Source: an uncultured Actinomycetes bacterium
GTDB taxonomy: Bacteria; Actinomycetota; Acidimicrobiia; IMCC26256; PALSA-555
NCBI GenBank assembly: GCA_903899845.1
Contig: CAIUKV010000038.1
Span: forward strand, 346 to 64,345
Direction of reading: 5' to 3'
DNA: 64,000 nt
Below the pieces are notes generated by a model. The model searched no databases. It saw nothing but the letters and a program-made list of their open reading frames with translations, and was not told where the DNA came from. Positions 1 through 64,000 of the stretch are shown in pieces. Position numbers and translations under genes: made by a program. The stretch's first letter is position 1; every line of letters begins with the position of its first letter.

Positions 1-414
1 CCCGTCGGCGGCGAGGTGCAGCTCGTCGTCGTTGAGGTGCCCGGCCCCACCCGTGATCCGCTCGCGGCGCGCGTAGTTCTGGTTCTGCGCCGCGAACGAC
101 AGGTACGCGATCGTGCCCCGACGGCCCGAGATCCGGTAGTCGTGGCTCGGGTCGATCCCGGCCGACATGTAGACGTTGTCGGGGTTGTCGAGCCCGAACC
201 CGGCGTGGGGTGGCAGCCGGCGAAACTCGGGGCGCAACGGGCCCGGGTTCTCGAGGGCGTTGACCAGGCCGACGCCGAGCAGTCGGGCGAGGTAGCGCAG
301 GCCCTCGCCCCGGTCGAGGTCGGTGAGCCCCAGGTCGGGCCGCTCGAGCAGGCTCCCGGCCTCCTTGCACAGGTCGCAGAACTCGTTCCACACCTCGGTC
401 GCGCTCGGCTCCAC
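1..414 (-). CDS. DUF1214-like protein, N-terminal part (gene runs off left edge)
   Basis: Absent from the ORF track because there is no stop in the window. Hand translation from GTG at 414 gives VEPSATEVWNEFCDLCKEAG..GLRYLARLL..DNPDNVYMSAGI..YRISGRRG, colinear with the paralog at 40985-42106. GGAGG lies about 9 nt upstream. Confidence 0.65.
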   Translation of the reverse strand, partial: MEPSATEVWNEFCDLCKEAGSLLERPDLGLTDLDRGEGLRYLARLLGVGLVNALENPGPLRPEFRRLPPHAGFGLDNPDNVYMSAGIDPSHDYRISGRRGTIAYLSFAAQNQNYARRERITGGAGHLNDDELHLAADG

Positions 415-501
415 CGCCGGTCCCCCTCCCGCTCGGGCCCCGACGGCCGTCCCCGGCCCCGGGTCCGGTCCCGTCGTTGGCGCCGGGAGGGTATCGCTCC
501 C

Positions 502-507
502 TAGCGT
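502..507 (+). promoter_or_regulatory. -10 box TAGCGT, leaderless start ATG 515
   Basis: TANNNT 7 nt upstream of the start, no SD. Confidence 0.45.
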
Positions 508-514
508 GGGTGCG

Positions 515-1072
515 ATGACCACCACCGCACCCCCGACCGTCCGGGCCCTCAACCACGTCGAGCTCGTCTACGCACCGGGCGACCGGGACCGGGCCCGGGC
601 CCTGTTCGAGCTGCTCGGCTTCGAGATCCGCGACTCCGGCGGTCCGTTCCTCACCGGCATGATCGCCACCGGCCAGCAGGACTTCGCCAACAACGCCTGC
701 TACGCCTCCGAGGTCACCCCCGAGCAGTGGGCGCTCGAGGAGGCGCTGCGGGCCGCGCTCGCCGACGGTCCGCTCGCCGGGCCGGCCACCGGGTACCTCC
801 GGGACCTCGCCGCCCACCCGCAGCGGTCGTGCCACTTCGGCATCCGCTACCCGACCGCCGCGGACCTCGACACCGTGCTCGACCGCATCGCCACCGTCGC
901 CGACCACACCCCCGACCTCGCCGGACGGGTCTCGGTGTCCGGGGTGTTCCGGCCCGGCGACCCCGGCTCGTACACCGACATGATGACCCAGGCCTTCGTG
1001 CGGACCGACGTGATCGCCTCGGGGCTGCTCGCGTTCGGCCAGCACATCGAGCTCCAGTGGCAGGTTCCCTGA
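515..1072 (+). CDS. VOC/glyoxalase-like family protein
   Basis: Internal ATG of ORF 323..1072. N-terminus reads VRALNHVELVYAPGDRDRARALFELLGFEI, typical of the VOC fold. TAGCGT box 7 nt upstream of the ATG (leaderless signature). Confidence 0.7.
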   Translation: MTTTAPPTVRALNHVELVYAPGDRDRARALFELLGFEIRDSGGPFLTGMIATGQQDFANNACYASEVTPEQWALEEALRAALADGPLAGPATGYLRDLAAHPQRSCHFGIRYPTAADLDTVLDRIATVADHTPDLAGRVSVSGVFRPGDPGSYTDMMTQAFVRTDVIASGLLAFGQHIELQWQVP

Positions 1073-2001
1073 TGGACACGCGCACCGTCGGACGCTCCGA
1101 CCTCACCGTCTCGGTGGCCGGTCTCGGCTGCAACAACTTCGGGATGCGGGCCGACGCCGAGCAGACCCGTGCCATCGTGCAGGCCGCGCTCGACGCCGGC
1201 ATCACCTTCTTCGACACCGCCCGCATGTACGGCGGCGGGAAGTCCGAGGAGTTCCTCGGCGCCGCGCTCGCCCCCGTGCGGGACCAGGTGGTGATCGCGA
1301 CCAAGTTCGGGGGCCGCCTGTCGCCCGACGAGACCTCGGGGTCGCGTGAGCTGGTCATGCGCGAGTGCGAGGCGAGCCTGACCGCGCTCGGCACCGACCG
1401 GATCGACCTCTACCAGATGCACTACCCCGACGCCCGGGTGCCGGTCGACGAGACGCTCCGGGCCCTCACCGACCTGGTCGAGCAGGGCAAGGTCCGCTAC
1501 ATCGGGTGCTCGAACTTCTCCGGTTGGCAGATCGCCGACGCGACCTGGACCGCGGAGACGCAGGGCCTCTCCGCCTTCGTGTCGATCCAGAACGAGTGGA
1601 GCCTGCTCGAGCGCGGCATCGAGACCGAGGTGCTCGGCGCGTGCACCCGCTTCGGTCTCGGCGTCCTGCCCTACTTCCCGCTCGCCTCCGGGGTCCTGAC
1701 CGGCAAGGTGAAGCGGGGCGAGGGCGCACCCGAGGGCAGCCGCCTCAACCTCCCCTACTTCTCCACCTACCTGACCGACGCCAATCTGGCCGCGGCCGAG
1801 CGGGTGGCGGCGTGGGCCGCGGACCGGGGCCGCACCCTCCACGACGTCGCGCTGTCCTACCTGGCGAGCGACCCGAGCACCGCGTCGGTGATCGCCGGGG
1901 CGTCGTCGCCCGATCAGGTCACGGCGAACGCGGCCGCCACGCGCACCGACCTCGGCGTCGAGGACCGGGCCGAGATCGTCGCGGCCGTCCTGGGTGGCTG
2001 A
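1072..2001 (+). CDS. aldo/keto reductase
   Basis: Real part of ORF 727..2001, starting MDTRTVGRSDLTVSVAGLGCNNFG. AKR-like blocks DTARMYGGGKSEEFLG and DLYQMHYPD. The ATG overlaps the upstream TGA. Confidence 0.9.
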   Translation: MDTRTVGRSDLTVSVAGLGCNNFGMRADAEQTRAIVQAALDAGITFFDTARMYGGGKSEEFLGAALAPVRDQVVIATKFGGRLSPDETSGSRELVMRECEASLTALGTDRIDLYQMHYPDARVPVDETLRALTDLVEQGKVRYIGCSNFSGWQIADATWTAETQGLSAFVSIQNEWSLLERGIETEVLGACTRFGLGVLPYFPLASGVLTGKVKRGEGAPEGSRLNLPYFSTYLTDANLAAAERVAAWAADRGRTLHDVALSYLASDPSTASVIAGASSPDQVTANAAATRTDLGVEDRAEIVAAVLGG

Positions 2002-3073
2002 CGACCGCCCGCGCCGCGAGGGCCGCCCCGGCGGCCGGCCGGGGCGCGGGTCGGGTGGTGGGCAAGGCCGCGACGGTGGTGGCGGGCCGGGCACCGGACG
2101 CGGCGGACGCGGGGGGCCGACGCGGGGCGAGCGGGGCGACCGACGGCGGGACAGCGGCACCCGGCGGCGCTTCCCGTCGATCCAGATCACGGTCGCGGTC
2201 GAGGACCGGGACCTCACCGGGGCGATCGCCCGCCACCGGGTGATCGAGCTGGCCGGCACCGCCGCGGCCCCGCTCACCGAGCGCGTCCTCGGCGATCTCG
2301 TCGACCGCACCCCCGACGGCTTCCTCGTCGACGTCCGGGCCCACCGCCTGCTCACCCAGCAGCCGGCGCCGATGGAGACGGTGTGGCCCGACGTGCGCGA
2401 CCGGCTGGCCCCCGCCCTGCGGGCCAAGCCGACGCTGTTCCCCGGCGAGCTCCCCCCGACCGTGCTCGACGCCGTGCTCGACCGCTTCGTGGGCCAGATC
2501 CGACCGCTGCACGAGTTCGACAAGCTCGGCTGCGTGGTCTTCCAGTTCCCCTCGTACTTCACCCCCGGCCCCGCGGCCCTCGACTACCTCGTGTGGCTCC
2601 GGGAGCGCTGCGGCGACCTCCCCCTTGCGGTCGAGCTCCGCCGCCGCGAGTGGGTCGACACCAAGCACCGCGACGAGACCCTCGCCTTCCTCGAGCAGCA
2701 CCGCCTCGGGTACGTGTGCGTCGACGCGCCCCAGGGCACCGACACCGCGGTCCCCCCGATCGCCGCGGCGACCACCGACCTCGCGGTCGTCCGCTTCCAC
2801 GGCCGGAACCTCGAGGCCTGGGAGCGTGGCGTCGACGACCCCACCGCCCGGATGCGCTACGAGTACCGCCGCCCCGACCTCGAGCCCTGGATCCCCCGGC
2901 TCGAGAAGCTCGCCGACGGGGGCCGTCGGCGCGTGCACGCGATCATGGCCACGGCGCCCGCCGACGGCGCCGGCCGCAACGCCGGGCTGCTCGTGAAGGT
3001 GCTCACCGAGCCACCCGACGCCCGGCCCGCCCCCGAGCCACCCCGCGCCGGGCCACCCCGGCGCCGGCGATGA
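1994..3073 (+). CDS. DUF72 (UPF0759) family protein with RGG-rich N-terminal extension
   Basis: ORF 1994..3073. DUF72-like blocks FLVDVRAHRLLT, VVFQFPSYF and LAVELRRREW. The first ~55 aa are Arg/Gly-rich low complexity. The GTG start overlaps the AKR stop by 8 nt. Confidence 0.75.
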   Translation: MADDRPRREGRPGGRPGRGSGGGQGRDGGGGPGTGRGGRGGPTRGERGDRRRDSGTRRRFPSIQITVAVEDRDLTGAIARHRVIELAGTAAAPLTERVLGDLVDRTPDGFLVDVRAHRLLTQQPAPMETVWPDVRDRLAPALRAKPTLFPGELPPTVLDAVLDRFVGQIRPLHEFDKLGCVVFQFPSYFTPGPAALDYLVWLRERCGDLPLAVELRRREWVDTKHRDETLAFLEQHRLGYVCVDAPQGTDTAVPPIAAATTDLAVVRFHGRNLEAWERGVDDPTARMRYEYRRPDLEPWIPRLEKLADGGRRRVHAIMATAPADGAGRNAGLLVKVLTEPPDARPAPEPPRAGPPRRRR

Positions 3074-3129
3074 CCCGGCACACGCGCCGGCGATGACCCG
3101 GCACACGCGCCGGCGATGACCCGGCACAC
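3061..3129. repeat. tandem direct repeat, 23 bp x 3 (gcgccggcgatgacccggcacac)
   Basis: Three identical units. Unit 1 contains the DUF72 stop codon. The array ends 2 nt before the -35 of the alkB-like promoter. Confidence 0.95.
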
Positions 3130-3131
3130 GC

Positions 3132-3160
3132 TGGACACGAACACCTGTTCGCTCTAGGAT
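3132..3160 (+). promoter_or_regulatory. promoter of alkB-like gene: -35 TGGACA, 17-nt spacer, -10 TAGGAT, GTG 7 nt downstream (leaderless)
   Basis: TGGACA at 3132-3137, TAGGAT at 3155-3160, GTG at 3168. Confidence 0.6.
3138..3151. promoter_or_regulatory. LexA SOS box (Cheo-type CGAAC-N4-GTTCG)
   Basis: cgaacacctgttcg is a perfect palindrome matching the Gram-positive/actinobacterial LexA consensus. It fills the -35/-10 spacer of the alkB-like promoter. Confidence 0.7.
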
Positions 3161-3167
3161 CGGGCCC

Positions 3168-3911
3168 GTGGGACCCGGTCACGCTCCCCTCCAGGGCACG
3201 CTGCTCGGCGCCGCGCCACCGGCGCTCGCCGACGCCGTCACGTTCGAGCGCGTCCACCTCGACCGGCACTCGTGGGTCGACGTCGCCCGGGGCTGGCTCC
3301 TCGGGGCCGAGACCTGCTTCGACCACCTCGTCGCCACCGTGCCCTGGCGCCAGCACCGACGCCGCCTGTTCGGCGAGCTCGTGACCGAACCCCGCCTGTC
3401 GCGTTGGTACCGCCGCGACGACCCGTTCCCGCACCCCGTCTTCGGCCCGGCCCGGGCTGCCCTGACCAGCCGGTACGGCGTGCGGTTCGGCGGCTTCGGC
3501 CTCAACTACTACCGGACCGGACGCGACAGCGTCGCCTGGCACCGCGACACCGAGCTGCGCAACCTGCACCGCACGCTCGTCGCCGTGATCACCCTCGGGG
3601 CGACCCGCCCGTTCCTCGTCCGGCCCTACCGGGGCGGCTCCTCGGTGGACCTGCGCCCGGGATCAGGTGATCTCCTGGTGATGGGCGGGCGGGCCCAGGC
3701 CGACTGGGAGCACTGCGTCCCCAAGGTCGCCGCCGCCGGCCCCCGGATCAGCGCGACCATGCGCTGGGCGGCGCCGCCCGTCCGGCGTCAGTCGGCCGAC
3801 AGCGCCTTGTGCTCCGACCTCAGCCCGAAGGCCAGCACGATCTCGCCGATGCCCCGGAACAGCGCGGTGAGGCCGACCCAGATGATGATCAGCGCGGCCC
3901 GGGCCGGGTAG
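3168..3911 (+). CDS. alkB: AlkB-family 2OG/Fe(II) dioxygenase (oxidative DNA/RNA demethylase-like)
   Basis: HxD in AWHRDTE, distal His in DWEHCVPK, RxSxTxR in RISATMRW. Leaderless GTG behind a -35/-10 promoter. The C-terminal ~40 aa run antisense into the next gene. Confidence 0.8.
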   Translation: MGPGHAPLQGTLLGAAPPALADAVTFERVHLDRHSWVDVARGWLLGAETCFDHLVATVPWRQHRRRLFGELVTEPRLSRWYRRDDPFPHPVFGPARAALTSRYGVRFGGFGLNYYRTGRDSVAWHRDTELRNLHRTLVAVITLGATRPFLVRPYRGGSSVDLRPGSGDLLVMGGRAQADWEHCVPKVAAAGPRISATMRWAAPPVRRQSADSALCSDLSPKASTISPMPRNSAVRPTQMMISAARAG

Positions 3912-4369
3912 TACTGCTGCGAGGCCCAGAAGCCCAGCAGCACCTCGATGATGCCGACGGCGAGGCCCAGGCCCCAGAGCCCGTTGACCTCCTTCGTCAT
4001 GACCGCGGCGATGATGTCGAACGCGCCCTTCAGGATCAGCAGGAGGCCCAGCACCGAGGCGAGCGCCCAGAACGCCTCCTTGGGCTGGATGAACGCCCAC
4101 AGCGCGCCGAGCAGGAAGACGATCCCGAGGATGACGTTGAGCCACTTCCCCCGGGGCACGAGCCCGGCGATCACGAACTCGTTGACGCAGGCCACCGCGA
4201 AGACGATCCCGATGATCAGACCGACCGTGGTCACGGACCTCTCGTCGAAGCGGAGCACGACGAGGGAGATGATGAACCAGAGGATCCCGGTGACGAGGAA
4301 GACCCACCAGAGGCCCGACACCTCACGGGCGAGTTCACGCTCGGACACGGGCTGCGGGGCGACGGACAT
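3788..4369 (-). CDS. HdeD/DUF308 family membrane protein
   Basis: ORF 3788..4369. Six hydrophobic helices with repeated GxxxxxxG-type DUF308 spacing (GLIIGIVFAVACV, GIVFLLGALWAF, GLLLILKGAFDI). GAGGAGG SD upstream. Confidence 0.8.
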   Translation of the reverse strand: MSVAPQPVSERELAREVSGLWWVFLVTGILWFIISLVVLRFDERSVTTVGLIIGIVFAVACVNEFVIAGLVPRGKWLNVILGIVFLLGALWAFIQPKEAFWALASVLGLLLILKGAFDIIAAVMTKEVNGLWGLGLAVGIIEVLLGFWASQQYYPARAALIIIWVGLTALFRGIGEIVLAFGLRSEHKALSAD

Positions 4370-4444
4370 CGCACACCTCCTCGGAAGGTCCCCCCGACCC
4401 TAACGGAACCTGTCGTCGCGCGGGTGGACCGCCCCGGACGCGCC

Positions 4445-4470
4445 GGGGGCCGGGATCGCTCCCGGCCCCC
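4445..4470 (-). terminator. stem-loop (11-bp GC stem, 4-nt loop) downstream of the PLDc_N/SHOCT gene
   Basis: gggggccggga-tcgc-tcccggccccc, 24 nt after the stop at 4494. No U-tract. Confidence 0.5.
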
Positions 4471-4493
4471 GATCCGCGCGGCGTGCCGTCGGC

Positions 4494-4901
4494 TCAGCCT
4501 TCGATGACCTTGGCCCGCATCTTCTGGTACTCGGCGTCCGAGATCGAGCCCGAGGCCTTGAGCTGGTCGAGCTTCATCAGCTCGTCGGCGGAGCCGGTGC
4601 CCACGAACTGGCGCAGCTGCTCACGCTCGGCCTTGATCTGCTCGACGTTGCGCTCGGCCATGCCCTTGTGCTGGGTGAGGATGTAGATCAGGATCCCGAG
4701 GAACGGGAAGAGGATCACGCCGATGACCCACAGCGTCTTGGCGAGCCCGCCGATGTCGTGGCGGCGGAACACGTCGGCGAAGACCGTGATCAGGAGCCAG
4801 AACCAGATCACGAACAGGAAGATCCAGACGAGCCAGAGCAGGAACTCGCCGACGGACGGCGTCCCGCTGGTGGCCCCGAGGATGGCGGGGAGAACGGACA
4901 T
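4494..4901 (-). CDS. PLDc_N-domain membrane protein with C-terminal SHOCT domain
   Basis: ORF 4494..4901. Two TM helices with the FADVFRRHD..KTLWVIGVILFPFLGILIYIL pattern, and a C-terminal LKASGSISDAEYQKMRAKV (SHOCT-like). GGAGG SD upstream. Confidence 0.8.
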   Translation of the reverse strand: MSVLPAILGATSGTPSVGEFLLWLVWIFLFVIWFWLLITVFADVFRRHDIGGLAKTLWVIGVILFPFLGILIYILTQHKGMAERNVEQIKAEREQLRQFVGTGSADELMKLDQLKASGSISDAEYQKMRAKVIEG

Positions 4902-5007
4902 GGTGGTGTGACCTCCGGGTCGGGGGCGCCCACCGGGCGCCGACCGGTGACCCTACCGCCTGCGCCGGGCCCGGGCCGGGGACCGTCGGCCCGTCGTCAC
5001 CCGGCGT

Positions 5008-6183
5008 TCACCACTCCAACCGCAGGTCGGTGGCCTGGCGGATCGCCGGCGAGAAGTGCAGGTCGACGTCCGGCGCGATCCGGTAATCGGGGATCCGGGC
5101 GTGGAACTCCTCGATCGCCACCCGCAGCTCCATCCGGGCCAGGTGCGACCCGAGGCAGCGGTGCGGCCCGGCCCCGAAGGCGAGGTGCCGGTTGCGCTCG
5201 CGGTCGAAGTCGACCGCCTCGGCGTCGGTGAACTCGGCCCCGTCGGTGTCGGCGGCCCCGAGGAGCATCACCGCGGTGTCGCCCGCCCGGGCCTCCACCC
5301 CCCCGATGGTGACGTCCTGGGCCACGACCCGGGGCACCATCACCACCGGGGTCTCGGTGCGCAGCAGCTCCTCGATCACGGCGTCGATCCGGGTCGGGTC
5401 GGCCACCACCGCCCGGCGCCGGTCGGGGTGGCGGGCGAGGTAGGCGACCATGCAGTCGAGGGTGGCGGTCACCGTGTCGAGCCCGCCGAGCATCAGCAGG
5501 TGGCACATCCCGAGCTGCTCGCCCCGGGTGAGCGGGCGGCCGTCGACCTCGCCGACCGCGATCCGGGCCATGAGCCCGTCGTCGGGTGCGTCCCGCTTCT
5601 CGTCGAGGGCGCGGTCGAAGTAGGCGGTGATCTGCTGACCGACCCGGTCGCGGATGCGCTGGGCCTCGGCGGGGTCGGTGGTGTCGGGTCGGATGGTGTC
5701 GTCACGCCACTGGAGGAACTGCCCGAGGTCGTCCTGGGACATGCCCATGAGCCGCAGGAAGATCGCCGAGGGCAGCGGCGTGGCGAACTCCTCGTGGAAG
5801 TCGCACGATCCCCGGTCGGCGAAGGTGTCGACGAGGCGGTGCACCAGGACCCGCACGTCGGGCTCGAGCGCGCGCATCTTGATCGGCGAGAACTCGGGGT
5901 CGAGCATGCGGCGGTACTTCGCGTGCTCCGGGGGGTCCACCTGGAGCGGGATCAGCGGATGCTCCTGGCCGATGTTCACCGCCCCGGGCGCCGACGAGAA
6001 GACCTCGGGGTGACGCAGCGCCCACATGACGTCCTCGTACCGGCTGAGGTAGAGGGTGTGGGCGTCGCCGCCCGCCCAGCCCGCCTCCCGTGAGACCGGG
6101 CACTCCGAGCGGATGCGCGCGTAGGTGCCGTGGGGGTCGTCGGCGGCCTCCTGGGTGAACAGCAGCGAAGCGACGTCGGTCAC
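5008..6183 (-). CDS. cytochrome P450
   Basis: ORF 5008..6183. Heme loop FGAGPHRCLG, ExxR in EELLRTET, I-helix LLMLGGLDTV. Confidence 0.95.
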   Translation of the reverse strand: MTDVASLLFTQEAADDPHGTYARIRSECPVSREAGWAGGDAHTLYLSRYEDVMWALRHPEVFSSAPGAVNIGQEHPLIPLQVDPPEHAKYRRMLDPEFSPIKMRALEPDVRVLVHRLVDTFADRGSCDFHEEFATPLPSAIFLRLMGMSQDDLGQFLQWRDDTIRPDTTDPAEAQRIRDRVGQQITAYFDRALDEKRDAPDDGLMARIAVGEVDGRPLTRGEQLGMCHLLMLGGLDTVTATLDCMVAYLARHPDRRRAVVADPTRIDAVIEELLRTETPVVMVPRVVAQDVTIGGVEARAGDTAVMLLGAADTDGAEFTDAEAVDFDRERNRHLAFGAGPHRCLGSHLARMELRVAIEEFHARIPDYRIAPDVDLHFSPAIRQATDLRLEW

Positions 6184-6196
6184 GGGGTCTCCTCGG

Positions 6197-6250
6197 GTCG
6201 GGGGTCTCGGATGCGTCGGGGGTCTCGGATGTGTCGGGGATCTCGTGCGG
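6197..6250. repeat. tandem direct repeat, 18 bp x ~3 (gtcgggggtctcggatgc)
   Basis: Two near-identical units and a degenerate third, 14-67 nt upstream of the P450 start at 6183. Confidence 0.85.
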
Positions 6251-6285
6251 TCGGCGTGCGGCCGGGTCGCCTCAGGCGCGTCGGC

Positions 6286-6573
6286 TCAGGCGCCCCGGCT
6301 CGCGGCGCGGATCCGGTGGCTGTTCGAGTACGTGGTCACGTCGACCACGAACGCGAAGATCACGAGGAACCAGCCGAACCCGCTGACCCCGCCGCGTGGC
6401 GCGCTGGCCACCACCCACCCGAGCGTCGTCCAGGGCAGGAAGAGGAAGCCGAGCACCGGAATCCAGAACGAGTCGAACGCCGCGTCGACCCGGGTGCGGT
6501 CGAACAGCCACACCAGGAAGAGCGCGAAGCGGGGCGACACCGCGGCGACGAGGAGGACGAGGCATCCGCACAC
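6286..6573 (-). CDS. small integral membrane protein (about 95 aa, 3 TM)
   Basis: Downstream part of ORF 6286..6654. The GTG at 6573 is preceded by TACGCT with a 6-nt gap (leaderless signature). Hydrophobic segments CLVLLVAAV, IPVLGFLFLPW and FGWFLVIFAFVV. Confidence 0.55.
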   Translation of the reverse strand: MCGCLVLLVAAVSPRFALFLVWLFDRTRVDAAFDSFWIPVLGFLFLPWTTLGWVVASAPRGGVSGFGWFLVIFAFVVDVTTYSNSHRIRAASRGA

Positions 6574-6579
6574 GCCGCC

Positions 6580-6585
6580 AGCGTA
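6580..6585 (-). promoter_or_regulatory. -10 box TACGCT, leaderless start GTG 6573
   Basis: TANNNT 6 nt upstream of the start on the minus strand. Confidence 0.45.
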
Positions 6586-6605
6586 GGCCGCACCGGGGGC
6601 CGCCG

Positions 6606-6611
6606 TAGATT
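6606..6611 (+). promoter_or_regulatory. -10 box TAGATT, leaderless start ATG 6618
   Basis: TANNNT 6 nt upstream of the start. Confidence 0.5.
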
Positions 6612-6617
6612 GCCGGG

Positions 6618-7193
6618 ATGCTCTGCGTGTTCGCCGGCTCGGCGCCCGGTGCACCCCGGGAGGACCTCGCCCTCGCCGGCGCGGTCGGGGCTGCGCTGGG
6701 CGGGGCCGGCGTGCCCATCGTCTACGGCGGCGGGTCCACCGGGTGCATGGGCGCGATGGCCGACGCCGCGCTCGCGGCCGGGGCCCGGGTGGTCGGGGTG
6801 GTGCCGACCGGCCTGTTCACGGCCGACGAGGTCCACGCCGGGATCGATCTGGTCGAGGTCGCCTCCCTGCACGAGCGCAAGCAGGTGATGCTCGACCGGG
6901 CCGAGGCCTTCGTGGTCCTCCCCGGTGGGCTCGGCACCCTCGACGAGCTCGGGGAGGTGCTCACCTGGGCCCAGCTCGGCATCCACGCCAAGCCGACCGT
7001 GCTCGTGGATCCCGAGGGCTACTGGCGTCCGCTGGTGGAGTGGATCGACCGCGCCGTGCTGCGCGGCTACGTGTCGGTGCCCGCCCGCGACTTCCTCGTC
7101 TCGGTCCGCCACGCCGCCGACGTGCTGCCCGCGGTCCGGGCCTTCGTGGCTCCCGCCGCGACCCGCGGGCCACTCTCCCTCGACCAGGCCTGA
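6618..7193 (+). CDS. LOG family protein (TIGR00730-type nucleotide 5-prime-monophosphate nucleosidase)
   Basis: ORF 6618..7193. GGGSTGCMG and PGGLGTLDE (PGGxGTxxE) motifs. TAGATT lies 6 nt upstream of the ATG. Confidence 0.9.
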   Translation: MLCVFAGSAPGAPREDLALAGAVGAALGGAGVPIVYGGGSTGCMGAMADAALAAGARVVGVVPTGLFTADEVHAGIDLVEVASLHERKQVMLDRAEAFVVLPGGLGTLDELGEVLTWAQLGIHAKPTVLVDPEGYWRPLVEWIDRAVLRGYVSVPARDFLVSVRHAADVLPAVRAFVAPAATRGPLSLDQA

Positions 7194-7225
7194 CCGGTCA
7201 CCGGTCCGGTCGGCCGATCGTGCGC

Positions 7226-8509
7226 CTACCGGTTGTCGTCGGCCTTGAGGTCCCGCAGCATGGCGGCGGTGGTCCCCGTCTCCCGCCGGGTCTTGCGTAC
7301 CTCGTGGAAGCCGGTGTCGACGTCGGCGGCCCGGGCCCGCAGGGCGCCCACGGTGCACTCCTCGCGCGGGATCACCGAGAACGGGTCGTACTGGTAGTGG
7401 CGCATCGCGTTGAGATGCGTCATCTTGTCGATCTCGTCGTCGGGCACGCCGTCGAGGCTCTTCATCAGTCGCTCGGGCGACGTGGGCCACGTGCAGTCCG
7501 AGTGCGGGTAGTCGCACTCCCACGTGATCATGTCGATCCCGATGTCGTGGCGGTTCTTGACGCCCGCGGCGTCGTCGATGAAGCAGGTGACCACCCGCTC
7601 CTTGAACACCTGGCTCGGGAGCTGGTCGCCGAAGTCCTGGCCGGTCCAGGCCTTGTGGTGCTCGTACGTGTAGTCGATGCGCTCGAGGAAGTACGGGATC
7701 CAGCCGATCCCGCCCTCGGACATCGCGATCTTGAACGTCGGGAACTTCCGGAACACCGGCGAGAAGACGAGGTCGGCGGCCGCCTGCACCAGGTTGATCG
7801 GCTGGAGGGCGATGAGCACGTCCATGGGCGCGTCCTCGGCCGTCACCACCAGCTGCGACGACGACCCGATGTGCATGTTGACCACCGTCTGGGTGTCCTC
7901 GCACGCGGCCCAGAACGGGTCCCAGTGGTCGGAGTGCAGGCTCGGGAGGTCGAGGCGGGCGGGGTTCTCGGAGAAGGTGACCGAGTGGCAGCCCTTGTCG
8001 GCGAGTCGCCGCACCTCGGCGGCCATGAGCGCGGGGTCCCACACCGGGACGAGCCCGCACGGGATGAAACGTCCCGGGTAGGCGCCGCACCAGTCCTCGA
8101 CGTGCCAGTCGTTGTACGCGACGAGCAGGGCGAGCGCCATCTCCTTGTCGGGGGTCATCTGGAACTGCCGGCCGGCGAAGCCGGGCCACGACGGGAAGTT
8201 CAGCGAGCCCAGCACCCCGTTGGCGTCCATGTCGCGCACGCGCTGGTGGACGTCGTAGCAGCCGGGGCGCATGTCGGAGAAGGCGGCCGGCTCGAGCCCG
8301 TAGTCGGCGGGCGGGCGCCCGACCACGGCGTTGAGCCCGACGCTCATCGAGAGGTTCCCGAGGTACTCCCACGCCTCGGTGCCGTCGGGCATGGTGATCA
8401 GCCTCGGCGCGAGGTCCGCGTACTTCGCGGGCACCCGGTCGACGAAGACGTCGGGTGGCTCGACGACGTGGTCGTCGACACTGACCAGGATCAGGTCCTC
8501 GATCTGCAT
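7226..8509 (-). CDS. amidohydrolase family protein (PF04909/ACMSD-like)
   Basis: Real part of ORF 7226..8653 from MQIEDLILVSVDDHVVEPPDVF. Strong GGAGGGGGAG SD just upstream of the ATG at 8509. C-terminal CDYPHSD metal motif. Confidence 0.9.
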   Translation of the reverse strand: MQIEDLILVSVDDHVVEPPDVFVDRVPAKYADLAPRLITMPDGTEAWEYLGNLSMSVGLNAVVGRPPADYGLEPAAFSDMRPGCYDVHQRVRDMDANGVLGSLNFPSWPGFAGRQFQMTPDKEMALALLVAYNDWHVEDWCGAYPGRFIPCGLVPVWDPALMAAEVRRLADKGCHSVTFSENPARLDLPSLHSDHWDPFWAACEDTQTVVNMHIGSSSQLVVTAEDAPMDVLIALQPINLVQAAADLVFSPVFRKFPTFKIAMSEGGIGWIPYFLERIDYTYEHHKAWTGQDFGDQLPSQVFKERVVTCFIDDAAGVKNRHDIGIDMITWECDYPHSDCTWPTSPERLMKSLDGVPDDEIDKMTHLNAMRHYQYDPFSVIPREECTVGALRARAADVDTGFHEVRKTRRETGTTAAMLRDLKADDNR

Positions 8510-8606
8510 GGCTCCCCCTCCACGGTGCGGCCGGCGCCGGGACCGGCGACGGTCAGGTTCGCACACCGGGGCGCCGCGGGCCAAGCGCTCCGGACCCGGA
8601 CGCGCC

Positions 8607-8634
8607 GGGAGCCGGGTCCGTGGACCCGGCTCCC
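8607..8634 (-). terminator. stem-loop (12-bp stem, 4-nt loop) downstream of csp
   Basis: gggagccgggtc-cgtg-gacccggctccc, 56 nt after the csp stop. No U-tract. Confidence 0.5.
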
Positions 8635-8689
8635 GATCGTCGTCCGTGGCCACCCGGGCGGACCCGGGTCGCCGCCGACCGCTCGTGAC

Positions 8690-8896
8690 TCAGAGCGCTC
8701 GGACGTTCTGGGCTTCCTCGCCCTTGCGGCCGGGAGCGACGTCGAACTCGACGCGCTGCCCTTCGGTGAGGGTGCGGTACCCGTCACCCTGGATGGCCGA
8801 GAAGTGGACGAACACGTCGGGGGCGCCTTCCCGGGCGATGAACCCGTAGCCCTTCTCCGCGCTGAACCACTTGACGGTTCCGGTGGTGCTGGCCAA
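8690..8896 (-). CDS. cspA: cold-shock protein (CspA family)
   Basis: ORF 8690..8896. RNP1 KGYGFI and RNP2 VFVHF. TTG start 7 nt after AAGGAG. Confidence 0.95.
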
Positions 8897-9223
8897 TGCC
8901 GTGCTCCTTGCGTCGTCGCCGTCCGGGTCAGCGGCCGGAGGCGGATTCCCAGACGATCCGGCGGGAGTGCCGGTCGCCGGCGCGTCTCACAGGGTCGAAC
9001 CAATCCCCTGACGCAGCCTGGGAGGTGCGTGTGGAGCAGGCCTTGCCGTGAAAACGTTCCGGTCCGGGGCGCCCGGGTGGGCGTCCGTTTCGAACCGAAG
9101 GTGCTGACTCCGATGACGGTAGCACCCCCCACGGGGCCCTGACACCCCACCCCCGGGCGGCGGCGGCCCGCCGGGCCGAGGGTGCCCCCCCGGACCCGGT
9201 CGCTGTGTGCGAACATCTCGGAC

Positions 9224-10408
9224 ATGCAGGCGCCGCCGGTCGAGCACGACGCGACCCCGACCCTGCGCCGGCCCACCGCGACCGAGACGGTCGCCGCCGC
9301 GGCGGCCGCCGGGGCCGGGCTCGTGCACGCCGCCGCGGCCGGGAGCCACGGGGGCGACACCACCCTGATGTGGCTGTTCGCGTGCACCGCCGCCGCGCAG
9401 CTCGCCTGGGCGGCGGCGGTGGTCCTGCGTCCGGGCCGGGCCACGGCCCTCGCCGGTGTCGGCCTCAACGGCGCTGCGGTGCTGGCCTGGGTGGCGTCGC
9501 GCACCGTCGGCCTCACGGGGCCCCTCGCCGGGGTCGAGCCCGTGGGCACCCAGGACCTGCTCGCCGCGCTGCTCGGCGGCATCGCCACCCTCGCCGCGGC
9601 CCTGGCCCTCCGCCCGCGCCGCCCCGAGCCCCGCACCGGTCCCGCCCACCACGCCGTCGTCGGGCTCGCGGTCGGCGTCGTGATCCTGCTCGCGGTGCCG
9701 GGCATGGCCGCCGAGCACGCGCACGGGGGCCACGACGACCACGCGCCCGGCGCGGGCACCGCCGCGGCCCACGACCACACGAGCGCGGGGATTGGCGCGA
9801 CCGGTGCCCACGACCACGGCGGCGGCGCGACCGGGGCCCCGAAGGCGGTCGACGCGGCGGCGACGAAGCCGATCGTCACCGTGGACGACCCCCGGCTCTC
9901 GTCGGCCCAGCGCCGCCGCGCCGGCGCGCTGTTGGTCGCCTCGCGGACCGCGCTGACCCGGTTCCCCGACGAGGCGGCCATCGTCGCCGCCGGCTACCGG
10001 TCCATCGGCGACGGCCGGGCGGTCGGAGGCTTCGAGCACTTCGTGCACGGCGAGTACCTGCGCGACGGGCGCGAGCTCGACCCCGACGCGATCGAGTCGA
10101 TCGTGATGCAGCGCCAGGCCGACGGCACCAAGCGGGTGGCGTCGGCGATGTACATCCTCGAGCCGGGCAAGACCATGGGGAACGTCCCCGAGATCGCGGG
10201 GTCCCTCACCACCTGGCACGACCACCAGGACCTGTGCTGGAACGACAACGGCCGCCTCGCCGGCCGCCTCGTCAACGGCGTGTGCGTGCCGGGCGGGACG
10301 TTCCGGCCCACGCCGCCGATGCTGCACGTCTGGGTCGACGACCCGGCGTGCGGGCCGTTCACGGGCATCGAGGGCCACGGCGGCGGCGACTGCTCCCACA
10401 GCCACTGA
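9224..10408 (+). CDS. His-rich membrane protein of unknown function
   Basis: ORF 9182..10408; I prefer the ATG at 9224, but the start is uncertain. About 5 N-terminal TM helices, a His-rich linker (HAHGGHDDH, HDHTS, HDHGGG) and a C-terminal GHGGGDCSHSH. Confidence 0.55.
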   Translation: MQAPPVEHDATPTLRRPTATETVAAAAAAGAGLVHAAAAGSHGGDTTLMWLFACTAAAQLAWAAAVVLRPGRATALAGVGLNGAAVLAWVASRTVGLTGPLAGVEPVGTQDLLAALLGGIATLAAALALRPRRPEPRTGPAHHAVVGLAVGVVILLAVPGMAAEHAHGGHDDHAPGAGTAAAHDHTSAGIGATGAHDHGGGATGAPKAVDAAATKPIVTVDDPRLSSAQRRRAGALLVASRTALTRFPDEAAIVAAGYRSIGDGRAVGGFEHFVHGEYLRDGRELDPDAIESIVMQRQADGTKRVASAMYILEPGKTMGNVPEIAGSLTTWHDHQDLCWNDNGRLAGRLVNGVCVPGGTFRPTPPMLHVWVDDPACGPFTGIEGHGGGDCSHSH

Positions 10409-10432
10409 GGCGGCGGCGCCGGTCCGGGGCGC

Positions 10433-11749
10433 TCAGCGGGCGTGGCAGTGCTTGGCCTTGCGGCCGCTCCCGCAGGGGCACGGATCGTTGCGGGGTGCGT
10501 CCCGCAGGGTCGTCATCACCTCGTCGGCGTAACCGCCCCGGCGGAGCCGGTCGGCCATCAGGCGCACGGGGCCGTCGACGTGCCCGAAGAAGGCCCGGTA
10601 CCCGGCGCAGAGGTAGTTGAGGCCGGGCTCGCCGGTGGGGGTCCGCCGGATCCGGTTCTTCGGACACTCGCCCTGGCAGGCGAAGCGCACCTCGCACTCG
10701 ATGCAGTAGCGCGGCAGCGTGTCGCGCTTCGCGGCACCGAAGGCCCGCTGCTCGGGTGACGCGACCAGCTCGACCATGTGCGTGGTCATGATGTTGCCCA
10801 GCCGGTGCTCGGGCTCCACGAAGTGGTCGCACGAGTAGAGGTCGCCGTTGTGCTCGAGCGCCAACGCGTTCCCACAGGTCTCGGCGAAGATGCACATGCT
10901 GGCCGGGAGCCCGAGCCACGCGCCGAGTGCGGCATCGAACATCTGGACGAACACCGTCCCCACGTCCCGGGTGATCCACTCGTCGAAGACCGCGGTCAGG
11001 AAGGCCCCCCAGGCGACCGGATCGACCGACCGGTCGGTCACGGCCGCGTCGTCGGGGACCCCGGTGTCGTCGACCCGCTCCACGATCGGGATGAGCTGCA
11101 GGTGACGCGCGCCCAGGTCGTCGCGCAGGAACCGGTAGACCTCGAGCGGGAACGCCTGGTTCGCCGCGTGCACCGTGCACAAGATGTTGGTGTCCACTCC
11201 GTGGCGCTGGAGCAGGTCCCAGCCCCGGCGCACCTTGGCGAAGGTGGCCTCGCCCCGCTTGTCGACCCGGTAGACGTCGTGGAGGTGGGCGGGACCGTCG
11301 ACGCTGAGCCCGACGAGGAAGCGGTGCTCGGCGAACAGCGCGCACCACTCGTCGGTGAGGAGGGTGCCGTTGGTCTGGATCGTGTGGTGCAGGCGCTGCC
11401 CGGGCCGGGCGTGCGCCTCGGCGAGCGCGACGGCGCGGCGGAAGAAGTCCACGCCCATGAGGGTCGGCTCGCCACCCTGCCAGGCGATGGTGACCTCGGG
11501 CGCGGTCTCGGCCTCGATCGTCTGGCGGATGTAGGCGGCGAGGACGTCGTCGGGCATCCGGAAGCGGTCGCCCGGGTACAGCGCCTCCTTCTCGAGGAAG
11601 AAGCAGTACGAGCAGTCGAGGTTGCAGATCGGCCCCGACGGCTTGGCCAGCACGTGGAACGAGGCCGGCGCCGTCGGCGGCCGCGGGTCGGGCGGCGGCG
11701 GGGACGGGCGGGCGTCCGGGCCCGACCGCAGGGTCACGGGCGTCTCCAC
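10433..11749 (-). CDS. anSME-like radical SAM/SPASM maturase with C-terminal SEC-C motif
   Basis: Real part of ORF 10433..11914. CNLDCSYCF (CxxxCxxC), SPASM Cys clusters (CDHF, CIECEVRFACQGECPKN) and a C-terminal CPCGSGRKAKHCH. The GTG at 11749 is preceded by TAGGCT with a 7-nt gap. Confidence 0.8.
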   Translation of the reverse strand: METPVTLRSGPDARPSPPPPDPRPPTAPASFHVLAKPSGPICNLDCSYCFFLEKEALYPGDRFRMPDDVLAAYIRQTIEAETAPEVTIAWQGGEPTLMGVDFFRRAVALAEAHARPGQRLHHTIQTNGTLLTDEWCALFAEHRFLVGLSVDGPAHLHDVYRVDKRGEATFAKVRRGWDLLQRHGVDTNILCTVHAANQAFPLEVYRFLRDDLGARHLQLIPIVERVDDTGVPDDAAVTDRSVDPVAWGAFLTAVFDEWITRDVGTVFVQMFDAALGAWLGLPASMCIFAETCGNALALEHNGDLYSCDHFVEPEHRLGNIMTTHMVELVASPEQRAFGAAKRDTLPRYCIECEVRFACQGECPKNRIRRTPTGEPGLNYLCAGYRAFFGHVDGPVRLMADRLRRGGYADEVMTTLRDAPRNDPCPCGSGRKAKHCHAR

Positions 11750-11756
11750 CGGCCGG

Positions 11757-11762
11757 AGCCTA
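11757..11762 (-). promoter_or_regulatory. -10 box TAGGCT, leaderless start GTG 11749
   Basis: TANNNT 7 nt upstream of the start on the minus strand. Confidence 0.45.
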
Positions 11763-11879
11763 CGATCCGCGACGCCGCCGCGCCCGGCCGGGCGTCGGGC
11801 ACCGCAACGACCCGGGCGGGACCGCGCCCGGGACCGCAGACCGACGGGCACACCGGCGGGTCGACCGACGGAGGGGACC

Positions 11880-12599
11880 ATGGGAGCACTCGACGGACGG
11901 GTGGCGATCATCACCGGAGGTGCGCGCGGCCAGGGGGCCGCCGAGGGACGGCGGTTCCGGGCCGAGGGCGCGGTCGTCTACCTCACCGACGTCCTCGTGG
12001 CCGAGGGCGCCGCGGTGGCGGCCGAGATCGGGGCCACGTTCCTCGAGCACGACGTCACCGACGTCGACCAGTGGAAGGTCGTGGTCGAGCACGTCCTCGC
12101 CGAGGCGGGCCGCATCGACGTCCTGGTCAACAACGCCGGAGTGCTGCACTGGGCGACGATGACCGAGACCACGCTCGACGCATGGAACCGGGTGGTCGCG
12201 ATCAACCAGACCGGGGTGTTCCTCGGGATGCAGGCGGTGGCGCCCGCGATGAAGGCGCAGCAGTCGGGGAACATCGTCAACATCTCGTCGGTCGCGGCGT
12301 ACAGCGGCAGCGGCCCCTGCTTCGCGTACGGCGCGACCAAGTGGGCCGTGCGCGGGATGACCAAGGGCGCCGCTCAGGAGCTCGGCCCGTTCGGGATCCG
12401 GGTGAACTCGGTGCACCCCGGGGTCATCGACACCCCGATGATGGCGGGCACCCCGCTCGAGCAGCTGGGCGGTGGGGTCCCCCTGCGACGCTACGCGACC
12501 GCCGACGAGGTCGCCGGGCTCGTCTGCTGGCTGGCGTCCGACGAGAGCGCCTACGCCACCGGGGCCGAGTTCGTGCTCGACGGCGGGATGACCGCCTGA
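11880..12599 (+). CDS. SDR family oxidoreductase
   Basis: Internal ATG of ORF 11622..12599 after a GGAGGGGA SD. TGGARGQG and YGATKWAV (YxxxK). Confidence 0.9.
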   Translation: MGALDGRVAIITGGARGQGAAEGRRFRAEGAVVYLTDVLVAEGAAVAAEIGATFLEHDVTDVDQWKVVVEHVLAEAGRIDVLVNNAGVLHWATMTETTLDAWNRVVAINQTGVFLGMQAVAPAMKAQQSGNIVNISSVAAYSGSGPCFAYGATKWAVRGMTKGAAQELGPFGIRVNSVHPGVIDTPMMAGTPLEQLGGGVPLRRYATADEVAGLVCWLASDESAYATGAEFVLDGGMTA

Positions 12600-12617
12600 C
12601 CCTCGGGTCGCGACCGG

Positions 12618-13814
12618 TCAGGCCCGGACCGGAGCCGGCTCCGGGGCCGCGATCCCGTAGAGGGCGGCACCGTTGTCCCAGAGGATCTTGCGCCGGACGT
12701 ACTCGGGCACGCCCGCGAGGCTCGCCTCCATCCGCTCGTGCACGTTGCCGTACAGGCAGGTCGGGTGGGGGAAGTCGGTCTCGAACAGGATGCGGTCGGC
12801 GGGGAGGAGCCCGAGCATCTCGGTGGTGGCCGCGGTCTCGAACCAGTAGCAGGCGTAGACGTTGGTCGCGAAGTACTCCGACGGCATGCGGTCCCACTCG
12901 GAGGTCCGGTCGACGCGTCCCTCGCGGTAGTTGTGGTCGACCGCCTCGAGCACGAAGGGGATCCAGCCGATCCCGCTCTCGACCGACACGAACTGCAGGT
13001 CGGGGAAGCGCGGGAGGATGCCGCTCATCAGCAGGTCGGCCACCTGGAGGCCGTTCTTCAGGAACATCTCGATCGCGGTGTAGGCGAAGGTCGCCGCGGT
13101 GCTGGTGGCGGCGACCCGCTCCGGGGTGAACGACGACGCGGTGTCGCCGCTGCCGATGTGGAAGTGCACCGGGAGCCCGAGGTCCTGGGCGGTGGCCCAG
13201 AGGGGGTCCCAGTGCCGGTCGGCGAGGAAGGGGAGCCCGAAGCGGTGGGGCTCGCCGGTGAACAGGATGCCGCGGTGGCCGGCTTCGGCCCCCCGCCGGA
13301 CCTCGGCGACCGCAGCATCGACGTCCCAGAACGGGGTCGACATGATCGTGACCAGTCGACGCGGGTCGGCCGCGGCCCAGTCCCGCAGGAAGTCGTTGTA
13401 GGCGCGCACGCAGACGAGCTTGAGCTCGTCGTCGGGGAACGACAGGAAGCGCTGTCCCCCGAACGAGGCCACGTTCGGGTACAGCACCTGGGCCCAGATG
13501 CCCTCGTCGTCCATGTACGCGAGCCGCGCCGCCGGGTCGTAGGCCGCCGGGTGGCACTCGTCGTAGTTGCGGGGACCACCGGGGAACGGCTCGGGCCACC
13601 CCGCGACCGCAGTGAGACCGATGTTGTAGAACGGCTGCCCGTCGAGCACCCACTGGTCGACCCCGTCGGCGCTGCGCTCGACGTGCGGCACCCGGTCGCG
13701 GAAGCGGGCCGGCACCCGGTCGACCCACACGTCGGGTGGCTCGGTGATGTGGGTGTCGGCGTCGATGAACCAGTCCTCGGACGGATGGGTCGGCGCGCTC
13801 GCGTCGTCGGTCAT
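12618..13814 (-). CDS. amidohydrolase family protein (PF04909-like)
   Basis: ORF 12618..13814. DADTHITEPPDVW, HFHIGSGD and a C-terminal ETDFPHP. TACGGT lies 6 nt upstream of the ATG. Confidence 0.9.
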   Translation of the reverse strand: MTDDASAPTHPSEDWFIDADTHITEPPDVWVDRVPARFRDRVPHVERSADGVDQWVLDGQPFYNIGLTAVAGWPEPFPGGPRNYDECHPAAYDPAARLAYMDDEGIWAQVLYPNVASFGGQRFLSFPDDELKLVCVRAYNDFLRDWAAADPRRLVTIMSTPFWDVDAAVAEVRRGAEAGHRGILFTGEPHRFGLPFLADRHWDPLWATAQDLGLPVHFHIGSGDTASSFTPERVAATSTAATFAYTAIEMFLKNGLQVADLLMSGILPRFPDLQFVSVESGIGWIPFVLEAVDHNYREGRVDRTSEWDRMPSEYFATNVYACYWFETAATTEMLGLLPADRILFETDFPHPTCLYGNVHERMEASLAGVPEYVRRKILWDNGAALYGIAAPEPAPVRA

Positions 13815-13820
13815 GCGCGC

Positions 13821-13826
13821 ACCGTA
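13821..13826 (-). promoter_or_regulatory. -10 box TACGGT, leaderless start ATG 13814
   Basis: TANNNT 6 nt upstream of the start on the minus strand. Confidence 0.5.
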
Positions 13827-13880
13827 GCGCGGCCGCCCAGGGTCCCACGAAGCCCGATCCGACCCCGGGACCGCCCCCGG

Positions 13881-14651
13881 TCAGGGACGCTGGAACAGGA
13901 AGTCGGGGAGGTCGAGCGCCTGCCCGGCGTGGTGGCCGCGGTCCATGACCAGCTCGGTGCCGTTGCACAGCCGGGACTCGTCGGACGCGAAGAACACCGC
14001 GGCGGGGGCCACCCGGTCGGGGCCGCGCTCGGGATCGGGCGGCAGCGCCGGCCAGTCCTCCGCACCGACGATCGGGGTGTGCATCTCCGGGTTGCCCGCC
14101 TCGGGGCACACGATGTTGCAGCGCACCCCGAACCGACCGTTCTCGATCGCGGTCACCTTGGTGAGGCCCCGCATCGCGAACTTCGACGCGGTGTAGGCCG
14201 CCGTCAGCGTGGTGCCGAACACCGAGTCGATCGAGCCGAGGTTCACGATCGACCCGTTGCCCGAGGCCCGCAGGAGCGGGAGGCAGGCCCGGGTCCCGAG
14301 GAACGCGCCCAGCACGTTGACCCGCAGGATCCGCTCGAACTCGGCCGGCTCGGTGCGGTCGATGGTGGCGAGCAGCAGGACGGCGGCGTTGTTGACGAGC
14401 ACGTCGAGGCGGCCGCCCTCGGCGGCGAGGTCGGCCGTGACCGCGTCCCACCCGGCCTCGGACGTGACGTCGAGGTGCACGTAGCGCGCCACCGGACCGA
14501 GGGAATCGGCCAGCGGCGCACCGAGGTCGTCGCGCACGTCGGCGATCACGACCCGCGCCGCGCCTTCGGCCACGAAGGCGCGGGCGATCTCGGCGCCGGT
14601 GCCCCGGGCCGCGCCGGTCACCAGGGCGACCTTTCCGTCGAGGCGCCCCAC
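13881..14651 (-). CDS. SDR family oxidoreductase
   Basis: ORF 13881..14651. TGAARGTG and YTASKFAM. Confidence 0.9.
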   Translation of the reverse strand: MGRLDGKVALVTGAARGTGAEIARAFVAEGAARVVIADVRDDLGAPLADSLGPVARYVHLDVTSEAGWDAVTADLAAEGGRLDVLVNNAAVLLLATIDRTEPAEFERILRVNVLGAFLGTRACLPLLRASGNGSIVNLGSIDSVFGTTLTAAYTASKFAMRGLTKVTAIENGRFGVRCNIVCPEAGNPEMHTPIVGAEDWPALPPDPERGPDRVAPAAVFFASDESRLCNGTELVMDRGHHAGQALDLPDFLFQRP

Positions 14652-14656
14652 GGGTG

Positions 14657-15118
14657 CTACCGCCGACCGATGTGCTGGAGCTCGACCATGAAGGGCAGGA
14701 CGAAGCCGACGTACGCGCTGGTGAGCACGTACTCCGATGCGTCGCCCTTGGTCAGACGCGACTCCACGTCGATGATCTGCACGCGGTCGTCGGCGGCCTG
14801 ACGCGCCTTGGCCCGGTCGACGATGCCCTGGAGCTCCTCGAGGGTGGCGACCTGGTAGCCGAAATGGTCGAGCCGCGGGCAGCGCAGCGGGTCGTCGCCG
14901 GGCAGCAGGTACACGAACTCGGCGAACTCCCCCGTGTAGAGGATGAGCGGGTCGTGCTTCTCCATGGTGTTGTCGCCCTCGGTCCAGCCGAAGACCTCGC
15001 CGTAGAAGTCGAGGATCTCGGCCCGGCCGGCGTCGTCGAGGAGCGACCGGTCCATCGTGAACGCCACGTGGTTGAGGCGGGGCCGGAACTGCTCCGGTGC
15101 GGTCGGGGTCTCGCTCAC
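14657..15118 (-). CDS. VOC/glyoxalase-like family protein
   Basis: C-terminal part of ORF 14657..16057, from VSETPTAPEQFRPRLNHVAFTM. The GTG overlaps the upstream stop (GTGA). Confidence 0.7.
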   Translation of the reverse strand: MSETPTAPEQFRPRLNHVAFTMDRSLLDDAGRAEILDFYGEVFGWTEGDNTMEKHDPLILYTGEFAEFVYLLPGDDPLRCPRLDHFGYQVATLEELQGIVDRAKARQAADDRVQIIDVESRLTKGDASEYVLTSAYVGFVLPFMVELQHIGRR

Positions 15119-16188
15119 GGGTTGCTCCCTTGCCGGCCGGCCGGGGCGTGGACCTCGGGCCGGACCATCACCTTGGCGGGGATGTCCCCCGCCGCCAATC
15201 GGTCCATGGCGTCGCCGAGTCCGTCGAGCAGGACGTCCTCGGCGTGGATGAGCAGCTCCACGGGGAGCGCCCCCGACGCGAGCAGGTCGAGGGCGGGCTG
15301 CCAGCCCTCGGGGTCGTAGTTGTACGCCCCGAGCAGCGAGAGCTCGAGGATGATGACCCGGTTGTGGTTCACCCGGGGCGGCCGGTGCCCGGTGCCGACG
15401 AACACGAACGTCCCGGCGAAGTCGAGCTGGTCGAGCGCCGACTCGCACGCCGAGGCGTGCCCGGAGCACTCGAACGCGACCGAGAACGGTGCCGCGACCG
15501 GGCGTCCCATCTCGGGGACGGGCAGGTCCTCGGGGACGATCACCGCCGCGGCGCCGACCTCGAGGGCCCGGACCCGGCGGGCGGCGGCCGGCTCCGAGAC
15601 GACGACGTCGTGGACGCCGCGTGCCCGCAGCACCGCGAGGATGAGCATCCCGACGGGCCCGGCCCCGGTGACGAGCACCCGGTCCTCCGGCGTGACGCCC
15701 GACAGGTTGACCGCGTGGATCGCGATGGCGACCGGCTCCGTGAGCGCGGCGTGGCGCAGCGAGAGCCCGTCGGGGACCCGGAGCAGCCGGGCCGCGTCGG
15801 CCTGCACGTAGCGGGCGAACGCGCCGCGGAACGAGAGGTGGTCGACGGGCGGGCGGCGCAGGCACACCGAGGGACGGCGCATCCGGCACGCCCGGCACGC
15901 TCCGCACCCCGGGACCGGCCCGCACACGACCCGGTCCCCCACCGCCCACCCGGTGACCCCGTCGCCGACCGCGGCGATCGTCCCCGCCCACTCGTGGCCG
16001 AGCACCGTGCCCGGGCGGGCGATGCGCTCGTGCACGAGGTGGAGGTCGGTGCCGCACACCCCGCAGTGCGAGATCTCGACCAGCACCTTCCCCGGGCCGA
16101 TCTCGGGAACGGCCACTGCGTCGACCGTGAGGGCCCCGTCGCCCGCGTACACCGCCGCGAGCATGGTCCCGGCACCCGGTTCGGTCAT
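15115..16188 (-). CDS. Zn-dependent alcohol dehydrogenase (MDR family)
   Basis: Real part of ORF 15115..16287 from MTEPGAG. CGVCGTDLH, GHEWAG, structural-Zn CGACRAC, and GAGPVG Rossmann motif. Confidence 0.9.
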   Translation of the reverse strand: MTEPGAGTMLAAVYAGDGALTVDAVAVPEIGPGKVLVEISHCGVCGTDLHLVHERIARPGTVLGHEWAGTIAAVGDGVTGWAVGDRVVCGPVPGCGACRACRMRRPSVCLRRPPVDHLSFRGAFARYVQADAARLLRVPDGLSLRHAALTEPVAIAIHAVNLSGVTPEDRVLVTGAGPVGMLILAVLRARGVHDVVVSEPAAARRVRALEVGAAAVIVPEDLPVPEMGRPVAAPFSVAFECSGHASACESALDQLDFAGTFVFVGTGHRPPRVNHNRVIILELSLLGAYNYDPEGWQPALDLLASGALPVELLIHAEDVLLDGLGDAMDRLAAGDIPAKVMVRPEVHAPAGRQGSNP

Positions 16189-16211
16189 CGTCGCCCTCGG
16201 GAACGCGCGGC

Positions 16212-16703
16212 TCAGGCCGGCCGGGTCTCGGGCAGCCGGACGAGCGGGATCCGTCGGTCGGTCTTGGCTTGGTAGTCGACGTACCACGCCCGGTCGGCGG
16301 TGAGGCCGGCCCAGATGCGGTCGTACTCGTCGCCGTCGAGGATCTCGGGCACCGACCAGAACTCGCCCCGCTGCACCCGCACGTACACCTCGGGGTTGGC
16401 GGCCCGGTCAGCGAGGTTGACGAACCACGCCGGGTCGCGCTCGGCGCCCGCGTACGACGCGACCACGATGCGGTGGCCGTCGGGATCGCGCCAGAACGGC
16501 AGCGCGACCTTCTGCTCGCGCCCCGACTTCCGGCCGATCACCCGCAGCATCACGTGGTGCATGCCCGCCTGCTGCCAGACCTCGTCGATGTCGAACGCCT
16601 CCATCGCCTGCACGTGGGCGGCGGTCAGCGTGACGATCTCGTCGGCCGACGGGGTCTCCCAGACCTGGTCGACCTTCTGGCTCGTTCCCGGCTGGTCGCT
16701 CAT
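16212..16703 (-). CDS. deazaflavin(F420)-dependent nitroreductase-family (DDN/DUF385-like) protein
   Basis: ORF 16212..16703. GRKSGREQKVALPFWRD..VVASYAGAERDPAWFVNL..EVYVRVQ pattern. TAGGTT lies 6 nt upstream of the ATG. Confidence 0.8.
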   Translation of the reverse strand: MSDQPGTSQKVDQVWETPSADEIVTLTAAHVQAMEAFDIDEVWQQAGMHHVMLRVIGRKSGREQKVALPFWRDPDGHRIVVASYAGAERDPAWFVNLADRAANPEVYVRVQRGEFWSVPEILDGDEYDRIWAGLTADRAWYVDYQAKTDRRIPLVRLPETRPA

Positions 16704-16709
16704 GCCCGG

Positions 16710-16715
16710 AACCTA
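16710..16715 (-). promoter_or_regulatory. -10 box TAGGTT, leaderless start ATG 16703
   Basis: TANNNT 6 nt upstream of the start. The 18-bp tandem repeat begins 1 nt further upstream. Confidence 0.5.
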
Positions 16716-16716
16716 C

Positions 16717-16770
16717 CGCGTCGCCGGACGGCCCCGCGTCGCCGGACGGCCCCGCGTCGCCGGGCGGCCC
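16717..16770. repeat. tandem direct repeat, 18 bp x 3 (cgcgtcgccggacggccc)
   Basis: Units at 16717-16734, 16735-16752 and 16753-16770 (one mismatch), in the divergent region between the DDN-like and epimerase genes. Confidence 0.95.
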
Positions 16771-16813
16771 CGCAGCGCCCGGGAGGCGGCGTGGGTGTGC
16801 CACCATCTGCCCC

Positions 16814-17929
16814 GTGCCGGAACGTGTGCTCGTGATCGGCGGGACCGGCCCCACCGGGATCCCCCTCGTCCGCGACCTCGTCGCCCGCGGCGACACCGTG
16901 ACGATCCTGCACCGGGGCACCCACGAGCGGGCCGAGACCCCGCCCTCGGTCGAGCACCTCCACGCCGACCCGTTCGACGCCGACAGCCTGGCCGGGGCCC
17001 TGGCCGGGCGGACCTGGGACGTCACCCTCGCGATGTACGGGCGCCTGCGCCGGATCGCCGAAGCCACGGTCGGGCACACCGGTCGCTTCGTCTCGGTCGG
17101 TGGCGTGCCCGCCTACCTCGGGTGGATGAACCCGTGGGCCCACCGACCCGCCGGCCTGCCCGTCCCCGTCGCCGAGGACGCACCCACCGTCGACGACCCT
17201 GCGCTCGACGAGAAGGGCTTCCGCATCGCGCGGACCGAGGAGGCGGTGTTCACCCACCACCCCGACGCGGTCCACTTCCGCTACCCCTACGTGTACGGGC
17301 CGTACCAGCTCGCACCGCGTGAGTGGTGCGTGGTGCGGCGCGTCCTCGACGGCCGCCGCCACATCGTGCTGGCCGACGACGGGCTCACGCTGCACCACCA
17401 CGGCTACACCGAGAACCTCGCCCACGCGCTGCTGCTCGCGGTGGAGCGCCCGGACCCGGCGGCCGGCCTGGTCTGCAACGTCGGCGACGAGGAGGTGTGC
17501 ACGGTCCGGCAGGTGGTGGAGATCGTGGCCGGCGCCCTCGGCCACGAGCTGGAGATCGTGTCGATGCCCCACGACCTCGCGGTCCCGGCCCGCCCCCTGC
17601 TCACCCAGCCCCTGCCGACGCACCGCGTGATGGACCTCACCCGGATCCGCACCACCCTCGGGTACCGCGACCGGGTGCCCGCCCGTACCGCCCTGGTCGA
17701 CACCGCCCGCTGGCTGGCCGCGAATCCGATCGCCCCCGGTGCGGCCGAGGAGATCGTCCTGACCGACCCGTTCGACTACGACGCCGAGGACCGCTTGATC
17801 GACGCCTGGCGGGCCGCGCGCGACTCCGTCGCCGACGCCGTCGCCGCGTTCGCCCCGGCGCCGGGCTACGGGCTCGCCTACAGCGGACCGGGTGGGAAGC
17901 CCCGGAGCGCCGAGACGTTCGAGCCGTGA
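16814..17929 (+). CDS. NAD-dependent epimerase/dehydratase family protein
   Basis: ORF 16814..17929. N-terminal VLVIGGTGPTGIPLV Rossmann motif. Confidence 0.8.
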   Translation: MPERVLVIGGTGPTGIPLVRDLVARGDTVTILHRGTHERAETPPSVEHLHADPFDADSLAGALAGRTWDVTLAMYGRLRRIAEATVGHTGRFVSVGGVPAYLGWMNPWAHRPAGLPVPVAEDAPTVDDPALDEKGFRIARTEEAVFTHHPDAVHFRYPYVYGPYQLAPREWCVVRRVLDGRRHIVLADDGLTLHHHGYTENLAHALLLAVERPDPAAGLVCNVGDEEVCTVRQVVEIVAGALGHELEIVSMPHDLAVPARPLLTQPLPTHRVMDLTRIRTTLGYRDRVPARTALVDTARWLAANPIAPGAAEEIVLTDPFDYDAEDRLIDAWRAARDSVADAVAAFAPAPGYGLAYSGPGGKPRSAETFEP

Positions 17930-19131
17930 CCGGTCCCCGCGCCCCCCACGGGCCGCTGCGCGGCATCTCGGTCCTCGACTTCTCGATCGCGCTCACCGGC
18001 CCCTACGCGGCCGCGCTCATGGCCGACCAGGGCGCGACCGTGATCAAGGTCGAGCGCCCCGGCTTCGGCGACGTGGCCCGGTACGTCGGGGTCATGGTCG
18101 GCGGGTGCAGCGCTCTTTACCACTCGTGCAACCGCGGCAAGCGATCGATCACCGTGGACGTGCACGCACCCGAGGGTCGCGACCTCCTGCTGCAGATCGG
18201 ACGCGACGTCGACGTGGTGATCGAGAACTACCGGCCCGGGGTGATGGACCGGGTCGGGCTCGGCTACGAGGACTTCCGGCGAGTGAACCCCGACGTCGTG
18301 TACGCGTCGCTCACCGGGTTCGGCCCGGTCGGCCCCTACGCCCACAAGGGGGCGTACGACACCGTCATCCAGGCGTACGGCGGCTTCGCCGCGAACCAGC
18401 GCGACGCCACCGACCCCGAGCCCCGGTTCCTCAAGCAGACTGCGGCCGACAAGACCACGGCGCTGTACGCGGCCCAGGCCGTCACCGCCGCGCTGTTCGC
18501 GCGCGAGCGGGGTGACGGCGGCCAGCACGTGCAGCTGGCCATGCTCGACGCGGTGGCGTCGTTCCTCTGGGCCGACGCCGCCGGCAACGAGGTCCTGATG
18601 GATGCCGACGGCACCCTGCCCTCGAGCTTCGTGTCGTCGTTCCGGCCATTGCGGTTCGCCGACGGCTGGGGCATCGTCACCCCGACCGCCGACAAGGACT
18701 TCCCGGCGATGTGCCGGGCCTTCGGCGTGGACGACTCCGACCCCCGCCTCCAGACGATCATGGACCGCAACGCCAACCGTGAGTTCGTGGCCGAGGTGAT
18801 GGACGCGGTCTACGCCGTCGCCGAGACCGTGCCGGTGGCCGACGCCATGGCCGCGCTCGAGCGGGAGCAGGCGCCGTGCGGGGTGGTGCTCTCCCCCGCC
18901 GACCTGCCCGAGGACCCCCACGCCCGGGCGGTGGCGATGTTCGAGATCCACGAGCACCCGCAGTCGGGGCGGGTGCGCCACCCTCGGCACCCGGCGCAGT
19001 TCGGGGTCACCCCGGCCCGGCTCGCGGGCCGGGCCCCGATGCTCGGCGAGCACACCGACGAGGTCCTCGGCGAGCTCGGGCTCGACCCCGGCCGGATCGC
19101 CGCCCTCCGGGCGGCGGGCGTGCTGGGCTGA
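17926..19131 (+). CDS. CoA-transferase family III (CaiB/BaiF-like)
   Basis: Real part of ORF 17323..19131. GISVLDFSIALTGPYAAALMADQGATVIKVE and ENYRPGVMDRVGLGY. GTGA overlap with the upstream stop. Confidence 0.9.
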   Translation: MTGPRAPHGPLRGISVLDFSIALTGPYAAALMADQGATVIKVERPGFGDVARYVGVMVGGCSALYHSCNRGKRSITVDVHAPEGRDLLLQIGRDVDVVIENYRPGVMDRVGLGYEDFRRVNPDVVYASLTGFGPVGPYAHKGAYDTVIQAYGGFAANQRDATDPEPRFLKQTAADKTTALYAAQAVTAALFARERGDGGQHVQLAMLDAVASFLWADAAGNEVLMDADGTLPSSFVSSFRPLRFADGWGIVTPTADKDFPAMCRAFGVDDSDPRLQTIMDRNANREFVAEVMDAVYAVAETVPVADAMAALEREQAPCGVVLSPADLPEDPHARAVAMFEIHEHPQSGRVRHPRHPAQFGVTPARLAGRAPMLGEHTDEVLGELGLDPGRIAALRAAGVLG

Positions 19132-19142
19132 GTCCCGGGGCC

Positions 19143-19178
19143 CGCGGCTCAGACCGCGGCTCAGACCGCGGCTCAGAC
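19143..19178. repeat. tandem direct repeat, 12 bp x 3 (cgcggctcagac)
   Basis: The last unit holds the helicase stop codon. The other two copies reiterate it in frame (..AAV* AAV*). Each unit carries a CCGCGG palindrome. Confidence 0.95.
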
Positions 19179-20639
19179 CGCGACGAGCCGCACGTTGCGG
19201 GCCTCGGCCCCACGGCGGCCGTCGCCGATCTCGAACTCCACGGTCGCACCCTCGCGCAGCCGGTGACCGGCGACGTCGAGACCGCTGTGGTGGACGAACA
19301 GGTCGGTGCCGGTGCCCTGGTCGATGAAGCCGAAGCCCCGCTTCGTGTCGAAGAACTTCAGGGTGCCGCGGGCCCGGGCCGCCGACCGCGACGTCGTGCG
19401 CTCGCGCTCGGGCGCACGCTCCCGCGGGCGTTCCCGCCCCCGCTCGCGCGACTGCGGCGGGGCCGGCTCGGCCGCCGTCGCCTCGACCCGGGGCGCCGCC
19501 ACCACGAGCACCGGCTCGAGGCCGAGGGCGCCGACGTCGGGCGGCGTGATCGCCTCGGGTCGGTCCAGGGTCCGCTGGAGCCGCCGGACCGCCTTGTCGA
19601 GGTCGGGGGTCACGAAGGTCACGACGGTGCCGCTCGCCCCGGCCCGGGCCGTGCGGCCCGAGCGGTGCAGGTAGTCCTTCTCGTCGGCGGGCGGGTCGAA
19701 GTGGACGACGCAGGCCACACCGTCGACGTGGATGCCGCGGGCGGCGACGTCGGTGGCGAGGAGCGCCGGCACCCGGCCCGAGGCGAAGGCGTCGAGCGCG
19801 CGCTCGCGCTGGCCCTGGGACCGGTTGCCGTGCAGGGTCTCGGTCCGCACGCCGAGGCGGCCGAGCTTCTTGGCCAGCGACTCGGTGCCGTACTTCGTCC
19901 GGCAGAAGACGATGGTCGGTCCCGCTGCAGCCAGGACCTCGGCCAGCACCGCCACCCGGTCGTCACGCTCGGTCCGCCAGAAGTGATGCGTCATCCGGCC
20001 CCGGGCGCTCGGGTCGTCGGCCACCTCGTGGCGGACCGGGTCGGACTGGTACGCCCGCACGAGCGTGTCGACGGCACCGTCGAGCGTGGCCGAGAACAGC
20101 AGCGTCTGGCGGTTGGGCGGCGTGCGGTCGAGCAGCTTGCGGACCTCGGGGAGGAACCCCATGTCGGCCATGCGGTCGGCCTCGTCGATGACCACGGTCT
20201 GCACGGCGTCGAGGTCGACCGCCCCACGCCCGATGAGGTCCTGGAGGCGCCCCGGGCAGGCGACGAGCACGTCGGTCCCCCGGCGCAGCGCCTGGAGCTG
20301 CGGACCGAAGCCGGCGCCGCCGTAGACGGCGAAGACCCGCCGCTTGCGGGAGCGGCCGAGCCAGGTGAGCTCGTCGGCGACCTGGCGGGCCAACTCCCGG
20401 GTCGGCACCAGCACGAGCGCCGTGGGCCGGCCGGGCCCGGCCCGGTCGATCCCGGCGACGAGCGGGATCCCGAAGGCCAGGGTCTTGCCCGAGCCGGTCT
20501 CGGCCTTGCCCGAGACGTCGCGGCCGGCGAGGCCGTCGGCCACGGTCAGGGCCTGGATGGGCGTGGGCGTCTCGATCCCGTGGCCGTGCAGGGCGCGGTC
20601 GAGGTCATGGGGAACGCCGAGATCGGCGAAGGAAGGCAC
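19173..20639 (-). CDS. DEAD-box RNA helicase fused to a C-terminal cold-shock domain
   Basis: Real part of ORF 19173..20705 from VPSFADLG (GGAG SD upstream). Helicase motifs: Q-motif TPIQ, AETGSGKT, DEAD, SAT, HRSGRTAR. Then an RE-rich linker followed by GTLKFFDTKRGFGFI..DLFVHHS (CSD RNP1/RNP2). Confidence 0.9.
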   Translation of the reverse strand: MPSFADLGVPHDLDRALHGHGIETPTPIQALTVADGLAGRDVSGKAETGSGKTLAFGIPLVAGIDRAGPGRPTALVLVPTRELARQVADELTWLGRSRKRRVFAVYGGAGFGPQLQALRRGTDVLVACPGRLQDLIGRGAVDLDAVQTVVIDEADRMADMGFLPEVRKLLDRTPPNRQTLLFSATLDGAVDTLVRAYQSDPVRHEVADDPSARGRMTHHFWRTERDDRVAVLAEVLAAAGPTIVFCRTKYGTESLAKKLGRLGVRTETLHGNRSQGQRERALDAFASGRVPALLATDVAARGIHVDGVACVVHFDPPADEKDYLHRSGRTARAGASGTVVTFVTPDLDKAVRRLQRTLDRPEAITPPDVGALGLEPVLVVAAPRVEATAAEPAPPQSRERGRERPRERAPERERTTSRSAARARGTLKFFDTKRGFGFIDQGTGTDLFVHHSGLDVAGHRLREGATVEFEIGDGRRGAEARNVRLVAV

Positions 20640-20802
20640 AGCAGTTGCTCCGATGCGGTCGGGGAGTCGACGGGCGCTCGGAGACGGGCGGGCACGGACG
20701 TGCAACCTGCTGTGGAGCGATCGGGGAGTCCCGGGTCAGAAGTCGGCAGAATCTCCGACGAATCCCCACCCTACCCGCTCCGAGCCGTCCGGAGGTACCG
20801 CC

Positions 20803-21198
20803 GTGCGCACCTTCCTCAGGGAGTTCCGCGAGTTCGCGTTGAGGAGCAACGTCGTCGACCTCGCCGTCGCCGTGGTGATCGGCGTCGCGTTCAACGCCGT
20901 GATCAGCTCCCTCGTCAACGACATCGTCATGCAGCTGATCGCCGCGGTGTTCGGGAAGCCCGACTTCAACGAGCTCGTGCTCCGGATCGGTGGCACCCCG
21001 ATCCGCTACGGGAAGTTCCTCACGACCCTCGTGGACTTCCTCATCGTGGCGCTGTCGCTCTTCGTCGTGATCCGCAGCTTCGACGAGCTCCAGAAGCGGA
21101 CCCGACTCCGCATCACCGCCGACGCCCCGCCGAAGCCCGAGGAGACGCAGGTCGCGCTGCTGACGGAGATCCGCGACGCCCTGCGCGACCGGCCCTGA
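20803..21198 (+). CDS. mscL: large-conductance mechanosensitive channel MscL
   Basis: Real part of ORF 20344..21198. FLREFREFALRSNVVDLAVAVVIGVAF matches the MscL N-terminus. GGAGG SD upstream. Confidence 0.9.
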   Translation: MRTFLREFREFALRSNVVDLAVAVVIGVAFNAVISSLVNDIVMQLIAAVFGKPDFNELVLRIGGTPIRYGKFLTTLVDFLIVALSLFVVIRSFDELQKRTRLRITADAPPKPEETQVALLTEIRDALRDRP

Positions 21199-21212
21199 TC
21201 CCGTCACGATCC

Positions 21213-22052
21213 TCAGGACACGACGCGTCGCGCGAACCCCTTGACCCCCTGCCAGGTGAACAGCGCCGAGAACCCGACGAGCACCGGGTACACGACCCAC
21301 AGGCTCATGTGCGGGCTGTCGGTCAACGCGGCCCGGAACCCCTCGCACATGTACACGAGCGGATTGGCCAGGACCAGGACCTGCAGCCAGCGGATGGGCT
21401 CCAACGCCTGCCACGGGTAGTAGATCGCCCCGAGGAACGTGATCGGGATGACGACGATCCCGAACAGCAGCGGGACGGTCCGAGGATCGAAGCGGGTCCC
21501 GAAGAACAGGCCCAGCGCGCCGCACATGTAGCAGCACAGCGGCGTGAGCGTGCAGAGCACGAGCCAGTTCACCCGGAGGTCGACCGGGGTCGCGGGCACG
21601 AAGGCGGCGATCGGGAACACGAGCAGCGCCGAGAAGAGGCTGGCCAGCGCGCCCCACACCGCCTTCTCGACCGCCACCAGAGCGATGGGCAGTGGCGCGA
21701 GCACCCGGTCCTCGATCTCGCGGGTGTAGCCGAACTCCTGGACCATCGGGAGCGCGACCGACTGGATGCCCTGGAAGATGATCGCCAGCGCGACCACGCC
21801 CGCGACCAGGATGGTGGAGAACGCGGCCTCGCCGCCGGCGCCCCCGACCCCCTGGCCGATCTTCGGGAACACGTACGTGAACACGAAGACGAGCAGGAAC
21901 GGCTGGAGCAGGGTCCGGGGCAGGAACTCGCGAAGGGTCTTGCGCAGCACGACCGCGTCGCGCAGCAGCAGCGCCCCGAACGCGCCCCGCGACGCGGCGG
22001 CCGGGCTCCGTCGCGGAACGAGCGGCGACTCGGGTGGCGACACGGTGCTCAT
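21213..22052 (-). CDS. ABC-2 type transporter permease
   Basis: Real part of ORF 21213..22469 from MSTVSPPES. Six hydrophobic helices. ATGA overlap with the ATPase stop. Confidence 0.85.
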   Translation of the reverse strand: MSTVSPPESPLVPRRSPAAASRGAFGALLLRDAVVLRKTLREFLPRTLLQPFLLVFVFTYVFPKIGQGVGGAGGEAAFSTILVAGVVALAIIFQGIQSVALPMVQEFGYTREIEDRVLAPLPIALVAVEKAVWGALASLFSALLVFPIAAFVPATPVDLRVNWLVLCTLTPLCCYMCGALGLFFGTRFDPRTVPLLFGIVVIPITFLGAIYYPWQALEPIRWLQVLVLANPLVYMCEGFRAALTDSPHMSLWVVYPVLVGFSALFTWQGVKGFARRVVS

Positions 22053-23002
22053 TCGCGCAGGTCCTTCCCGGTGAGGTTGATGAACACCGTCTCGAGCGAC
22101 GGCTCGGCGACCGAGACGTCGGTGATCGCGATCCCGGCCGCCTCCGCGGCGGCGAAGACCCGGGGGACGATGCCGTCGGCGCCGTCCACCTGCGCCACCA
22201 CCTGCTCGTCGACCCGCACCGCCTGCTGCACCCCGGCCACGCCGCCGAGCACGCCCGCGAGCCGGTCGAGTGCGTCGGGACGGGCGACCACGGTCACGAT
22301 GGTGTCGGCACCGGTGGTCGCCTTGAGCTCCTCGGGCGTGCCCAGTGCGAGCAGGCGGCCGTGGTCGATGATCGCGAGCCGGTCGCAGAGCTGGTCGGCC
22401 TCCTCCATGTAGTGCGTCGTGAGGAGGATGGTCTGGCCCTCGGCGTGCAGCTCGCCGAGCACCTCCCACAGCGCGAGCCGGCTCTGGGGGTCGAGCCCGG
22501 CGGTGGGCTCGTCGAGGAAGATGGTCGCCGGCCGGTGCAGGATCGCCCGGGCCACCATGAGCCGCTGGGCCATGCCGCCCGACAGCGCAGCCACCGGCTG
22601 GGTGGCCCGGTCGGCGAGGCGGAACTGCTCGAGCCGGCGGTCGGCCTCGGCCCGGGCGGTCCGGGCGTTCATGCCGAAGAAGCGGCCGTGGAAGTACAGG
22701 TTCTCGAACACCGACAGCGAGCGGTCGAGGGTGTTGGTCTGGGGGACCACGCCGATGACCTGCTTGGCCGCCACGGGGTGCGCGACCACGTCGATGCCCG
22801 CGACCCGCGCCGTGCCGCTGGTGGGCACGACCCGCGTGGTGAGCATCCCCGCCGTGGTCGTCTTGCCCGCACCGTTCGGACCGAGCAGCCCGAAGATCTC
22901 ACCCGACCGCACCGACAGGTCGAGGCCGTCGACGGCGCGGATCCCACCCGGGTAGTCCTTGGTCAGCGCCTCGGTGCGGATGACCTCGTCGACGACCGTC
23001 AC
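22049..23002 (-). CDS. ABC transporter ATP-binding protein (DrrA-like)
   Basis: ORF 22049..23002. Walker A GPNGAGKTT, signature LSGGMAQRL, Walker B IFLDEPT. Confidence 0.95.
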   Translation of the reverse strand: MTVVDEVIRTEALTKDYPGGIRAVDGLDLSVRSGEIFGLLGPNGAGKTTTAGMLTTRVVPTSGTARVAGIDVVAHPVAAKQVIGVVPQTNTLDRSLSVFENLYFHGRFFGMNARTARAEADRRLEQFRLADRATQPVAALSGGMAQRLMVARAILHRPATIFLDEPTAGLDPQSRLALWEVLGELHAEGQTILLTTHYMEEADQLCDRLAIIDHGRLLALGTPEELKATTGADTIVTVVARPDALDRLAGVLGGVAGVQQAVRVDEQVVAQVDGADGIVPRVFAAAEAAGIAITDVSVAEPSLETVFINLTGKDLRE

Positions 23003-23080
23003 GGCCTCCCACCGTATCGGCCCGGATCGGTTCCGCGTTGCCTGCTGCGACCGGCACCGCCACCGGAGGCAGCGTCGCAG

Positions 23081-23086
23081 TAGCGT
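23081..23086 (+). promoter_or_regulatory. -10 box TAGCGT, leaderless start GTG 23094
   Basis: TANNNT 7 nt upstream of the candidate start. Confidence 0.4.
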
Positions 23087-23093
23087 CCTTCCC

Positions 23094-24098
23094 GTGCACG
23101 GCGTCCCGTCCGGTTCGGTGACCGGGCGGCCTCCGGCACCCGTGCGGGCGGCACGCGCTCGGGAGGCACGGGTTCGGGGTCGCGCGGTACCGCGGTTCGT
23201 GGGTCAGCGCCTCGTCCGGGCACGGCGCGCCGTACCGGTCCACGAGATCCGTCACGCGCTCACGGCGCGGGACCGGTTCCGACGCTCGACCCGACCGGTC
23301 CTCCGGTGGATCAAGGGCGACGGCCGCGACGACGCCGTGACGCGTGCCGCGCTCGGGCAGGCCACCCGGGAGTTCGGCGATGCGGTCGACTACTGCCTGT
23401 GCACCGTCGACCTCCCGCGGGCTCGGGTCGCCGCCGTCACTGCGTGGGCGACCCGGCCCGTGCACTGGTGGCCGGTCCGCGCCCGCGACCACCCCGGTCT
23501 CGCCACCGCGCTCCGCCGCGCCGGATGCTCCCGCGACGACTTCGGCTACTGGTGGAAGTGGTTTCCCGACCGCGTGCGGCCGGCCGCACCCGAGTGGGTC
23601 CTCGACGGCGACATGGTCGTCGTCGGCCGGCCCGCCTGGTTCGACGCGTGGGCCGCCGGCGTCGACCCCGTCCGGGTCGCCCAGAGCCCCGACGCCCCCC
23701 TCGAGCACTACGGCGAGTACGCCGACGAGTGCGACCCCGACCGGATGTTCTACTCCGGGCTCGTGTCGCTCCCGCCCGGCGCCGACTTCGGCGCGGCGAT
23801 GCTCGACCTGCTCGCCCGCCGGCCCCTGCGGCCCGGGCACGACGGCCGTCGCAACATGAGCGAGCAGGGCGTGGTGGCCGTCGCCGCGGCCGCGCTCGGA
23901 GCGGTCCCGATCCCACTCCACGAGTTCCCGTTCGCGGTGGCCGGCCACGACACGCTCACCGTCGGCCCCGCGGGTCCGGTCGGGCCCGTGTGGGGCTACC
24001 ACTTCGGCAACGCGTTCCGCGGTCCGAACGAGTGGTTCGACCGGCTGACCCGCGACGGCACCGTCTTCTCCCCGGAGGCGGACCGGGGTCGTCGGTAG
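23094..24098 (+). CDS. hypothetical protein (Trp-rich, no recognised domain)
   Basis: ORF 22959..24098. The GTG at 23094 follows TAGCGT by 7 nt. Third-position GC is weaker over the first ~60 codons, so the start is uncertain. Contains DFGYWWKWFPD. Confidence 0.45.
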   Translation: MHGVPSGSVTGRPPAPVRAARAREARVRGRAVPRFVGQRLVRARRAVPVHEIRHALTARDRFRRSTRPVLRWIKGDGRDDAVTRAALGQATREFGDAVDYCLCTVDLPRARVAAVTAWATRPVHWWPVRARDHPGLATALRRAGCSRDDFGYWWKWFPDRVRPAAPEWVLDGDMVVVGRPAWFDAWAAGVDPVRVAQSPDAPLEHYGEYADECDPDRMFYSGLVSLPPGADFGAAMLDLLARRPLRPGHDGRRNMSEQGVVAVAAAALGAVPIPLHEFPFAVAGHDTLTVGPAGPVGPVWGYHFGNAFRGPNEWFDRLTRDGTVFSPEADRGRR

Positions 24099-24163
24099 GC
24101 TGACCCCCCGGCGCGCGGGCGGGGACGAGCGGGGTCGGGGGACGGGGAACGGGGGGCGGGGCC

Positions 24164-25396
24164 ATGCTGGGGACCACACGGCGAAGCGACCTGCGACCGG
24201 GCCGGCGAGCAGGCCGGCGACGGCCGGGAGTCCGAGCATCCCTCGCCGTGATCGTGGGTGCCGTCACGCTCGCGATGCCGGTCACCGGGACCGTGCCGTC
24301 CGCCGCGGCGACGACGTCGACCGATGCGTTCTACGCCACCCCCGACCCGATCCCCCGCGCTGCGCCCGGCACGATCGTGCGGACCGAGCCGATGCCCGCG
24401 CCCTTCGCCGGCGCGCGGGCCTGGCGGGTGATGTACACCTCCCGGGGGATCGACGGCGTGGCTCCGATCGTGGTCACCGGCATGGTCTTCGCACCGACCG
24501 CGGCCGCCGCCCCCGGCAGTCGTCCGGTGGTCTCCTGGGCCCACCCCACCTCGGGCATCGTCGACAAGTGCGCGCCGTCGCGCTCGCCCAAGCCCTACGG
24601 CGACGTCCAGGGCCTGGCCGAGTTCATCCGGAAGGGCTGGGTGGTCGCCGCGACCGACTACCAGGGCCTCGGCACCGACGGCCCCCACCCCTACCTCGTC
24701 GGCACGAGCGAGGCCCACGGGGTGCTCGACGCCGTGCGCGCCGCCATCGCGATGCCCGAGACCGCGGCCGGCCCCGACACGTTCCTCTGGGGCCACTCCC
24801 AAGGCGGGCAGGCCACGCTGTTCGCGGCCCGGCTCGCCCCCACCTACGCGCCCGAGCTGCGCGTCCTCGGAGCGGCCGCCGCCGCACCCGCGGGCATCCT
24901 CGCCGAGCAGTTCGACCTCGACCGCGACAGCATCGCCGGCAGCATCCTCGGGTCGTACGCGGTGGCGTCGTGGCAGGAGGTGTTCGGCTACGACCCCGCC
25001 ACCGTGGTCCGGCCCCTGTTCCTCGGTCGGGTCCGCAGCGCGGCGGGTCGCTGCGTGATCGGCGGTGGCGCGCTGAGCGACGCGGCGCTCACCGCCGACG
25101 CGCTGGTGCTCGAGGGCCGCATGTGGAGTGCCGACCCGGCCACGACCCCGCCCTGGCGCGAGCAGTTCGAGGCCAACACCCCCACCCCGCCGGTGGCCGT
25201 GCCCGTCCTCGTCACCCAGGGCACCGAGGACCAGGTGGTCCGGCCCCCGACCACCGCCCGCCTGGTCGAGCGGTTCCGCGCCGCCGGCACCGACATCGAG
25301 GAGCGGATGCTCCCCGGGGTGAACCACCTGCGGGCCGGGAAGGTCTCGGCGCCCATCGTGGCCCGGTGGTTCGGCCGGATCGCCCGGTCGGCCTGA
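24164..25396 (+). CDS. secreted alpha/beta hydrolase, secretory-lipase (LIP) family-like
   Basis: ORF 24164..25396. Arg-rich N-region plus hydrophobic signal, nucleophile elbow GHSQGG, LIP-like DYQGLG block. Confidence 0.75.
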   Translation: MLGTTRRSDLRPGRRAGRRRPGVRASLAVIVGAVTLAMPVTGTVPSAAATTSTDAFYATPDPIPRAAPGTIVRTEPMPAPFAGARAWRVMYTSRGIDGVAPIVVTGMVFAPTAAAAPGSRPVVSWAHPTSGIVDKCAPSRSPKPYGDVQGLAEFIRKGWVVAATDYQGLGTDGPHPYLVGTSEAHGVLDAVRAAIAMPETAAGPDTFLWGHSQGGQATLFAARLAPTYAPELRVLGAAAAAPAGILAEQFDLDRDSIAGSILGSYAVASWQEVFGYDPATVVRPLFLGRVRSAAGRCVIGGGALSDAALTADALVLEGRMWSADPATTPPWREQFEANTPTPPVAVPVLVTQGTEDQVVRPPTTARLVERFRAAGTDIEERMLPGVNHLRAGKVSAPIVARWFGRIARSA

Positions 25397-25434
25397 GCCC
25401 GGGCCCGGTGAGCGCCCCGAGGGTCGGCGCGTCC

Positions 25435-25440
25435 TAGGCT
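25435..25440 (+). promoter_or_regulatory. -10 box TAGGCT, leaderless start ATG 25448
   Basis: TANNNT 7 nt upstream of the start. Confidence 0.5.
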
Positions 25441-25447
25441 GAATGCC

Positions 25448-25690
25448 ATGACCTACGAAGACATGCCCAAGCCCGAGCCCAAGGAGATCGACGAGCAGAA
25501 CTGGGTCGTGCTGGGCCACCTCATCTCGAACGAGGTCCTCCGGGGCCGGCCGCAGGGCGACGAGCGCTGCGACAACTGCCTCTACTACATGGACCCGTCG
25601 ACCGACATCTCGTACTGCTGGCACCCGCGCGTGCGGATCCTGGTCGGCGACCAGTGGTGGTGCCAGTGGTGGGAGCCGATCACGGAGTGA
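25448..25690 (+). CDS. small Cys/Trp-rich protein, HiPIP-like Cys spacing
   Basis: ORF 25448..25690. CDNC-x11-C-x13-C with WWCQWW around the last Cys. TAGGCT lies 7 nt upstream of the ATG. Confidence 0.55.
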   Translation: MTYEDMPKPEPKEIDEQNWVVLGHLISNEVLRGRPQGDERCDNCLYYMDPSTDISYCWHPRVRILVGDQWWCQWWEPITE

Positions 25691-25696
25691 TCCCGG

Positions 25697-27358
25697 TCAC
25701 CGGGCGGCGGTGAGGAGCATCGCCCCGCCCGGGGTCAGGCCCCCGTTGGTGAGGACGGCGACCTCGGCGCCCGCGACCTGACGGGCCCCGGCGTCACCCC
25801 GCAGCTGGGTGACCGCCTCGTGGAAGAACCCGAACCCGTGCGTGCGGCCGTGCGAGAGCTGGCCACCGTGGGGGTTGAGGGGGAGCTCCCCGCCGAGGCG
25901 GATGCGGTCGCCGCCGGCCAGGAAGTCGCCGGCCTCGCCGATCCCGCAGAACCCGAGCGCCTCGAGCCACGACAGGCAGTTGAACGAGAAGCCGTCGTAG
26001 AGGAGCGCGAGGTCCACGTCGGCGGGCGTGAGGGCCGAGCGGCTCCACAGGTGCGCGCTCGGGCCCAGGATCTGGGGCTCGTGGCTGATGGTCCCCTGGT
26101 CCCACTCGATCGGCTCGAGGATCTGCGTGCCCACCGACTCCACCAGGACCGGCGGGCGGGCCCGGTCGGCGGCCGCCTCGCGCGCCGACACGACGATCGC
26201 GATGGAGCCGTCGCACGGGATGTCGCAGTCGTAGAGCCCGAACGGCGTCGTGATCATCCGGGCTGCGTAGTAGTCGTCCATCGTCATCGGCTCGCGGTAG
26301 ATCGCGTCCGGGTTGAGGGACGCGTGATACCGCTGCGTGGTGGCGATCGCCCCGAGCGCGTCACGTGTCGTGCCGTAGCGGGCGAAGTGGTGCGACGCGT
26401 TGATCGCGAGGTTCACCGCGGCCGACCCCGCGCCGAACGGCAGGCTGAAGTCCATGGGGGCGGCCACCGCGCCCCGACCGTGCGGGCGGTCGAGACCCTG
26501 GCGCATCCGCTCGGTCGCGGTCGCCTCCCAGACGGTGCGGAAGCACAGGACGTGACGGCACAGGCCGGCGGCGACCGCGAGCATCGCGTTGACGACCGCG
26601 CCGCCCTGTCCGGGCAGGTCCCCACCCCCGGCGAACCAGGTCGGGCGCAGGCGGAGCGCCGCCTCGAGCGCGACGATGCCGCCCTCCGAGTGGCCGCCGG
26701 GCGCGGGGCCGGCGGGATAGGTCGACAGGCCGTCGATGTCGGCGAAGTCGAGGCCGGCGTCGGCCACCGCGCGGCGGCAGGCCTCGACCGTGAGCCCGAG
26801 CGGGTCGACCATCAGCCGCCGACCGAGCTGCGACATGCCGATCCCGGTGATCGCCACCCGTTCCTCGAACTTCTCGGTGGTCCGCATCGGCCGGACGTGT
26901 CGCCGGGTCTCCTCGGGGTCGACCGCGAGCGGCGGAAGCTCGGGTGCGGGGGTCTCGCCGGTGGGCCGGAACAACGGGAACCAGGTCCCGCCGTCCTCGG
27001 CGAACTCGACCGCGACCGGCATCCCCACGAACACCTCGTCGGGGGCCACCCCGACCACGTTGGTCGTGCAGAAGACCCGGGGGTCCTCCTCGAGTGCGAC
27101 CGAGGCCACGACGTAGGGCGGCGCGAACATCGGGAGCCACTGCTGGTGGTTGACCGTGCAGCCGACCACGGTGCCCCGGCCGCTCACCGGGGTCGGGGTC
27201 AGGCGCGCCCCGCGGCAGTAGTGGCACACCGGCTTGGGCGGGTGCACGAGCTGGGCGCAGTCGTCGCAGCGCAGCACCCGCAGGACCCCGTCGGCGCCCG
27301 AGGTCCAGAAGAACTCCGCCTCGGGCATCCGGTAGGGCTGGGGACGGTCGGTGACCAC
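25697..27358 (-). CDS. DUF35 (Zn-ribbon/OB-fold) fused to a thiolase-like (SCP-x/lipid-transfer type) domain
   Basis: Real part of ORF 25697..27418. CDDC..CHYC Zn ribbon plus OB segment, then a thiolase-like body (ITGIGMSQLGR .. NPHGGQLSHG). GGAGG lies 6 nt before the GTG at 27358. Confidence 0.85.
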   Translation of the reverse strand: MVTDRPQPYRMPEAEFFWTSGADGVLRVLRCDDCAQLVHPPKPVCHYCRGARLTPTPVSGRGTVVGCTVNHQQWLPMFAPPYVVASVALEEDPRVFCTTNVVGVAPDEVFVGMPVAVEFAEDGGTWFPLFRPTGETPAPELPPLAVDPEETRRHVRPMRTTEKFEERVAITGIGMSQLGRRLMVDPLGLTVEACRRAVADAGLDFADIDGLSTYPAGPAPGGHSEGGIVALEAALRLRPTWFAGGGDLPGQGGAVVNAMLAVAAGLCRHVLCFRTVWEATATERMRQGLDRPHGRGAVAAPMDFSLPFGAGSAAVNLAINASHHFARYGTTRDALGAIATTQRYHASLNPDAIYREPMTMDDYYAARMITTPFGLYDCDIPCDGSIAIVVSAREAAADRARPPVLVESVGTQILEPIEWDQGTISHEPQILGPSAHLWSRSALTPADVDLALLYDGFSFNCLSWLEALGFCGIGEAGDFLAGGDRIRLGGELPLNPHGGQLSHGRTHGFGFFHEAVTQLRGDAGARQVAGAEVAVLTNGGLTPGGAMLLTAAR

Positions 27359-27473
27359 GGGAACCTCCGGGCTCGGGCGGGCTCGGGACGGACGCGCGCG
27401 AGCCTGGCCCAGGCGCACGCGCCCGGGCGAACCGTCGGGGGCGCGCCCCGGCCGGGCCCCGGGGCCGTCCCGG

Positions 27474-27479
27474 TAGCGT
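27474..27479 (+). promoter_or_regulatory. -10 box TAGCGT, leaderless start ATG 27487
   Basis: TANNNT 7 nt upstream of the start. Confidence 0.5.
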
Positions 27480-27486
27480 CGCGTGC

Positions 27487-28080
27487 ATGAAGATCGTCGT
27501 CGCCGCCCTCAAGGGCGGGGTGGGCAAGACCACCACCAGCATCTACCTCGCCGCCCTCGCCGCCGCCGCCCGCAAGGACGTCCTCGTGGTGGACGCCGAT
27601 CCCCAGGGCAGCGCCGCCGACTGGATCGAGTCGGCCGAGGACCCGGCGCTCGAGCAGGTCGCGCTGGTGGAGGCGCCCACCGAGCGGCTCCTGGCCAAGG
27701 CGCTGGCGGGCGCCGCCCCCGAGCAGGTCGTGGTGGTGGACTCGCCCCCGGGCAACGAGCGGATCATCGGCCACGCGCTCGAGCAGGCCGACGTCGTGGT
27801 GATCCCGACCCGGGTCGGCGGGGTCGAGTGGCCCCGGGTCGACGTGGTCCGCCAGATGATCCCGCGTCGCACCCCGTTCGGGCTCGCGATCTGCTCGGCC
27901 CGGACCTTCACCCGCGACTACGGCGAGACCGTGCAGTACTGGGCCGACCACGACGTCGAGGTCTGGGGCACGATCCCCGAGCGGGTCTCGGTCGCCGCCG
28001 GCCCCGACCGGTTCCTGTCGGAGGACGGCCTCGACGCCTACCGCCCGCTCTGGCGCACGGTGCTGCGCCGCTCCGCCTGA
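27487..28080 (+). CDS. ParA/MinD-family P-loop ATPase (orphan, no parB nearby)
   Basis: ORF 27487..28080. Deviant Walker A KGGVGKTT, plus VVDADPQGS. TAGCGT lies 7 nt upstream of the ATG. Confidence 0.85.
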   Translation: MKIVVAALKGGVGKTTTSIYLAALAAAARKDVLVVDADPQGSAADWIESAEDPALEQVALVEAPTERLLAKALAGAAPEQVVVVDSPPGNERIIGHALEQADVVVIPTRVGGVEWPRVDVVRQMIPRRTPFGLAICSARTFTRDYGETVQYWADHDVEVWGTIPERVSVAAGPDRFLSEDGLDAYRPLWRTVLRRSA

Positions 28081-28181
28081 CCCGGGCACCCCGGGCGTCG
28101 CGGGCCCCGTCGGCGGGCGCTACCGTCTCTGACGCTGCGTCAGATCCCCGGGGCGGGCGCCCCGGAGCCACGGAGGGTCCC

Positions 28182-29384
28182 ATGGCCGACCGCTACACGA
28201 TCATCTCCACCGACACCCACGCCGGTGGGAGCCACGAGCAGTACCGCGAGTACCTCGACCCGGCGTACCGCGACGACTTCGACGCGTGGCGGGGCCAGTA
28301 CAAGAACCCCTGGAAGGACCTGCGCGACACCGACCTGCGCATCCGCAACTGGGACGACGACCGCCGCAACGCCGACCAGCTCGCCGACGGCGTGGTCGGC
28401 GAGGTGATCTTCCCGAACACGGTCCCGCCGTTCTACCCCGGGTTCGTGCTCTTCGCCCCGCCGCCCCGGCCCGACCAGTACGAGCACCGCCTGGCCGGGA
28501 TCCGCGCCCACAACCGGTGGCTGGTCGACTTCTGCAACCAGTTCCCCGAGCGGCGGGCCGGCGTCGGCCAGATCTTCCTCAACGACGTCGACGACGCGAT
28601 CGCCGACGCGATCTGGATCAAGGAGCACGGCCTGCGTGGCGGCATCCTGCTCCCCAACATCCCGCCCGACTGCAAGCACGTCGCCCCGCTCTACGACCCG
28701 GTCTACGACCCGCTCTGGAAGACCCTCGAGGAGCTGGAGATCCCGGTCAACGCCCACGGCGGCACCGGATCCCCCGACTACGGCAAGCACGCCGCCACGC
28801 CGCTGCTGCTCATCACCGAGGTGCCCTTCTACTCGCAGCGGCCGCTCGTCTACTTCATCCTCGGCGGCGTGTTCGCGCGCTTCCCGGACCTGAAGTTCGT
28901 GCTCACCGAGACCGGGAGCGCCTGGCTTCCCGGCCTCCTGCGCGACCTCGACCGCACGCTGGGCCAGGTGCGCAAGGGGTCCATCGGCGAGCTCAAGTAC
29001 CGCGCCGAGGACGCGATCACGGGGTCGGCGACCGACTACGTCATGCAGAACGTCTACGTGGCGGCGAGCCAGCCCGGGCCGCTCGACGCCAAGATCGCCG
29101 ACTTCCTGCCCGCCGACCGGTACATGTGGGGCAGCGACTACCCCCACGACGAGGGCACCGGCCCGTACACCCGGGAGCACCTGCGTCAGATCTTCCACGA
29201 CGCACCCGAGGACAAGCTCCGTCGGATCCTCGCCGAGAACGCGGCGAAGCTCTACGGCTTCGACCTCGACGCCCTCGCGCCGCTCGCCGCGGAGTACGGA
29301 CCGACGGTCGAGGAGATCCGCCAGCCCCTCACCGAGCTGCCCGAGAACCCGAACATGGCCCTGCTGCGGGGCGCGGCGGCCTGA
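28182..29384 (+). CDS. amidohydrolase family protein (PF04909-like)
   Basis: Real part of ORF 27483..29384 from MADRYTIISTDTHAGG after a GGAGGG SD. C-terminal WGSDYPHDEG. Confidence 0.9.
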   Translation: MADRYTIISTDTHAGGSHEQYREYLDPAYRDDFDAWRGQYKNPWKDLRDTDLRIRNWDDDRRNADQLADGVVGEVIFPNTVPPFYPGFVLFAPPPRPDQYEHRLAGIRAHNRWLVDFCNQFPERRAGVGQIFLNDVDDAIADAIWIKEHGLRGGILLPNIPPDCKHVAPLYDPVYDPLWKTLEELEIPVNAHGGTGSPDYGKHAATPLLLITEVPFYSQRPLVYFILGGVFARFPDLKFVLTETGSAWLPGLLRDLDRTLGQVRKGSIGELKYRAEDAITGSATDYVMQNVYVAASQPGPLDAKIADFLPADRYMWGSDYPHDEGTGPYTREHLRQIFHDAPEDKLRRILAENAAKLYGFDLDALAPLAAEYGPTVEEIRQPLTELPENPNMALLRGAAA

Positions 29385-29393
29385 GGCCCCGCA

Positions 29394-29414
29394 CCCCCGG
29401 CGCCGGTCCGGGGG
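29394..29414. terminator. stem-loop between convergent genes (7-bp stem, 7-nt loop)
   Basis: cccccgg-cgccggt-ccggggg, between the stop at 29384 (+) and the stop at 29418 (-). Confidence 0.4.
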
Positions 29415-29417
29415 GCA

Positions 29418-30659
29418 TCAACCCGTCGCGGGTCGGCCCGGGACGAACGGCACCCGCTTGAAGCCGTGCACGTTGCTCATGTGCACGCGCTCCAGGCCCG
29501 CCTCGTCCACCGAGTGGTCCGGGAACCGGCGGGCCAGCTCCTCCAACGCCACGCGGCTCTCGAGCCGGGCCAGCGCCGCCCCGAGGCAGAAGTGGACCCC
29601 GTGCCCGAAGCCGAGGGCCACGTGCTCACCGCGCGCGATGTCGAAGCGGTCCGGATCGGGGTACGCGCGCTCGTCGCGGTTGGCCGAGCCGGTGAGCAAC
29701 AGCAGCCGCGCGCCCGCCGGCACGGTCACGCCGTGCCGGGTCACCGGCTCGGTGCACACCCGACCCTGGTACTGCGACGGCGCCCAGTAGCGCAGGGTCT
29801 CCTCGACCGCACCGGGGATCGTCGACCGGTCGGCCAGGACCGCGCGCCACTGGTCGGGGTTGCGCTGGAAGAGCACGACCGCGTTGGCCAGCAGCTTCGT
29901 CACCGTCTCGGTGCCCGCCGAGCCGATCAGCTGGCAGAAGCCGAGCACCTCCTCGTCGGTGAGGCGGGTGGCGACCCCGTCGTCACCGACGACCTCGGCC
30001 TCCAGCAGCCGGCTCAGCATGCGGTCGTCGGGCCGGGCCCGCTTCTCGGCGAGCAGACCGGCCCAGTACTCGTGCATCTCCACCATGGCCACGAATGCGT
30101 GCTCGGGAATGTACGGGGGCTCCTCGGTCCGCTCGAGGGTCGCGTCGATGACGGTCCGCAGGCGGTCACGGTCGGCCTCGGGCACTCCGATGAGCTCCAT
30201 GATCACGTTGGACGGAAGGAGCGCCGAGAAGTCCTCGACGAAGTCGCCCCCACCCTGCTCGGCGAGCCGGTCGAGGAAGCGTCCGGCGAGGTCGCGGACG
30301 AACGGCTCGAGCTCGTTGATGGCCCGAGGCGTGAACGCCCGGCTCACCAGCCGACGCTGCCGGTCGTGACGGGGCGGGTCCATGAAGATGATCATCGGCG
30401 GGATCACCGAGGTGTCGATCTGCTCGAGGGTCGTGCCCTCGGCCGACGACAGGAGCGTGGGCTGCTGGGAGCCCCACAGCACGTCCTCGTGGCGCGACCA
30501 CGCGTACCACCCGTCGGGGTGCCGGTACACGGGATCGTGGTCGCGCAGCCACCGGTAGACCGGGTACGGATCCTCGTGGAACTCGTGGGAGAACGGGTTC
30601 AGCTCCACCGTGGGGCTCCTCGGATCGGTCGCGGCGACGGGGTCGACGGCTCCGCTCAC
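29418..30659 (-). CDS. cytochrome P450
   Basis: Real part of ORF 29418..30857. FGHGVHFCLG, EETLRY, AGTETV. The GTG overlaps the upstream stop (GTGA). Confidence 0.9.
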   Translation of the reverse strand: MSGAVDPVAATDPRSPTVELNPFSHEFHEDPYPVYRWLRDHDPVYRHPDGWYAWSRHEDVLWGSQQPTLLSSAEGTTLEQIDTSVIPPMIIFMDPPRHDRQRRLVSRAFTPRAINELEPFVRDLAGRFLDRLAEQGGGDFVEDFSALLPSNVIMELIGVPEADRDRLRTVIDATLERTEEPPYIPEHAFVAMVEMHEYWAGLLAEKRARPDDRMLSRLLEAEVVGDDGVATRLTDEEVLGFCQLIGSAGTETVTKLLANAVVLFQRNPDQWRAVLADRSTIPGAVEETLRYWAPSQYQGRVCTEPVTRHGVTVPAGARLLLLTGSANRDERAYPDPDRFDIARGEHVALGFGHGVHFCLGAALARLESRVALEELARRFPDHSVDEAGLERVHMSNVHGFKRVPFVPGRPATG

Positions 30660-31573
30660 TTCACCGCGAGGGGGTTGAGCGGCGTCCCCACCGCGTTGGC
30701 GATCTTCAGGGCCGGCGCGCAGAGCAGGAACTCGTAGACCCCGTCGGTGGCGCAGTCGGCGGCGAGGGCCTCGAGGTCGAACATCTCGCCGAGCGTCATC
30801 CCCATGTCGCGGATCAGCACGTAGTGCACCGGCATCCGCAGATCGGGATCCGGGCACGGGTACTGCTCGACCCCCCAGTTGTCGGCCGCCACCGCGGCGA
30901 CGTCACGTTCGTGGAGCCAGCGGCAGCACTCGACCGTCAGACCCGGCTCGCGCATCATGAAGTCGGTGGCCGACTGCTCGCGGAACACCCGGGTCCATCC
31001 GGTGCGGAGCAGGACGATGTCGCCGTCGCGCACCTCGACCCCCTGCGCTGCGCACGTGGCGTCGAGCTCGGCGGGGGTGATGCCGTGGTCGGGCTCCAGG
31101 CAGTCGACGCCGTGCAGTCGGGCGACGTCGAGCAGGACCCCACGCCCGATGACGCCGCGGGCCAACGCGTCGATGGCCAACCGAGACGCGCCCCCACGCG
31201 CCGTGACCGCGTCGATCGACACGCCGTTGTAACAGACGTCGTCGTAGAACACGTGGGCGAGGCCGTCCCACTGCGTGGCGCACTGCAGGGGCATGAAGAT
31301 GAAGTCGTCGGTGAAGCCGCCACCGTCGGGGAAACGGGGCTCGCCGGTCACCGACATCAGGTGCACCGGGTTGATGCGGCCGCCGAGGCCGATCTGGGGG
31401 CCGTTCGCCCCGAGCGTGTAGCCGAGGTCGAAGACGCGCCCGGTGCGGGCCAGGGCCGCCGCCGCGGCGACGTGGGCCGGGGTGACGAGGTTGAGCGTGC
31501 CCAGCTCGTCGTCGGGACCCCACCGGCCCCAGTTCGACAGCTCGCGCCCCAACGCCCGGAAGTCGATCGCCAC
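30656..31573 (-). CDS. cyclase-family (kynurenine formamidase-like) protein, non-canonical metal motif
   Basis: ORF 30656..31573. Fold-typical NWGRWGPDDELGTLN start. The usual HxGTHxDxxxH position reads QCATQWDGLAH. Confidence 0.75.
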   Translation of the reverse strand: MAIDFRALGRELSNWGRWGPDDELGTLNLVTPAHVAAAAALARTGRVFDLGYTLGANGPQIGLGGRINPVHLMSVTGEPRFPDGGGFTDDFIFMPLQCATQWDGLAHVFYDDVCYNGVSIDAVTARGGASRLAIDALARGVIGRGVLLDVARLHGVDCLEPDHGITPAELDATCAAQGVEVRDGDIVLLRTGWTRVFREQSATDFMMREPGLTVECCRWLHERDVAAVAADNWGVEQYPCPDPDLRMPVHYVLIRDMGMTLGEMFDLEALAADCATDGVYEFLLCAPALKIANAVGTPLNPLAVK

Positions 31574-31646
31574 GGTGTCCCCCCTCGTCGGCGCCTCGTC
31601 GGCGGTCCGGATCGTAGGCCGGAGCCGGCGCCCACGCCCGGGGCGC

Positions 31647-32441
31647 TCAGGCCGGGACGGCGCGGGTGGTCGCGACCGCGGCGATGCCCCCGGTCGACGC
31701 GTCGCGCACCTCGACCCGGGCCATGCCGCCGTGGGCGTCGGCCGTGGCCACCGCCGGGCCCACCCGGACCCCCCGGACGAACCGCAGGTGGATCGACTCG
31801 AGCCGGGCCGCGCCCGGATCCGCCGCCAGGGCCGCCTCCTCGGCGACCACTGCGAGCATGCCCCCGTTGATCGCCGCGGCGCCGTTGTGCACCACCGAGG
31901 TGCTCGGCAGCACCGCGGTCCCCGGGCCGGTGCGGACGCAGCCGATCCGCTCGGCGATCGGCACGGAGAGCGTGCCGCGCGGCGTCCCGAAGCGGCCGAG
32001 CACCTCGTCGAGGTCGGGGGACCGGAACCCGGGTTCGGGGATGGCCATGAACGCGCCGCTCCCGTAGCCGACCACCCGGCCGGCGGGGGACCGGAACTCC
32101 ATGTCGGTGACGATGACGTTCCGGCCCGCGCGCACCAGGCGCGACACGCCGAGCATGCGGTCGAGGCCGGCCGCCTCGGGGAAGAGGTGCACGTCGAGGT
32201 CGAGGGTCACGGGGAGCCGGGGCGCGAGGGCCCGGATGGCGTGGAGCCCGAGCACGGCGTCGGCCTGGGTCGCCGCCACCGAGGGCCGCACCACGTCGGT
32301 GCCCGGGGTGCACATCGTCTCGAGCACGGGGAACTCCCCGTGCAGCTCGTCGCCCACCGCCACGATGGTCAGGGCGAGCTCGGGCAGGACGCTGTCGTCG
32401 GCGAGCTGGTCGCCGGCGCGCTCGGGGGACGGGGCCGTCAT
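31647..32441 (-). CDS. double hotdog-fold thioesterase-like protein (PaaI-like)
   Basis: ORF 31647..32441. Two PaaI-like halves (NVIVTDMEF..GRVVGYGSGAFM and NGGMLAVVAEEA..ARVEVRD). Confidence 0.6.
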   Translation of the reverse strand: MTAPSPERAGDQLADDSVLPELALTIVAVGDELHGEFPVLETMCTPGTDVVRPSVAATQADAVLGLHAIRALAPRLPVTLDLDVHLFPEAAGLDRMLGVSRLVRAGRNVIVTDMEFRSPAGRVVGYGSGAFMAIPEPGFRSPDLDEVLGRFGTPRGTLSVPIAERIGCVRTGPGTAVLPSTSVVHNGAAAINGGMLAVVAEEAALAADPGAARLESIHLRFVRGVRVGPAVATADAHGGMARVEVRDASTGGIAAVATTRAVPA

Positions 32442-32488
32442 CGGGGCGGGAGGCTAGGCCGTCGGCCCCGCCCGCGCCCCGCCCGGGC

Positions 32489-32506
32489 CCGGACCCGGGG
32501 GTCCGG
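32489..32506. promoter_or_regulatory. inverted repeat CCGGACCC-GG-GGGTCCGG in a divergent intergenic region (operator candidate)
   Basis: 8+8 nt perfect arms between the hotdog gene (start 32441, minus) and the ADH gene (start 32614, plus). Confidence 0.3.
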
Positions 32507-32613
32507 ACCGGGGGGTGCGGCGCGGGTGGTGGGGCGGGGGTGGTGCACCCCGGCCGGAGTCGGTACGTTCCCCCCGGACGGCACCGGGAGGGTGCCCCGT
32601 GACGGGAGGGCCG

Positions 32614-33618
32614 ATGCGGCAGATCCGGGTGCACGGCCCCGACGACGTCCGCCTCGACCGGGTCGACCCACCGCGACCCGGGCCCCGCGACGCGGTGGTG
32701 CGGGTCGGCGCGTGCGGCATCTGCGGCTCCGACCTCTCCTACATCCACATGGGCGGGCTGACCGGGGCACCCATGTGCCTGGGTCACGAGGTGGCCGGGA
32801 TCGTCGACTGGGTCGGCGACGAGGTCCCCGGGGTCGTCGCCGGCGACCGCGTGATCGTGTACCCGACCGCTCCCGACGGCACCTCCATCGGCAGCGGCGC
32901 CGACGAGGGCGGCCTCTGCGACGCGCTCCTCGTGCGCAACGCCGCGGCCGGGGGTCGGCTGTTCCCCGTCCCCGCCGGGATGCCGCTGGCCCACGCCGCG
33001 CTCGGCGAGCCCCTCGGGATCGGGATGCAAGCGGTCAACCAGGCCGACGTCGCCCCGGGGGACTCGGTGGCGGTGTTCGGCTGCGGGCCCATCGGGCTGA
33101 TGGCCGTCGCCACGCTGCTGGACCGGGGGATCCACGACGTCGTGGCCGTGGACCTCAGCCCGACCCGCCGGGCCCTGGCCGAGCGCCTCGGCGCGCAGGC
33201 CGTGCTCGACCCGGCCGCCGACGACGTCTGGGCGGAGCTGGCCCGGCTGCACGGGACCGCACCGTTCCGCTTCGGCCCCACCCCCGCCACCGACGCCTTC
33301 ATCGAGGCGTCCGGCGCACCGTCGGTGATCGGCGACGTGATCCGCCACGGCCGGGTGGACGGGCGGATGGCCGTGGTCGCGCTGCACTTCGCGCCGGTGG
33401 CGACCGACTACCTCACCCTGCTGATGAAGCAGTTCACGATCCGGGGCTCGATCGAGTACCCGCCCCGGTTCGAGGACGCGGTCGGGCTCCTCGCCCGGCG
33501 CGACCTCTCCGACCTCGTCACCCACCGCTTCGACCTCGACGACTTCCACGCCGGCCTCACCCTCCTCGAGGGCTCCAAGGACTGCGGGAAGGTGATGATC
33601 ACCATGGGGGTGGAGTGA
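32614..33618 (+). CDS. Zn-dependent alcohol dehydrogenase (MDR family)
   Basis: Internal ATG of ORF 32515..33618 after a GGGAGGG SD. CGICGSDL, GHEVAG, GCGPIG. Confidence 0.85.
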   Translation: MRQIRVHGPDDVRLDRVDPPRPGPRDAVVRVGACGICGSDLSYIHMGGLTGAPMCLGHEVAGIVDWVGDEVPGVVAGDRVIVYPTAPDGTSIGSGADEGGLCDALLVRNAAAGGRLFPVPAGMPLAHAALGEPLGIGMQAVNQADVAPGDSVAVFGCGPIGLMAVATLLDRGIHDVVAVDLSPTRRALAERLGAQAVLDPAADDVWAELARLHGTAPFRFGPTPATDAFIEASGAPSVIGDVIRHGRVDGRMAVVALHFAPVATDYLTLLMKQFTIRGSIEYPPRFEDAVGLLARRDLSDLVTHRFDLDDFHAGLTLLEGSKDCGKVMITMGVE

Positions 33619-34373
33619 TGCCGGGACGCAACGCCGTCACCTTCGACTTCTCCGGCGCGACCGTGCTCGTCACCGGCGGCACCAGCGGCATCGGGCACGC
33701 CGTGGCCACCGCCTTCGCCGACGCGGGTGCCGCGGTGACCGTGACCGGGACCCGCCCGGCCCCGTCCGACTACCCGGACGTCGCGCTCGACCGGTTCACG
33801 TACCGCACGCTCGACACCCGCGACGCCGACGCGGTCGACCGGCTCGCCGCCGGGATCACCACGCTCGACGTGCTGGTGAACAACGCCGGCGCGAACTTCG
33901 CCGGCGGCGACGAGTGGGACCCGGACGGGTTCTCGGCCGCACTCGCCTGCAACGTCGAGGGGGCCGTGCGGCTCACGACCCGGCTGCGCGACGTCCTGCG
34001 GGCCAGCGACCTCCCCGGGGGCGCATCGGTCGTGAACGTCGTGTCGATGACCGCCTACCGCTCCACCACGATCGTGCCCGGGTACTCGGCCGCGAAGGCC
34101 GCCCTGCTCGCGATGACCCGGAACTTCGCCGTCCACTGGGTGGGCGACGGCATCCGGGTCAACGCGGTCGCCCCCGGCCTCGTGGCCACCCGCATGACCG
34201 CGCCGATGCACGACTGGCCCGAGCTCCTGGACGCCGAGCTGGCCAAGGCGGCGATGGACCGGATGGCCACCCCCGAGGAGGTCGCCGCCGCCGTGTGCTT
34301 CCTGTCGTCGTCGGCCTCGGCGTACACCACCGGAACCGCGTTCGCGGTCGACGGTGGGTACTTGGCGGTGTAG
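33618..34373 (+). CDS. SDR family oxidoreductase
   Basis: Tail of ORF 31443..34373 from MPGRNAVTFDF. TGGTSGIG and YSAAKAAL. The ATG shares 1 nt with the upstream TGA. Confidence 0.9.
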   Translation: MPGRNAVTFDFSGATVLVTGGTSGIGHAVATAFADAGAAVTVTGTRPAPSDYPDVALDRFTYRTLDTRDADAVDRLAAGITTLDVLVNNAGANFAGGDEWDPDGFSAALACNVEGAVRLTTRLRDVLRASDLPGGASVVNVVSMTAYRSTTIVPGYSAAKAALLAMTRNFAVHWVGDGIRVNAVAPGLVATRMTAPMHDWPELLDAELAKAAMDRMATPEEVAAAVCFLSSSASAYTTGTAFAVDGGYLAV

Positions 34374-34376
34374 CCC

Positions 34377-35630
34377 GTGCCCGCCGACATCCGCATCGAC
34401 GACCTGGCCCGGCCTGAGCTCACCGGATTCCAGCGCGCCGCGCTCGAGTTCGGCGAGACCCAGACGGTGGACCTGTCGGTCGACGCCGTGCTCGGCGCCG
34501 CCGTCGCCGCGAGCGGGCTCGACGACTTCGGGCCCGACGACTTCCGCGCCCGTCTCGACCTCTGGCTCCGCGAGGTCGACGAGGACCCCGACCGCACCGG
34601 GCTCGGCCGGCTGATCCTGTTCGGCAACGTCGTGCGCTACGCCACCAACCGACTGCGCACCGTCGATCTCCTGCGGCGTCACCCCGAGATCCACGACGTC
34701 GAGATCACCCGCCCGGTGATCGTCATCGGGCTCCCCCGCTCGGGCACCACCAACCTGGTCAACCTGATCGGCGCCGACACGCGGTTCCGGTCGATGCCGC
34801 TGTGGGAGAGCTACGAGCCGGTGCCCGACCCCCGGGAGGCCCCCGGGCCCGACGGGGTCGACCCCCGCTGGACCCGCTGTCAGCAGATGTGGGAGGCGAT
34901 GCGCACGAGCACGCCCCACGTGGCCGCGATGCACCCGATGGAGCCCGACCACATCCACGAGGAGATCGAGCTCCAGCTCTCCGACTTCGCCTCGTACAAC
35001 CAGGAGTGGGTCGGCCGGGTCCCCCGGTGGCGCGACCACTACCTCGCCCACGACCAGACCCCCCACTACGAGTGGATGCGGACCGGGCTGCAGATCCTCC
35101 AGTGGTACCGACCGCGCGAGCGCTGGGTGCTCAAGTCGCCCCAGCACCTCGAGCAGATCGGTCCCCTGCTGCACGCGTTCCCCGACGCGACCATCGTGGT
35201 CACCCACCGCGACCCGGTCGCCGTGGTGCAGTCGACCGCCACGATGATGGCCTACGCCGCCCGCATGAGCTACCGCGACACCCGGCCCGAGTGGTACCTC
35301 GAGTACTGGACCGACCGGATGCGCCGCCTGCTCGACCGTGGGGTCCGGGACCGCCACCTCCTCCCGGCCGACCGGACCCTCCACGTGCACTTCGACCGGT
35401 ACATGGCCGACGAGGTGGGCACGGTCGCCGAGGTCTACGACCTCGCCGGGCTCGCGCTGACCGACGAGGCCCGGGCCCGGATCGAGGCGTACCGGGCCGC
35501 CCACCCCCGAGGCAGGGACGGCCGCGTCGTCTACGACCTGCGGGCCGACTTCGGGGCGACCCCCGAGCAGGTCCGCGCCCCCTTCGGCTTCTACTTCGAC
35601 ACCTACGACGTACGGATCGAGGTCCGGTGA
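34377..35630 (+). CDS. PAPS-type sulfotransferase family protein
   Basis: ORF 34377..35630. 5-prime-PSB loop GLPRSGTT and 3-prime-PB-like THRDPVAVVQS. Confidence 0.85.
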   Translation: MPADIRIDDLARPELTGFQRAALEFGETQTVDLSVDAVLGAAVAASGLDDFGPDDFRARLDLWLREVDEDPDRTGLGRLILFGNVVRYATNRLRTVDLLRRHPEIHDVEITRPVIVIGLPRSGTTNLVNLIGADTRFRSMPLWESYEPVPDPREAPGPDGVDPRWTRCQQMWEAMRTSTPHVAAMHPMEPDHIHEEIELQLSDFASYNQEWVGRVPRWRDHYLAHDQTPHYEWMRTGLQILQWYRPRERWVLKSPQHLEQIGPLLHAFPDATIVVTHRDPVAVVQSTATMMAYAARMSYRDTRPEWYLEYWTDRMRRLLDRGVRDRHLLPADRTLHVHFDRYMADEVGTVAEVYDLAGLALTDEARARIEAYRAAHPRGRDGRVVYDLRADFGATPEQVRAPFGFYFDTYDVRIEVR

Positions 35631-36895
35631 ACATCTCCGAGCAGGTCGACCACCTCATCGACACCCGACCCGGCCGCGTGCTGCTTACCCCTGCGTACGA
35701 CGACCCGGCCCACCCGATCGTCGACGGGCTCCTCTACCGCTCCGGCGGCACCACCGCCGCCTACCTGCTCCTCACCGACGCCGGGCGGGTCGTGGTCAAC
35801 ACCGGCATGGGCTACGAGGCGCCCCACCACAAGCGCCTCTTCGACGCGATCCGGCCGGGGCCGACGCACCACATCATCACGACCCAGGCCCACGTCGACC
35901 ACGTGGGTGGCGTCGACCTGTTCCGGGAGCCCGGCACCGTCTACGTCGCCCAGGCCGCCAACCCGGCCTGTCAGGCCGACGACGCCCGCATCGCGGGTCT
36001 GCGCATGCGCACCGCCGGCATCTGGTTCGACATGCTCGGCACCGACGCCCGCCGGATCGCCGAGCAGAACCCCGGTGTGTCGATGCGCCAGTCCCGCCCG
36101 ACCCCGGACCTCACCTACGAGCACCGCATCGGGCTGACCGTCGACGGGCTGCGCATCGAGCTGCACGCCGCGGTCGGCGAGACGGTCGACTGCACCGTGG
36201 TCTGGCTGCCCGAGCACCGCATCGCGCTGGTCTCCAACCTGTTCGGCCCGTTGTTCCCCCACTTCCCGAACCTCAACACCATCCGGGGCGACAAGTACCG
36301 CTTCGTGGAGCCCCAGCTCGCGACGAACCGGATGGTGCGGGCGCTGCGACCGGAGATGCTGGTGACCGGTCGGCACGACCCGATCGTGGGGGCGGAACTG
36401 ATCGAGGCCTCGCTCGAGCGACTGCACGACGCCGTGGTGCACGTGCACGACCGGACCCTCGAGGGGTTCAACGCCGGCGTCGACGTCTGGACCCTGATGC
36501 GCGAGATCACGCTCCCGCCCGAGCTGCGGGTCGGGCAGGGGTACGGCAAGGTCGCCTGGGCGGTGCGCACGCTCTGGGAGCAGTACGTCGGGTGGTTCAA
36601 GCTCGAGTCCACCACCGAGCTGTATCCCGACAGCACGCCCGCCGCGCTCGACGAGCTGATCGCCGCCGCCGGGACCGAGGCCGCGCTGGCGCGCGCCGAG
36701 GCCGCGCTGGCCCGGGGCGATGCGGTCGTGGCCATCCGGATCGGCGAGGCGGTGGCCCGGGCCGTCCCCGACGATCCGCGACTGCGCACGCTGATGGCCG
36801 GCGCGCACCGCCACCTGCTCGACCACGGCGGCGACGTCAGCTTCTGGGAGCACGGCTGGCTGCGCACGGAGCTGGCCCGGTGGGAGGCCCCGTGA
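35627..36895 (+). CDS. MBL-fold hydrolase, alkyl/aryl-sulfatase (SdsA1/Bds1)-like, altered metal motif
   Basis: Tail of ORF 34802..36895 from VNISEQVD. GTGA overlap with the sulfotransferase stop. The HxHxDH position reads TQAHVDH. Alpha-helical C-terminal dimerisation-like region. Confidence 0.75.
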   Translation: MNISEQVDHLIDTRPGRVLLTPAYDDPAHPIVDGLLYRSGGTTAAYLLLTDAGRVVVNTGMGYEAPHHKRLFDAIRPGPTHHIITTQAHVDHVGGVDLFREPGTVYVAQAANPACQADDARIAGLRMRTAGIWFDMLGTDARRIAEQNPGVSMRQSRPTPDLTYEHRIGLTVDGLRIELHAAVGETVDCTVVWLPEHRIALVSNLFGPLFPHFPNLNTIRGDKYRFVEPQLATNRMVRALRPEMLVTGRHDPIVGAELIEASLERLHDAVVHVHDRTLEGFNAGVDVWTLMREITLPPELRVGQGYGKVAWAVRTLWEQYVGWFKLESTTELYPDSTPAALDELIAAAGTEAALARAEAALARGDAVVAIRIGEAVARAVPDDPRLRTLMAGAHRHLLDHGGDVSFWEHGWLRTELARWEAP

Positions 36896-36924
36896 CCGGG
36901 GTCGGACCCCCCCGGCCGGATGCC

Positions 36925-36930
36925 TAGGCT
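36925..36930 (+). promoter_or_regulatory. -10 box TAGGCT, leaderless start ATG 36937
   Basis: TANNNT 6 nt upstream of the start. Confidence 0.5.
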
Positions 36931-36936
36931 GACCGC

Positions 36937-39054
36937 ATGGCAGCTTCGGCCTTCTCCCGCCTGCTCGCGTCCGGCGCCATCGGGACGATGACGCTGCGCA
37001 ACCGAATCGTGATGCCGGCGATGGACCAGAACTCGTGCGACGGCGACGGGCACATCACCGATCGCAACGTCGCCCACTACGAGGCCCGGGCCCGCGGCGG
37101 GGTCGGGCTCCTGATCCTCGAGACGTCCGCGGTGGCGTACCCGGTGGGCGCGACGTCGCGGCACCAGCCCTCGCTCTCCGACGACGCCTGCATCCCGGGC
37201 CTGGCCCGCCTGGCCGAGGCCGTGCACGCCCACGGCACCCGCATGGCGGTGCAGATGTGCCACCACGGCAAGACCGCGGGCATCGACGTGATCGAGGGCC
37301 GGGAGCAGATCATCCCGTCGGTCCCCGTTCCCGACGACGAGATGTCGTTCGACCACCTCACCATGGACGAGATCATGCGGCTCGCCGGGACCACCGGCGG
37401 CAAGATGCCCGAACGACGGGCCGCGACCATCGACGAGCTCGCCTGGGTCGTGCAGTGCTTCGCCGACGCCGCCGCCCGCGTCCAGCAGGCCGGGCTCGAC
37501 GCGGTCGAGATCCACGCCGCGCACGGCTACCTGATCTCCACCTTCCTCTCGCCGAAGTACAACCGGCGCACCGACGAGTACGGCGGGTCCACCGAGAACC
37601 GGGCCCGCTTGCTGTGCGAGGTGGTCCGGGCGATCAAGGCCCGCTGCGGCGACGGGTTCCCGGTCATCGTGCGGCTCGACGCGACCGAGCACTCCGAGGG
37701 CGGGATCACCCCCGACCTCGCCGCCGACCACGCCCGCCTGGCCGAGGCCGCCGGCGCCGACGCGATCCACGTGTCGGCGAACTCGCCGCGTGCGGTCGGG
37801 ACCGGCTTCACCGATGCCCCCCTTCCCCGCCTCCCGGGGCAGTACGTCGACTACGCCCGCACGGTGAAGGCGGCGGTGTCGGTCCCGGTGATCGCGGTCG
37901 GCCGCATCATGCCCGAGCAGGCCGAGGCGGTCCTCGCCGAGGGCGTGTGCGACTTCGTGGCCATGGGCCGCCAGCTCCTCGCCGACCCCGATCTCCCGAG
38001 CCGACTCGCGGCCGGCCGCCCCGACCTGGTGCGCACCTGCATCAACTGCTACGTGTGCGTGGCCGAGAACTTCTGGGACGGCGCGCCCGTCTGCGCGATC
38101 AACGCCGACCTCGGCCACTACGACCGGCCTCCCGTGGCCCCCGCAGCCCCGGCGCGCCACGTCGTCGTCGTCGGTGGTGGGCCCGGAGGGCTCGAGGCCG
38201 CCCGGGTCGCTGCGGGACGGGGCCACCGGGTGACCCTGCTCGAGCGGGCACCTCACCTCGGCGGCACCGCCCGGTTCTCGGCCCTCACCACGCCCATGAA
38301 CGGCGAGCTCGTGCGCTACCTCACCGCGGCGGTCACCGACGCCGGGGTCGACGTGCGCTGCGGGGTGACCGCCACCCCCGAGTCGGTGGCCGGGCTCGCG
38401 CCCGACGTCGTGGTCGTCGCCACCGGCGCCCGCCGGGACCGACCCGACGTCCCCGGCGCCGATCTCCCGCACGCCCTGTCGGGCGACGACCTCCGGGCCC
38501 TGCTCACCGGCGACGACCCTGCGGCCGCCAAGCGCCTCGGCCTCGGGGCCCGCGTGCTGGTCGGCACCGGCCGCCGCCTCGGCCTCACCGACGACATGGA
38601 CTCCGTCCGGCGTCTCTCGACCCGGTGGATGCCCGTCGGCCGCACGGTCGTCGTGGTGGGCGGTGGGCTCGTCGGGCTCGAGCTCGCCGAGTTCCTCGCC
38701 GAGCGCGGCCGCACGGTGACCGTGCTCGAGGCGGGCGACAAGCTGGGGACGGAGATGGCCCACCCCCGGCGGGCCCGGGCCATCCACGAGGCCCGCAGCC
38801 ACGGCGTCACCCTGGTCACCGGCGCGACCCTCACCGCCATCGGGGCCGACACCGTCACCTTCACCGTCGGCGACGAGACCCGCACCGCGCCGGCGGCCCA
38901 CGTGATCTTCGCCACCGGGGTCCACGGCGACACCCGGCTCGCCGACGCCCTGCGCGACCGCGGCCTCGAGGTCCACGTCGTGGGTGACGCCGGCGAGGTC
39001 GGCTACATCCAGAACGCCGTGGCCACGGGCAACGCCGTGGGCCGTTCCGTCTGA
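36937..39054 (+). CDS. NADH:flavin oxidoreductase / 2,4-dienoyl-CoA reductase (FadH)-like
   Basis: ORF 36937..39054. OYE-like N-terminal domain (MPAMDQN, HAAHGYLISTFLSP), then VVVVGGGPGGLEAA and VVVVGGGLVGLELAEFL dinucleotide folds. TAGGCT lies 6 nt upstream of the ATG. Confidence 0.9.
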   Translation: MAASAFSRLLASGAIGTMTLRNRIVMPAMDQNSCDGDGHITDRNVAHYEARARGGVGLLILETSAVAYPVGATSRHQPSLSDDACIPGLARLAEAVHAHGTRMAVQMCHHGKTAGIDVIEGREQIIPSVPVPDDEMSFDHLTMDEIMRLAGTTGGKMPERRAATIDELAWVVQCFADAAARVQQAGLDAVEIHAAHGYLISTFLSPKYNRRTDEYGGSTENRARLLCEVVRAIKARCGDGFPVIVRLDATEHSEGGITPDLAADHARLAEAAGADAIHVSANSPRAVGTGFTDAPLPRLPGQYVDYARTVKAAVSVPVIAVGRIMPEQAEAVLAEGVCDFVAMGRQLLADPDLPSRLAAGRPDLVRTCINCYVCVAENFWDGAPVCAINADLGHYDRPPVAPAAPARHVVVVGGGPGGLEAARVAAGRGHRVTLLERAPHLGGTARFSALTTPMNGELVRYLTAAVTDAGVDVRCGVTATPESVAGLAPDVVVVATGARRDRPDVPGADLPHALSGDDLRALLTGDDPAAAKRLGLGARVLVGTGRRLGLTDDMDSVRRLSTRWMPVGRTVVVVGGGLVGLELAEFLAERGRTVTVLEAGDKLGTEMAHPRRARAIHEARSHGVTLVTGATLTAIGADTVTFTVGDETRTAPAAHVIFATGVHGDTRLADALRDRGLEVHVVGDAGEVGYIQNAVATGNAVGRSV

Positions 39055-39065
39055 CCGGCGGCGCC

Positions 39066-40145
39066 GTGACCCTGAGCGTGGCGATCGTCGGGAGCGCCGG
39101 CGCGTGCGGACGTCAGCTCGCTGCCCAGCTGCTCGACCGGCGCACGGTCGCGCCGACGGCCCGCCTCCAGCTCGTGGTGCACCACGACGGGATCAGCGCC
39201 ACCGAGGGACACGGGCTCCGGGCCGATCTGCGCGACGCCTTCGCCGACGACGCGCCGACGATCGAGCTGGTCGAGCACCCCGACGACGTCGTCGCCGACG
39301 TGGTGGTGATGCTCGCCGGGGCGACCCTGCCGAGCGACCCGAACGCCGCCATCGACCGGGCCGGTCTCGCGACCGGAAACTTCGCGGTGTTCCGTGAGTA
39401 CGCCGATGCCCTGAGCCGCCGCGGTGGACCCGCGCCCTGGGTCGTCGTCCAGTCGAACCCGGTCGAGCTCGGCGTCGCGGTCTTCGCCGAGGCGCTCGGT
39501 CCCGACCGGGTGATCGGGGCCGGCGCGTACTCCGACACCCTGCGCTTCCGGCGCGAGATCGCCGACGGACTCGGTCGGCGCCGCCCCCAGGTCCACGGCT
39601 TCATGGTCGGCCAGCACGGCGACCACCTGGTGCCGGCGTGGAGCACCGTGGCCGTCGACGGCATCGACGCCGATGCGCTCGCGGACTGGATCCGCGGCCA
39701 GCGCCGGGACCGCCCGCTCACCGGGCTCCCCGACGAGATCCGCGCCACCCGCGACGCGTTGGTCGCCCAGGTGGGACGGGGCGAGATCGACGAGGCCTTC
39801 CGGGTCCTCGCCGGGTGCCCGGCCGACCTGCGGGCAGCCGTGAAGCCCTTCCTCGTGCACTACACCGCCGGGCGGACCACGGAGATGGTCACCGCCCACG
39901 CCGTGGCCGACCTCATCGGGATCCTCACGCGCGGCACCCCCGAGGTCGTGTCGGTGCAGGTCGCCCTCGACGGTGCATCCGCCGGCGCGGGCCTGACCGG
40001 GGTCGGGGCGATCCCCGTGACGCTCGACCGTGTGGGCTGGACGCCCGCTCCGGTCGTGCTCGCCGACGACGAGGACGCCGCGCTGCGGGCCGCGCTCGAC
40101 GCCGCGCGGGCGCTCCGGGCGCAGATGCCCGACCGGGCCACCTGA
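39066..40145 (+). CDS. lactate/malate dehydrogenase family oxidoreductase
   Basis: ORF 39066..40145. VAIVGSAGACG, VVVQSNPVE, GQHGDHLVP (catalytic His block). Confidence 0.75.
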   Translation: MTLSVAIVGSAGACGRQLAAQLLDRRTVAPTARLQLVVHHDGISATEGHGLRADLRDAFADDAPTIELVEHPDDVVADVVVMLAGATLPSDPNAAIDRAGLATGNFAVFREYADALSRRGGPAPWVVVQSNPVELGVAVFAEALGPDRVIGAGAYSDTLRFRREIADGLGRRRPQVHGFMVGQHGDHLVPAWSTVAVDGIDADALADWIRGQRRDRPLTGLPDEIRATRDALVAQVGRGEIDEAFRVLAGCPADLRAAVKPFLVHYTAGRTTEMVTAHAVADLIGILTRGTPEVVSVQVALDGASAGAGLTGVGAIPVTLDRVGWTPAPVVLADDEDAALRAALDAARALRAQMPDRAT

Positions 40146-40164
40146 ACGCCACCCGACCGGCGCC

Positions 40165-40170
40165 TACGCT
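40165..40170 (+). promoter_or_regulatory. -10 box TACGCT, leaderless start GTG 40177
   Basis: TANNNT 6 nt upstream of the start. Confidence 0.45.
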
Positions 40171-40176
40171 CCTCCC

Positions 40177-40971
40177 GTGCTCGACGGGATCTACCGCCTC
40201 CCCGGCTGGCTGGTCGTGGCCATCGGGCTCGTCCTGTTCTCCGCTGCGGCCCTGGCTGCCCGCGGGCTCGCCGAGCGCCGGGCCGACGCCGGGCGCCGGG
40301 CCCGCATGGCCACCATCGCGGCCCCCCTCACCCCGGCCTTCGCCGCGCTGTTCTCGGTGATGATCGCCTTCACCGTCGTCGCCGAGGCCCAGCACCTCCG
40401 GACCGTCCAGAGCCTGGCCAACGACGAGGCCGCGGCGGCCGCGCGCCTTGCGTGGGCCGCGACCGCTTCGGTACCCGAGCGGGCCCGGATCCAGTCCGAC
40501 CTCGCCGAGTACCTCGACGCCGTCATCGCGGTGGATTGGGGGGACCGCGACGAGAGCGGCCGCACCCCGGCTCGTCTCGCGCGCGCCACGCAGCGACTGG
40601 AGACCGCAGCCCGGGGGGCGGCACGGGGTCTCACCTCACCCGAGGCCGCCGAGACGCTCAGCGCACTCGACGCGGTCACCACGCTCCGACGTCAGCTCGT
40701 CGCCGAGTCCAGCCGCACGCTGCCGGCGCCGTACCTGCTCGTGCTGCTGCTGACCGGGCTCGCCCTCGTGGTCAACGTCTCGGTGCTCACGCTCGGCGCC
40801 GGCCGCCGCGCGCTCTGGCTGATCCCCGGGATCGTGGTCGTGGTCGTCGCCGCCCTCAGCCTGTTGGTGGGGATCTCCGCGCCGCTGTCCGGACCGCTCC
40901 AGCTGAGCCCCACGGCGATCGAGCGGGTCGCGATCGACCTGCGCGCCGGGCTCTTCCGACTGGCGCCCTGA
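40177..40971 (+). CDS. DUF4239-like membrane protein
   Basis: Real part of ORF 40030..40971 from VLDGIYRLPGWLV. TM helices at both ends with a helical middle region. TACGCT lies 6 nt upstream of the GTG. Confidence 0.6.
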   Translation: MLDGIYRLPGWLVVAIGLVLFSAAALAARGLAERRADAGRRARMATIAAPLTPAFAALFSVMIAFTVVAEAQHLRTVQSLANDEAAAAARLAWAATASVPERARIQSDLAEYLDAVIAVDWGDRDESGRTPARLARATQRLETAARGAARGLTSPEAAETLSALDAVTTLRRQLVAESSRTLPAPYLLVLLLTGLALVVNVSVLTLGAGRRALWLIPGIVVVVVAALSLLVGISAPLSGPLQLSPTAIERVAIDLRAGLFRLAP

Positions 40972-40984
40972 GCCCGTTCCGGGC

Positions 40985-42106
40985 TCAGCGGGCGACGACC
41001 CCGGGGAGGTCGGCGAACTTCACCACCTCGCACGTGGGGGTGACGATCTCGCCCTCGGGGAGGAAGAACCGGAAGAACATCGTGCCGAGGTTGCGGCCCT
41101 CGGTGTCGATCCAGTTCGGGTGGCCCGGGTCGGTGTGGGCGAGCACGAGGGTGTAGCCGCCGTCGGGGTCGAGGACCGTGTTGGCCCGGTTCCGGCTCAC
41201 CTGCCGGTTCACGTAGTCGTACATCTGGGACCATCGGTTCCAGAGGCAGAGGTTGGCGAAGCGGCACTCGGGCCACCGTCCCCGGACGACCAGGGCCTCG
41301 TCGTCGCCGATGAGGAACGGCGCCATCGCGTACGCGGCGTCGAACGCGGCGAAGGCCAGGTTGCCCGGCACCACCGGTGGACGGAACTCGTTGGGCACCC
41401 GCGACACGAAGGGGATGTCGACGTCGGGCGCCGGGGCCGGGTTGGCGATCGTCTTGGTCCGCACGTGCGTGATCACCCGCTGCAGCGCGGCCGCGACCCG
41501 TTCGTCCCCCCAGCGGGGTGGGGCCGGGGGCCGGTCGATGCACTCGATCGCGAGGGGCACGTGGAGGTCCTGCGCGGCCGCGGCCGACACCGGCCACTCG
41601 AAGTAGTGGCGCGTGGTGATCCGACCACCGCCCTCGGGGACCGCGAGCCAGTTCCGATCGCTCGGGGCTCCACCGAGTCGGATCGTGTACGCGCCGTCGG
41701 GAGCGACGTCCATGTCGTCGTCGCGCAGGACCCCCGAGGTGTGCGTCGCGTACGCGCCGTCGGCGGCACCCGCCTCCATCGTGAACGACGTGTAGACCGC
41801 GCCGGCGAGGTTGCCGCGCACCACGTACTCGTGTCCGGCGGCGACGGGCGTCTCGAAGTAGACGGCGTCGGCGTTGTCCCCGGTGAACGACCGGGTCGGC
41901 GACACGATCCGGTGGAACACCGGCCGCAACGGATCGAGCTCCTGGTGCGAGTAGAGCGCGCTCTGCAGGATGTGGGTGAGGTTCCGGAAGCCCTCGGCGA
42001 CGTCGTCGTCGGTCATGCCCGGGCCGGGCACCACCCACTCGTCCGCCACCTGGCCCAGCAGCGCCACCAGCTCGGCGAACCTGGCTCGGGACTGCAGCTC
42101 GCTCAC
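40985..42106 (-). CDS. DUF1214-family protein
   Basis: C-terminal 373 aa of ORF 40985..43555, from VSELQSRARF. GGGGGAG SD upstream. Blocks DNADAVYFETPV, TTRHYFEW and WNRWSQMYDY. Confidence 0.8.
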   Translation of the reverse strand: MSELQSRARFAELVALLGQVADEWVVPGPGMTDDDVAEGFRNLTHILQSALYSHQELDPLRPVFHRIVSPTRSFTGDNADAVYFETPVAAGHEYVVRGNLAGAVYTSFTMEAGAADGAYATHTSGVLRDDDMDVAPDGAYTIRLGGAPSDRNWLAVPEGGGRITTRHYFEWPVSAAAAQDLHVPLAIECIDRPPAPPRWGDERVAAALQRVITHVRTKTIANPAPAPDVDIPFVSRVPNEFRPPVVPGNLAFAAFDAAYAMAPFLIGDDEALVVRGRWPECRFANLCLWNRWSQMYDYVNRQVSRNRANTVLDPDGGYTLVLAHTDPGHPNWIDTEGRNLGTMFFRFFLPEGEIVTPTCEVVKFADLPGVVAR

Positions 42107-42223
42107 GGCTCCCCCTCTCGGCCCGGGACCCGGGCCCGGCGGGGGCCATTGTCGCCCACGCCCGGCGGGGGCGCACGGGGCCGGGCCGGAATCCCCCGGG
42201 CGCCGCGCCGGTTGGCCCCGTCC

Positions 42224-43210
42224 GTGACGTGGACTCCCCCCGACCTCGCGGTGGTGGGCTACCCCCAGCGCCTCGTGGCCGACCACCGGGCCCTGCTCGC
42301 CGCCGCCGCGGACGCCGGGCTCGCCGCCGAGCTGGTCGATCCGTCGCGCCTCGGCCTCGCCGTCGTGGACGGACGGGTGCAGGGCCTCGTGGACGGGGAG
42401 CCCCGCACCCCGGCCGCGGTGCTGCCCCGGGGCGTGAACCGCCCGTGGCCCTTCGTCCGCCAGGTCTGCACCGCGTGGGCCCGGGCCGGGGCGGTCGTCC
42501 TGCCCACCGTGGCCGCCGCCGACCGTTGCGCCGACAAGCTCGAGACGCTGGGCCGGCTCGCCGAGCGCGGGGTTCCGGTGATGCCCGCGGTCGGCGTCCT
42601 GCCCGGACCCGGCACCGCCCTCGGACCGCTCGCCGCGACCCCGGTCCTGGTGACCAAGCCCGCCCGCGCCTCGAAGGGCCGAGGGGTGTCGGCGGCCGAC
42701 GCCGCCACGACCCACGACCACCTGCGGACCGTCCTCCCGCTCGTGGACGGGCACGCCGACCACCAGGTCGTCCAGCCCCGCGCCTCGGGCTGGGGCGTCG
42801 ACCATCGGGTGGTCGTCGCCGACGGGACGGTCGTCGCGATGACGCGACGGACCGCGCCGCCCGGCGGCCTCGTGACCAACGCCCCCGAGGCCCGGGTCGA
42901 GGATGTCGTCGATCCCGCCGGCGACGAGCCCGAGGTCGCCGCGGTCGCGCTCGCCGCCGCCGCAGCGCTCGACCTCGAGTTCGGCGGCATCGACGTGATC
43001 GTCGATGCGGGCCGGGCGGTGGTGCTCGAGGCCAACGCGTGGCCCGGCCTCGCCGCGCACGTGCGCGGCCCGGGCGTCGCCCGGGTGCTGGTCGGGCTGG
43101 TCCGGCGGGCACTGGAGCCCGCCGTCGATCAGGTCGGGACCGCTCTGCGCCCGCCGTGGACCCACGCCGCGAGGGCCGGCGGCACCTGGGCCGCGATGAT
43201 CGCCTCGTAG
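42224..43210 (+). CDS. ATP-grasp (RimK/alpha-L-glutamate ligase-like) protein
   Basis: Tail of ORF 41120..43210 from VTWTPPDLAVVGY. Blocks VLVTKPARASKGRGV, VVQPRA and GGIDVIVDAGRAVVLEANAWPG. The 3-prime end overlaps the next gene by 82 nt. Confidence 0.7.
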   Translation: MTWTPPDLAVVGYPQRLVADHRALLAAAADAGLAAELVDPSRLGLAVVDGRVQGLVDGEPRTPAAVLPRGVNRPWPFVRQVCTAWARAGAVVLPTVAAADRCADKLETLGRLAERGVPVMPAVGVLPGPGTALGPLAATPVLVTKPARASKGRGVSAADAATTHDHLRTVLPLVDGHADHQVVQPRASGWGVDHRVVVADGTVVAMTRRTAPPGGLVTNAPEARVEDVVDPAGDEPEVAAVALAAAAALDLEFGGIDVIVDAGRAVVLEANAWPGLAAHVRGPGVARVLVGLVRRALEPAVDQVGTALRPPWTHAARAGGTWAAMIAS

Positions 43211-44043
43211 TCGGCCTCGAGGTCCGGATCGAACGCCCCGCTCCGGCGGGCGGCCCGGAAGAACGCGGCGTCGTCCCGCCACATCCCGACGACCGCGTTC
43301 GGCGCATAGTCCGACGCCCGGGCCTGCATCTGGGAGAACGCGACCGCATCGGCCACGGCGGCGTCGCGGGCCGCGTCGGGCCCGAGCCCGAGCAGCGCCG
43401 CGATCCGGCCGATCTCCGCCGTCCGGTCCTCGGTGAGGTCGACGTAGTGGAACAGCCCGATGGCCGGATCGTCGGCCGCGTCCCAGAACGTGCGCCAGTG
43501 GTGCAGGCAGCGCTGCAGGGACGACAGCGAGTACGGCGGGTTCGTGCGCACCCACTCGCGCAGGCGCACCTCGGGATCGGGTGGCGGCCCCGGCGTCGGC
43601 CCGAAGTCGGCGAGATCATGGTTGCCGACGGCGCGCTCACGCAGCGCGAGCACCCGGTCCATGTCGAGGTTGGCCTGATGGTCCACCATCGAGCGGGCCA
43701 TGTCGTGGGGGTCGCGGCCCACGCACACGTAGGTCACCCCGGGCTCGCGCGGAAGCCCGTCCATGGGCGTGTGGGTCTTGATCACCCGCCGGCCGTCCTG
43801 GGCGTCGAGGACCGCGACCACCACGTCGATCGCCTCGACCTGCTGGTCCAGCCACGGCGACAGGACCGAGACCGGTGCCCCGAGCTCGACCGTGCCCCGC
43901 ACGAGCATGCAGCAGATGGTCTGGGTCCAGGTCGTCCCCGCCTTGGGCGGCGTGCTCACCACCACGTCACCGGCGCGCAGCGCGAAGCGCTCCCACCGGG
44001 CGCTGTCGTGCATGAGGCTTCGGTAGCGGACGCGTTCGGACAT
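43129..44043 (-). CDS. sulfotransferase domain protein
   Basis: ORF 43129..44043. PSB loop PPKAGTTW, KTHTP, and 3-prime-PB GRDPHDMARS. Confidence 0.85.
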   Translation of the reverse strand: MSERVRYRSLMHDSARWERFALRAGDVVVSTPPKAGTTWTQTICCMLVRGTVELGAPVSVLSPWLDQQVEAIDVVVAVLDAQDGRRVIKTHTPMDGLPREPGVTYVCVGRDPHDMARSMVDHQANLDMDRVLALRERAVGNHDLADFGPTPGPPPDPEVRLREWVRTNPPYSLSSLQRCLHHWRTFWDAADDPAIGLFHYVDLTEDRTAEIGRIAALLGLGPDAARDAAVADAVAFSQMQARASDYAPNAVVGMWRDDAAFFRAARRSGAFDPDLEADYEAIIAAQVPPALAAWVHGGRRAVPT

Positions 44044-44140
44044 GGCGGCCTCGGGGCGGGCGCGGCGCGGGAGCGGGGACCGCAGTCTCGCCCGCTCGGC
44101 GGTGGTGCCGCCATCCCGGTTCCCGGGCCACCGGGTTTGT

Positions 44141-44146
44141 TACCGT
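44141..44146 (+). promoter_or_regulatory. -10 box TACCGT, leaderless start GTG 44153
   Basis: TANNNT 6 nt upstream of the start. Confidence 0.45.
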
Positions 44147-44152
44147 CCGCCC

Positions 44153-46153
44153 GTGACCTACCTCCGCCGCCTCGGGCACGCCGTCATCGACGTCGACTGG
44201 GCACCGGTCTCCCTGGTGGCCGCGCTCCGCTGTGGCGCGATGGTCACCGTGCTCCTCGCCTGGGGCGTCGCCACCGACGAGGTGGCGCCGCTGATCGCCG
44301 GCGCGATCGGCATCCTGTTCGTCTGCGTCGCCGATCCGCCGGGGCCGGAGGGTCGGCGCGTCCGGACGATGGCCTGGTTCGCGCTGTGGAGCACGCTCGC
44401 CACCCTGGTCGGTGGCCTCGCGGCCGACACGTTCGTCGTGCACCTGGTCGTGGGCGTAGCGGTCGCCGCGATCGCCGGCTACGGCGGCGCCGCCGGGACC
44501 ACCGGCCCGGTGATCGGGATGCTGTCGCTCGTGGTGTTCGCGGTCTTCTCGGGCACCCCGGTCGCGATGGACGTGGCCGGGACCGATGCCCTCGTCTACG
44601 GGGCCGGTGCGCTGGTCGGCGGGGTCGTCATCGCGCTCCCAGGCCTGCGGAACCGGGCCCGAGGCCCCCGGGGCGCGTTCACCCGCCTCGCCCGCGGGCT
44701 CGGCCACGCCCGGGTCCTCGACCCCTTGTCGGCCGGCGCCGCGGTGCACGCGACCCGCGAACGTGAGTTCCTCGAGGCCGCCGCCGCCGACCGCCCCGCC
44801 CCCGAGGCGGCGGTCTGGTTCGACGCGTTGGCGGCCGCCGCGCACCAGGCCCGGCTCGGCACGCTCGGACTCGCCGTCCACGCCTCCGACGCCTCCGGCG
44901 CGGCCCGCACTGCGGTCGTGGGGTTCCTCGAGGCTGCGGCCGCCTGCTGGCGGGCGGCGGCCACCACCACGGCCTGGCCCGCGCGCCGCCCCACCCTGGC
45001 CCGGGCCCGGACCGCCCTGGACGCGGCCGCGGCCACGCTCCGCGCCGGCGCAGACCCGACCGCGGTGCGCCTCGCCGCCGACGTCCAGAGTGGCCTCGAC
45101 GCCATCGCCGACACCCTCCTCGCCCCCTGGCCGGTGGGGATCCGGACCGGTCGACCCACCGCGCCCCGGATCGCGACCGCCGTCGCCGCCCGCTGGGCCG
45201 AGACCCGGCACCGGATCGTCGCCCACGCCGGTCGCTCCGATCCGCTCGTCCGCCACGCGGTCCGCCTCGCCGTCGTGTTCGGCGTGGCCATCGCGCTCTC
45301 GCAGGCACTCGACCTCCCCCACCCCTACTGGCTGCCGATGACCGTGGCCTGGATCAGCCGGCCCGGTCAGGGCGACACCACCGTGCGGGTTGCGGCTCGC
45401 GTCGCCGGCACCGTCGTGGGAGTGCTCGTGTCGGGCCTCGTCGTCCTCGGCCTCGACCCCGGCCCCTGGGCCCTCGTCGGGTGCATCGGGCTCAGTGCCG
45501 TGCTCGCGATCTCGTTCCTGGCCGCGAACTACGCCATTGCGGTCACCGGGATCACCACGTTCGTCTTCTTCCTCTTCACCCTCGCCGGCGAGCCGGTCGG
45601 ATCGTCGCTCTCCTCGCGCCTGCTCGCGACCGTGCTGGCCGGGATCCTCGTCGTGCTCGCCGCGTTGATCTGGCCCACCCGCACGGGCACCGCGGTCAGT
45701 GCGAGCCTCGGCGACTACGCCGCCGCGCTCGCGGCCTACGCCGGGCCGACACTGGCGGGCACGGCCCTCCTCCCCGACGCGCGGGAGGTCGCGCACGGCA
45801 CCGTGCTCGACGCCCGGACCCGGGCCGTGACCGATCTCCACGCCGCCGAGTTCGAGATCGGGGCCCGACGCCTGCACCCCGAGACCGCCCACTCGGTGCT
45901 CGAGGCCCTGCACCGCGCGACCGCCCTGTGCCTCGCGACCGAGCTGGCCGGGGCCACCGCCGACGACCGGGCCGCCGCGGCCGCGGTGCGCACCGAGCTC
46001 GTCGACCTCCAGACCCGCCTCACCGAGACCGACACCGGCCGCGGCGTCCCGGCACGCGACCATCCTCCCGGCCCCGATCACGCCGTGCACCGGGCGATCC
46101 GCCGCGCGCACACGGCGCTCGACGCGGACGCGGCGCGGCACGCCCGGGCCTGA
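44153..46153 (+). CDS. FUSC (fusaric-acid-resistance/aromatic acid exporter-like) family membrane protein
   Basis: Real part of ORF 44042..46153 from VTYLRRLG. Two multi-TM blocks separated by a soluble Ala-rich region, including HPYWLPMTVAWISRP. TACCGT lies 6 nt upstream of the GTG. Confidence 0.75.
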   Translation: MTYLRRLGHAVIDVDWAPVSLVAALRCGAMVTVLLAWGVATDEVAPLIAGAIGILFVCVADPPGPEGRRVRTMAWFALWSTLATLVGGLAADTFVVHLVVGVAVAAIAGYGGAAGTTGPVIGMLSLVVFAVFSGTPVAMDVAGTDALVYGAGALVGGVVIALPGLRNRARGPRGAFTRLARGLGHARVLDPLSAGAAVHATREREFLEAAAADRPAPEAAVWFDALAAAAHQARLGTLGLAVHASDASGAARTAVVGFLEAAAACWRAAATTTAWPARRPTLARARTALDAAAATLRAGADPTAVRLAADVQSGLDAIADTLLAPWPVGIRTGRPTAPRIATAVAARWAETRHRIVAHAGRSDPLVRHAVRLAVVFGVAIALSQALDLPHPYWLPMTVAWISRPGQGDTTVRVAARVAGTVVGVLVSGLVVLGLDPGPWALVGCIGLSAVLAISFLAANYAIAVTGITTFVFFLFTLAGEPVGSSLSSRLLATVLAGILVVLAALIWPTRTGTAVSASLGDYAAALAAYAGPTLAGTALLPDAREVAHGTVLDARTRAVTDLHAAEFEIGARRLHPETAHSVLEALHRATALCLATELAGATADDRAAAAAVRTELVDLQTRLTETDTGRGVPARDHPPGPDHAVHRAIRRAHTALDADAARHARA

Positions 46154-46210
46154 TCGTTCCGCCCGACGCCCCCCGGTGCCGCGCTCCGGCTCCGGGCGCA
46201 GGCGTCGGGC

Positions 46211-47185
46211 TCAGGAGCCGTGACGACCGAGCGCGCCGCCGTGCCGGTCGCGGAACTCGCGCACCGAGTACCCGGTCACCACCGCGCCGGCGGGGCCGCC
46301 GCGCGCGGTGCCGGCTCGGGCGAGCCCGAAGACGGGCGCCAGCTCACCGAAGTACCCGCCCGGCGCGACCACCTGGAGGATCTCCTCGCCCCCGCCGACG
46401 AGGGCCCGGACCACCTCCACCGCACCCGTCTCCACCTCGTAGACGAGCTCGCCCCGGTCCCCCTGGCGGAACAGCACCTCGCCGGCCCCGAGCTCCCGCC
46501 GCTCGGACGCGTGCTCGGAGGGTGCGGCCCGGGGGGTGAGCTCGACCAGCCGATCGGCCAGCGGGACCAGGCGCTCGTCGTGGGTCGCGATCACCACCGT
46601 CCGGCCCGGCGCGGCCAGGTCGCGCAGGTGACGGATCACTGCGTCGACCTGGATGTAGTCCAGCGATGCCGTCGGCTCGTCGGCGATGATCAGGGGCGGC
46701 TCGAGCGCGAGTGCCCGGGCGATGGCGACCCGCTGCTGCTGGCCACCCGACATCGCGCCGGGGCGGTGGCGGGCGCGCTCGGCCAGCCCGACCATGGCGA
46801 GCAGCTCGTCGGCCCGGGCGGCCGCGTCGCGGCGGGAGACCCCGGCGGTGACCATCGGCAGGATCACGTTCTCCCGGGCGGTGAGGCTGGCGATCAGGTT
46901 GAACCCCTGGAAGATGAAGCCGAGACCCCGCTGGCGGTAGCGCATCAGGTCACGCCCGGCCAGCGCGGTGACCTCGGTGCCGCCCACGGTCACCGTGCCG
47001 GAGGTCGGGGTGAGCAGCGACCCGAGGATGGAGAGCAACGTCGACTTGCCCGAGCCGCTCGCGCCCAGGAGCAGGACCATCTCCCCCGACTCCAGGTCGA
47101 GGTCGTATCCGTCGAACGGACGTACCGCGTACCCACCGCTGGAGTACTCGACGACCAGGTCGCGGATCTGCACGTGCGCCATCAC
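46211..47185 (-). CDS. ABC transporter ATP-binding protein (MacB/FtsE-like) fused to a C-terminal cNMP-binding domain
   Basis: ORF 46211..47185. ABC motifs [25 protein letters not shown]. Then a CAP-type domain ([40 protein letters not shown]). The start overlaps the permease stop. Confidence 0.9.
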
Positions 47186-48231
47186 GACCCCCCGAACGCC
47201 AGGGCCGGGTCGACGGTCAGGGCCCGACGGGCGGCGGCGATGCTGGCGAGGACGCCCACGACCAGTCCGACCACGACCAGCTGCACCACCGACGCCGCGG
47301 TCATCTCGGCCCGGGCCGGCATGCCGAGCTCGATCAGCCAGGCGATCGGCACGGCCACGACCGCCGCGACCAGCGACACCACGACCGACTGCACCAGGAG
47401 GCTGCCGACGATCACCCGCCCCGGCGAGCCGGTCGCACGCAGGATCGCGAAGCTCCGGGTCTGCTCGATGACGCTCAGGTACGTGATCGCGCCGATCACG
47501 CCGAGCGCGACCAACCAGGTGAGGAGGGCGACGAAGTCGATCGTCCCGGTGGCCCGCTGCACCACCAGCGTGAGGCCGTTGATCGTGTCCTGGTTGGTCG
47601 CCACCGCGGTACCGGGCGGAGGGTCGACGATCGACCCGTCGACCCCGATCCCCATCACGAACGGCTGCCCGTCGAGCACTGCGGCCTGCGCGCCGTCCAC
47701 CGTCATGAAGATCGTCGGCGACCCCGCGTAGTACATGCCCCGGTCGAGCAGGCCGACCACTTCGACCTCACCCACGGTGGAGCGCAGGCGGCTCCCCAGC
47801 CCGACCCTCAGGTTCTTCGTGACCACCGCCTCGTCGTCGGCCTGGGGCATCCGCCCCTTGCGCAACCGGAAGTCGGCCGGCTCCTCCGTGGTGCCGAACC
47901 CGACCAGGTTGACCACGGCGTTGCGGGGCGCGAGGACGGTGGCCCGTCCGGCCACGACCGGGTGGACGTCTCGGACCCCGGGCGCAGCGGCGACGGCGGC
48001 GACCTCGGCCTCGGGGATGAGCGCGATCCCGGTGAAGGGGCTGCGGGTGCCCTCGTGGACGACCCATTCGTCCACCCCGAGGAGCTCGGTCAGCTGGCGG
48101 GGCTCGGCGTTCAGCGCGACCTTGATGCCCTGGACCGCCAAGGCGATCGCGAACACGACCGCGACGACCAGCACGGCGATCACCACGCGGCGCAGCCGGT
48201 GCTGCAGCTCACGAAGGCTGTACATCCACAT
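47182..48231 (-). CDS. FtsX/MacB-type ABC transporter permease
   Basis: C-terminal 349 aa of ORF 47182..48624, from MWMYSLRELQ. One TM, a large extracytoplasmic loop, then three C-terminal TM helices. Confidence 0.85.
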   Translation of the reverse strand: MWMYSLRELQHRLRRVVIAVLVVAVVFAIALAVQGIKVALNAEPRQLTELLGVDEWVVHEGTRSPFTGIALIPEAEVAAVAAAPGVRDVHPVVAGRATVLAPRNAVVNLVGFGTTEEPADFRLRKGRMPQADDEAVVTKNLRVGLGSRLRSTVGEVEVVGLLDRGMYYAGSPTIFMTVDGAQAAVLDGQPFVMGIGVDGSIVDPPPGTAVATNQDTINGLTLVVQRATGTIDFVALLTWLVALGVIGAITYLSVIEQTRSFAILRATGSPGRVIVGSLLVQSVVVSLVAAVVAVPIAWLIELGMPARAEMTAASVVQLVVVGLVVGVLASIAAARRALTVDPALAFGGS

Positions 48232-48275
48232 CCGAGGACCCCTGCGGCCGACCCGACCCGACGACCGCCGGGAAG

Positions 48276-49109
48276 TTAGTCGCGGTGTGCCACCCGGGCG
48301 AGGCGGGCCTTGAGCGCGGTGGTGGCGCCGCCGGGGTAGGCGCGGCCCCGCACCGGCACCCGTCGGCGTCCCAGTGCGAGGTCGAGCCGACGGGCGTCGA
48401 CCACCGCTGCGGTCCGGGCGGTCGAGAACCCCACGGACAGGCCGACCGACGGCGCATCGCCGACGACCACCCAGTGGAAGACGTCGGCGGGGATGAAGAC
48501 GCCGGTCTCGGGATCGAGGTGCACCACCTGGGCCGGCGGGAGCGCGACCGGGTCGGCCGGGGCGCGGTAGTGGGCGTGCACACGCCCGTCGTGGCGGCGC
48601 CGGTCGGGCTCGGCCTCGACCCACACGGTCTTGGCGCCCGAGATCTGCAGCAGCAGGTTGTGGTGCCGGTCGGCGTGGGCGGGCACCACCGCTCCGGGCG
48701 GTGAGACCAGCGCACCCAGGTTGACCCGGATGACCCCGCCCTCGTCGGCGCCGACGCAGGCCCGCACCTCGTGCTCGATCGCCCGGGCCAGGTCGGCGAA
48801 CTCGGCCAGCAGCTCGAGGTTGGCCAGGGTGACGTAGCCGGGGACGGTGGCATCACCCCGCACCGCGGCGACGGGATCGGGGTGCGGCGCGGCCAGGCAC
48901 CGGACCGCGCGCGGGTCGGACTGCACCGCGGTGCCCACCACCCACGCCCGGGGCGCCCGGGACGCGATGCGGGCGAGGGACTCCGGGTCGAGCGGCGCGC
49001 CGGCCGACACGCAGTGCCCGAGGCGGGCCGCCGGCACCGCTGTGAGCGCGGCGAGTCCGTCCGGCAGCGCCACCCGGGGCGCGGCCTGGGCGGTCGTCGG
49101 GATGCTCAA
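48276..49109 (-). CDS. JmjC/cupin-type putative 2OG/Fe(II) oxygenase (copy B)
   Basis: Downstream part of ORF 48276..49241. HxD in PAHADRHHNLLLQISGAKTVWV and distal His in DVFHWVV. I favour the TTG at 49109, which overlaps the small-ORF stop (TTGA); GTG 49073 is an alternative. Confidence 0.65.
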   Translation of the reverse strand: MSIPTTAQAAPRVALPDGLAALTAVPAARLGHCVSAGAPLDPESLARIASRAPRAWVVGTAVQSDPRAVRCLAAPHPDPVAAVRGDATVPGYVTLANLELLAEFADLARAIEHEVRACVGADEGGVIRVNLGALVSPPGAVVPAHADRHHNLLLQISGAKTVWVEAEPDRRRHDGRVHAHYRAPADPVALPPAQVVHLDPETGVFIPADVFHWVVVGDAPSVGLSVGFSTARTAAVVDARRLDLALGRRRVPVRGRAYPGGATTALKARLARVAHRD

Positions 49110-49297
49110 TCCTCGCCGCGGGCGAACGCGGCACTCGGGAGCCCGGGATCCGAGAGCTTGACGATCCCGATCAGGGCGCAGTCGACCGGTGTCCGACGGG
49201 CGATGCGGGGGGCTTCGTACGCCACGGCTCCCGACCCGCACGGGGCGTCGCGGTGGAGATCGGACACGGACATCCTCCTGCTCGTCGGTCCCGTCAC
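49106..49297 (-). CDS. small ORF (63 codons; 53-55 from the internal starts), candidate precursor peptide
   Basis: ORF 49106..49297: MTGPTSRRMSVSDLHRDAPCGSGAVAYEAPRIARRTPVDCALIGIVKLSDPGLPSAAFARGED. 54 of 63 codons end in G/C, against 27 of 44 in the competing frame. GTGA overlap with cupin A stop, TTGA overlap with cupin B start. An internal AGGAGG lies 6 nt before GTG 49267. Confidence 0.5.
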   Translation of the reverse strand: MTGPTSRRMSVSDLHRDAPCGSGAVAYEAPRIARRTPVDCALIGIVKLSDPGLPSAAFARGED

Positions 49298-50025
49298 GCT
49301 ACCGGCGCCGGGGGCGGCCCGCCACGGTCCGCCGCCCGCTTCGCCTCGAGCGCGGCCGCGGTCGCCTCGGTGACGTCGGTGCGCAGCACCGCGGTGAGCG
49401 CCCGCGAGCGGCCGGTGCAGCCGGTGACCGCGTGGAAGCAGAATGCAGGCAGCGCGACCGCGTCGCCCGGCTCGAGGACGATCTCCTCGATCCGGTCGGG
49501 CAGCCGGTCGGGGTTGGCCCGGTTGCGCCCCACCGACACCGCGCGCATCGTCCGCTCCACCTCCGGATCGTCGTACCAGCCGACCGCCAGCGTCTTGGTG
49601 CCCTCGAGCTGGAGCAGCACGTGGTGGCCGACGTCGCAGTGGAACGGCACCCGGGTCCGGTCGGCGCCGAGGAACACGATCAGGTCGACCCCGGTCGGGG
49701 TCTCACCGGCGACCCGGGCGGCGAGCTGCAGTGGCGCCGCCAGCCGGAGGGCGGCCGACCGATAGGGCTCCACGGTCGCGAGCCCGGTCAGCATGACCCA
49801 CGAGTCCCCCCGGTCCAGGTCGGCGATGACCTCGGCGACCGGGCGGGGGTCCCGGGTGACCCGGCCGTCGGGGAGCAGGTCGGGCAGGTCGACCGCCCGA
49901 TGGTGTTCGAACCGTTCGGGCGGCAGCGTGGCCGCGACTTCGGCCAGGGCCGGGAGCGTGAACGCCTCGGGCTCGGGGATCGGCACGGACACCCGCACCG
50001 GCTCGGGACTGCGCAGATCGATCAC
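49294..50025 (-). CDS. JmjC/cupin-type putative 2OG/Fe(II) oxygenase (copy A)
   Basis: ORF 49294..50025. HxD in VPFHCDVGHHVLLQLEGTKTLAV and distal His in FCFHAVT. Confidence 0.7.
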   Translation of the reverse strand: MIDLRSPEPVRVSVPIPEPEAFTLPALAEVAATLPPERFEHHRAVDLPDLLPDGRVTRDPRPVAEVIADLDRGDSWVMLTGLATVEPYRSAALRLAAPLQLAARVAGETPTGVDLIVFLGADRTRVPFHCDVGHHVLLQLEGTKTLAVGWYDDPEVERTMRAVSVGRNRANPDRLPDRIEEIVLEPGDAVALPAFCFHAVTGCTGRSRALTAVLRTDVTEATAAALEAKRAADRGGPPPAPVA

Positions 50026-50066
50026 GTCGGTCCGATCAGGGCGTGCCGCCGGGACGCACGTTCACG

Positions 50067-50327
50067 TCACCCGACGACGAGCCCGGCCTCGAGCAGCTCG
50101 GCCAGGAAGGCGGAGACGTCGGTGGTCACTGCGTCGGCCGGTGCATCGGGGAACGCGTCGCGCACGGCCGCGACGATCGTGTCGAGGTCGGCCCCGTCGC
50201 CGAGCGCACGCCAGACCGCCGACCCGGTGGGGTTGAGGTCGAGCAGCTCGTCGCCGGCGGCGGTGATGAGCACCACGATGCCGTCCACGTCCTCGGCGAG
50301 CACCCCGTCAGCAGGTCGGTAGGTCAC
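50067..50327 (-). CDS. PqqD-family protein (RiPP recognition element-like)
   Basis: ORF 50067..50327. GIVVLITAAGDELLDLNPTGSAVWRAL..DLDTIVAAV..DVSAFLAELLEAGLV matches the PqqD/RRE pattern. TAGCCT lies 6 nt upstream of the GTG. Confidence 0.85.
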   Translation of the reverse strand: MTYRPADGVLAEDVDGIVVLITAAGDELLDLNPTGSAVWRALGDGADLDTIVAAVRDAFPDAPADAVTTDVSAFLAELLEAGLVVG

Positions 50328-50333
50328 CGGGCG

Positions 50334-50339
50334 AGGCTA
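50334..50339 (-). promoter_or_regulatory. -10 box TAGCCT, leaderless start GTG 50327 (PqqD-like gene)
   Basis: TANNNT 6 nt upstream of the start, placed between the upstream stop (50360) and the PqqD start. Confidence 0.5.
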
Positions 50340-50359
50340 CTGCGCCCCCGGCTCGCGGA

Positions 50360-51031
50360 TCAGGGCGCCGGCTCCGGGCACGGCTTCGTCGGGGGGAACA
50401 GGAGCACGTCGCCCGCGGGCAGGTCGGTCCAGTCGCTGCGGCCCCGGGCGACCACCGCCGCGGTCCCCCGGACCCCCCACCACTCCTCGATGCAGTCCAC
50501 CCGGAAGGTCACCGCGATCGAAGGGCCGCTCGAGACCCGCCCGGAGGCGAGGCGACCCTCGAGCTGTAGCCTGCCGTTCGGCTCCCACGGCACGTGCACC
50601 ACCACCGTCCCGCCCACGGCGACGACGGAGAGGTAGGGCGGTTCGGACATCCCCCATGACGCAAGACACGCACCGCCGCCCGCGTGCAGGCCGATCCGCG
50701 ACCCGTCGAGCAGCGTCAACGTCACCTCGGAAGCCGCGCTGGTGAGCACGCAGTCGCCGAGGTAGAGGGGTGCCCCGGAGCTCACCGTGAGGTAGAAGGC
50801 GCCCCCCTCGGGCATCCGTTCGGCCGATCCCCACGTCACGGTGATCACGCCGATCGGGGTCGAGGCGGCGGACGGCGCCTCGACCGGTGCGGCCGCACGC
50901 CGCCACCCGTCCGCCGCTCCGTCGGCGCGGCCACCGGCGCCCGGCGCGCCCGGCGCGCCCGCCCCGGCCGCGGCCGCGACCACGACGACGACCACGAGCC
51001 CGAGCAGGACGGTCCGGATGCGCCGAGCCAT
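50360..51031 (-). CDS. membrane-anchored/secreted hypothetical protein
   Basis: C-terminal 223 aa of ORF 50360..51565, from MARRIRTVLLGLVVVVVVAAAAG (signal/anchor). TACGGT lies 6 nt upstream of the ATG. Confidence 0.6.
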   Translation of the reverse strand: MARRIRTVLLGLVVVVVVAAAAGAGAPGAPGAGGRADGAADGWRRAAAPVEAPSAASTPIGVITVTWGSAERMPEGGAFYLTVSSGAPLYLGDCVLTSAASEVTLTLLDGSRIGLHAGGGACLASWGMSEPPYLSVVAVGGTVVVHVPWEPNGRLQLEGRLASGRVSSGPSIAVTFRVDCIEEWWGVRGTAAVVARGRSDWTDLPAGDVLLFPPTKPCPEPAP

Positions 51032-51037
51032 CGCGGC

Positions 51038-51043
51038 ACCGTA
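51038..51043 (-). promoter_or_regulatory. -10 box TACGGT, leaderless start ATG 51031
   Basis: TANNNT 6 nt upstream of the start. Confidence 0.45.
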
Positions 51044-51125
51044 CGGTCGTCGACCGCCCCGGCGGAGGGGCCGACGGCTCGCGCGCGCGGGACCCTCGCC
51101 CCCCCGAACCGGCCGCGGCCGCGGG

Positions 51126-52193
51126 TCAGGCCGGGGTCGCGGGCAGCGGGCCGTGGTCGAGGTGGGGCAGCACCCACTCCCCCACCCGGCGGCACTCGTC
51201 GCGGTGCGGGTACCCGGAGAGGATGAAGGCCTCGATCCCGAGCGCGCGGTACGCCTCCAGCTTGGCCACCACCTGGTCGGGGTCGCCGACGATCGCCGCC
51301 CCGCAGCCGCTGCGACCGCGGCCGATCCCGGTCCACAGGTGCTCCTCGACGAACCCGTCGTCGGCGGCGGCGCCGCGCAGCTCGGCCTGGCGGCGCACGC
51401 CGGTGGACGCGCTGTCGAGCGAGCGGGCCCGGATCGCCGCGCCGGTGGCGTCGTCGAGCGCGGCGACGATGCGCTCGGCCGCGGCCCGGGCCTCGGCCTC
51501 GGTCGGACGGACCACCACGTGCACGCGGTAGCCGAAGCGGAGGCGGCGGCCGTGCCGCGCCGCACGCGCGGTGAGGTCGGCGATCACCTCGGCGATCCGG
51601 TCGAGGGTGTCAGGCCACATGAGGTAGACGTCGGCGTGCTCCGCCGCGACCTCGCGCGCCTCCTCGGAGAGCCCGCCGAAGTACAGCGGCGGGCACCGAC
51701 CCGAGACCGTGGTGATCCGCGGCGGCTCGAGGTCGAGGCGGACGAACTCCCCGTCGGCGTGCACGGGGCTGCCGTCGAGCAACGCCCGCAGGGCCGCCAT
51801 GGTCTCGGACGTGCGCCGGTAGCGGGCCGGGCCGTCGAGCGCCTCACCGGGCATCTCCGACGAGATCACGTTGACGGTCAGGCGCCCGCCCGACATCCGG
51901 TCGAGGGTGGCGATCTGGCGGGCCAGCTGCGGGACCCAGAGCTCACCGCAGCGCATGGCCACCAGGAGTCGGATCCGGTCGGTCCGGGCCGCGACCCCGC
52001 CCGCGAACGTCACCGCGTCGATGCCCAGCGCGTAGCCCGAGGGCAGCAGCACGTTGTCGAACCCGAGCGCCTCGGCCTCGGTGACGATCGCGCCGCAGTG
52101 CTCCCACGAGCTCAGCAGCGCCGGATCCACCACCCCGAGCTGCTCGTAGTCGTCGTCGCAGAGCGCGGCGAACCAGCTCACCTCGCAGGTCAC
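51126..52193 (-). CDS. LLM-class flavin-dependent oxidoreductase (SsuD/alkanesulfonate monooxygenase-like)
   Basis: C-terminal 355 aa of ORF 51126..52493, from VTCEVSWFAAL. Luciferase-like blocks GFDNVLLPSG and GRLTVNVISS. GTGA overlap with the upstream stop. Confidence 0.85.
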   Translation of the reverse strand: MTCEVSWFAALCDDDYEQLGVVDPALLSSWEHCGAIVTEAEALGFDNVLLPSGYALGIDAVTFAGGVAARTDRIRLLVAMRCGELWVPQLARQIATLDRMSGGRLTVNVISSEMPGEALDGPARYRRTSETMAALRALLDGSPVHADGEFVRLDLEPPRITTVSGRCPPLYFGGLSEEAREVAAEHADVYLMWPDTLDRIAEVIADLTARAARHGRRLRFGYRVHVVVRPTEAEARAAAERIVAALDDATGAAIRARSLDSASTGVRRQAELRGAAADDGFVEEHLWTGIGRGRSGCGAAIVGDPDQVVAKLEAYRALGIEAFILSGYPHRDECRRVGEWVLPHLDHGPLPATPA

Positions 52194-53176
52194 GGGAGCG
52201 GTACCCCCTCGGCCGCCTCGATCAGGTCGTAGACGGTCGAGCGGTCGAGCGACACCGCGGCCGCGTCGACGAGAGCCCGCAGGCGATCGGCATCGCGGGT
52301 GCCCACCAGCGCGACGGGCCGGGTGGGGTGGGCGCACACGAAGGCCACGGCCACCCCGGCCCGGTCGAGCCCGTGCCGTTCGGCCACCGTGTCCATGGCT
52401 GCGCCGAGCCCGGGCCGGATCCCCTCTCCGGTGACGAGACGGCCACCGCCGAGGGGGCTCCACGCGAGCGGCACCACGCCGGTCTCGGCGCACAGGTCGA
52501 GCGTGCCGTCACGCAGTGGGTCGAGGTGGGCGAGCGAGTACTCGGGCTGGGTCGTCGCGAGCGCGAACGGCAGGTGCGCGACCAGCGCCCGGGTCTGGGC
52601 GACGGTGTGGTTCGAGACCCCGACCGCCCGCACCAGTCCACGCTCGCGCAGCGCGACGAGCGCACCCGCGACCTCCTCGGGGTGCGCGAACGGGTCGGGT
52701 CGGTGGATCTGGTAGAGGTCGACGTGGTCGACGCCGAGCCGGCGCAGCGACGCCTCGCAGGCGCGGGTGATCGCCGCCGCCGACGAGTCGTACGGCACGC
52801 CGGGCACGATGCCGCCCTTGGTCGCGAGCACGATCCGGTCCCGCAGCCCCGGCGCCGCCGCGAGCACCCGACCGAGCGTCTCCTCGCAGGCACCGAAGCC
52901 GGTCCCACCCCAGTCGAGGCCGTAGACGTCGGCGGTGTCGACCAGGGTGATCCCGGCGTCGACCGCCGCCCCGACCCAGGCGCCGTGGGTGGCGTCGTCG
53001 GCGCCGGTCATCCGCCAGCAGCCGAGCCCGACCCGGCCCACCGGCCGTCCCGCCACCTCCGGGCCCGCCACCCCCGGGCCCGCCACCCCCGGGCCCGCCA
53101 CCTCCGGGCCCGCCACACCGGTCGCACCGGCCGCTCCGGTGGCTCCGGTCGGGGTGGGCTCCCGCTCCTCGCGCAC
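52190..53176 (-). CDS. aldo/keto reductase with N-terminal (VAGPE/G) pentapeptide repeats
   Basis: ORF 52190..53179. AKR blocks DTADVYG, DLYQIHRPD, GVSNH. The second GTG (53176) lies 6 nt after TAGCAT. The N-terminal 45 aa include the 15-bp tandem repeat. Confidence 0.8.
   Translation of the reverse strand: MREEREPTPTGATGAAGATGVAGPEVAGPGVAGPGVAGPEVAGRPVGRVGLGCWRMTGADDATHGAWVGAAVDAGITLVDTADVYGLDWGGTGFGACEETLGRVLAAAPGLRDRIVLATKGGIVPGVPYDSSAAAITRACEASLRRLGVDHVDLYQIHRPDPFAHPEEVAGALVALRERGLVRAVGVSNHTVAQTRALVAHLPFALATTQPEYSLAHLDPLRDGTLDLCAETGVVPLAWSPLGGGRLVTGEGIRPGLGAAMDTVAERHGLDRAGVAVAFVCAHPTRPVALVGTRDADRLRALVDAAAVSLDRSTVYDLIEAAEGVPLP
53048..53116. repeat. tandem direct repeat, 15 bp x ~4.6, in frame (encodes VAGPE/VAGPG repeats)
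   Basis: cgccacc[t/c]ccgggcc units inside the 5-prime end of the AKR ORF (aa 22-44). Confidence 0.9.
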
Positions 53177-53182
53177 CACCCG

Positions 53183-53188
53183 ATGCTA
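53183..53188 (-). promoter_or_regulatory. -10 box TAGCAT, leaderless start GTG 53176
   Basis: TANNNT 6 nt upstream of the second GTG of the ORF. Confidence 0.4.
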
Positions 53189-53229
53189 GAGCGACCCCGC
53201 GGCCGCCGGGCGCGGCGCGGTCGGCGCAC

Positions 53230-53235
53230 TACGGT
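53230..53235 (+). promoter_or_regulatory. -10 box TACGGT, leaderless start GTG 53243 (pyk)
   Basis: TANNNT 7 nt upstream of the start. Confidence 0.5.
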
Positions 53236-53242
53236 CCCCGGG

Positions 53243-54763
53243 GTGGCGACCCCCGACCCGCCCGACGCCGACGAGCTCCCCCGCCACGTCAAGATCATCG
53301 CGACCATCGGACCGGCGTCGCACGACGTCGCCACCCTCACCGCGATGATCGGCGCCGGGATGGATGCGGCGCGCATCAACTGCTCGCACACGCCGGCCGA
53401 GCGGATCCCGGAGCTGGTCGCGGCGGTGCGCGCCGCGGAGACCGCCGCCGGTCGGCACGTCGCCGTGCTCGGCGACCTCGCCGGGCCCAAGCTCCGCATC
53501 GACGGGCTCGACGGGCCGGTGGAGCTCGCCGCCGGCGACGCCGTCCGCATCGGGGCCGCCGACGCCGTCCGACCGCCCGATGCGGCCGACCGCGCCGCCG
53601 GGATCTGGTTTCGGGTCCCCGCGCCGGAGCTGATCGCCTCGTGCGCCGTGGGCGACACCGTGCTCCTCGCCGACGGCGAGGTCTCGGTCGAGGTGCGCGC
53701 GGTCGAGGCCGACCAGCTCCGGGGCGTGGTCACGACCCCGGGCGCCATCGGACCCCGCAAGGGCGTGCACGTGCCCGGGATCGATCTCGCCGGGAGCGCG
53801 ATCACCGAGGCCGACCGGCGGTCGATCGCCGTCGGGCTCGAGGCGGGCATCGACGTGTTCGCGGTGTCGTTCGTCCAGCACCCGTCCGACGTCGCGACGG
53901 CGCGGGAGCTGATCGGGGACCGCGCGCTGATCATCGCGAAGATCGAGCGGGCCAGCGCGGTCGACGAGATCGACGGCATCCTCGAGCTCGCCGACGGGAT
54001 GATGGTCGCCCGTGGCGACCTCGGGGTCGAGCTGCCCCTCGAGGAGGTGCCCGGCATCCAGAAGGACCTCGTGTACCGGTCCCTCATGGAGCGCAAGATC
54101 CCCGTGGTCGCCACCGAGATGCTCGAGTCGATGATCACGAGCGCGCGACCGACCCGGGCCGAGGTGTCCGACGTCGCCAACGCCGCCCTCGACGGCGCCA
54201 GCGCGGTGATGCTGTCGGCCGAGACCGCCATGGGCGCCCACCCGGTGGCGACCGTGGCGACCATGGACCGGATCCTGCGCCACGTCGAGCACCACCGGCG
54301 CTACGCCGGCTCCCTCCTCGCCACCCAGGCGGCGCGCTTCGCCTCGAGGGCGGTGGACGCACCCCTGATCGACAGCACCTCGTGGGGTGCTCCGCTCGCC
54401 GACGCCGCCACCGAGCTCGCGCCCCGGGTCGGCGCCGCCGCCATCGTCCTCATCACCGAGACCGGGCGCACGGCTCGCCTGCTCGCCGCCGCGCGCCCCG
54501 AGTGCCCCATCGTGGCCGCCTGCTTCAGCGAGACCGTCGTGCGGCGCCTGTGCCTCTCGTGGGGCGTGGTCCCGGTGATCATCGAGGCCGAGGGCAGCCG
54601 GTCCGACCTGCGCCACCGGGCCGCGGCGGCGGCCGGACGGGTGATCGGGGGCGACGGCGGGGTGGTGGTGGTGCTCTCGGGCCCGGTGGGCGACCATCTC
54701 CGCTTCGACGACCTGCGGGTCATGCTCGTCGACGGCCGCGGCGCGGTGATCCCCCACGCCTGA
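53243..54763 (+). CDS. pyk: pyruvate kinase
   Basis: Tail of ORF 52328..54763 from VATPDPPD. KIIATIGPAS, IAKIER, MVARGDLGVE, LSAETA. TACGGT lies 7 nt upstream of the GTG. Confidence 0.9.
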   Translation: MATPDPPDADELPRHVKIIATIGPASHDVATLTAMIGAGMDAARINCSHTPAERIPELVAAVRAAETAAGRHVAVLGDLAGPKLRIDGLDGPVELAAGDAVRIGAADAVRPPDAADRAAGIWFRVPAPELIASCAVGDTVLLADGEVSVEVRAVEADQLRGVVTTPGAIGPRKGVHVPGIDLAGSAITEADRRSIAVGLEAGIDVFAVSFVQHPSDVATARELIGDRALIIAKIERASAVDEIDGILELADGMMVARGDLGVELPLEEVPGIQKDLVYRSLMERKIPVVATEMLESMITSARPTRAEVSDVANAALDGASAVMLSAETAMGAHPVATVATMDRILRHVEHHRRYAGSLLATQAARFASRAVDAPLIDSTSWGAPLADAATELAPRVGAAAIVLITETGRTARLLAAARPECPIVAACFSETVVRRLCLSWGVVPVIIEAEGSRSDLRHRAAAAAGRVIGGDGGVVVVLSGPVGDHLRFDDLRVMLVDGRGAVIPHA

Positions 54764-54766
54764 CGG

Positions 54767-56092
54767 TCACCCGGCGGCCACGCCCCCGACGAGGTCGAGC
54801 CGCCCCGCGCGCCGCGGGCCGACGGCACCGACCCGGGCCGCGACCGCGGCGCGGTAGACCGCGAGGTACCCCGCCACCATGGCCGCGCCCGAGAAGCGGG
54901 CCTCGACCGCCTCGCGGCAGGCCTCGGGGCGGATCCGCTCGGCCCGGGCGACGGCCGCGACCATCTCGTCCACGGTGTCGCACAGGAAGCCGGTGACGCC
55001 GTCGAGCACGATCTCGGGCGCGGCACCCAGCGGCCGGGTGATCACCGGGGTCCCGCAGGCCAGCGCCACGGCCTGCCGGGCGTAGTCGGGCCAGCGATGC
55101 TCGGTCCGGGCGCGCGCGACGTGGTGGACGGCGCCGCTTCGCCACGCGTCGACGCAGGGGCCACCGCCCGTCGCGTCCTGGACGGCGTCGAGGGCGGCGA
55201 CCACCCGATCGGTCGCACCCACCGTGATCGGCCGACCGTCGACGACCAGGGTCACGTCGGCACCGTCGCAGGCCGCGAGGAGCGTCGTCGCTGAGCGCGC
55301 CACCTCCGTCGCGGTCCGCTCCACGTCCGGTTCGACCCCGATGACCGCCGCTGCGTCCATCGGGCGATCGTGGCGTGGTGGCGTCACGGGCGTATGCCGA
55401 TCCGGTCCCGGCCCGGTCTCACCGGACCGCGTGTTCCACCGGAACCCCAGCCCCCGATGGGTCGTGATCACCGCCTCCGGGCCGCCCGCCTGACGGAGCT
55501 TCTGGCGCAGCCGGGACAGGTTGACGTCGATCACGTGGTCGTCGCCGCACCACCCGTCCCAGACGGCGTCGACGAGCTGCTCGCGACTCATGATGCGGTC
55601 GGCGTGCTCGGCGAGGAACTCGACGATCGCGTACTCGGTCCGCGTGAGGGTCACCTCGGTGGCGCCGACGGTGACCCGCCGGGCGACGAGGTCCACGGCC
55701 AGCGATCCGGATCGCACCACCGGACCAGGTCCGGGATCCCGGTGCCGGCGCAGGTGGGCCTGGAGCCGGGCGACGAGCAGCGGCGGGTGGAAGGGCTTGG
55801 GGATGTAGTCGTCGGCCCCGGCCGCGAACCCGACCAGCTGGTCGGTGACGTCGGTGGCCCCGGTCAGGAAGAGGACCGGGACGTCGGTGAAGGTCCGCAG
55901 CCGCCGGCACACCTCGGTGCCGTTGAGGCCGGGGAGCTCGACGTCGAGCAGGACCGCGTCGGGCCCCTCGGTCCGGGCCACCTCGAGCGCCCGCGGCCCG
56001 TCCCCCGCCCGGACCACGGCGAACCCGTGGCCGGTCAGGAGCACGTCCAGCGCGGCGCACAGATCGGCGTGCTCGTCGACGACCAGCACCAT
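54767..56092 (-). CDS. OmpR-family response regulator fused in frame to a partial GAF-like segment and a GT4 glycosyltransferase C-terminal fragment
   Basis: ORF 54767..56248. REC (MVLVVDEHADL..LLDVELPGLNG..KPF) plus wHTH (LTRTEYAIVEFL..HRGLGFRW), then ..GGGPCVDAW..HRWPDY.. (GAF-like), then ACGTPVITRPLGAAPEIVLDGVTGFL (GT4 C-terminus-like). An alternative leaderless ATG at 56248 would add 52 aa. Confidence 0.65.
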   Translation of the reverse strand: MVLVVDEHADLCAALDVLLTGHGFAVVRAGDGPRALEVARTEGPDAVLLDVELPGLNGTEVCRRLRTFTDVPVLFLTGATDVTDQLVGFAAGADDYIPKPFHPPLLVARLQAHLRRHRDPGPGPVVRSGSLAVDLVARRVTVGATEVTLTRTEYAIVEFLAEHADRIMSREQLVDAVWDGWCGDDHVIDVNLSRLRQKLRQAGGPEAVITTHRGLGFRWNTRSGETGPGPDRHTPVTPPRHDRPMDAAAVIGVEPDVERTATEVARSATTLLAACDGADVTLVVDGRPITVGATDRVVAALDAVQDATGGGPCVDAWRSGAVHHVARARTEHRWPDYARQAVALACGTPVITRPLGAAPEIVLDGVTGFLCDTVDEMVAAVARAERIRPEACREAVEARFSGAAMVAGYLAVYRAAVAARVGAVGPRRAGRLDLVGGVAAG

Positions 56093-56191
56093 GGGCTCCG
56101 ACCGGTGCGGCACGCCCGCCAACCTAGGACCGCCCCGATCCACCGAACAGGGCAAAAGGTCCCGATTCGCCGGTCCGGCGGCCGGCCCCCT

Positions 56192-56201
56192 CCCCCCCCC
56201 C
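56192..56201. repeat. C10 homopolymer (G10 on the coding strand)
   Basis: Ten consecutive C followed by T and CCCCC. Lies between ATG 56248 and the REC-domain ATG 56092. Confidence 0.9.
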
Positions 56202-56249
56202 GTTCGACGCCGTTCGCCCGGGATCTGCGGGGTCGGCGACGTCACCATG

Positions 56250-56300
56250 CCCGAAATCTAACTCTTATAACGCTTTTCGCCTACTGAGACATCCTCACAG
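56250..56300. other. AT-rich island (about 43% GC by eye) in an otherwise >70% GC window
   Basis: ccgaaatctaactcttataacgcttttcgcctactgagacatcctcacagg, between the GT-C gene stop and the response regulator ORF. Confidence 0.8.
56255..56260 (-). promoter_or_regulatory. -10 box TAGATT inside AT-rich island, ATG 56248 six nt downstream
   Basis: TANNNT 6 nt upstream of an ATG that is in frame with the response regulator ORF. Confidence 0.45.
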
Positions 56301-56305
56301 GACGG

Positions 56306-57919
56306 TCACGATCCCCGGGGTCGCGGGGGCGCGCGGTGGAGGTCACAGCGGGGCAGCGCGGCCACGGGATCGAACTCGGCCCGCACCCACGCCTCGAGTC
56401 GCCGGGGCACGAGCGGGTCGTCGGCCCGCCGCGGTGGCCGGCGGGGGTGCAGGCAGACCCACTCGGCCTCGCCCCGACGGAGGCGGGCGATCACCCCGGC
56501 CTCGTCCGCGTGCCCGAGATCGGACCGTTCCACCATGTCGTAGGGCAACGGATTGCGCGTCCGCGACCGGAGGTAGAGGAAGCCGGCGTCCTCCCGGGCG
56601 ATGAATACGACGTCGGCCCCCTGGTCGCGCAGCGCGGCGCCCAGCCGGGAGGCCGGACCGGCCTGGCCCCCCCGCAGCGGCGCCCCCCAGAAGCCACGGG
56701 CGTCCCAGGTGAAGGCCGACGCGCGTTCGGGGCCGACCAGCGGACCGAGCGCGGCCACGACGGCGAGCATCGCCATCACGCCACCGACCACGAGGGCCGG
56801 ACGCACCACCCGGGCCGACCGGGCCGGCTCCGGCCGGCTCCGCCCCGCGACCGTCCACACCCCGGCGACCCCGGTGACCACCCAGGGCATCACCCCGGTG
56901 AAGTGGTTCACCCCGGGCCGGGGCAGCACGGCGAGCAGCCCGGCCACAGTGGCCGCGACCAACGCGGTCACGACCGGCGCGGGGGCCCGGCGGGCCCGGA
57001 CCGCGCCCCAGACCAGCAGCGGCGCCACCACGATCGGCGTGGCCTGGATCGAGGTCCGGAGGAGGAGTCGCCCGTCGCGCGGGACCCGGCCGTCCAGCAG
57101 GATCTCGAGCCGGTTGCGCAGGGCCGGGAGGTAGCCGAAGCCGACGTCGACGTAGACCCCCTTCGACCGGACGACCTGGTCCACGAACGCCCCACCCGCC
57201 CCGCCGGCCACGACCACCGCGGCCGCCACTGCGCACAGCGCGAGCGCCGTCCCGGCCATCCGGGCGAGGTCGACCAGCACCGCCCGCCGCCGCCGGGGCT
57301 CGGCTCCGGCGGCGAGCACCACCGCGGTCACCAGCAGCGCGACCGCGGCCAGGGCGCCGACGTTGGGCTTGGCCAGGAAGCTCACCGCCCCCGCAGCGCC
57401 GACGACGTACGCGGCGCGTGCGTTCCCGTCCTGCACCCAGGCCAGCGTCGCCGCGAGCGCCACGAGCGCGCCGAGCACGGCGAGCGCCGAGTACAGGCTG
57501 ATCCAGGCCACCGCCGGCGTGGCCACGGCGAGGAGCACGAGCACGAACACGACCTGGGCGCCCGTGCGCATGCCCAGCCGCCGGACCACGCCGAGGCCGA
57601 CGAGGAGCTCGGCGGTCAGCACTGCGGCCGTGAGCACGCGCAGCACCAGCACCTCGGTGCCGAACACGCGTACCAGGCCGGCGAGGATCCAGGCCGCGAG
57701 GGGCGTGGTGACGTTGTAGGCGTTGCGGTACATCACCGCGCCGTGGGCGACGCGATCGGCCAACCAGAGCTGCCACACCTCGTCGCGCACGTTGACGGGA
57801 CGGTCGAACCCGAGGACCATCACGACGACGAAGAGCACCAGCCCGAGCAGGCCCCAACGCACCGGGGTCGGCACCCGGCGGGCCCCGGGGTCGGCCGGGC
57901 GCACCGCGGGTTCGGTCAC
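56306..57919 (-). CDS. polytopic membrane protein, GT-C-type (ArnT/PMT-like) glycosyltransferase candidate
   Basis: ORF 56306..57919. About 12 TM helices and a C-terminal soluble domain. GTGA overlap with the upstream stop. Confidence 0.65.
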   Translation of the reverse strand: MTEPAVRPADPGARRVPTPVRWGLLGLVLFVVVMVLGFDRPVNVRDEVWQLWLADRVAHGAVMYRNAYNVTTPLAAWILAGLVRVFGTEVLVLRVLTAAVLTAELLVGLGVVRRLGMRTGAQVVFVLVLLAVATPAVAWISLYSALAVLGALVALAATLAWVQDGNARAAYVVGAAGAVSFLAKPNVGALAAVALLVTAVVLAAGAEPRRRRAVLVDLARMAGTALALCAVAAAVVVAGGAGGAFVDQVVRSKGVYVDVGFGYLPALRNRLEILLDGRVPRDGRLLLRTSIQATPIVVAPLLVWGAVRARRAPAPVVTALVAATVAGLLAVLPRPGVNHFTGVMPWVVTGVAGVWTVAGRSRPEPARSARVVRPALVVGGVMAMLAVVAALGPLVGPERASAFTWDARGFWGAPLRGGQAGPASRLGAALRDQGADVVFIAREDAGFLYLRSRTRNPLPYDMVERSDLGHADEAGVIARLRRGEAEWVCLHPRRPPRRADDPLVPRRLEAWVRAEFDPVAALPRCDLHRAPPRPRGS

Positions 57920-59670
57920 GCCCGGGCCCGGACGGTCACGGCGTCGCGCCCCGCGCGCAGCACCCGGCCCGGGTGGTCGCCGGTCAGGGAGCCGCTCCGC
58001 ACCACGTCCACCCCGGCGACCATCACCCGGTCGACGCCCACCGCCCGGGCGACCAGCCGGCGGGCCCCGGCCGGCAGGTCGGCGACCAGCTCGGCCGGGC
58101 CGGGCGCCACCGTCGCCGGGTCGAACACGACCAGGTCGGCCCGCCGCCCCGCGGCGATGCGCCCGCGGTCGTGGAGGCCGAGCAGCCGGGCCGGGACGTC
58201 GGCGAGCCGGTGCACCGCCTGCTCGAGCGTGAGCCAGCCCCGGCCCCGCACCAGCTCGGCGAAGGTGGCGGTCGGGTACTCGGTGTTCACGGTTCCGTCG
58301 ACGTGCGCCCCGCCGTCGGACGCGCCGAGCAGCACCGCCGACGACGCCAGGGCCGCGCGCCGCTGGGCCGCGATCACCGCGTCGCCCTCGTCGTACGCGT
58401 ACCGGCAGAAGCCGACGCCGAGCCGCGTCTCCACCGCGAGGTCGAACAGCACGTCGAGCGCGTCGTACCCGTCGTCGTCCCGCCGCGCCGCCAGCTCGCC
58501 CAGGGTGCGCCCCACCCGGTCGCCGAAGCGGTCGGGGTCCGCCACGTCATTGACCACGACGCGGGGCAGGTGGTCGCGGTAGAGCGCGGCGAACGGGTTG
58601 TCGGCGGTGGCGAGGTCGTGGCGGAGCGCCCGGCGCGTCTCCGGGTCGGCCAGCAGCGCGACCCGCGCGACCGGGTCGGCGGCGAAGAGCCGGTCCCAGC
58701 CCGGCAGGTTCCGGAAGCCCAGCTCGGCGTCGAGCAGGTCGGTGCGGGTCCGGTAGTTGTGAGGGATCATCTGGGGGACCACCCACCCGCCCCGCGACCG
58801 GGCCGCCTCGCTCGCCGCCAGCTGGCGCCGCCACAGGTCGGGATCCGACGGGCTGAACATGAGGGTGTTCCAGTTGAGGTGCCGGTCCGCCCGGGCCGAC
58901 AGCTCTGCGAGCAACCGGGCGTCGGCGTCCGTGAACCCGACCATGAACGACCCCGGGATCACCTCGAGGCAGGTGCCCGGGAACTCGCCGACCACCTCGG
59001 CGCACGCCAGCAGCTCGTCGGGCGTCGCGAAGTTCGGCGGCGTCGGCCGACCGTCGCCGTCGCGATGGTTCGCCGCCGTCGCGCTCGAGAACCCGAACCC
59101 GCCCGCGGCGAGCGCAGCGCGCAGGAGCGCGGCCATCGCGTCGCGCTGCGCCGGGCTCGCCGGGTCGGACGACGCCGCCTCGCCCATCACCGCGCGCCGC
59201 AGCGCCGAGTGGCCGACCATGAACCCGATGTCGACGGCCAGGGGCCGGGACGCGACCGCGTCGAGGTACTCGGCGAACGTGCGCCAGCGGATGTCGACCC
59301 CGGCCGCGAGGGACGCGATCGGGATCTGCTCCACCCGGGCGAGCAGGCGCACCATGAAGTCCTCGTGCTCCGGCGCGATCGGGGCCAGGGTCAGGCCGCA
59401 GTTCCCCGCGATCACCGTGGTGACGCCGTGGTACGGCGACGGCGTGCACGCGCCGTCCCAGAGGACCTGCGCGTCGTAGTGCGTGTGGATGTCCACGAAC
59501 CCGGGCGCCACGACCCGGCCGTCGGCGTCGACCACCCGGGCGGCGCCGTCCGCGCCCGCGTCGGGGCCCACGGTCACGATGCGCCCGCCCCGGATGCCCA
59601 CGTCCGCCCGGCGGGCCGGCGCGCCGGTGCCGTCGACCACGGTCCCGCCCCGAACCAGCACGTCCAGCAC
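57916..59670 (-). CDS. N-acyl-D-amino-acid deacylase (D-aminoacylase) family amidohydrolase
   Basis: Real part of ORF 57916..59943 from VLDVLVRGGTVVDGTG. GFVDIHTHYD and LLGASDGGAH. Confidence 0.85.
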   Translation of the reverse strand: MLDVLVRGGTVVDGTGAPARRADVGIRGGRIVTVGPDAGADGAARVVDADGRVVAPGFVDIHTHYDAQVLWDGACTPSPYHGVTTVIAGNCGLTLAPIAPEHEDFMVRLLARVEQIPIASLAAGVDIRWRTFAEYLDAVASRPLAVDIGFMVGHSALRRAVMGEAASSDPASPAQRDAMAALLRAALAAGGFGFSSATAANHRDGDGRPTPPNFATPDELLACAEVVGEFPGTCLEVIPGSFMVGFTDADARLLAELSARADRHLNWNTLMFSPSDPDLWRRQLAASEAARSRGGWVVPQMIPHNYRTRTDLLDAELGFRNLPGWDRLFAADPVARVALLADPETRRALRHDLATADNPFAALYRDHLPRVVVNDVADPDRFGDRVGRTLGELAARRDDDGYDALDVLFDLAVETRLGVGFCRYAYDEGDAVIAAQRRAALASSAVLLGASDGGAHVDGTVNTEYPTATFAELVRGRGWLTLEQAVHRLADVPARLLGLHDRGRIAAGRRADLVVFDPATVAPGPAELVADLPAGARRLVARAVGVDRVMVAGVDVVRSGSLTGDHPGRVLRAGRDAVTVRARA

Positions 59671-59789
59671 CGGGGCAGTCTCGCGCCCCGCCGACGCCCG
59701 GCCCGGCCCGGTGCCGCCCGCCCGGGCGCCGCCGGGGGGATCGTGGACCCCGAACGCGGGACCGGGCCGGAAGTTGCCAGCATCGTCCC

Positions 59790-62375
59790 GTGACCGCCCC
59801 GCCCCCCGCCCCCACGTCGCGGGCCGGGGGCCGGCGGCTCCGGCGCTTCTGGCGGCTCCGGTGGATCGTCGCGCTCGCCGTCGCCGCGGGACTCGCCGCC
59901 GCCGCTCCCGGCGCCGCCGCGACCACCGCACCGACCGCCGCACCCGGTGGAGCGGTCGCCCCGGACGATCCCCGGACGGCGCCCGACGGGCCCGGCCCCG
60001 GCGGTTCCGACATCATCCGGCCCGAGGTCGTGGACGAGATCCCCGGAACCCGGGTCGAGTCGCTGGCCCTCCCCGCCGGTGCCGCCCGCTTCGTGCCCCT
60101 CGCCCCCCAGCGGATCCTCGACACCCGACCCGGCGCGACCCAGATCGGCTACTCCGGGCCCAAGCCCGGGGCGGGCGCCACCGTGGGGCTCACCGTGCGC
60201 GGCGTCGCCGGGGTGAGCATGACCGCCACCGCCGTGGTCGGGAACCTCACCGTGACCGAGGCGAACGGGCCCGGCTACGTCACCGCCTACCCGAGCGGGC
60301 AGCCCCGCCCCCTCGCGTCGAACCTCAACCCCGAGTTCGCCGGGCAGACCATCCCCAACTCCACGATCGTGCCGATCGGCACCGGGGGCGGGATCTCGCT
60401 CTACACCCTCACGGGATCGCACCTGGTGTTCGACGTCGTCGGCTACTTCGAGCCGGTCGGCGCCGCGGTCGCCGCGGGCCGGGTCGTGACGGTGCCCCCG
60501 GCCCGGATCTTCGACTCCCGGCCACCCCCGTACACGCTCAACTCGACCGGCACGCGGCTCCCCGCCGGGCCGAGCACGACGATCCCCGTGGCCGGACGGG
60601 GCGGGGTCCCCGCCGACGCGACCGGCGCCGTCCTCAACGTCACCGCGACCGAGCCCCTCGCGCCGGGCTGGGTCCAGGTCGGGCCCGCCGGGGGCTACAC
60701 GCGGGGGGCGTCGTCGAACCTCAACTTGGAGTACGCCGGGCAGACCATCCCCAACCAGGTGATCGTCCCCCTCGGCGCCGGCGGCGCGATCGGCGTCGAC
60801 GTCCAGGCCGCCACCCACCTCGTGGTCGACGTCACCGGCTACGTCACCGGCCCGACCGCCGGATCGTCGGAGACCGGCCTGTTCGTGCCCCTGACCCCGG
60901 CCCGCGTCCTCGACACGCGCGAGCGCGGGATCGAGCCCTGGCCCGGCGCCAACGTCGGCATCGTGACCGGGGGCTACGGCGGCGTGCCCCGCACCGCCTA
61001 CGGCGCCGTCGCGATCAACGCGACGCTCGTCGATGCCGACGCCCCCGGGTTCGTGCAGCTCGCACCGGCCCGGACGCTGGTGCCGGGGGCCTCGTCCACC
61101 CTGAACGCGGCCCGGGCCGGCCAGGTCATCGCCAACGCCGCGATCGTGGCTGCGTCGAACCAGGGAGTCGACGCGTACGTCCAGAGCGGCGCGCATCTCG
61201 TCGCCGACGTGGTCGGCTACTTCACCGGCGGCCCGCAGAGCGCGTACACCGATCCGCTCGGCATCCTCACCGACGGCCTGCTCACCCGCAGCGTCGGCAC
61301 CGGCACCGACCGGTTCGCGGTGTGGGTGTGCACCGTGCCGCCGAACACCACGCATCCCGACTACCTGCCGTACGTCCAGAGCGGCGACATGCGGGCCAAC
61401 ACCCCGGCCTCGGCGGCCGCGCACTTCGAGGAGGCCACGGAGGCGTTCTTCAGCGCAGTGTCGCGCTTCCGCTACTTCCCCGAGTTCGACCCCGCCGGCA
61501 CGATCGCCCTGCTGCCCGCCGAGGGTCCCGACGACTGCCTGGACCGCGCCCGGGCCGCCACCGGCGATCCGTTCACCAACGTCGCGGCGACCGACACGGC
61601 GGGGTACCGCGGCGGCTTCGGCGGGCCCGGGTCGATCGCGATCACCACCCCACCCTCCGGCGCGACCCTCTTCACCGGGCCGGACGTGACCGGCCGCGGC
61701 CTGTGGGTGGGCGGCGGCGCTGCGAGCGACCCGTCGGACACCACCATCGCCCACGAGATCGGCCACACCCTCCACTGGCCGCACTCGTACCTCGGCCCGG
61801 CCAGCGAGTACGACAACCCGGTCGACCTGATGTCGGGGTCCCCGTTCCCCGGCGGGTGGTGCCCGCCGTACCCGGGCGCCAGCATCCTGTGGTCCGGCTG
61901 CGCGTACCAGCACACCCTGGCCATCAACCGCTACGCGAGTGGCTGGATCGATCCCACCGACGTGGTCGTGCACGCCTCGGGCACCACGACCGTCGACCTC
62001 GCCCACCCCCTCGGCGCCAACCTCGCCAACCCCCTGACCCAGCGCACCCAGCTGCTCGTGGCCCCGTCCGGCGACCCGAAGGTGGTGGCCACGATCGAGG
62101 CCCGACCCCAGGTCACGTGGGACGCGATCCTCGGCCAGGGCGGCGTCGCCGTCCACGTATCGGACCAGCGCACGGCATCCTGCAGCCTCGGCGCGCTCCT
62201 CGGCGGGTGCATCTCGCTGGAGCGTCGCGTCGCGCAGTTCACCGGCTCACCGAACGCCTACACCCACGTCCTCGCACCCGGCGCCACGCTCACGCTGCGC
62301 GGCCTGACCATCCAGGTGCTCGCCACCACCGCCACCGGCTACCAGGTCCGGGTGTCGGGCACCTTCGTGCCCTAG
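59790..62375 (+). CDS. secreted protein: three ~135-aa repeat modules plus a C-terminal HExxH zinc-metalloprotease domain
   Basis: ORF 59790..62375. N-terminal signal/anchor RRFWRLRWIVALAVAAGLAAAAPGAAA. Three modules, each P.RILDTR ... SNLN ... PN..IVP ... HLV.DV.GYF. Then TIAHEIGHTLHWPHS. Confidence 0.8.
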   Translation: MTAPPPAPTSRAGGRRLRRFWRLRWIVALAVAAGLAAAAPGAAATTAPTAAPGGAVAPDDPRTAPDGPGPGGSDIIRPEVVDEIPGTRVESLALPAGAARFVPLAPQRILDTRPGATQIGYSGPKPGAGATVGLTVRGVAGVSMTATAVVGNLTVTEANGPGYVTAYPSGQPRPLASNLNPEFAGQTIPNSTIVPIGTGGGISLYTLTGSHLVFDVVGYFEPVGAAVAAGRVVTVPPARIFDSRPPPYTLNSTGTRLPAGPSTTIPVAGRGGVPADATGAVLNVTATEPLAPGWVQVGPAGGYTRGASSNLNLEYAGQTIPNQVIVPLGAGGAIGVDVQAATHLVVDVTGYVTGPTAGSSETGLFVPLTPARVLDTRERGIEPWPGANVGIVTGGYGGVPRTAYGAVAINATLVDADAPGFVQLAPARTLVPGASSTLNAARAGQVIANAAIVAASNQGVDAYVQSGAHLVADVVGYFTGGPQSAYTDPLGILTDGLLTRSVGTGTDRFAVWVCTVPPNTTHPDYLPYVQSGDMRANTPASAAAHFEEATEAFFSAVSRFRYFPEFDPAGTIALLPAEGPDDCLDRARAATGDPFTNVAATDTAGYRGGFGGPGSIAITTPPSGATLFTGPDVTGRGLWVGGGAASDPSDTTIAHEIGHTLHWPHSYLGPASEYDNPVDLMSGSPFPGGWCPPYPGASILWSGCAYQHTLAINRYASGWIDPTDVVVHASGTTTVDLAHPLGANLANPLTQRTQLLVAPSGDPKVVATIEARPQVTWDAILGQGGVAVHVSDQRTASCSLGALLGGCISLERRVAQFTGSPNAYTHVLAPGATLTLRGLTIQVLATTATGYQVRVSGTFVP

Positions 62376-62400
62376 CGGCCCGCACGCGCCCGGCGGACCG

Positions 62401-62406
62401 TAGGCT
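62401..62406 (+). promoter_or_regulatory. -10 box TAGGCT, leaderless start GTG 62415
   Basis: TANNNT 8 nt upstream of the start. Confidence 0.4.
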
Positions 62407-62414
62407 CCCCGGTC

Positions 62415-64000
62415 GTGACGCCCGCCCGCCGTCGGCTCCTCGCCGTCGGTGCGTTCCCGGCCGCGCTGATGCTCGTCACCCTGGTCCTCGGCCTCGCCGG
62501 GATCAGCGGCTCATCGGTGGCCCGCCACGACCCCGGGGCCGAGCCGGCCGTCGGGCGGACCCGGGCCATCCGCTACGACGAGCTCCAGGTCCGCACGCCG
62601 CTGGTCCTGCGCCAGGCCGAGCTCGGCTTCCCGGCCCGGAGCCGGGTCGGCGTCGGCGCGCACGACATGGGCCTGCTCGCCAACCTCCCGGTCGCGGGCT
62701 GGCCCAACCTCGTGCGCCCCCACCAGGTCCAGTACCAGGTGCTCGGGGTCGACGCCGCCTTCGCGCTCGAGTGGTGGCTCGTGCAGCTCGCGCTCCCGGC
62801 GATCGGGGTGTACGCCCTGCTCCTCGCGTGCCGGTCCCGCGTGGTCGTCGCCGCGCTCGGCGGGCTCGCGTTCGCGTGCTGCCCGGCGATGCAGTGGTGG
62901 ACCTCCACCGGCCTCGGGACCGTCGTCGGCTACCTCGGTCTGGCCGGTGCCGTCGCGCTGTGGGGCACCCGGGCCCGGTCGCGCGCGGCGCGCGTGGGGC
63001 TCGGCGCGGTCGCGGGCTGGCTCGGCGCCTGCGGGGTCCTGGTGCTCTACGTGCCCTGGGTGCTGCCGGTGGCGCTGATCGTCGGCGCACTGATCGTGGC
63101 TGCGTTCCTCGCCGAGGCCGACCGGCCCCGGTCCGCCCGCGCCCTCGCCGCCATCGTCGTGCCCGTCGCGGGTGCTGCCGCCCTCGTCGCCGGGATCGCG
63201 GTCGTCGCCTTCCTCGGCGCCCACGCCGAGGCCCTGCGCGCCGTGGCCGACAGCGTGTACCCGGGCCAGCGCCGAGTCGGCGGGGGCGCCGGCACCCTGC
63301 AACTCCTCCTCGGCGCGCCGTTCGACCCCATCGCCGCCTGGGATCCGGCGGCGATGCCGACGATCAACGGCGTGAACCAGACCGAGTCCGCCGGCGGCGT
63401 GTTTCTCCTCGCCGCGGTGCTCGCCGCCCTCGCCGCCGACGCCCGCCGCGCCCTGGGCCGACCGTGGCGCGCCCGGCTCCCCCTCGGCGCAGTGCTGGTG
63501 ACCGGCACCGGCCTCGTGGCCTGGTACCTGTTGCCGGTGCCGGCCGCCTTGGGTCGCCTCGTCGGCTTCCACCTGGTGCCGTCGTACCGGCTGCTGCCCT
63601 CCATCGCGCTGGCGTCGGTGCTGGCGGTCGCGCTCTACGTCGAGGCCCACGACCGGTGGCGACCACCCCTGCGCGCGCGCAGCGCGCTGGTCGGAACAGC
63701 GGTGTTCGCGCTCGCCACCACATGGGCGGCGAGCGAGTTCACCATCGATGGCCGGTCCGGTGCGACGCTGACCCTCGTCGCCCTCGCCGTCGCATCGGTC
63801 GTCTCGGTCGCCGCAACCCTCGCCCGGGGTGCCCCCGGCCTCGTCGTGCTCGTCGTCGTGACGGCGATCGGCGCCGCACTCGTGAACCCCCTGCAGCATG
63901 GGCTCGGCCCGTTGCGCGATCACCCGGCGGCCCGGCTCGGCCGCGAGCTCCGGGACCGCCCGGGCACCGGCGCGGTGGTCGTCCTCGCCAACGACCCCGC
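62415..64000 (+). CDS. polytopic membrane protein, partial (runs off right edge)
   Basis: Absent from the ORF track because there is no stop in the window. Hand translation from GTG 62415 gives VTPARRRLLAVGAFPAALMLVTLVLGLAG... with more than 10 hydrophobic helices and consistently G/C third positions. TAGGCT lies 8 nt upstream. Confidence 0.6.
   Translation, partial: MTPARRRLLAVGAFPAALMLVTLVLGLAGISGSSVARHDPGAEPAVGRTRAIRYDELQVRTPLVLRQAELGFPARSRVGVGAHDMGLLANLPVAGWPNLVRPHQVQYQVLGVDAAFALEWWLVQLALPAIGVYALLLACRSRVVVAALGGLAFACCPAMQWWTSTGLGTVVGYLGLAGAVALWGTRARSRAARVGLGAVAGWLGACGVLVLYVPWVLPVALIVGALIVAAFLAEADRPRSARALAAIVVPVAGAAALVAGIAVVAFLGAHAEALRAVADSVYPGQRRVGGGAGTLQLLLGAPFDPIAAWDPAAMPTINGVNQTESAGGVFLLAAVLAALAADARRALGRPWRARLPLGAVLVTGTGLVAWYLLPVPAALGRLVGFHLVPSYRLLPSIALASVLAVALYVEAHDRWRPPLRARSALVGTAVFALATTWAASEFTIDGRSGATLTLVALAVASVVSVAATLARGAPGLVVLVVVTAIGAALVNPLQHGLGPLRDHPAARLGRELRDRPGTGAVVVLANDP

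Follow-up and report, generated by a model that had tools for sequence, protein, structure and literature searches.

What defines a RiPP class is its primary modifying enzyme. Discrete RiPP recognition elements (RREs) of lasso-peptide systems bind the leader motif [Y/W]xxPx[L/V/I/F/A], and the LPPs of Bacillota are non-lasso RiPPs that reuse such a pairing, with a discrete RRE and a leader of the lasso-like form YxxPxV; their clusters contain one to three precursor genes, the products of which have a conserved N-terminal region and variable C-termini (PMC13381572). Among enzymes of the JmjC type, the YxbC-like cupin CzlI is encoded next to the precursor gene of the curacozole cluster and hydroxylates a Phe of the peptide (PMC11575548), while BipG hydroxylates ornithine in the biosynthesis of biphenomycin (PMC12707348). 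CzlI belongs to a cyanobactin-like azole pathway that has its own E1-like recognition domain, and its tailoring function there is non-essential. We know of no RiPP pathway in which JmjC-type oxygenases have so far been more than accessory tailoring enzymes, CzlI and BipG included.

The window analyzed here, a stretch of 64,000 nucleotides from an uncultured actinomycete, harbors a compact and portable cassette of less than 4 kb that joins the genes of two JmjC oxygenases with those of an RRE, a putative precursor peptide, and an ABC exporter (Table 1). We consider it likely that the small peptide encoded between the two cupin genes is an RRE-guided RiPP precursor that undergoes oxidation by the two JmjC enzymes and that the neighboring ABC pump then exports, with binding, modification, and export all being inferred. 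The oxygenases are the sole modifying enzymes of the cassette, and the leader is recognizable as an offshoot of lasso leaders. A family in which a JmjC oxygenase pair and a PqqD chaperone go together with a leader of the lasso type appears not to have been described previously.

Table 1. Positions of the features of the putative precursor peptide locus within the window
Feature	Position	Strand	Basis or remark
ABC ATPase with C-terminal cyclic-nucleotide-binding domain, 324 aa	46211..47185	(-)	Start overlaps permease stop
FtsX/MacB-type ABC permease, putative exporter, 349 aa	47182..48231	(-)	Pfam FtsX, E = 4.5e-9
Cupin B, predicted JmjC-fold Fe(II)/2-oxoglutarate oxygenase, 277 aa	48276..49109	(-)	TTG start overlaps peptide stop (TTGA)
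Putative precursor peptide gene, 53 aa (MSDLHRDAPCGSGAVAYEAPRIARRTPVDCALIGIVKLSDPGLPSAAFARGED) plus stop	49106..49267	(-)	Maximal ORF reaches 49297; homologs, dN/dS
Variable C-terminal tail/putative core IVKLSDPGLPSAAFARGED	49109..49165	(-)	With S-D-P (49145..49153) and S-A-A-F (49124..49135)
Putative leader recognition block YEAPRIARRTPVDCALIG, 18 aa, numbered Y-17 to G0	49166..49219	(-)	Gap-free alignment of 22 units; no binding data
Shine-Dalgarno box AGGAGG of the peptide gene	49274..49279	(-)	6 nt upstream of GTG 49267
Cupin A, predicted JmjC-fold Fe(II)/2-oxoglutarate oxygenase, 243 aa	49294..50025	(-)	Pfam, invariant residues, AlphaFold2 and Foldseek
Discrete PqqD-family RRE, 86 aa	50067..50327	(-)	Pfam PqqD, E = 1.1e-14
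Protein of 223 aa with N-terminal hydrophobic segment, no known family	50360..51031	(-)	32 nt upstream of RRE gene

The locus resembles the LPP clusters in placing a lasso-like leader and a discrete RRE in a non-lasso setting, and two distant relatives (L030 and L025) additionally contain an HprK-like kinase and an NTP transferase, as LPP clusters do. These two genes were found only in those relatives; the window operon lacks both, as well as a SipW-type signal peptidase, and no signal peptidase was present among the genes examined. LPP clusters, for their part, are devoid of cupins, the remainder of their leader (VLxHQxIxFETxxS) is unrelated, and they occur in Bacillota, whereas the family to which the window peptide belongs is found in Actinomycetota and Acidimicrobiia. 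With the curacozole cluster the locus shares an Fe/2-oxoglutarate enzyme of the JmjC subfamily adjoining the precursor gene; YxbC (1VRB) is the top structural homolog of CzlI, as it is of cupin B, and CzlI acts on a precursor Phe, while the window family has a recurrent aromatic residue in the core. In contrast to the case of CzlI, the window operon has no modifying enzymes besides the two paralogous cupins, and substrate recognition presumably proceeds via the PqqD-family RRE. The JmjC double-stranded β-helix with its HxD/E...H triad is common to the window cupins and to BipG, NO66, MINA53, YcfD, FIH, and JMJD5, the latter six of which hydroxylate side chains of peptides or proteins (NO66, MINA53, and YcfD being ribosomal-protein oxygenases). 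Unlike the window cupins, however, none of these six is associated with an RRE or a leader peptide, and BipG operates inside an MNIO/rSAM pathway.

The peptides of the family consist of a short variable N-terminus, an 18-residue block, and a variable tail in which S-A-x-F is often present. The block has the consensus Y-x-(A/P)-P-x-(I/V)-x-x-R-x-x-V-(D)-x-x-L-I-G, with Y, P, R, and L invariant in the 22 aligned units, and its mean pairwise identity of 57% compares with 15% for the tail and 13% for the N-terminus. Its first six residues in the window peptide (Y-E-A-P-R-I) fit the published RRE-binding motif, which indicates motif compatibility only. This motif, YxxPx(I/V), had been overlooked in the preliminary description, where two Cys residues and an acidic C-terminus were named as the only obvious features; the Cys residues are not conserved in the 22 units and were for this reason rejected as functional features. 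A DNA probe back-translated from the leader block had one match in the window, with none expected. In 596 Gb of genomes it matched three contigs only, all of them cupin-bearing and already found through cupin A, and no cupin-free match was obtained in this search; in metagenomes it matched 10 contigs, 9 of which carried an adjacent cupin. The 18-residue motif is a specific handle for genome mining.

Of 43 distinct units, 22 contain SA.F in the tail, in every case 6 to 13 residues after the leader block, where approximately 0.09 occurrences would be expected from the background of the window. The tails of distant members feature SAAFR, SAVFR, SPAW, NPIW, or QPVW. Some members that possess both cupins lack SAxF (e.g., L009 and L010, with GKGSDIPPGPRTPA), and the target residue is consequently uncertain. 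The boundary between leader and core is likewise inferred and has not been shown. Loci with cupin A only have S-D-P, and loci with only a B-like cupin have SAxF; this distribution is consistent with the type of cupin being linked to the motif in the core (cupin A would act at S-D-P and cupin B at S-A-A-F), but as the link rests on about three informative lineages, it is kept only as a hypothesis.

The RRE gene is located two genes upstream of the peptide gene. Its best NCBIfam match was lasso_PqqD_Strm with 46 bits, which is below the 70-bit cutoff, and its best genuine match in the PDB was TbiB1, a lasso-peptide RRE (E = 0.038, residues 6 to 81). At the sequence level, similarity to characterized lasso RREs is thus weak. 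RRE orthologs are encoded directly upstream of cupin A in L001 to L006, L010, L016, L021, L030, L031, and L032, whereas no PqqD gene was detected by HMM in L012/L018/L026 or L013, which are loci with long flanks; dependence on the RRE may therefore not be universal.

For the two cupins, a sequence search against the PDB gave nothing significant, which necessitated a search by fold, and for cupin A the Pfam matches to Cupin_8 and JmjC_2 were barely above the cutoffs; NCBIfam offers no model for the peptide, for cupin A or B, or for the upstream 223-residue protein. The AlphaFold2 models reached pLDDT values of 92.4 (cupin A) and 80.8 (cupin B, the N-terminal 32 residues of which are disordered), and the double-stranded β-helix of the JmjC fold is present in both. 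With Foldseek, both models matched JmjC hydroxylases with E values of 1e-10 to 1e-8, TM scores of approximately 0.45 to 0.6, and identities of 12 to 22% to solved structures. The best matches were NO66, MINA53, FIH, JMJD7, JMJD5, YcfD, and YxbC for cupin A (E = 1e-10 to 1e-8) and YxbC (1vrb, 7zcc), NO66, YcfD, and JMJD5 for cupin B, which proved paralogous to cupin A (hhalign 99.9%, E = 1.4e-33, 23% identity). Both proteins have an intact HxD...H triad and a basic Lys: H129, D131, H198, and K144 of cupin A do not vary among 11 homologs, nor among 36 others that are more distant, and H145, D147, H212, and K160 of cupin B are invariant in its homologs. A role of the Lys residue in binding 2-oxoglutarate is inferred from its conservation.

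Downstream of cupin B, the permease gene is syntenic in L003 to L005, L016, and L027, and the ATPase gene, which overlaps it in GTGATG, in L003, L016, and L027; the ATPase matched ABC_tran (E = 7.9e-34) and cNMP_binding (E = 4.6e-12) of Pfam. At the other end of the locus, the 223-residue protein, for which neither Pfam nor NCBIfam yielded a match, is present in L003 to L005 and in the P0017 contig (220 to 223 aa) and absent from L002, L010, and L030, while in L016 its position is held by an Amidohydro_2 gene. Its membership of the system is uncertain. Since it has no family match and is conserved in close relatives only, the data neither support nor exclude that it serves as a leader peptidase. 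A scan of positions 45900..51400 for sigma-70 promoters and intrinsic terminators found none, so that the operon boundaries rest on gene spacing only. Genes for a luciferase-like monooxygenase and an aldo-keto reductase lie upstream in syntenic order in the window, in L016, and in the P0017 contig.

The proposed pathway would begin with translation of the 53-residue peptide from the GTG at 49267, a step supported by comparative evidence. The PqqD-family RRE would then bind the 18-residue block, as inferred from the motif, from gene adjacency, and by analogy to lasso and LPP systems, and might present the C-terminal tail to the two flanking JmjC-type Fe(II)/2-oxoglutarate oxygenases. Judging from their fold and intact active sites, both enzymes could oxidize side chains of the tail; the likeliest reaction would be a hydroxylation, the likeliest site would lie at or near the recurrent S-A-x-(F/W), and S-D-P may be a second site. 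Based on synteny, the product is suggested to leave the cell via the adjacent MacB-type ABC transporter. How the leader would be removed remains unexplained, as the operon contains no gene for a protease or leader peptidase. No member of the family has been observed to be modified, bound, or exported, and the chemistry of the products is unknown.

A more far-reaching interpretation, toward which we are undecided and lean slightly to the skeptical side, is that the family constitutes an undescribed RiPP class. The JmjC pair would be its defining enzymes, the leader and the RRE would derive from lasso or LPP systems, the aromatic residue of S-A-x-F or x-P-x-W (and possibly S-D-P) would be targeted, perhaps with formation of an aryl cross-link or a macrocycle, and multi-cassette precursors would give several products per translation. 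If this reading of the locus is correct, it would add a new scaffold class whose sources are uncultured Actinomycetota and Acidimicrobiia of freshwater and soil, would represent the second natural case, after LPP, of a lasso RRE/leader module rewired to other chemistry, and would provide two orphan JmjC enzymes with a defined substrate. Macrocyclization by an α-ketoglutarate dioxygenase in RiPPs was reportedly described by Xia et al. in 2025, but its relation to the JmjC cupins A and B is not established; citing papers mention that study beside α-ketoglutarate enzymes forming monoaryl cross-links and within the α-ketoglutarate-HExxH literature.

Among the alternatives to an exported, oxidized RiPP, the one that survives best, albeit as an improbable one, is that the peptide is real but does not give rise to a secreted product, serving instead as a scaffold or precursor for a cofactor or small molecule (compare PqqA and MftA) or as an intracellular signaling substrate in the manner of FIH-like oxygen sensing. 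Chaperones of the PqqD family also serve cofactor pathways, and the RRE weakly matches PQQ_PqqD; the oxidoreductase genes syntenic upstream, the short conserved SAxF together with repeated cassettes, which would suit the many-copy release of a small unit, and the cNMP-binding domain of the ABC ATPase, hinting at regulation, can all be accommodated. However, these oxidoreductase neighbors are not conserved in divergent loci, the ABC exporter belongs to the operon in the window clade, and the tails differ greatly in both length and sequence, which is unlike cofactor precursors.

Very little speaks for a lasso precursor that would depend on cyclase and B2 protease genes in another part of the genome and for which the cupins would be mere tailoring hydroxylases, even though the system shares with the lasso module a stand-alone PqqD-family RRE, the best named matches of which are of the lasso type, and a Y-x-x-P-x-(I/V) leader compatible with the RRE-binding pattern. 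The spacing of Y-17, P-14, and the hydrophobic residue at -12, with the Tyr 17 residues before the conserved Gly, is that of lasso leaders, and a core beginning at this Gly would provide the window peptide with G1 and D7, which is compatible with a macrolactam. Yet neither an Asn-synthase-like cyclase nor a transglutaminase-like protease was found in the scanned genes of the window (approximately 47 of 57 called) or, for related loci, among those that were annotated or scanned. An acidic residue at core positions 7 to 9, which could act as macrolactam acceptor, is not kept throughout the family, whose members have it at 6, 9, 10, or 13 or lack it. The window family has an extended leader consensus of its own (xxRxxVDxxLIG), multi-cassette precursors, which occur in this family, are not a lasso feature, and in the genomes the leader probe recovered nothing beyond contigs known from cupin A. 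Moreover, position -2 is an invariant Leu in the 22 units and not the Thr described as typical of lasso leaders (PMC10368454).

We assign no greater credence to the idea that the peptide stays unmodified and works as a small protein partner for the cupins or for the transporter, such as an assembly factor, an inhibitor, or an immunity peptide. It is true that no modification has been shown and that small accessory proteins are frequent in operons, but the combination of a hypervariable tail with a conserved motif of the RRE type is better suited to a substrate, as are the tandem multiplication of the gene and the repeated cassettes, each with its own recognition block.

That a precursor gene exists at all was the central proposal of the preliminary description, which reported a 63-codon ORF with a GTG start at 49106..49297 of the minus strand. 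The ORF listing reproduced this ORF and its translation, and the hand counts of codons ending in G or C (54 of 63 in its frame and 27 of 44 in the competing frame 49110..49241) proved correct. The same holds for the overlap of GTG 49297..49295 with the cupin A stop TGA 49296..49294, for that of TGA 49108..49106 with TTG 49109..49107, and for the AGGAGG at 49279..49274, 6 nt before GTG 49267..49265, from which 53 residues would be translated. Length alone is little evidence here, as 38 ORFs of at least 40 aa are found in the surrounding 5.5 kb at 74% GC, and the GC3 of 0.86, although the best of the three frames locally, is exceeded by the neighboring genes (0.92 to 0.96). It is conservation that lifts the ORF above chance in this comparative analysis. 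Homologous peptides (P0001 to P0004) are present in the protein database, and the relatives keep the frame open in all syntenic loci examined, without any frame loss that would refute the gene. For diverged pairs, the dN/dS ratio is 0.21 to 0.35 in the peptide frame and mostly 1.0 to 3.8 in the other two, and differences between relatives are distributed over the codon positions as 4/5/14, i.e., with a third-position bias. The substitution pattern places purifying selection in the peptide frame only. Nor can the conservation be ascribed to an RNA element, as an Rfam scan of 48800..50500 found no RNA family. Taken with the conserved leader block and the variable tail, these data support the ORF as a real conserved gene and a candidate precursor, as had been proposed, and not as an extension of cupin B. 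That annotation programs would miss the ORF or absorb it into cupin B was borne out only in part: homologous ORFs had been called on most related contigs and were missed in L009 and L010.

The contrary view, in which the 184-nt stretch is an extension of cupin B from GTG 49241 or a noncoding high-GC spacer, is hardly tenable and already contradicted by the comparative data: long spurious ORFs are indeed frequent at 74% GC, the cupin B frame is open upstream to 49241, and the GC3 of the peptide ORF is below that of its neighbors, but over this stretch the cupin B frame shows the high dN/dS ratios given above in place of the low ones of the peptide frame, the putative extension has a GC3 of only 0.61, close cupin B homologs are 277 to 279 aa long without an N-terminal extension, 47 to 117 nt separate the peptide gene from cupin B in four lineages (L009, L010, L013, and L016), the peptide motif is kept even where the cupins of the locus share only 27 to 38% identity, and disorder is predicted for residues 1 to 32 of cupin B as it stands.

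With the peptide retained as a precursor gene, its start could be placed more precisely. An (A/G)GGAGG box, a 6-nt spacer, and a start codon (GTG in L006, L007, L016, and L027; TTG in L001) are conserved in relatives. The first ten codons of the maximal ORF (49297..49268) contain no synonymously changed codons versus four to five nonsynonymously changed ones, with the differences spread evenly over the codon positions, and thus show no coding signature in these comparisons. As the upstream GTGA start lacks both a Shine-Dalgarno sequence and coding constraint, and as a 12-nt tandem repeat of variable copy number lies between it and the Shine-Dalgarno box in relatives, the functional start is, on this comparison, probably GTG 49267 and not the GTGA overlap. 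The ATG at 49273, chosen by gene callers in L003 to L005, was rejected, as it abuts the Shine-Dalgarno box without a spacer and is replaced by AAC, ATC, or CTC in relatives. A further GTG, at 49225, would give a shorter product of 39 aa. Of the double translational coupling suggested earlier, the upstream half thus probably does not hold, while the downstream TTGA overlap is real; it is limited to the window and its close relatives (L003 to L005, L008, L021, and L027), outside of which the spacer mentioned above takes its place.

All members of the family stem from uncultured metagenome-assembled genomes or metagenome contigs, and the search for distant loci was built on a 10-sequence subset of 36 diverse distant cupins. 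The habitats represented are freshwater and soil. Between one and six precursor genes are present per locus, and multi-cassette ORFs contain up to approximately five repeats of leader and core. In L027, two precursor genes are arranged in tandem; judging by sequence, the single peptide gene of the window is an in-frame deletion fusion of two such genes.

At a window G+C content of 74%, ORF size carries little weight (38 ORFs with 40 aa or more overlap its 5.5-kb surroundings), so the case for a gene between the two cupin genes rests on comparative evidence. The preliminary description of this ORF was accurate in its particulars: the ORF listing reproduced the 63 codons from GTG to TGA with the quoted translation, a recount gave G/C-ending codons at 54 of 63 positions versus 27 of 44 in the competing frame, and the sequence contains the overlaps at both ends, GTGA with the cupin A stop and TTGA with cupin B, as well as AGGAGG 6 nt ahead of the GTG at 49267. 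The ORF lies in a tight minus-strand gene row spanning 51031 to 46211. Four homologs of 41 to 55 aa came up when proteins were searched with the peptide, and their contigs share the order PqqD, cupin A, small ORF, cupin B, FtsX, ABC.

Coordinates of features in the window and in related loci (L numbers) on other genome or metagenome contigs
Feature	Sequence	Position	Strand	Remark
223-aa protein, hydrophobic N-terminus, no family	window	50360..51031	-	no Pfam/NCBIfam match
86-aa PqqD-family protein	window	50067..50327	-	Pfam E = 1.1e-14
Cupin A	window	49294..50025	-	
Flagged ORF (precursor peptide candidate)	window	49106..49297	-	
Cupin B	window	48276..49109	-	
FtsX-type ABC permease	window	47182..48231	-	
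ABC ATPase with C-terminal cNMP-binding domain	window	46211..47185	-	cNMP domain Pfam E = 4.6e-12
Multi-cassette precursor	L022	300..1120	-	
Multi-cassette precursor	L029	300..1030	+	
Multi-cassette precursor	L031	6717..7260		
Multi-cassette precursor	L032	6747..7150		
12-nt tandem repeat	L001	5735..5800		equivalent to window 49280..49294
12-nt tandem repeat	L027	~610..670		equivalent to window 49280..49294
12-nt tandem repeat	L016	6050..6075		equivalent to window 49280..49294
Gene fusion	window	49100..49300	-	compared with L027 601..1015
Region of lost synteny	L001	5810..6300		
Remnant of second precursor gene	L016	6277..6330		
Kinase-containing locus	L030	3061..8442		same as L002
Kinase-containing locus	L025	880..4120		
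Radical-SAM/SPASM protein	window	10433..11653	-	C-terminal SEC-C motif
Redox/tailoring-rich surroundings	window	28182..46153, 51126..53179		

Twenty-two units (one leader block plus its tail or core each) from 12 loci were aligned, anchored on a Tyr residue. The alignment is gap-free over 18 residues, numbered Y-17 to G0, with the consensus Y-x-(A/P)-P-x-(I/V)-x-x-R-x-x-V-(D)-x-x-L-I-G, in which Y, P, R, and L are invariant in all units. Mean pairwise identity is 57% in this block versus 13% in the preceding residues and 15% in the tail, bearing out the anticipated split into a conserved leader and a variable core. Specificity of the leader block is high. Its back-translated DNA probe matched the window once, with no match expected, and in 596 Gb of species-representative genomes the probe retrieved only three contigs, the very ones that cupin A had found. 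The metagenome collection yielded ten contigs, nine of them with a cupin homolog beside the peptides and the tenth only 1.2 kb long. Loci possess one to six precursor genes, and in L002/L030, L022/L029, L023, L031, and L032 a leader block with its short core is repeated within one ORF, in up to about five copies. The cores of the tabulated multi-cassette precursors comprise about 15 residues ending in SAAFR, SAVFR, or SAMFR, each with its own recognition sequence. S-A-x-F occurs in 22 of 43 distinct units (about 0.09 expected), always 6 to 13 residues past the block; related aromatic motifs are SPAW, NPIW, and QP(V/I)W, and the tail of the window peptide features S-D-P together with S-A-A-F.

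Cupins A and B are paralogous (hhalign 99.9%, E = 1.4e-33, 23% identity), and an HxD...H triad and a Lys are invariant in both. Their AlphaFold models (pLDDT 92 and 81, respectively) match the structures of JmjC protein hydroxylases with E = 1e-10 to 1e-8, among them NO66 and MINA53 (His), YcfD and JMJD5 (Arg), FIH, JMJD7, and YxbC. The comparisons establish a conserved small gene with leader/core architecture that always has JmjC oxygenases, and usually a PqqD-family RiPP recognition element (RRE), beside it. By inference, and without binding data, the RRE would bind the YxxPx(I/V) block and present the tail to the two oxygenases, both of which may oxidise its side chains; site and type of oxidation are unknown in the absence of product data. 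The adjacent ABC transporter would export the product, and leader removal is unexplained by the scheme. By analogy, the best candidate for the oxidation target is the recurrent aromatic residue; CzlI, a YxbC-like JmjC cupin encoded beside its precursor, hydroxylates a Phe (PMC11575548). S-D-P cores without SAxF occur in the A-only lineage (L012/L018/L026), SAxF without S-D-P in B-like-only lineages (L022/L029, L023/L024), and both motifs in loci with both cupins (the window clade, L002/L030). This weak pattern, which has exceptions and about three informative lineages, suggests, as a hypothesis only, that S-D-P might be the target of cupin A and the aromatic site that of cupin B. Other roles for the peptide, as a scaffold for a cofactor or small molecule or as a signalling substrate, remain possible, though at low probability.

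The best named matches of the PqqD protein are of lasso type, i.e., lasso_PqqD_Strm (46 bits, below cutoff) and TbiB1 (E = 0.038), itself a lasso-peptide RRE. The Y-E-A-P-R-I of the peptide agrees with [Y/W]xxPx[L/V/I/F/A], the motif bound by discrete lasso RREs, and the RRE/leader module is nearest to those of lasso peptides and of the linear polyphosphorylated peptides (LPP) of Bacillota, which reuse the lasso module without a cyclase (PMC13381572). We nevertheless give little credence to a lasso precursor with a remotely encoded cyclase: the leader spacing would fit, as would G1/D7 in the one window peptide, whereas Leu is invariant at -2, the acidic acceptor is not conserved, precursors are multi-cassette, no locus examined has a cyclase, and the leader probe finds only cupin-bearing contigs. 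Among the window genes scanned (about 47 of 57 called), the operon and its surroundings out to about 35 kb contain neither a lasso cyclase, B2 protease, radical-SAM maturase, YcaO, nor lanthipeptide enzyme. Among distant relatives, L030 and L025 have two additional genes adjoining PqqD, cupin(s), and peptides, one for an HprK-like kinase and the other for an uncharacterised nucleotidyltransferase (NTP_transf_5); paeninodin-type lasso and LPP clusters have these two as their accessory set, which suggests that some members of the present family may also be phosphorylated. The 223-aa protein, encoded 32 nt upstream of the RRE gene and kept in the closest relatives only, could be the missing leader peptidase or an immunity protein, which is unresolved.

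The proposal of a real precursor-peptide gene is further supported at the codon level. Nei-Gojobori analysis of a gap-free 34-codon block, comparing the window with diverged relatives, contradicts a non-coding spacer or an N-terminal extension of cupin B, since dN/dS is 0.21 to 0.35 in the peptide frame only versus mostly 1.0 to 3.8 in the other two, the cupin B-extending frame included, and the extension is further refuted by close cupin B homologs of 277 to 279 aa that start where the window's TTG stands and by spacers of 47 to 117 nt between peptide gene and cupin B in L009, L010, L013, and L016. Third codon positions hold most nucleotide differences (e.g., 4/5/14), and no Rfam family matches the peptide region.

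Relatives conserve an (A/G)GGAGG box followed, after a spacer of 6 nt, by a start codon, which is GTG in L006, L007, L016, and L027 and TTG in L001. An ATG at 49273 was rejected as start; it directly adjoins the SD box, and relatives have AAC, ATC, or CTC in its place. In the ten codons from the GTGA overlap to GTG 49267, changed codons comprise no synonymous versus four to five non-synonymous ones, without positional bias. Between the cupin A stop and the peptide SD lies a 12-nt tandem unit (about CCAGAGCGNCGA) with five copies in L001, four in L027, one in L016, and none in the window, making it a copy-number-variable spacer in the 5' UTR of the peptide gene. Given the conserved SD, spacer, and start, the lack of an upstream coding signature, and the variable repeat, a 53-aa product started at GTG 49267 rather than GTG 49297 is predicted as most likely. 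Of the double coupling proposed earlier, the downstream TTGA overlap is real, in close relatives only, whereas the upstream GTGA is, judged from sequence, an accident of the open frame.

The single peptide gene of the window is an in-frame deletion fusion of two tandem genes: SD, start, and the first ~12 codons of peptide 1 are joined to peptide 2, and ~165 nt are missing by comparison with L021, L027, and L008, which have both genes. The former stop/start junction TGAGCCGTGGC now codes for G-A-V-A, and the former peptide-2 GTG is still in frame at 49225..49223, from which a 39-aa product could conceivably start. In L016, the second precursor gene is an in-frame deletion remnant (VAARYEPPAVA-PGEG*) that has lost ~25 codons relative to L008, further evidence of recombination between tandem leader repeats. 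L001, the MAG nearest by cupin A (90% identity), keeps the peptide SD and the first ~8 codons, after which synteny is lost: in place of the rest of the peptide gene, cupin B, and the ABC genes there is unrelated sequence, in which a sulfotransferase-like ORF lies. Either the cluster has decayed or the assembly is chimeric.

All homologs are annotated as "hypothetical" or "JmjC domain-containing" and stem from uncultured MAGs or unbinned metagenome contigs. Nearly all of the MAGs are Actinomycetota, Acidimicrobiia among them, and one is a Dormibacteria bin. Members of the close clade are rare, forming 10 and 8 clusters in 5.8 billion proteins; an exhaustive profile search gave 55 representative clusters at E <= 1e-30, and YxxP peptides recurred in seven of nine sampled distant loci. 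JmjC enzymes appear in the RiPP literature only as accessory hydroxylases, CzlI (PMC11575548) and BipG (PMC12707348), and an RRE survey lists uncharacterised JmjC homologs in "RiPP-like contexts" (PMC12710340); of 113 papers naming both RiPP and JmjC, no others proved relevant. The locus lies within the known RiPP paradigm and is plausibly a new class, its chemistry being unproven.

The cNMP-binding domain of the ABC ATPase, unusual for a MacB/FtsE-type ATPase, is retained in L003 and L016, a hint that cNMP may regulate export. The radical-SAM/SPASM protein is encoded ~38 kb away from the locus, to which it seems unrelated, and may be a maturase of peptides or sulfatases. The redox/tailoring-rich surroundings encode two P450s, several Amidohydro_2 proteins, two sulfotransferases, an alkyl-sulfatase-like MBL protein, a luciferase-like monooxygenase (LLM), and an aldo-keto reductase (AKR); synteny with L016 and a further related contig (P0017) extends to the LLM, AKR, and pyruvate kinase neighbours.
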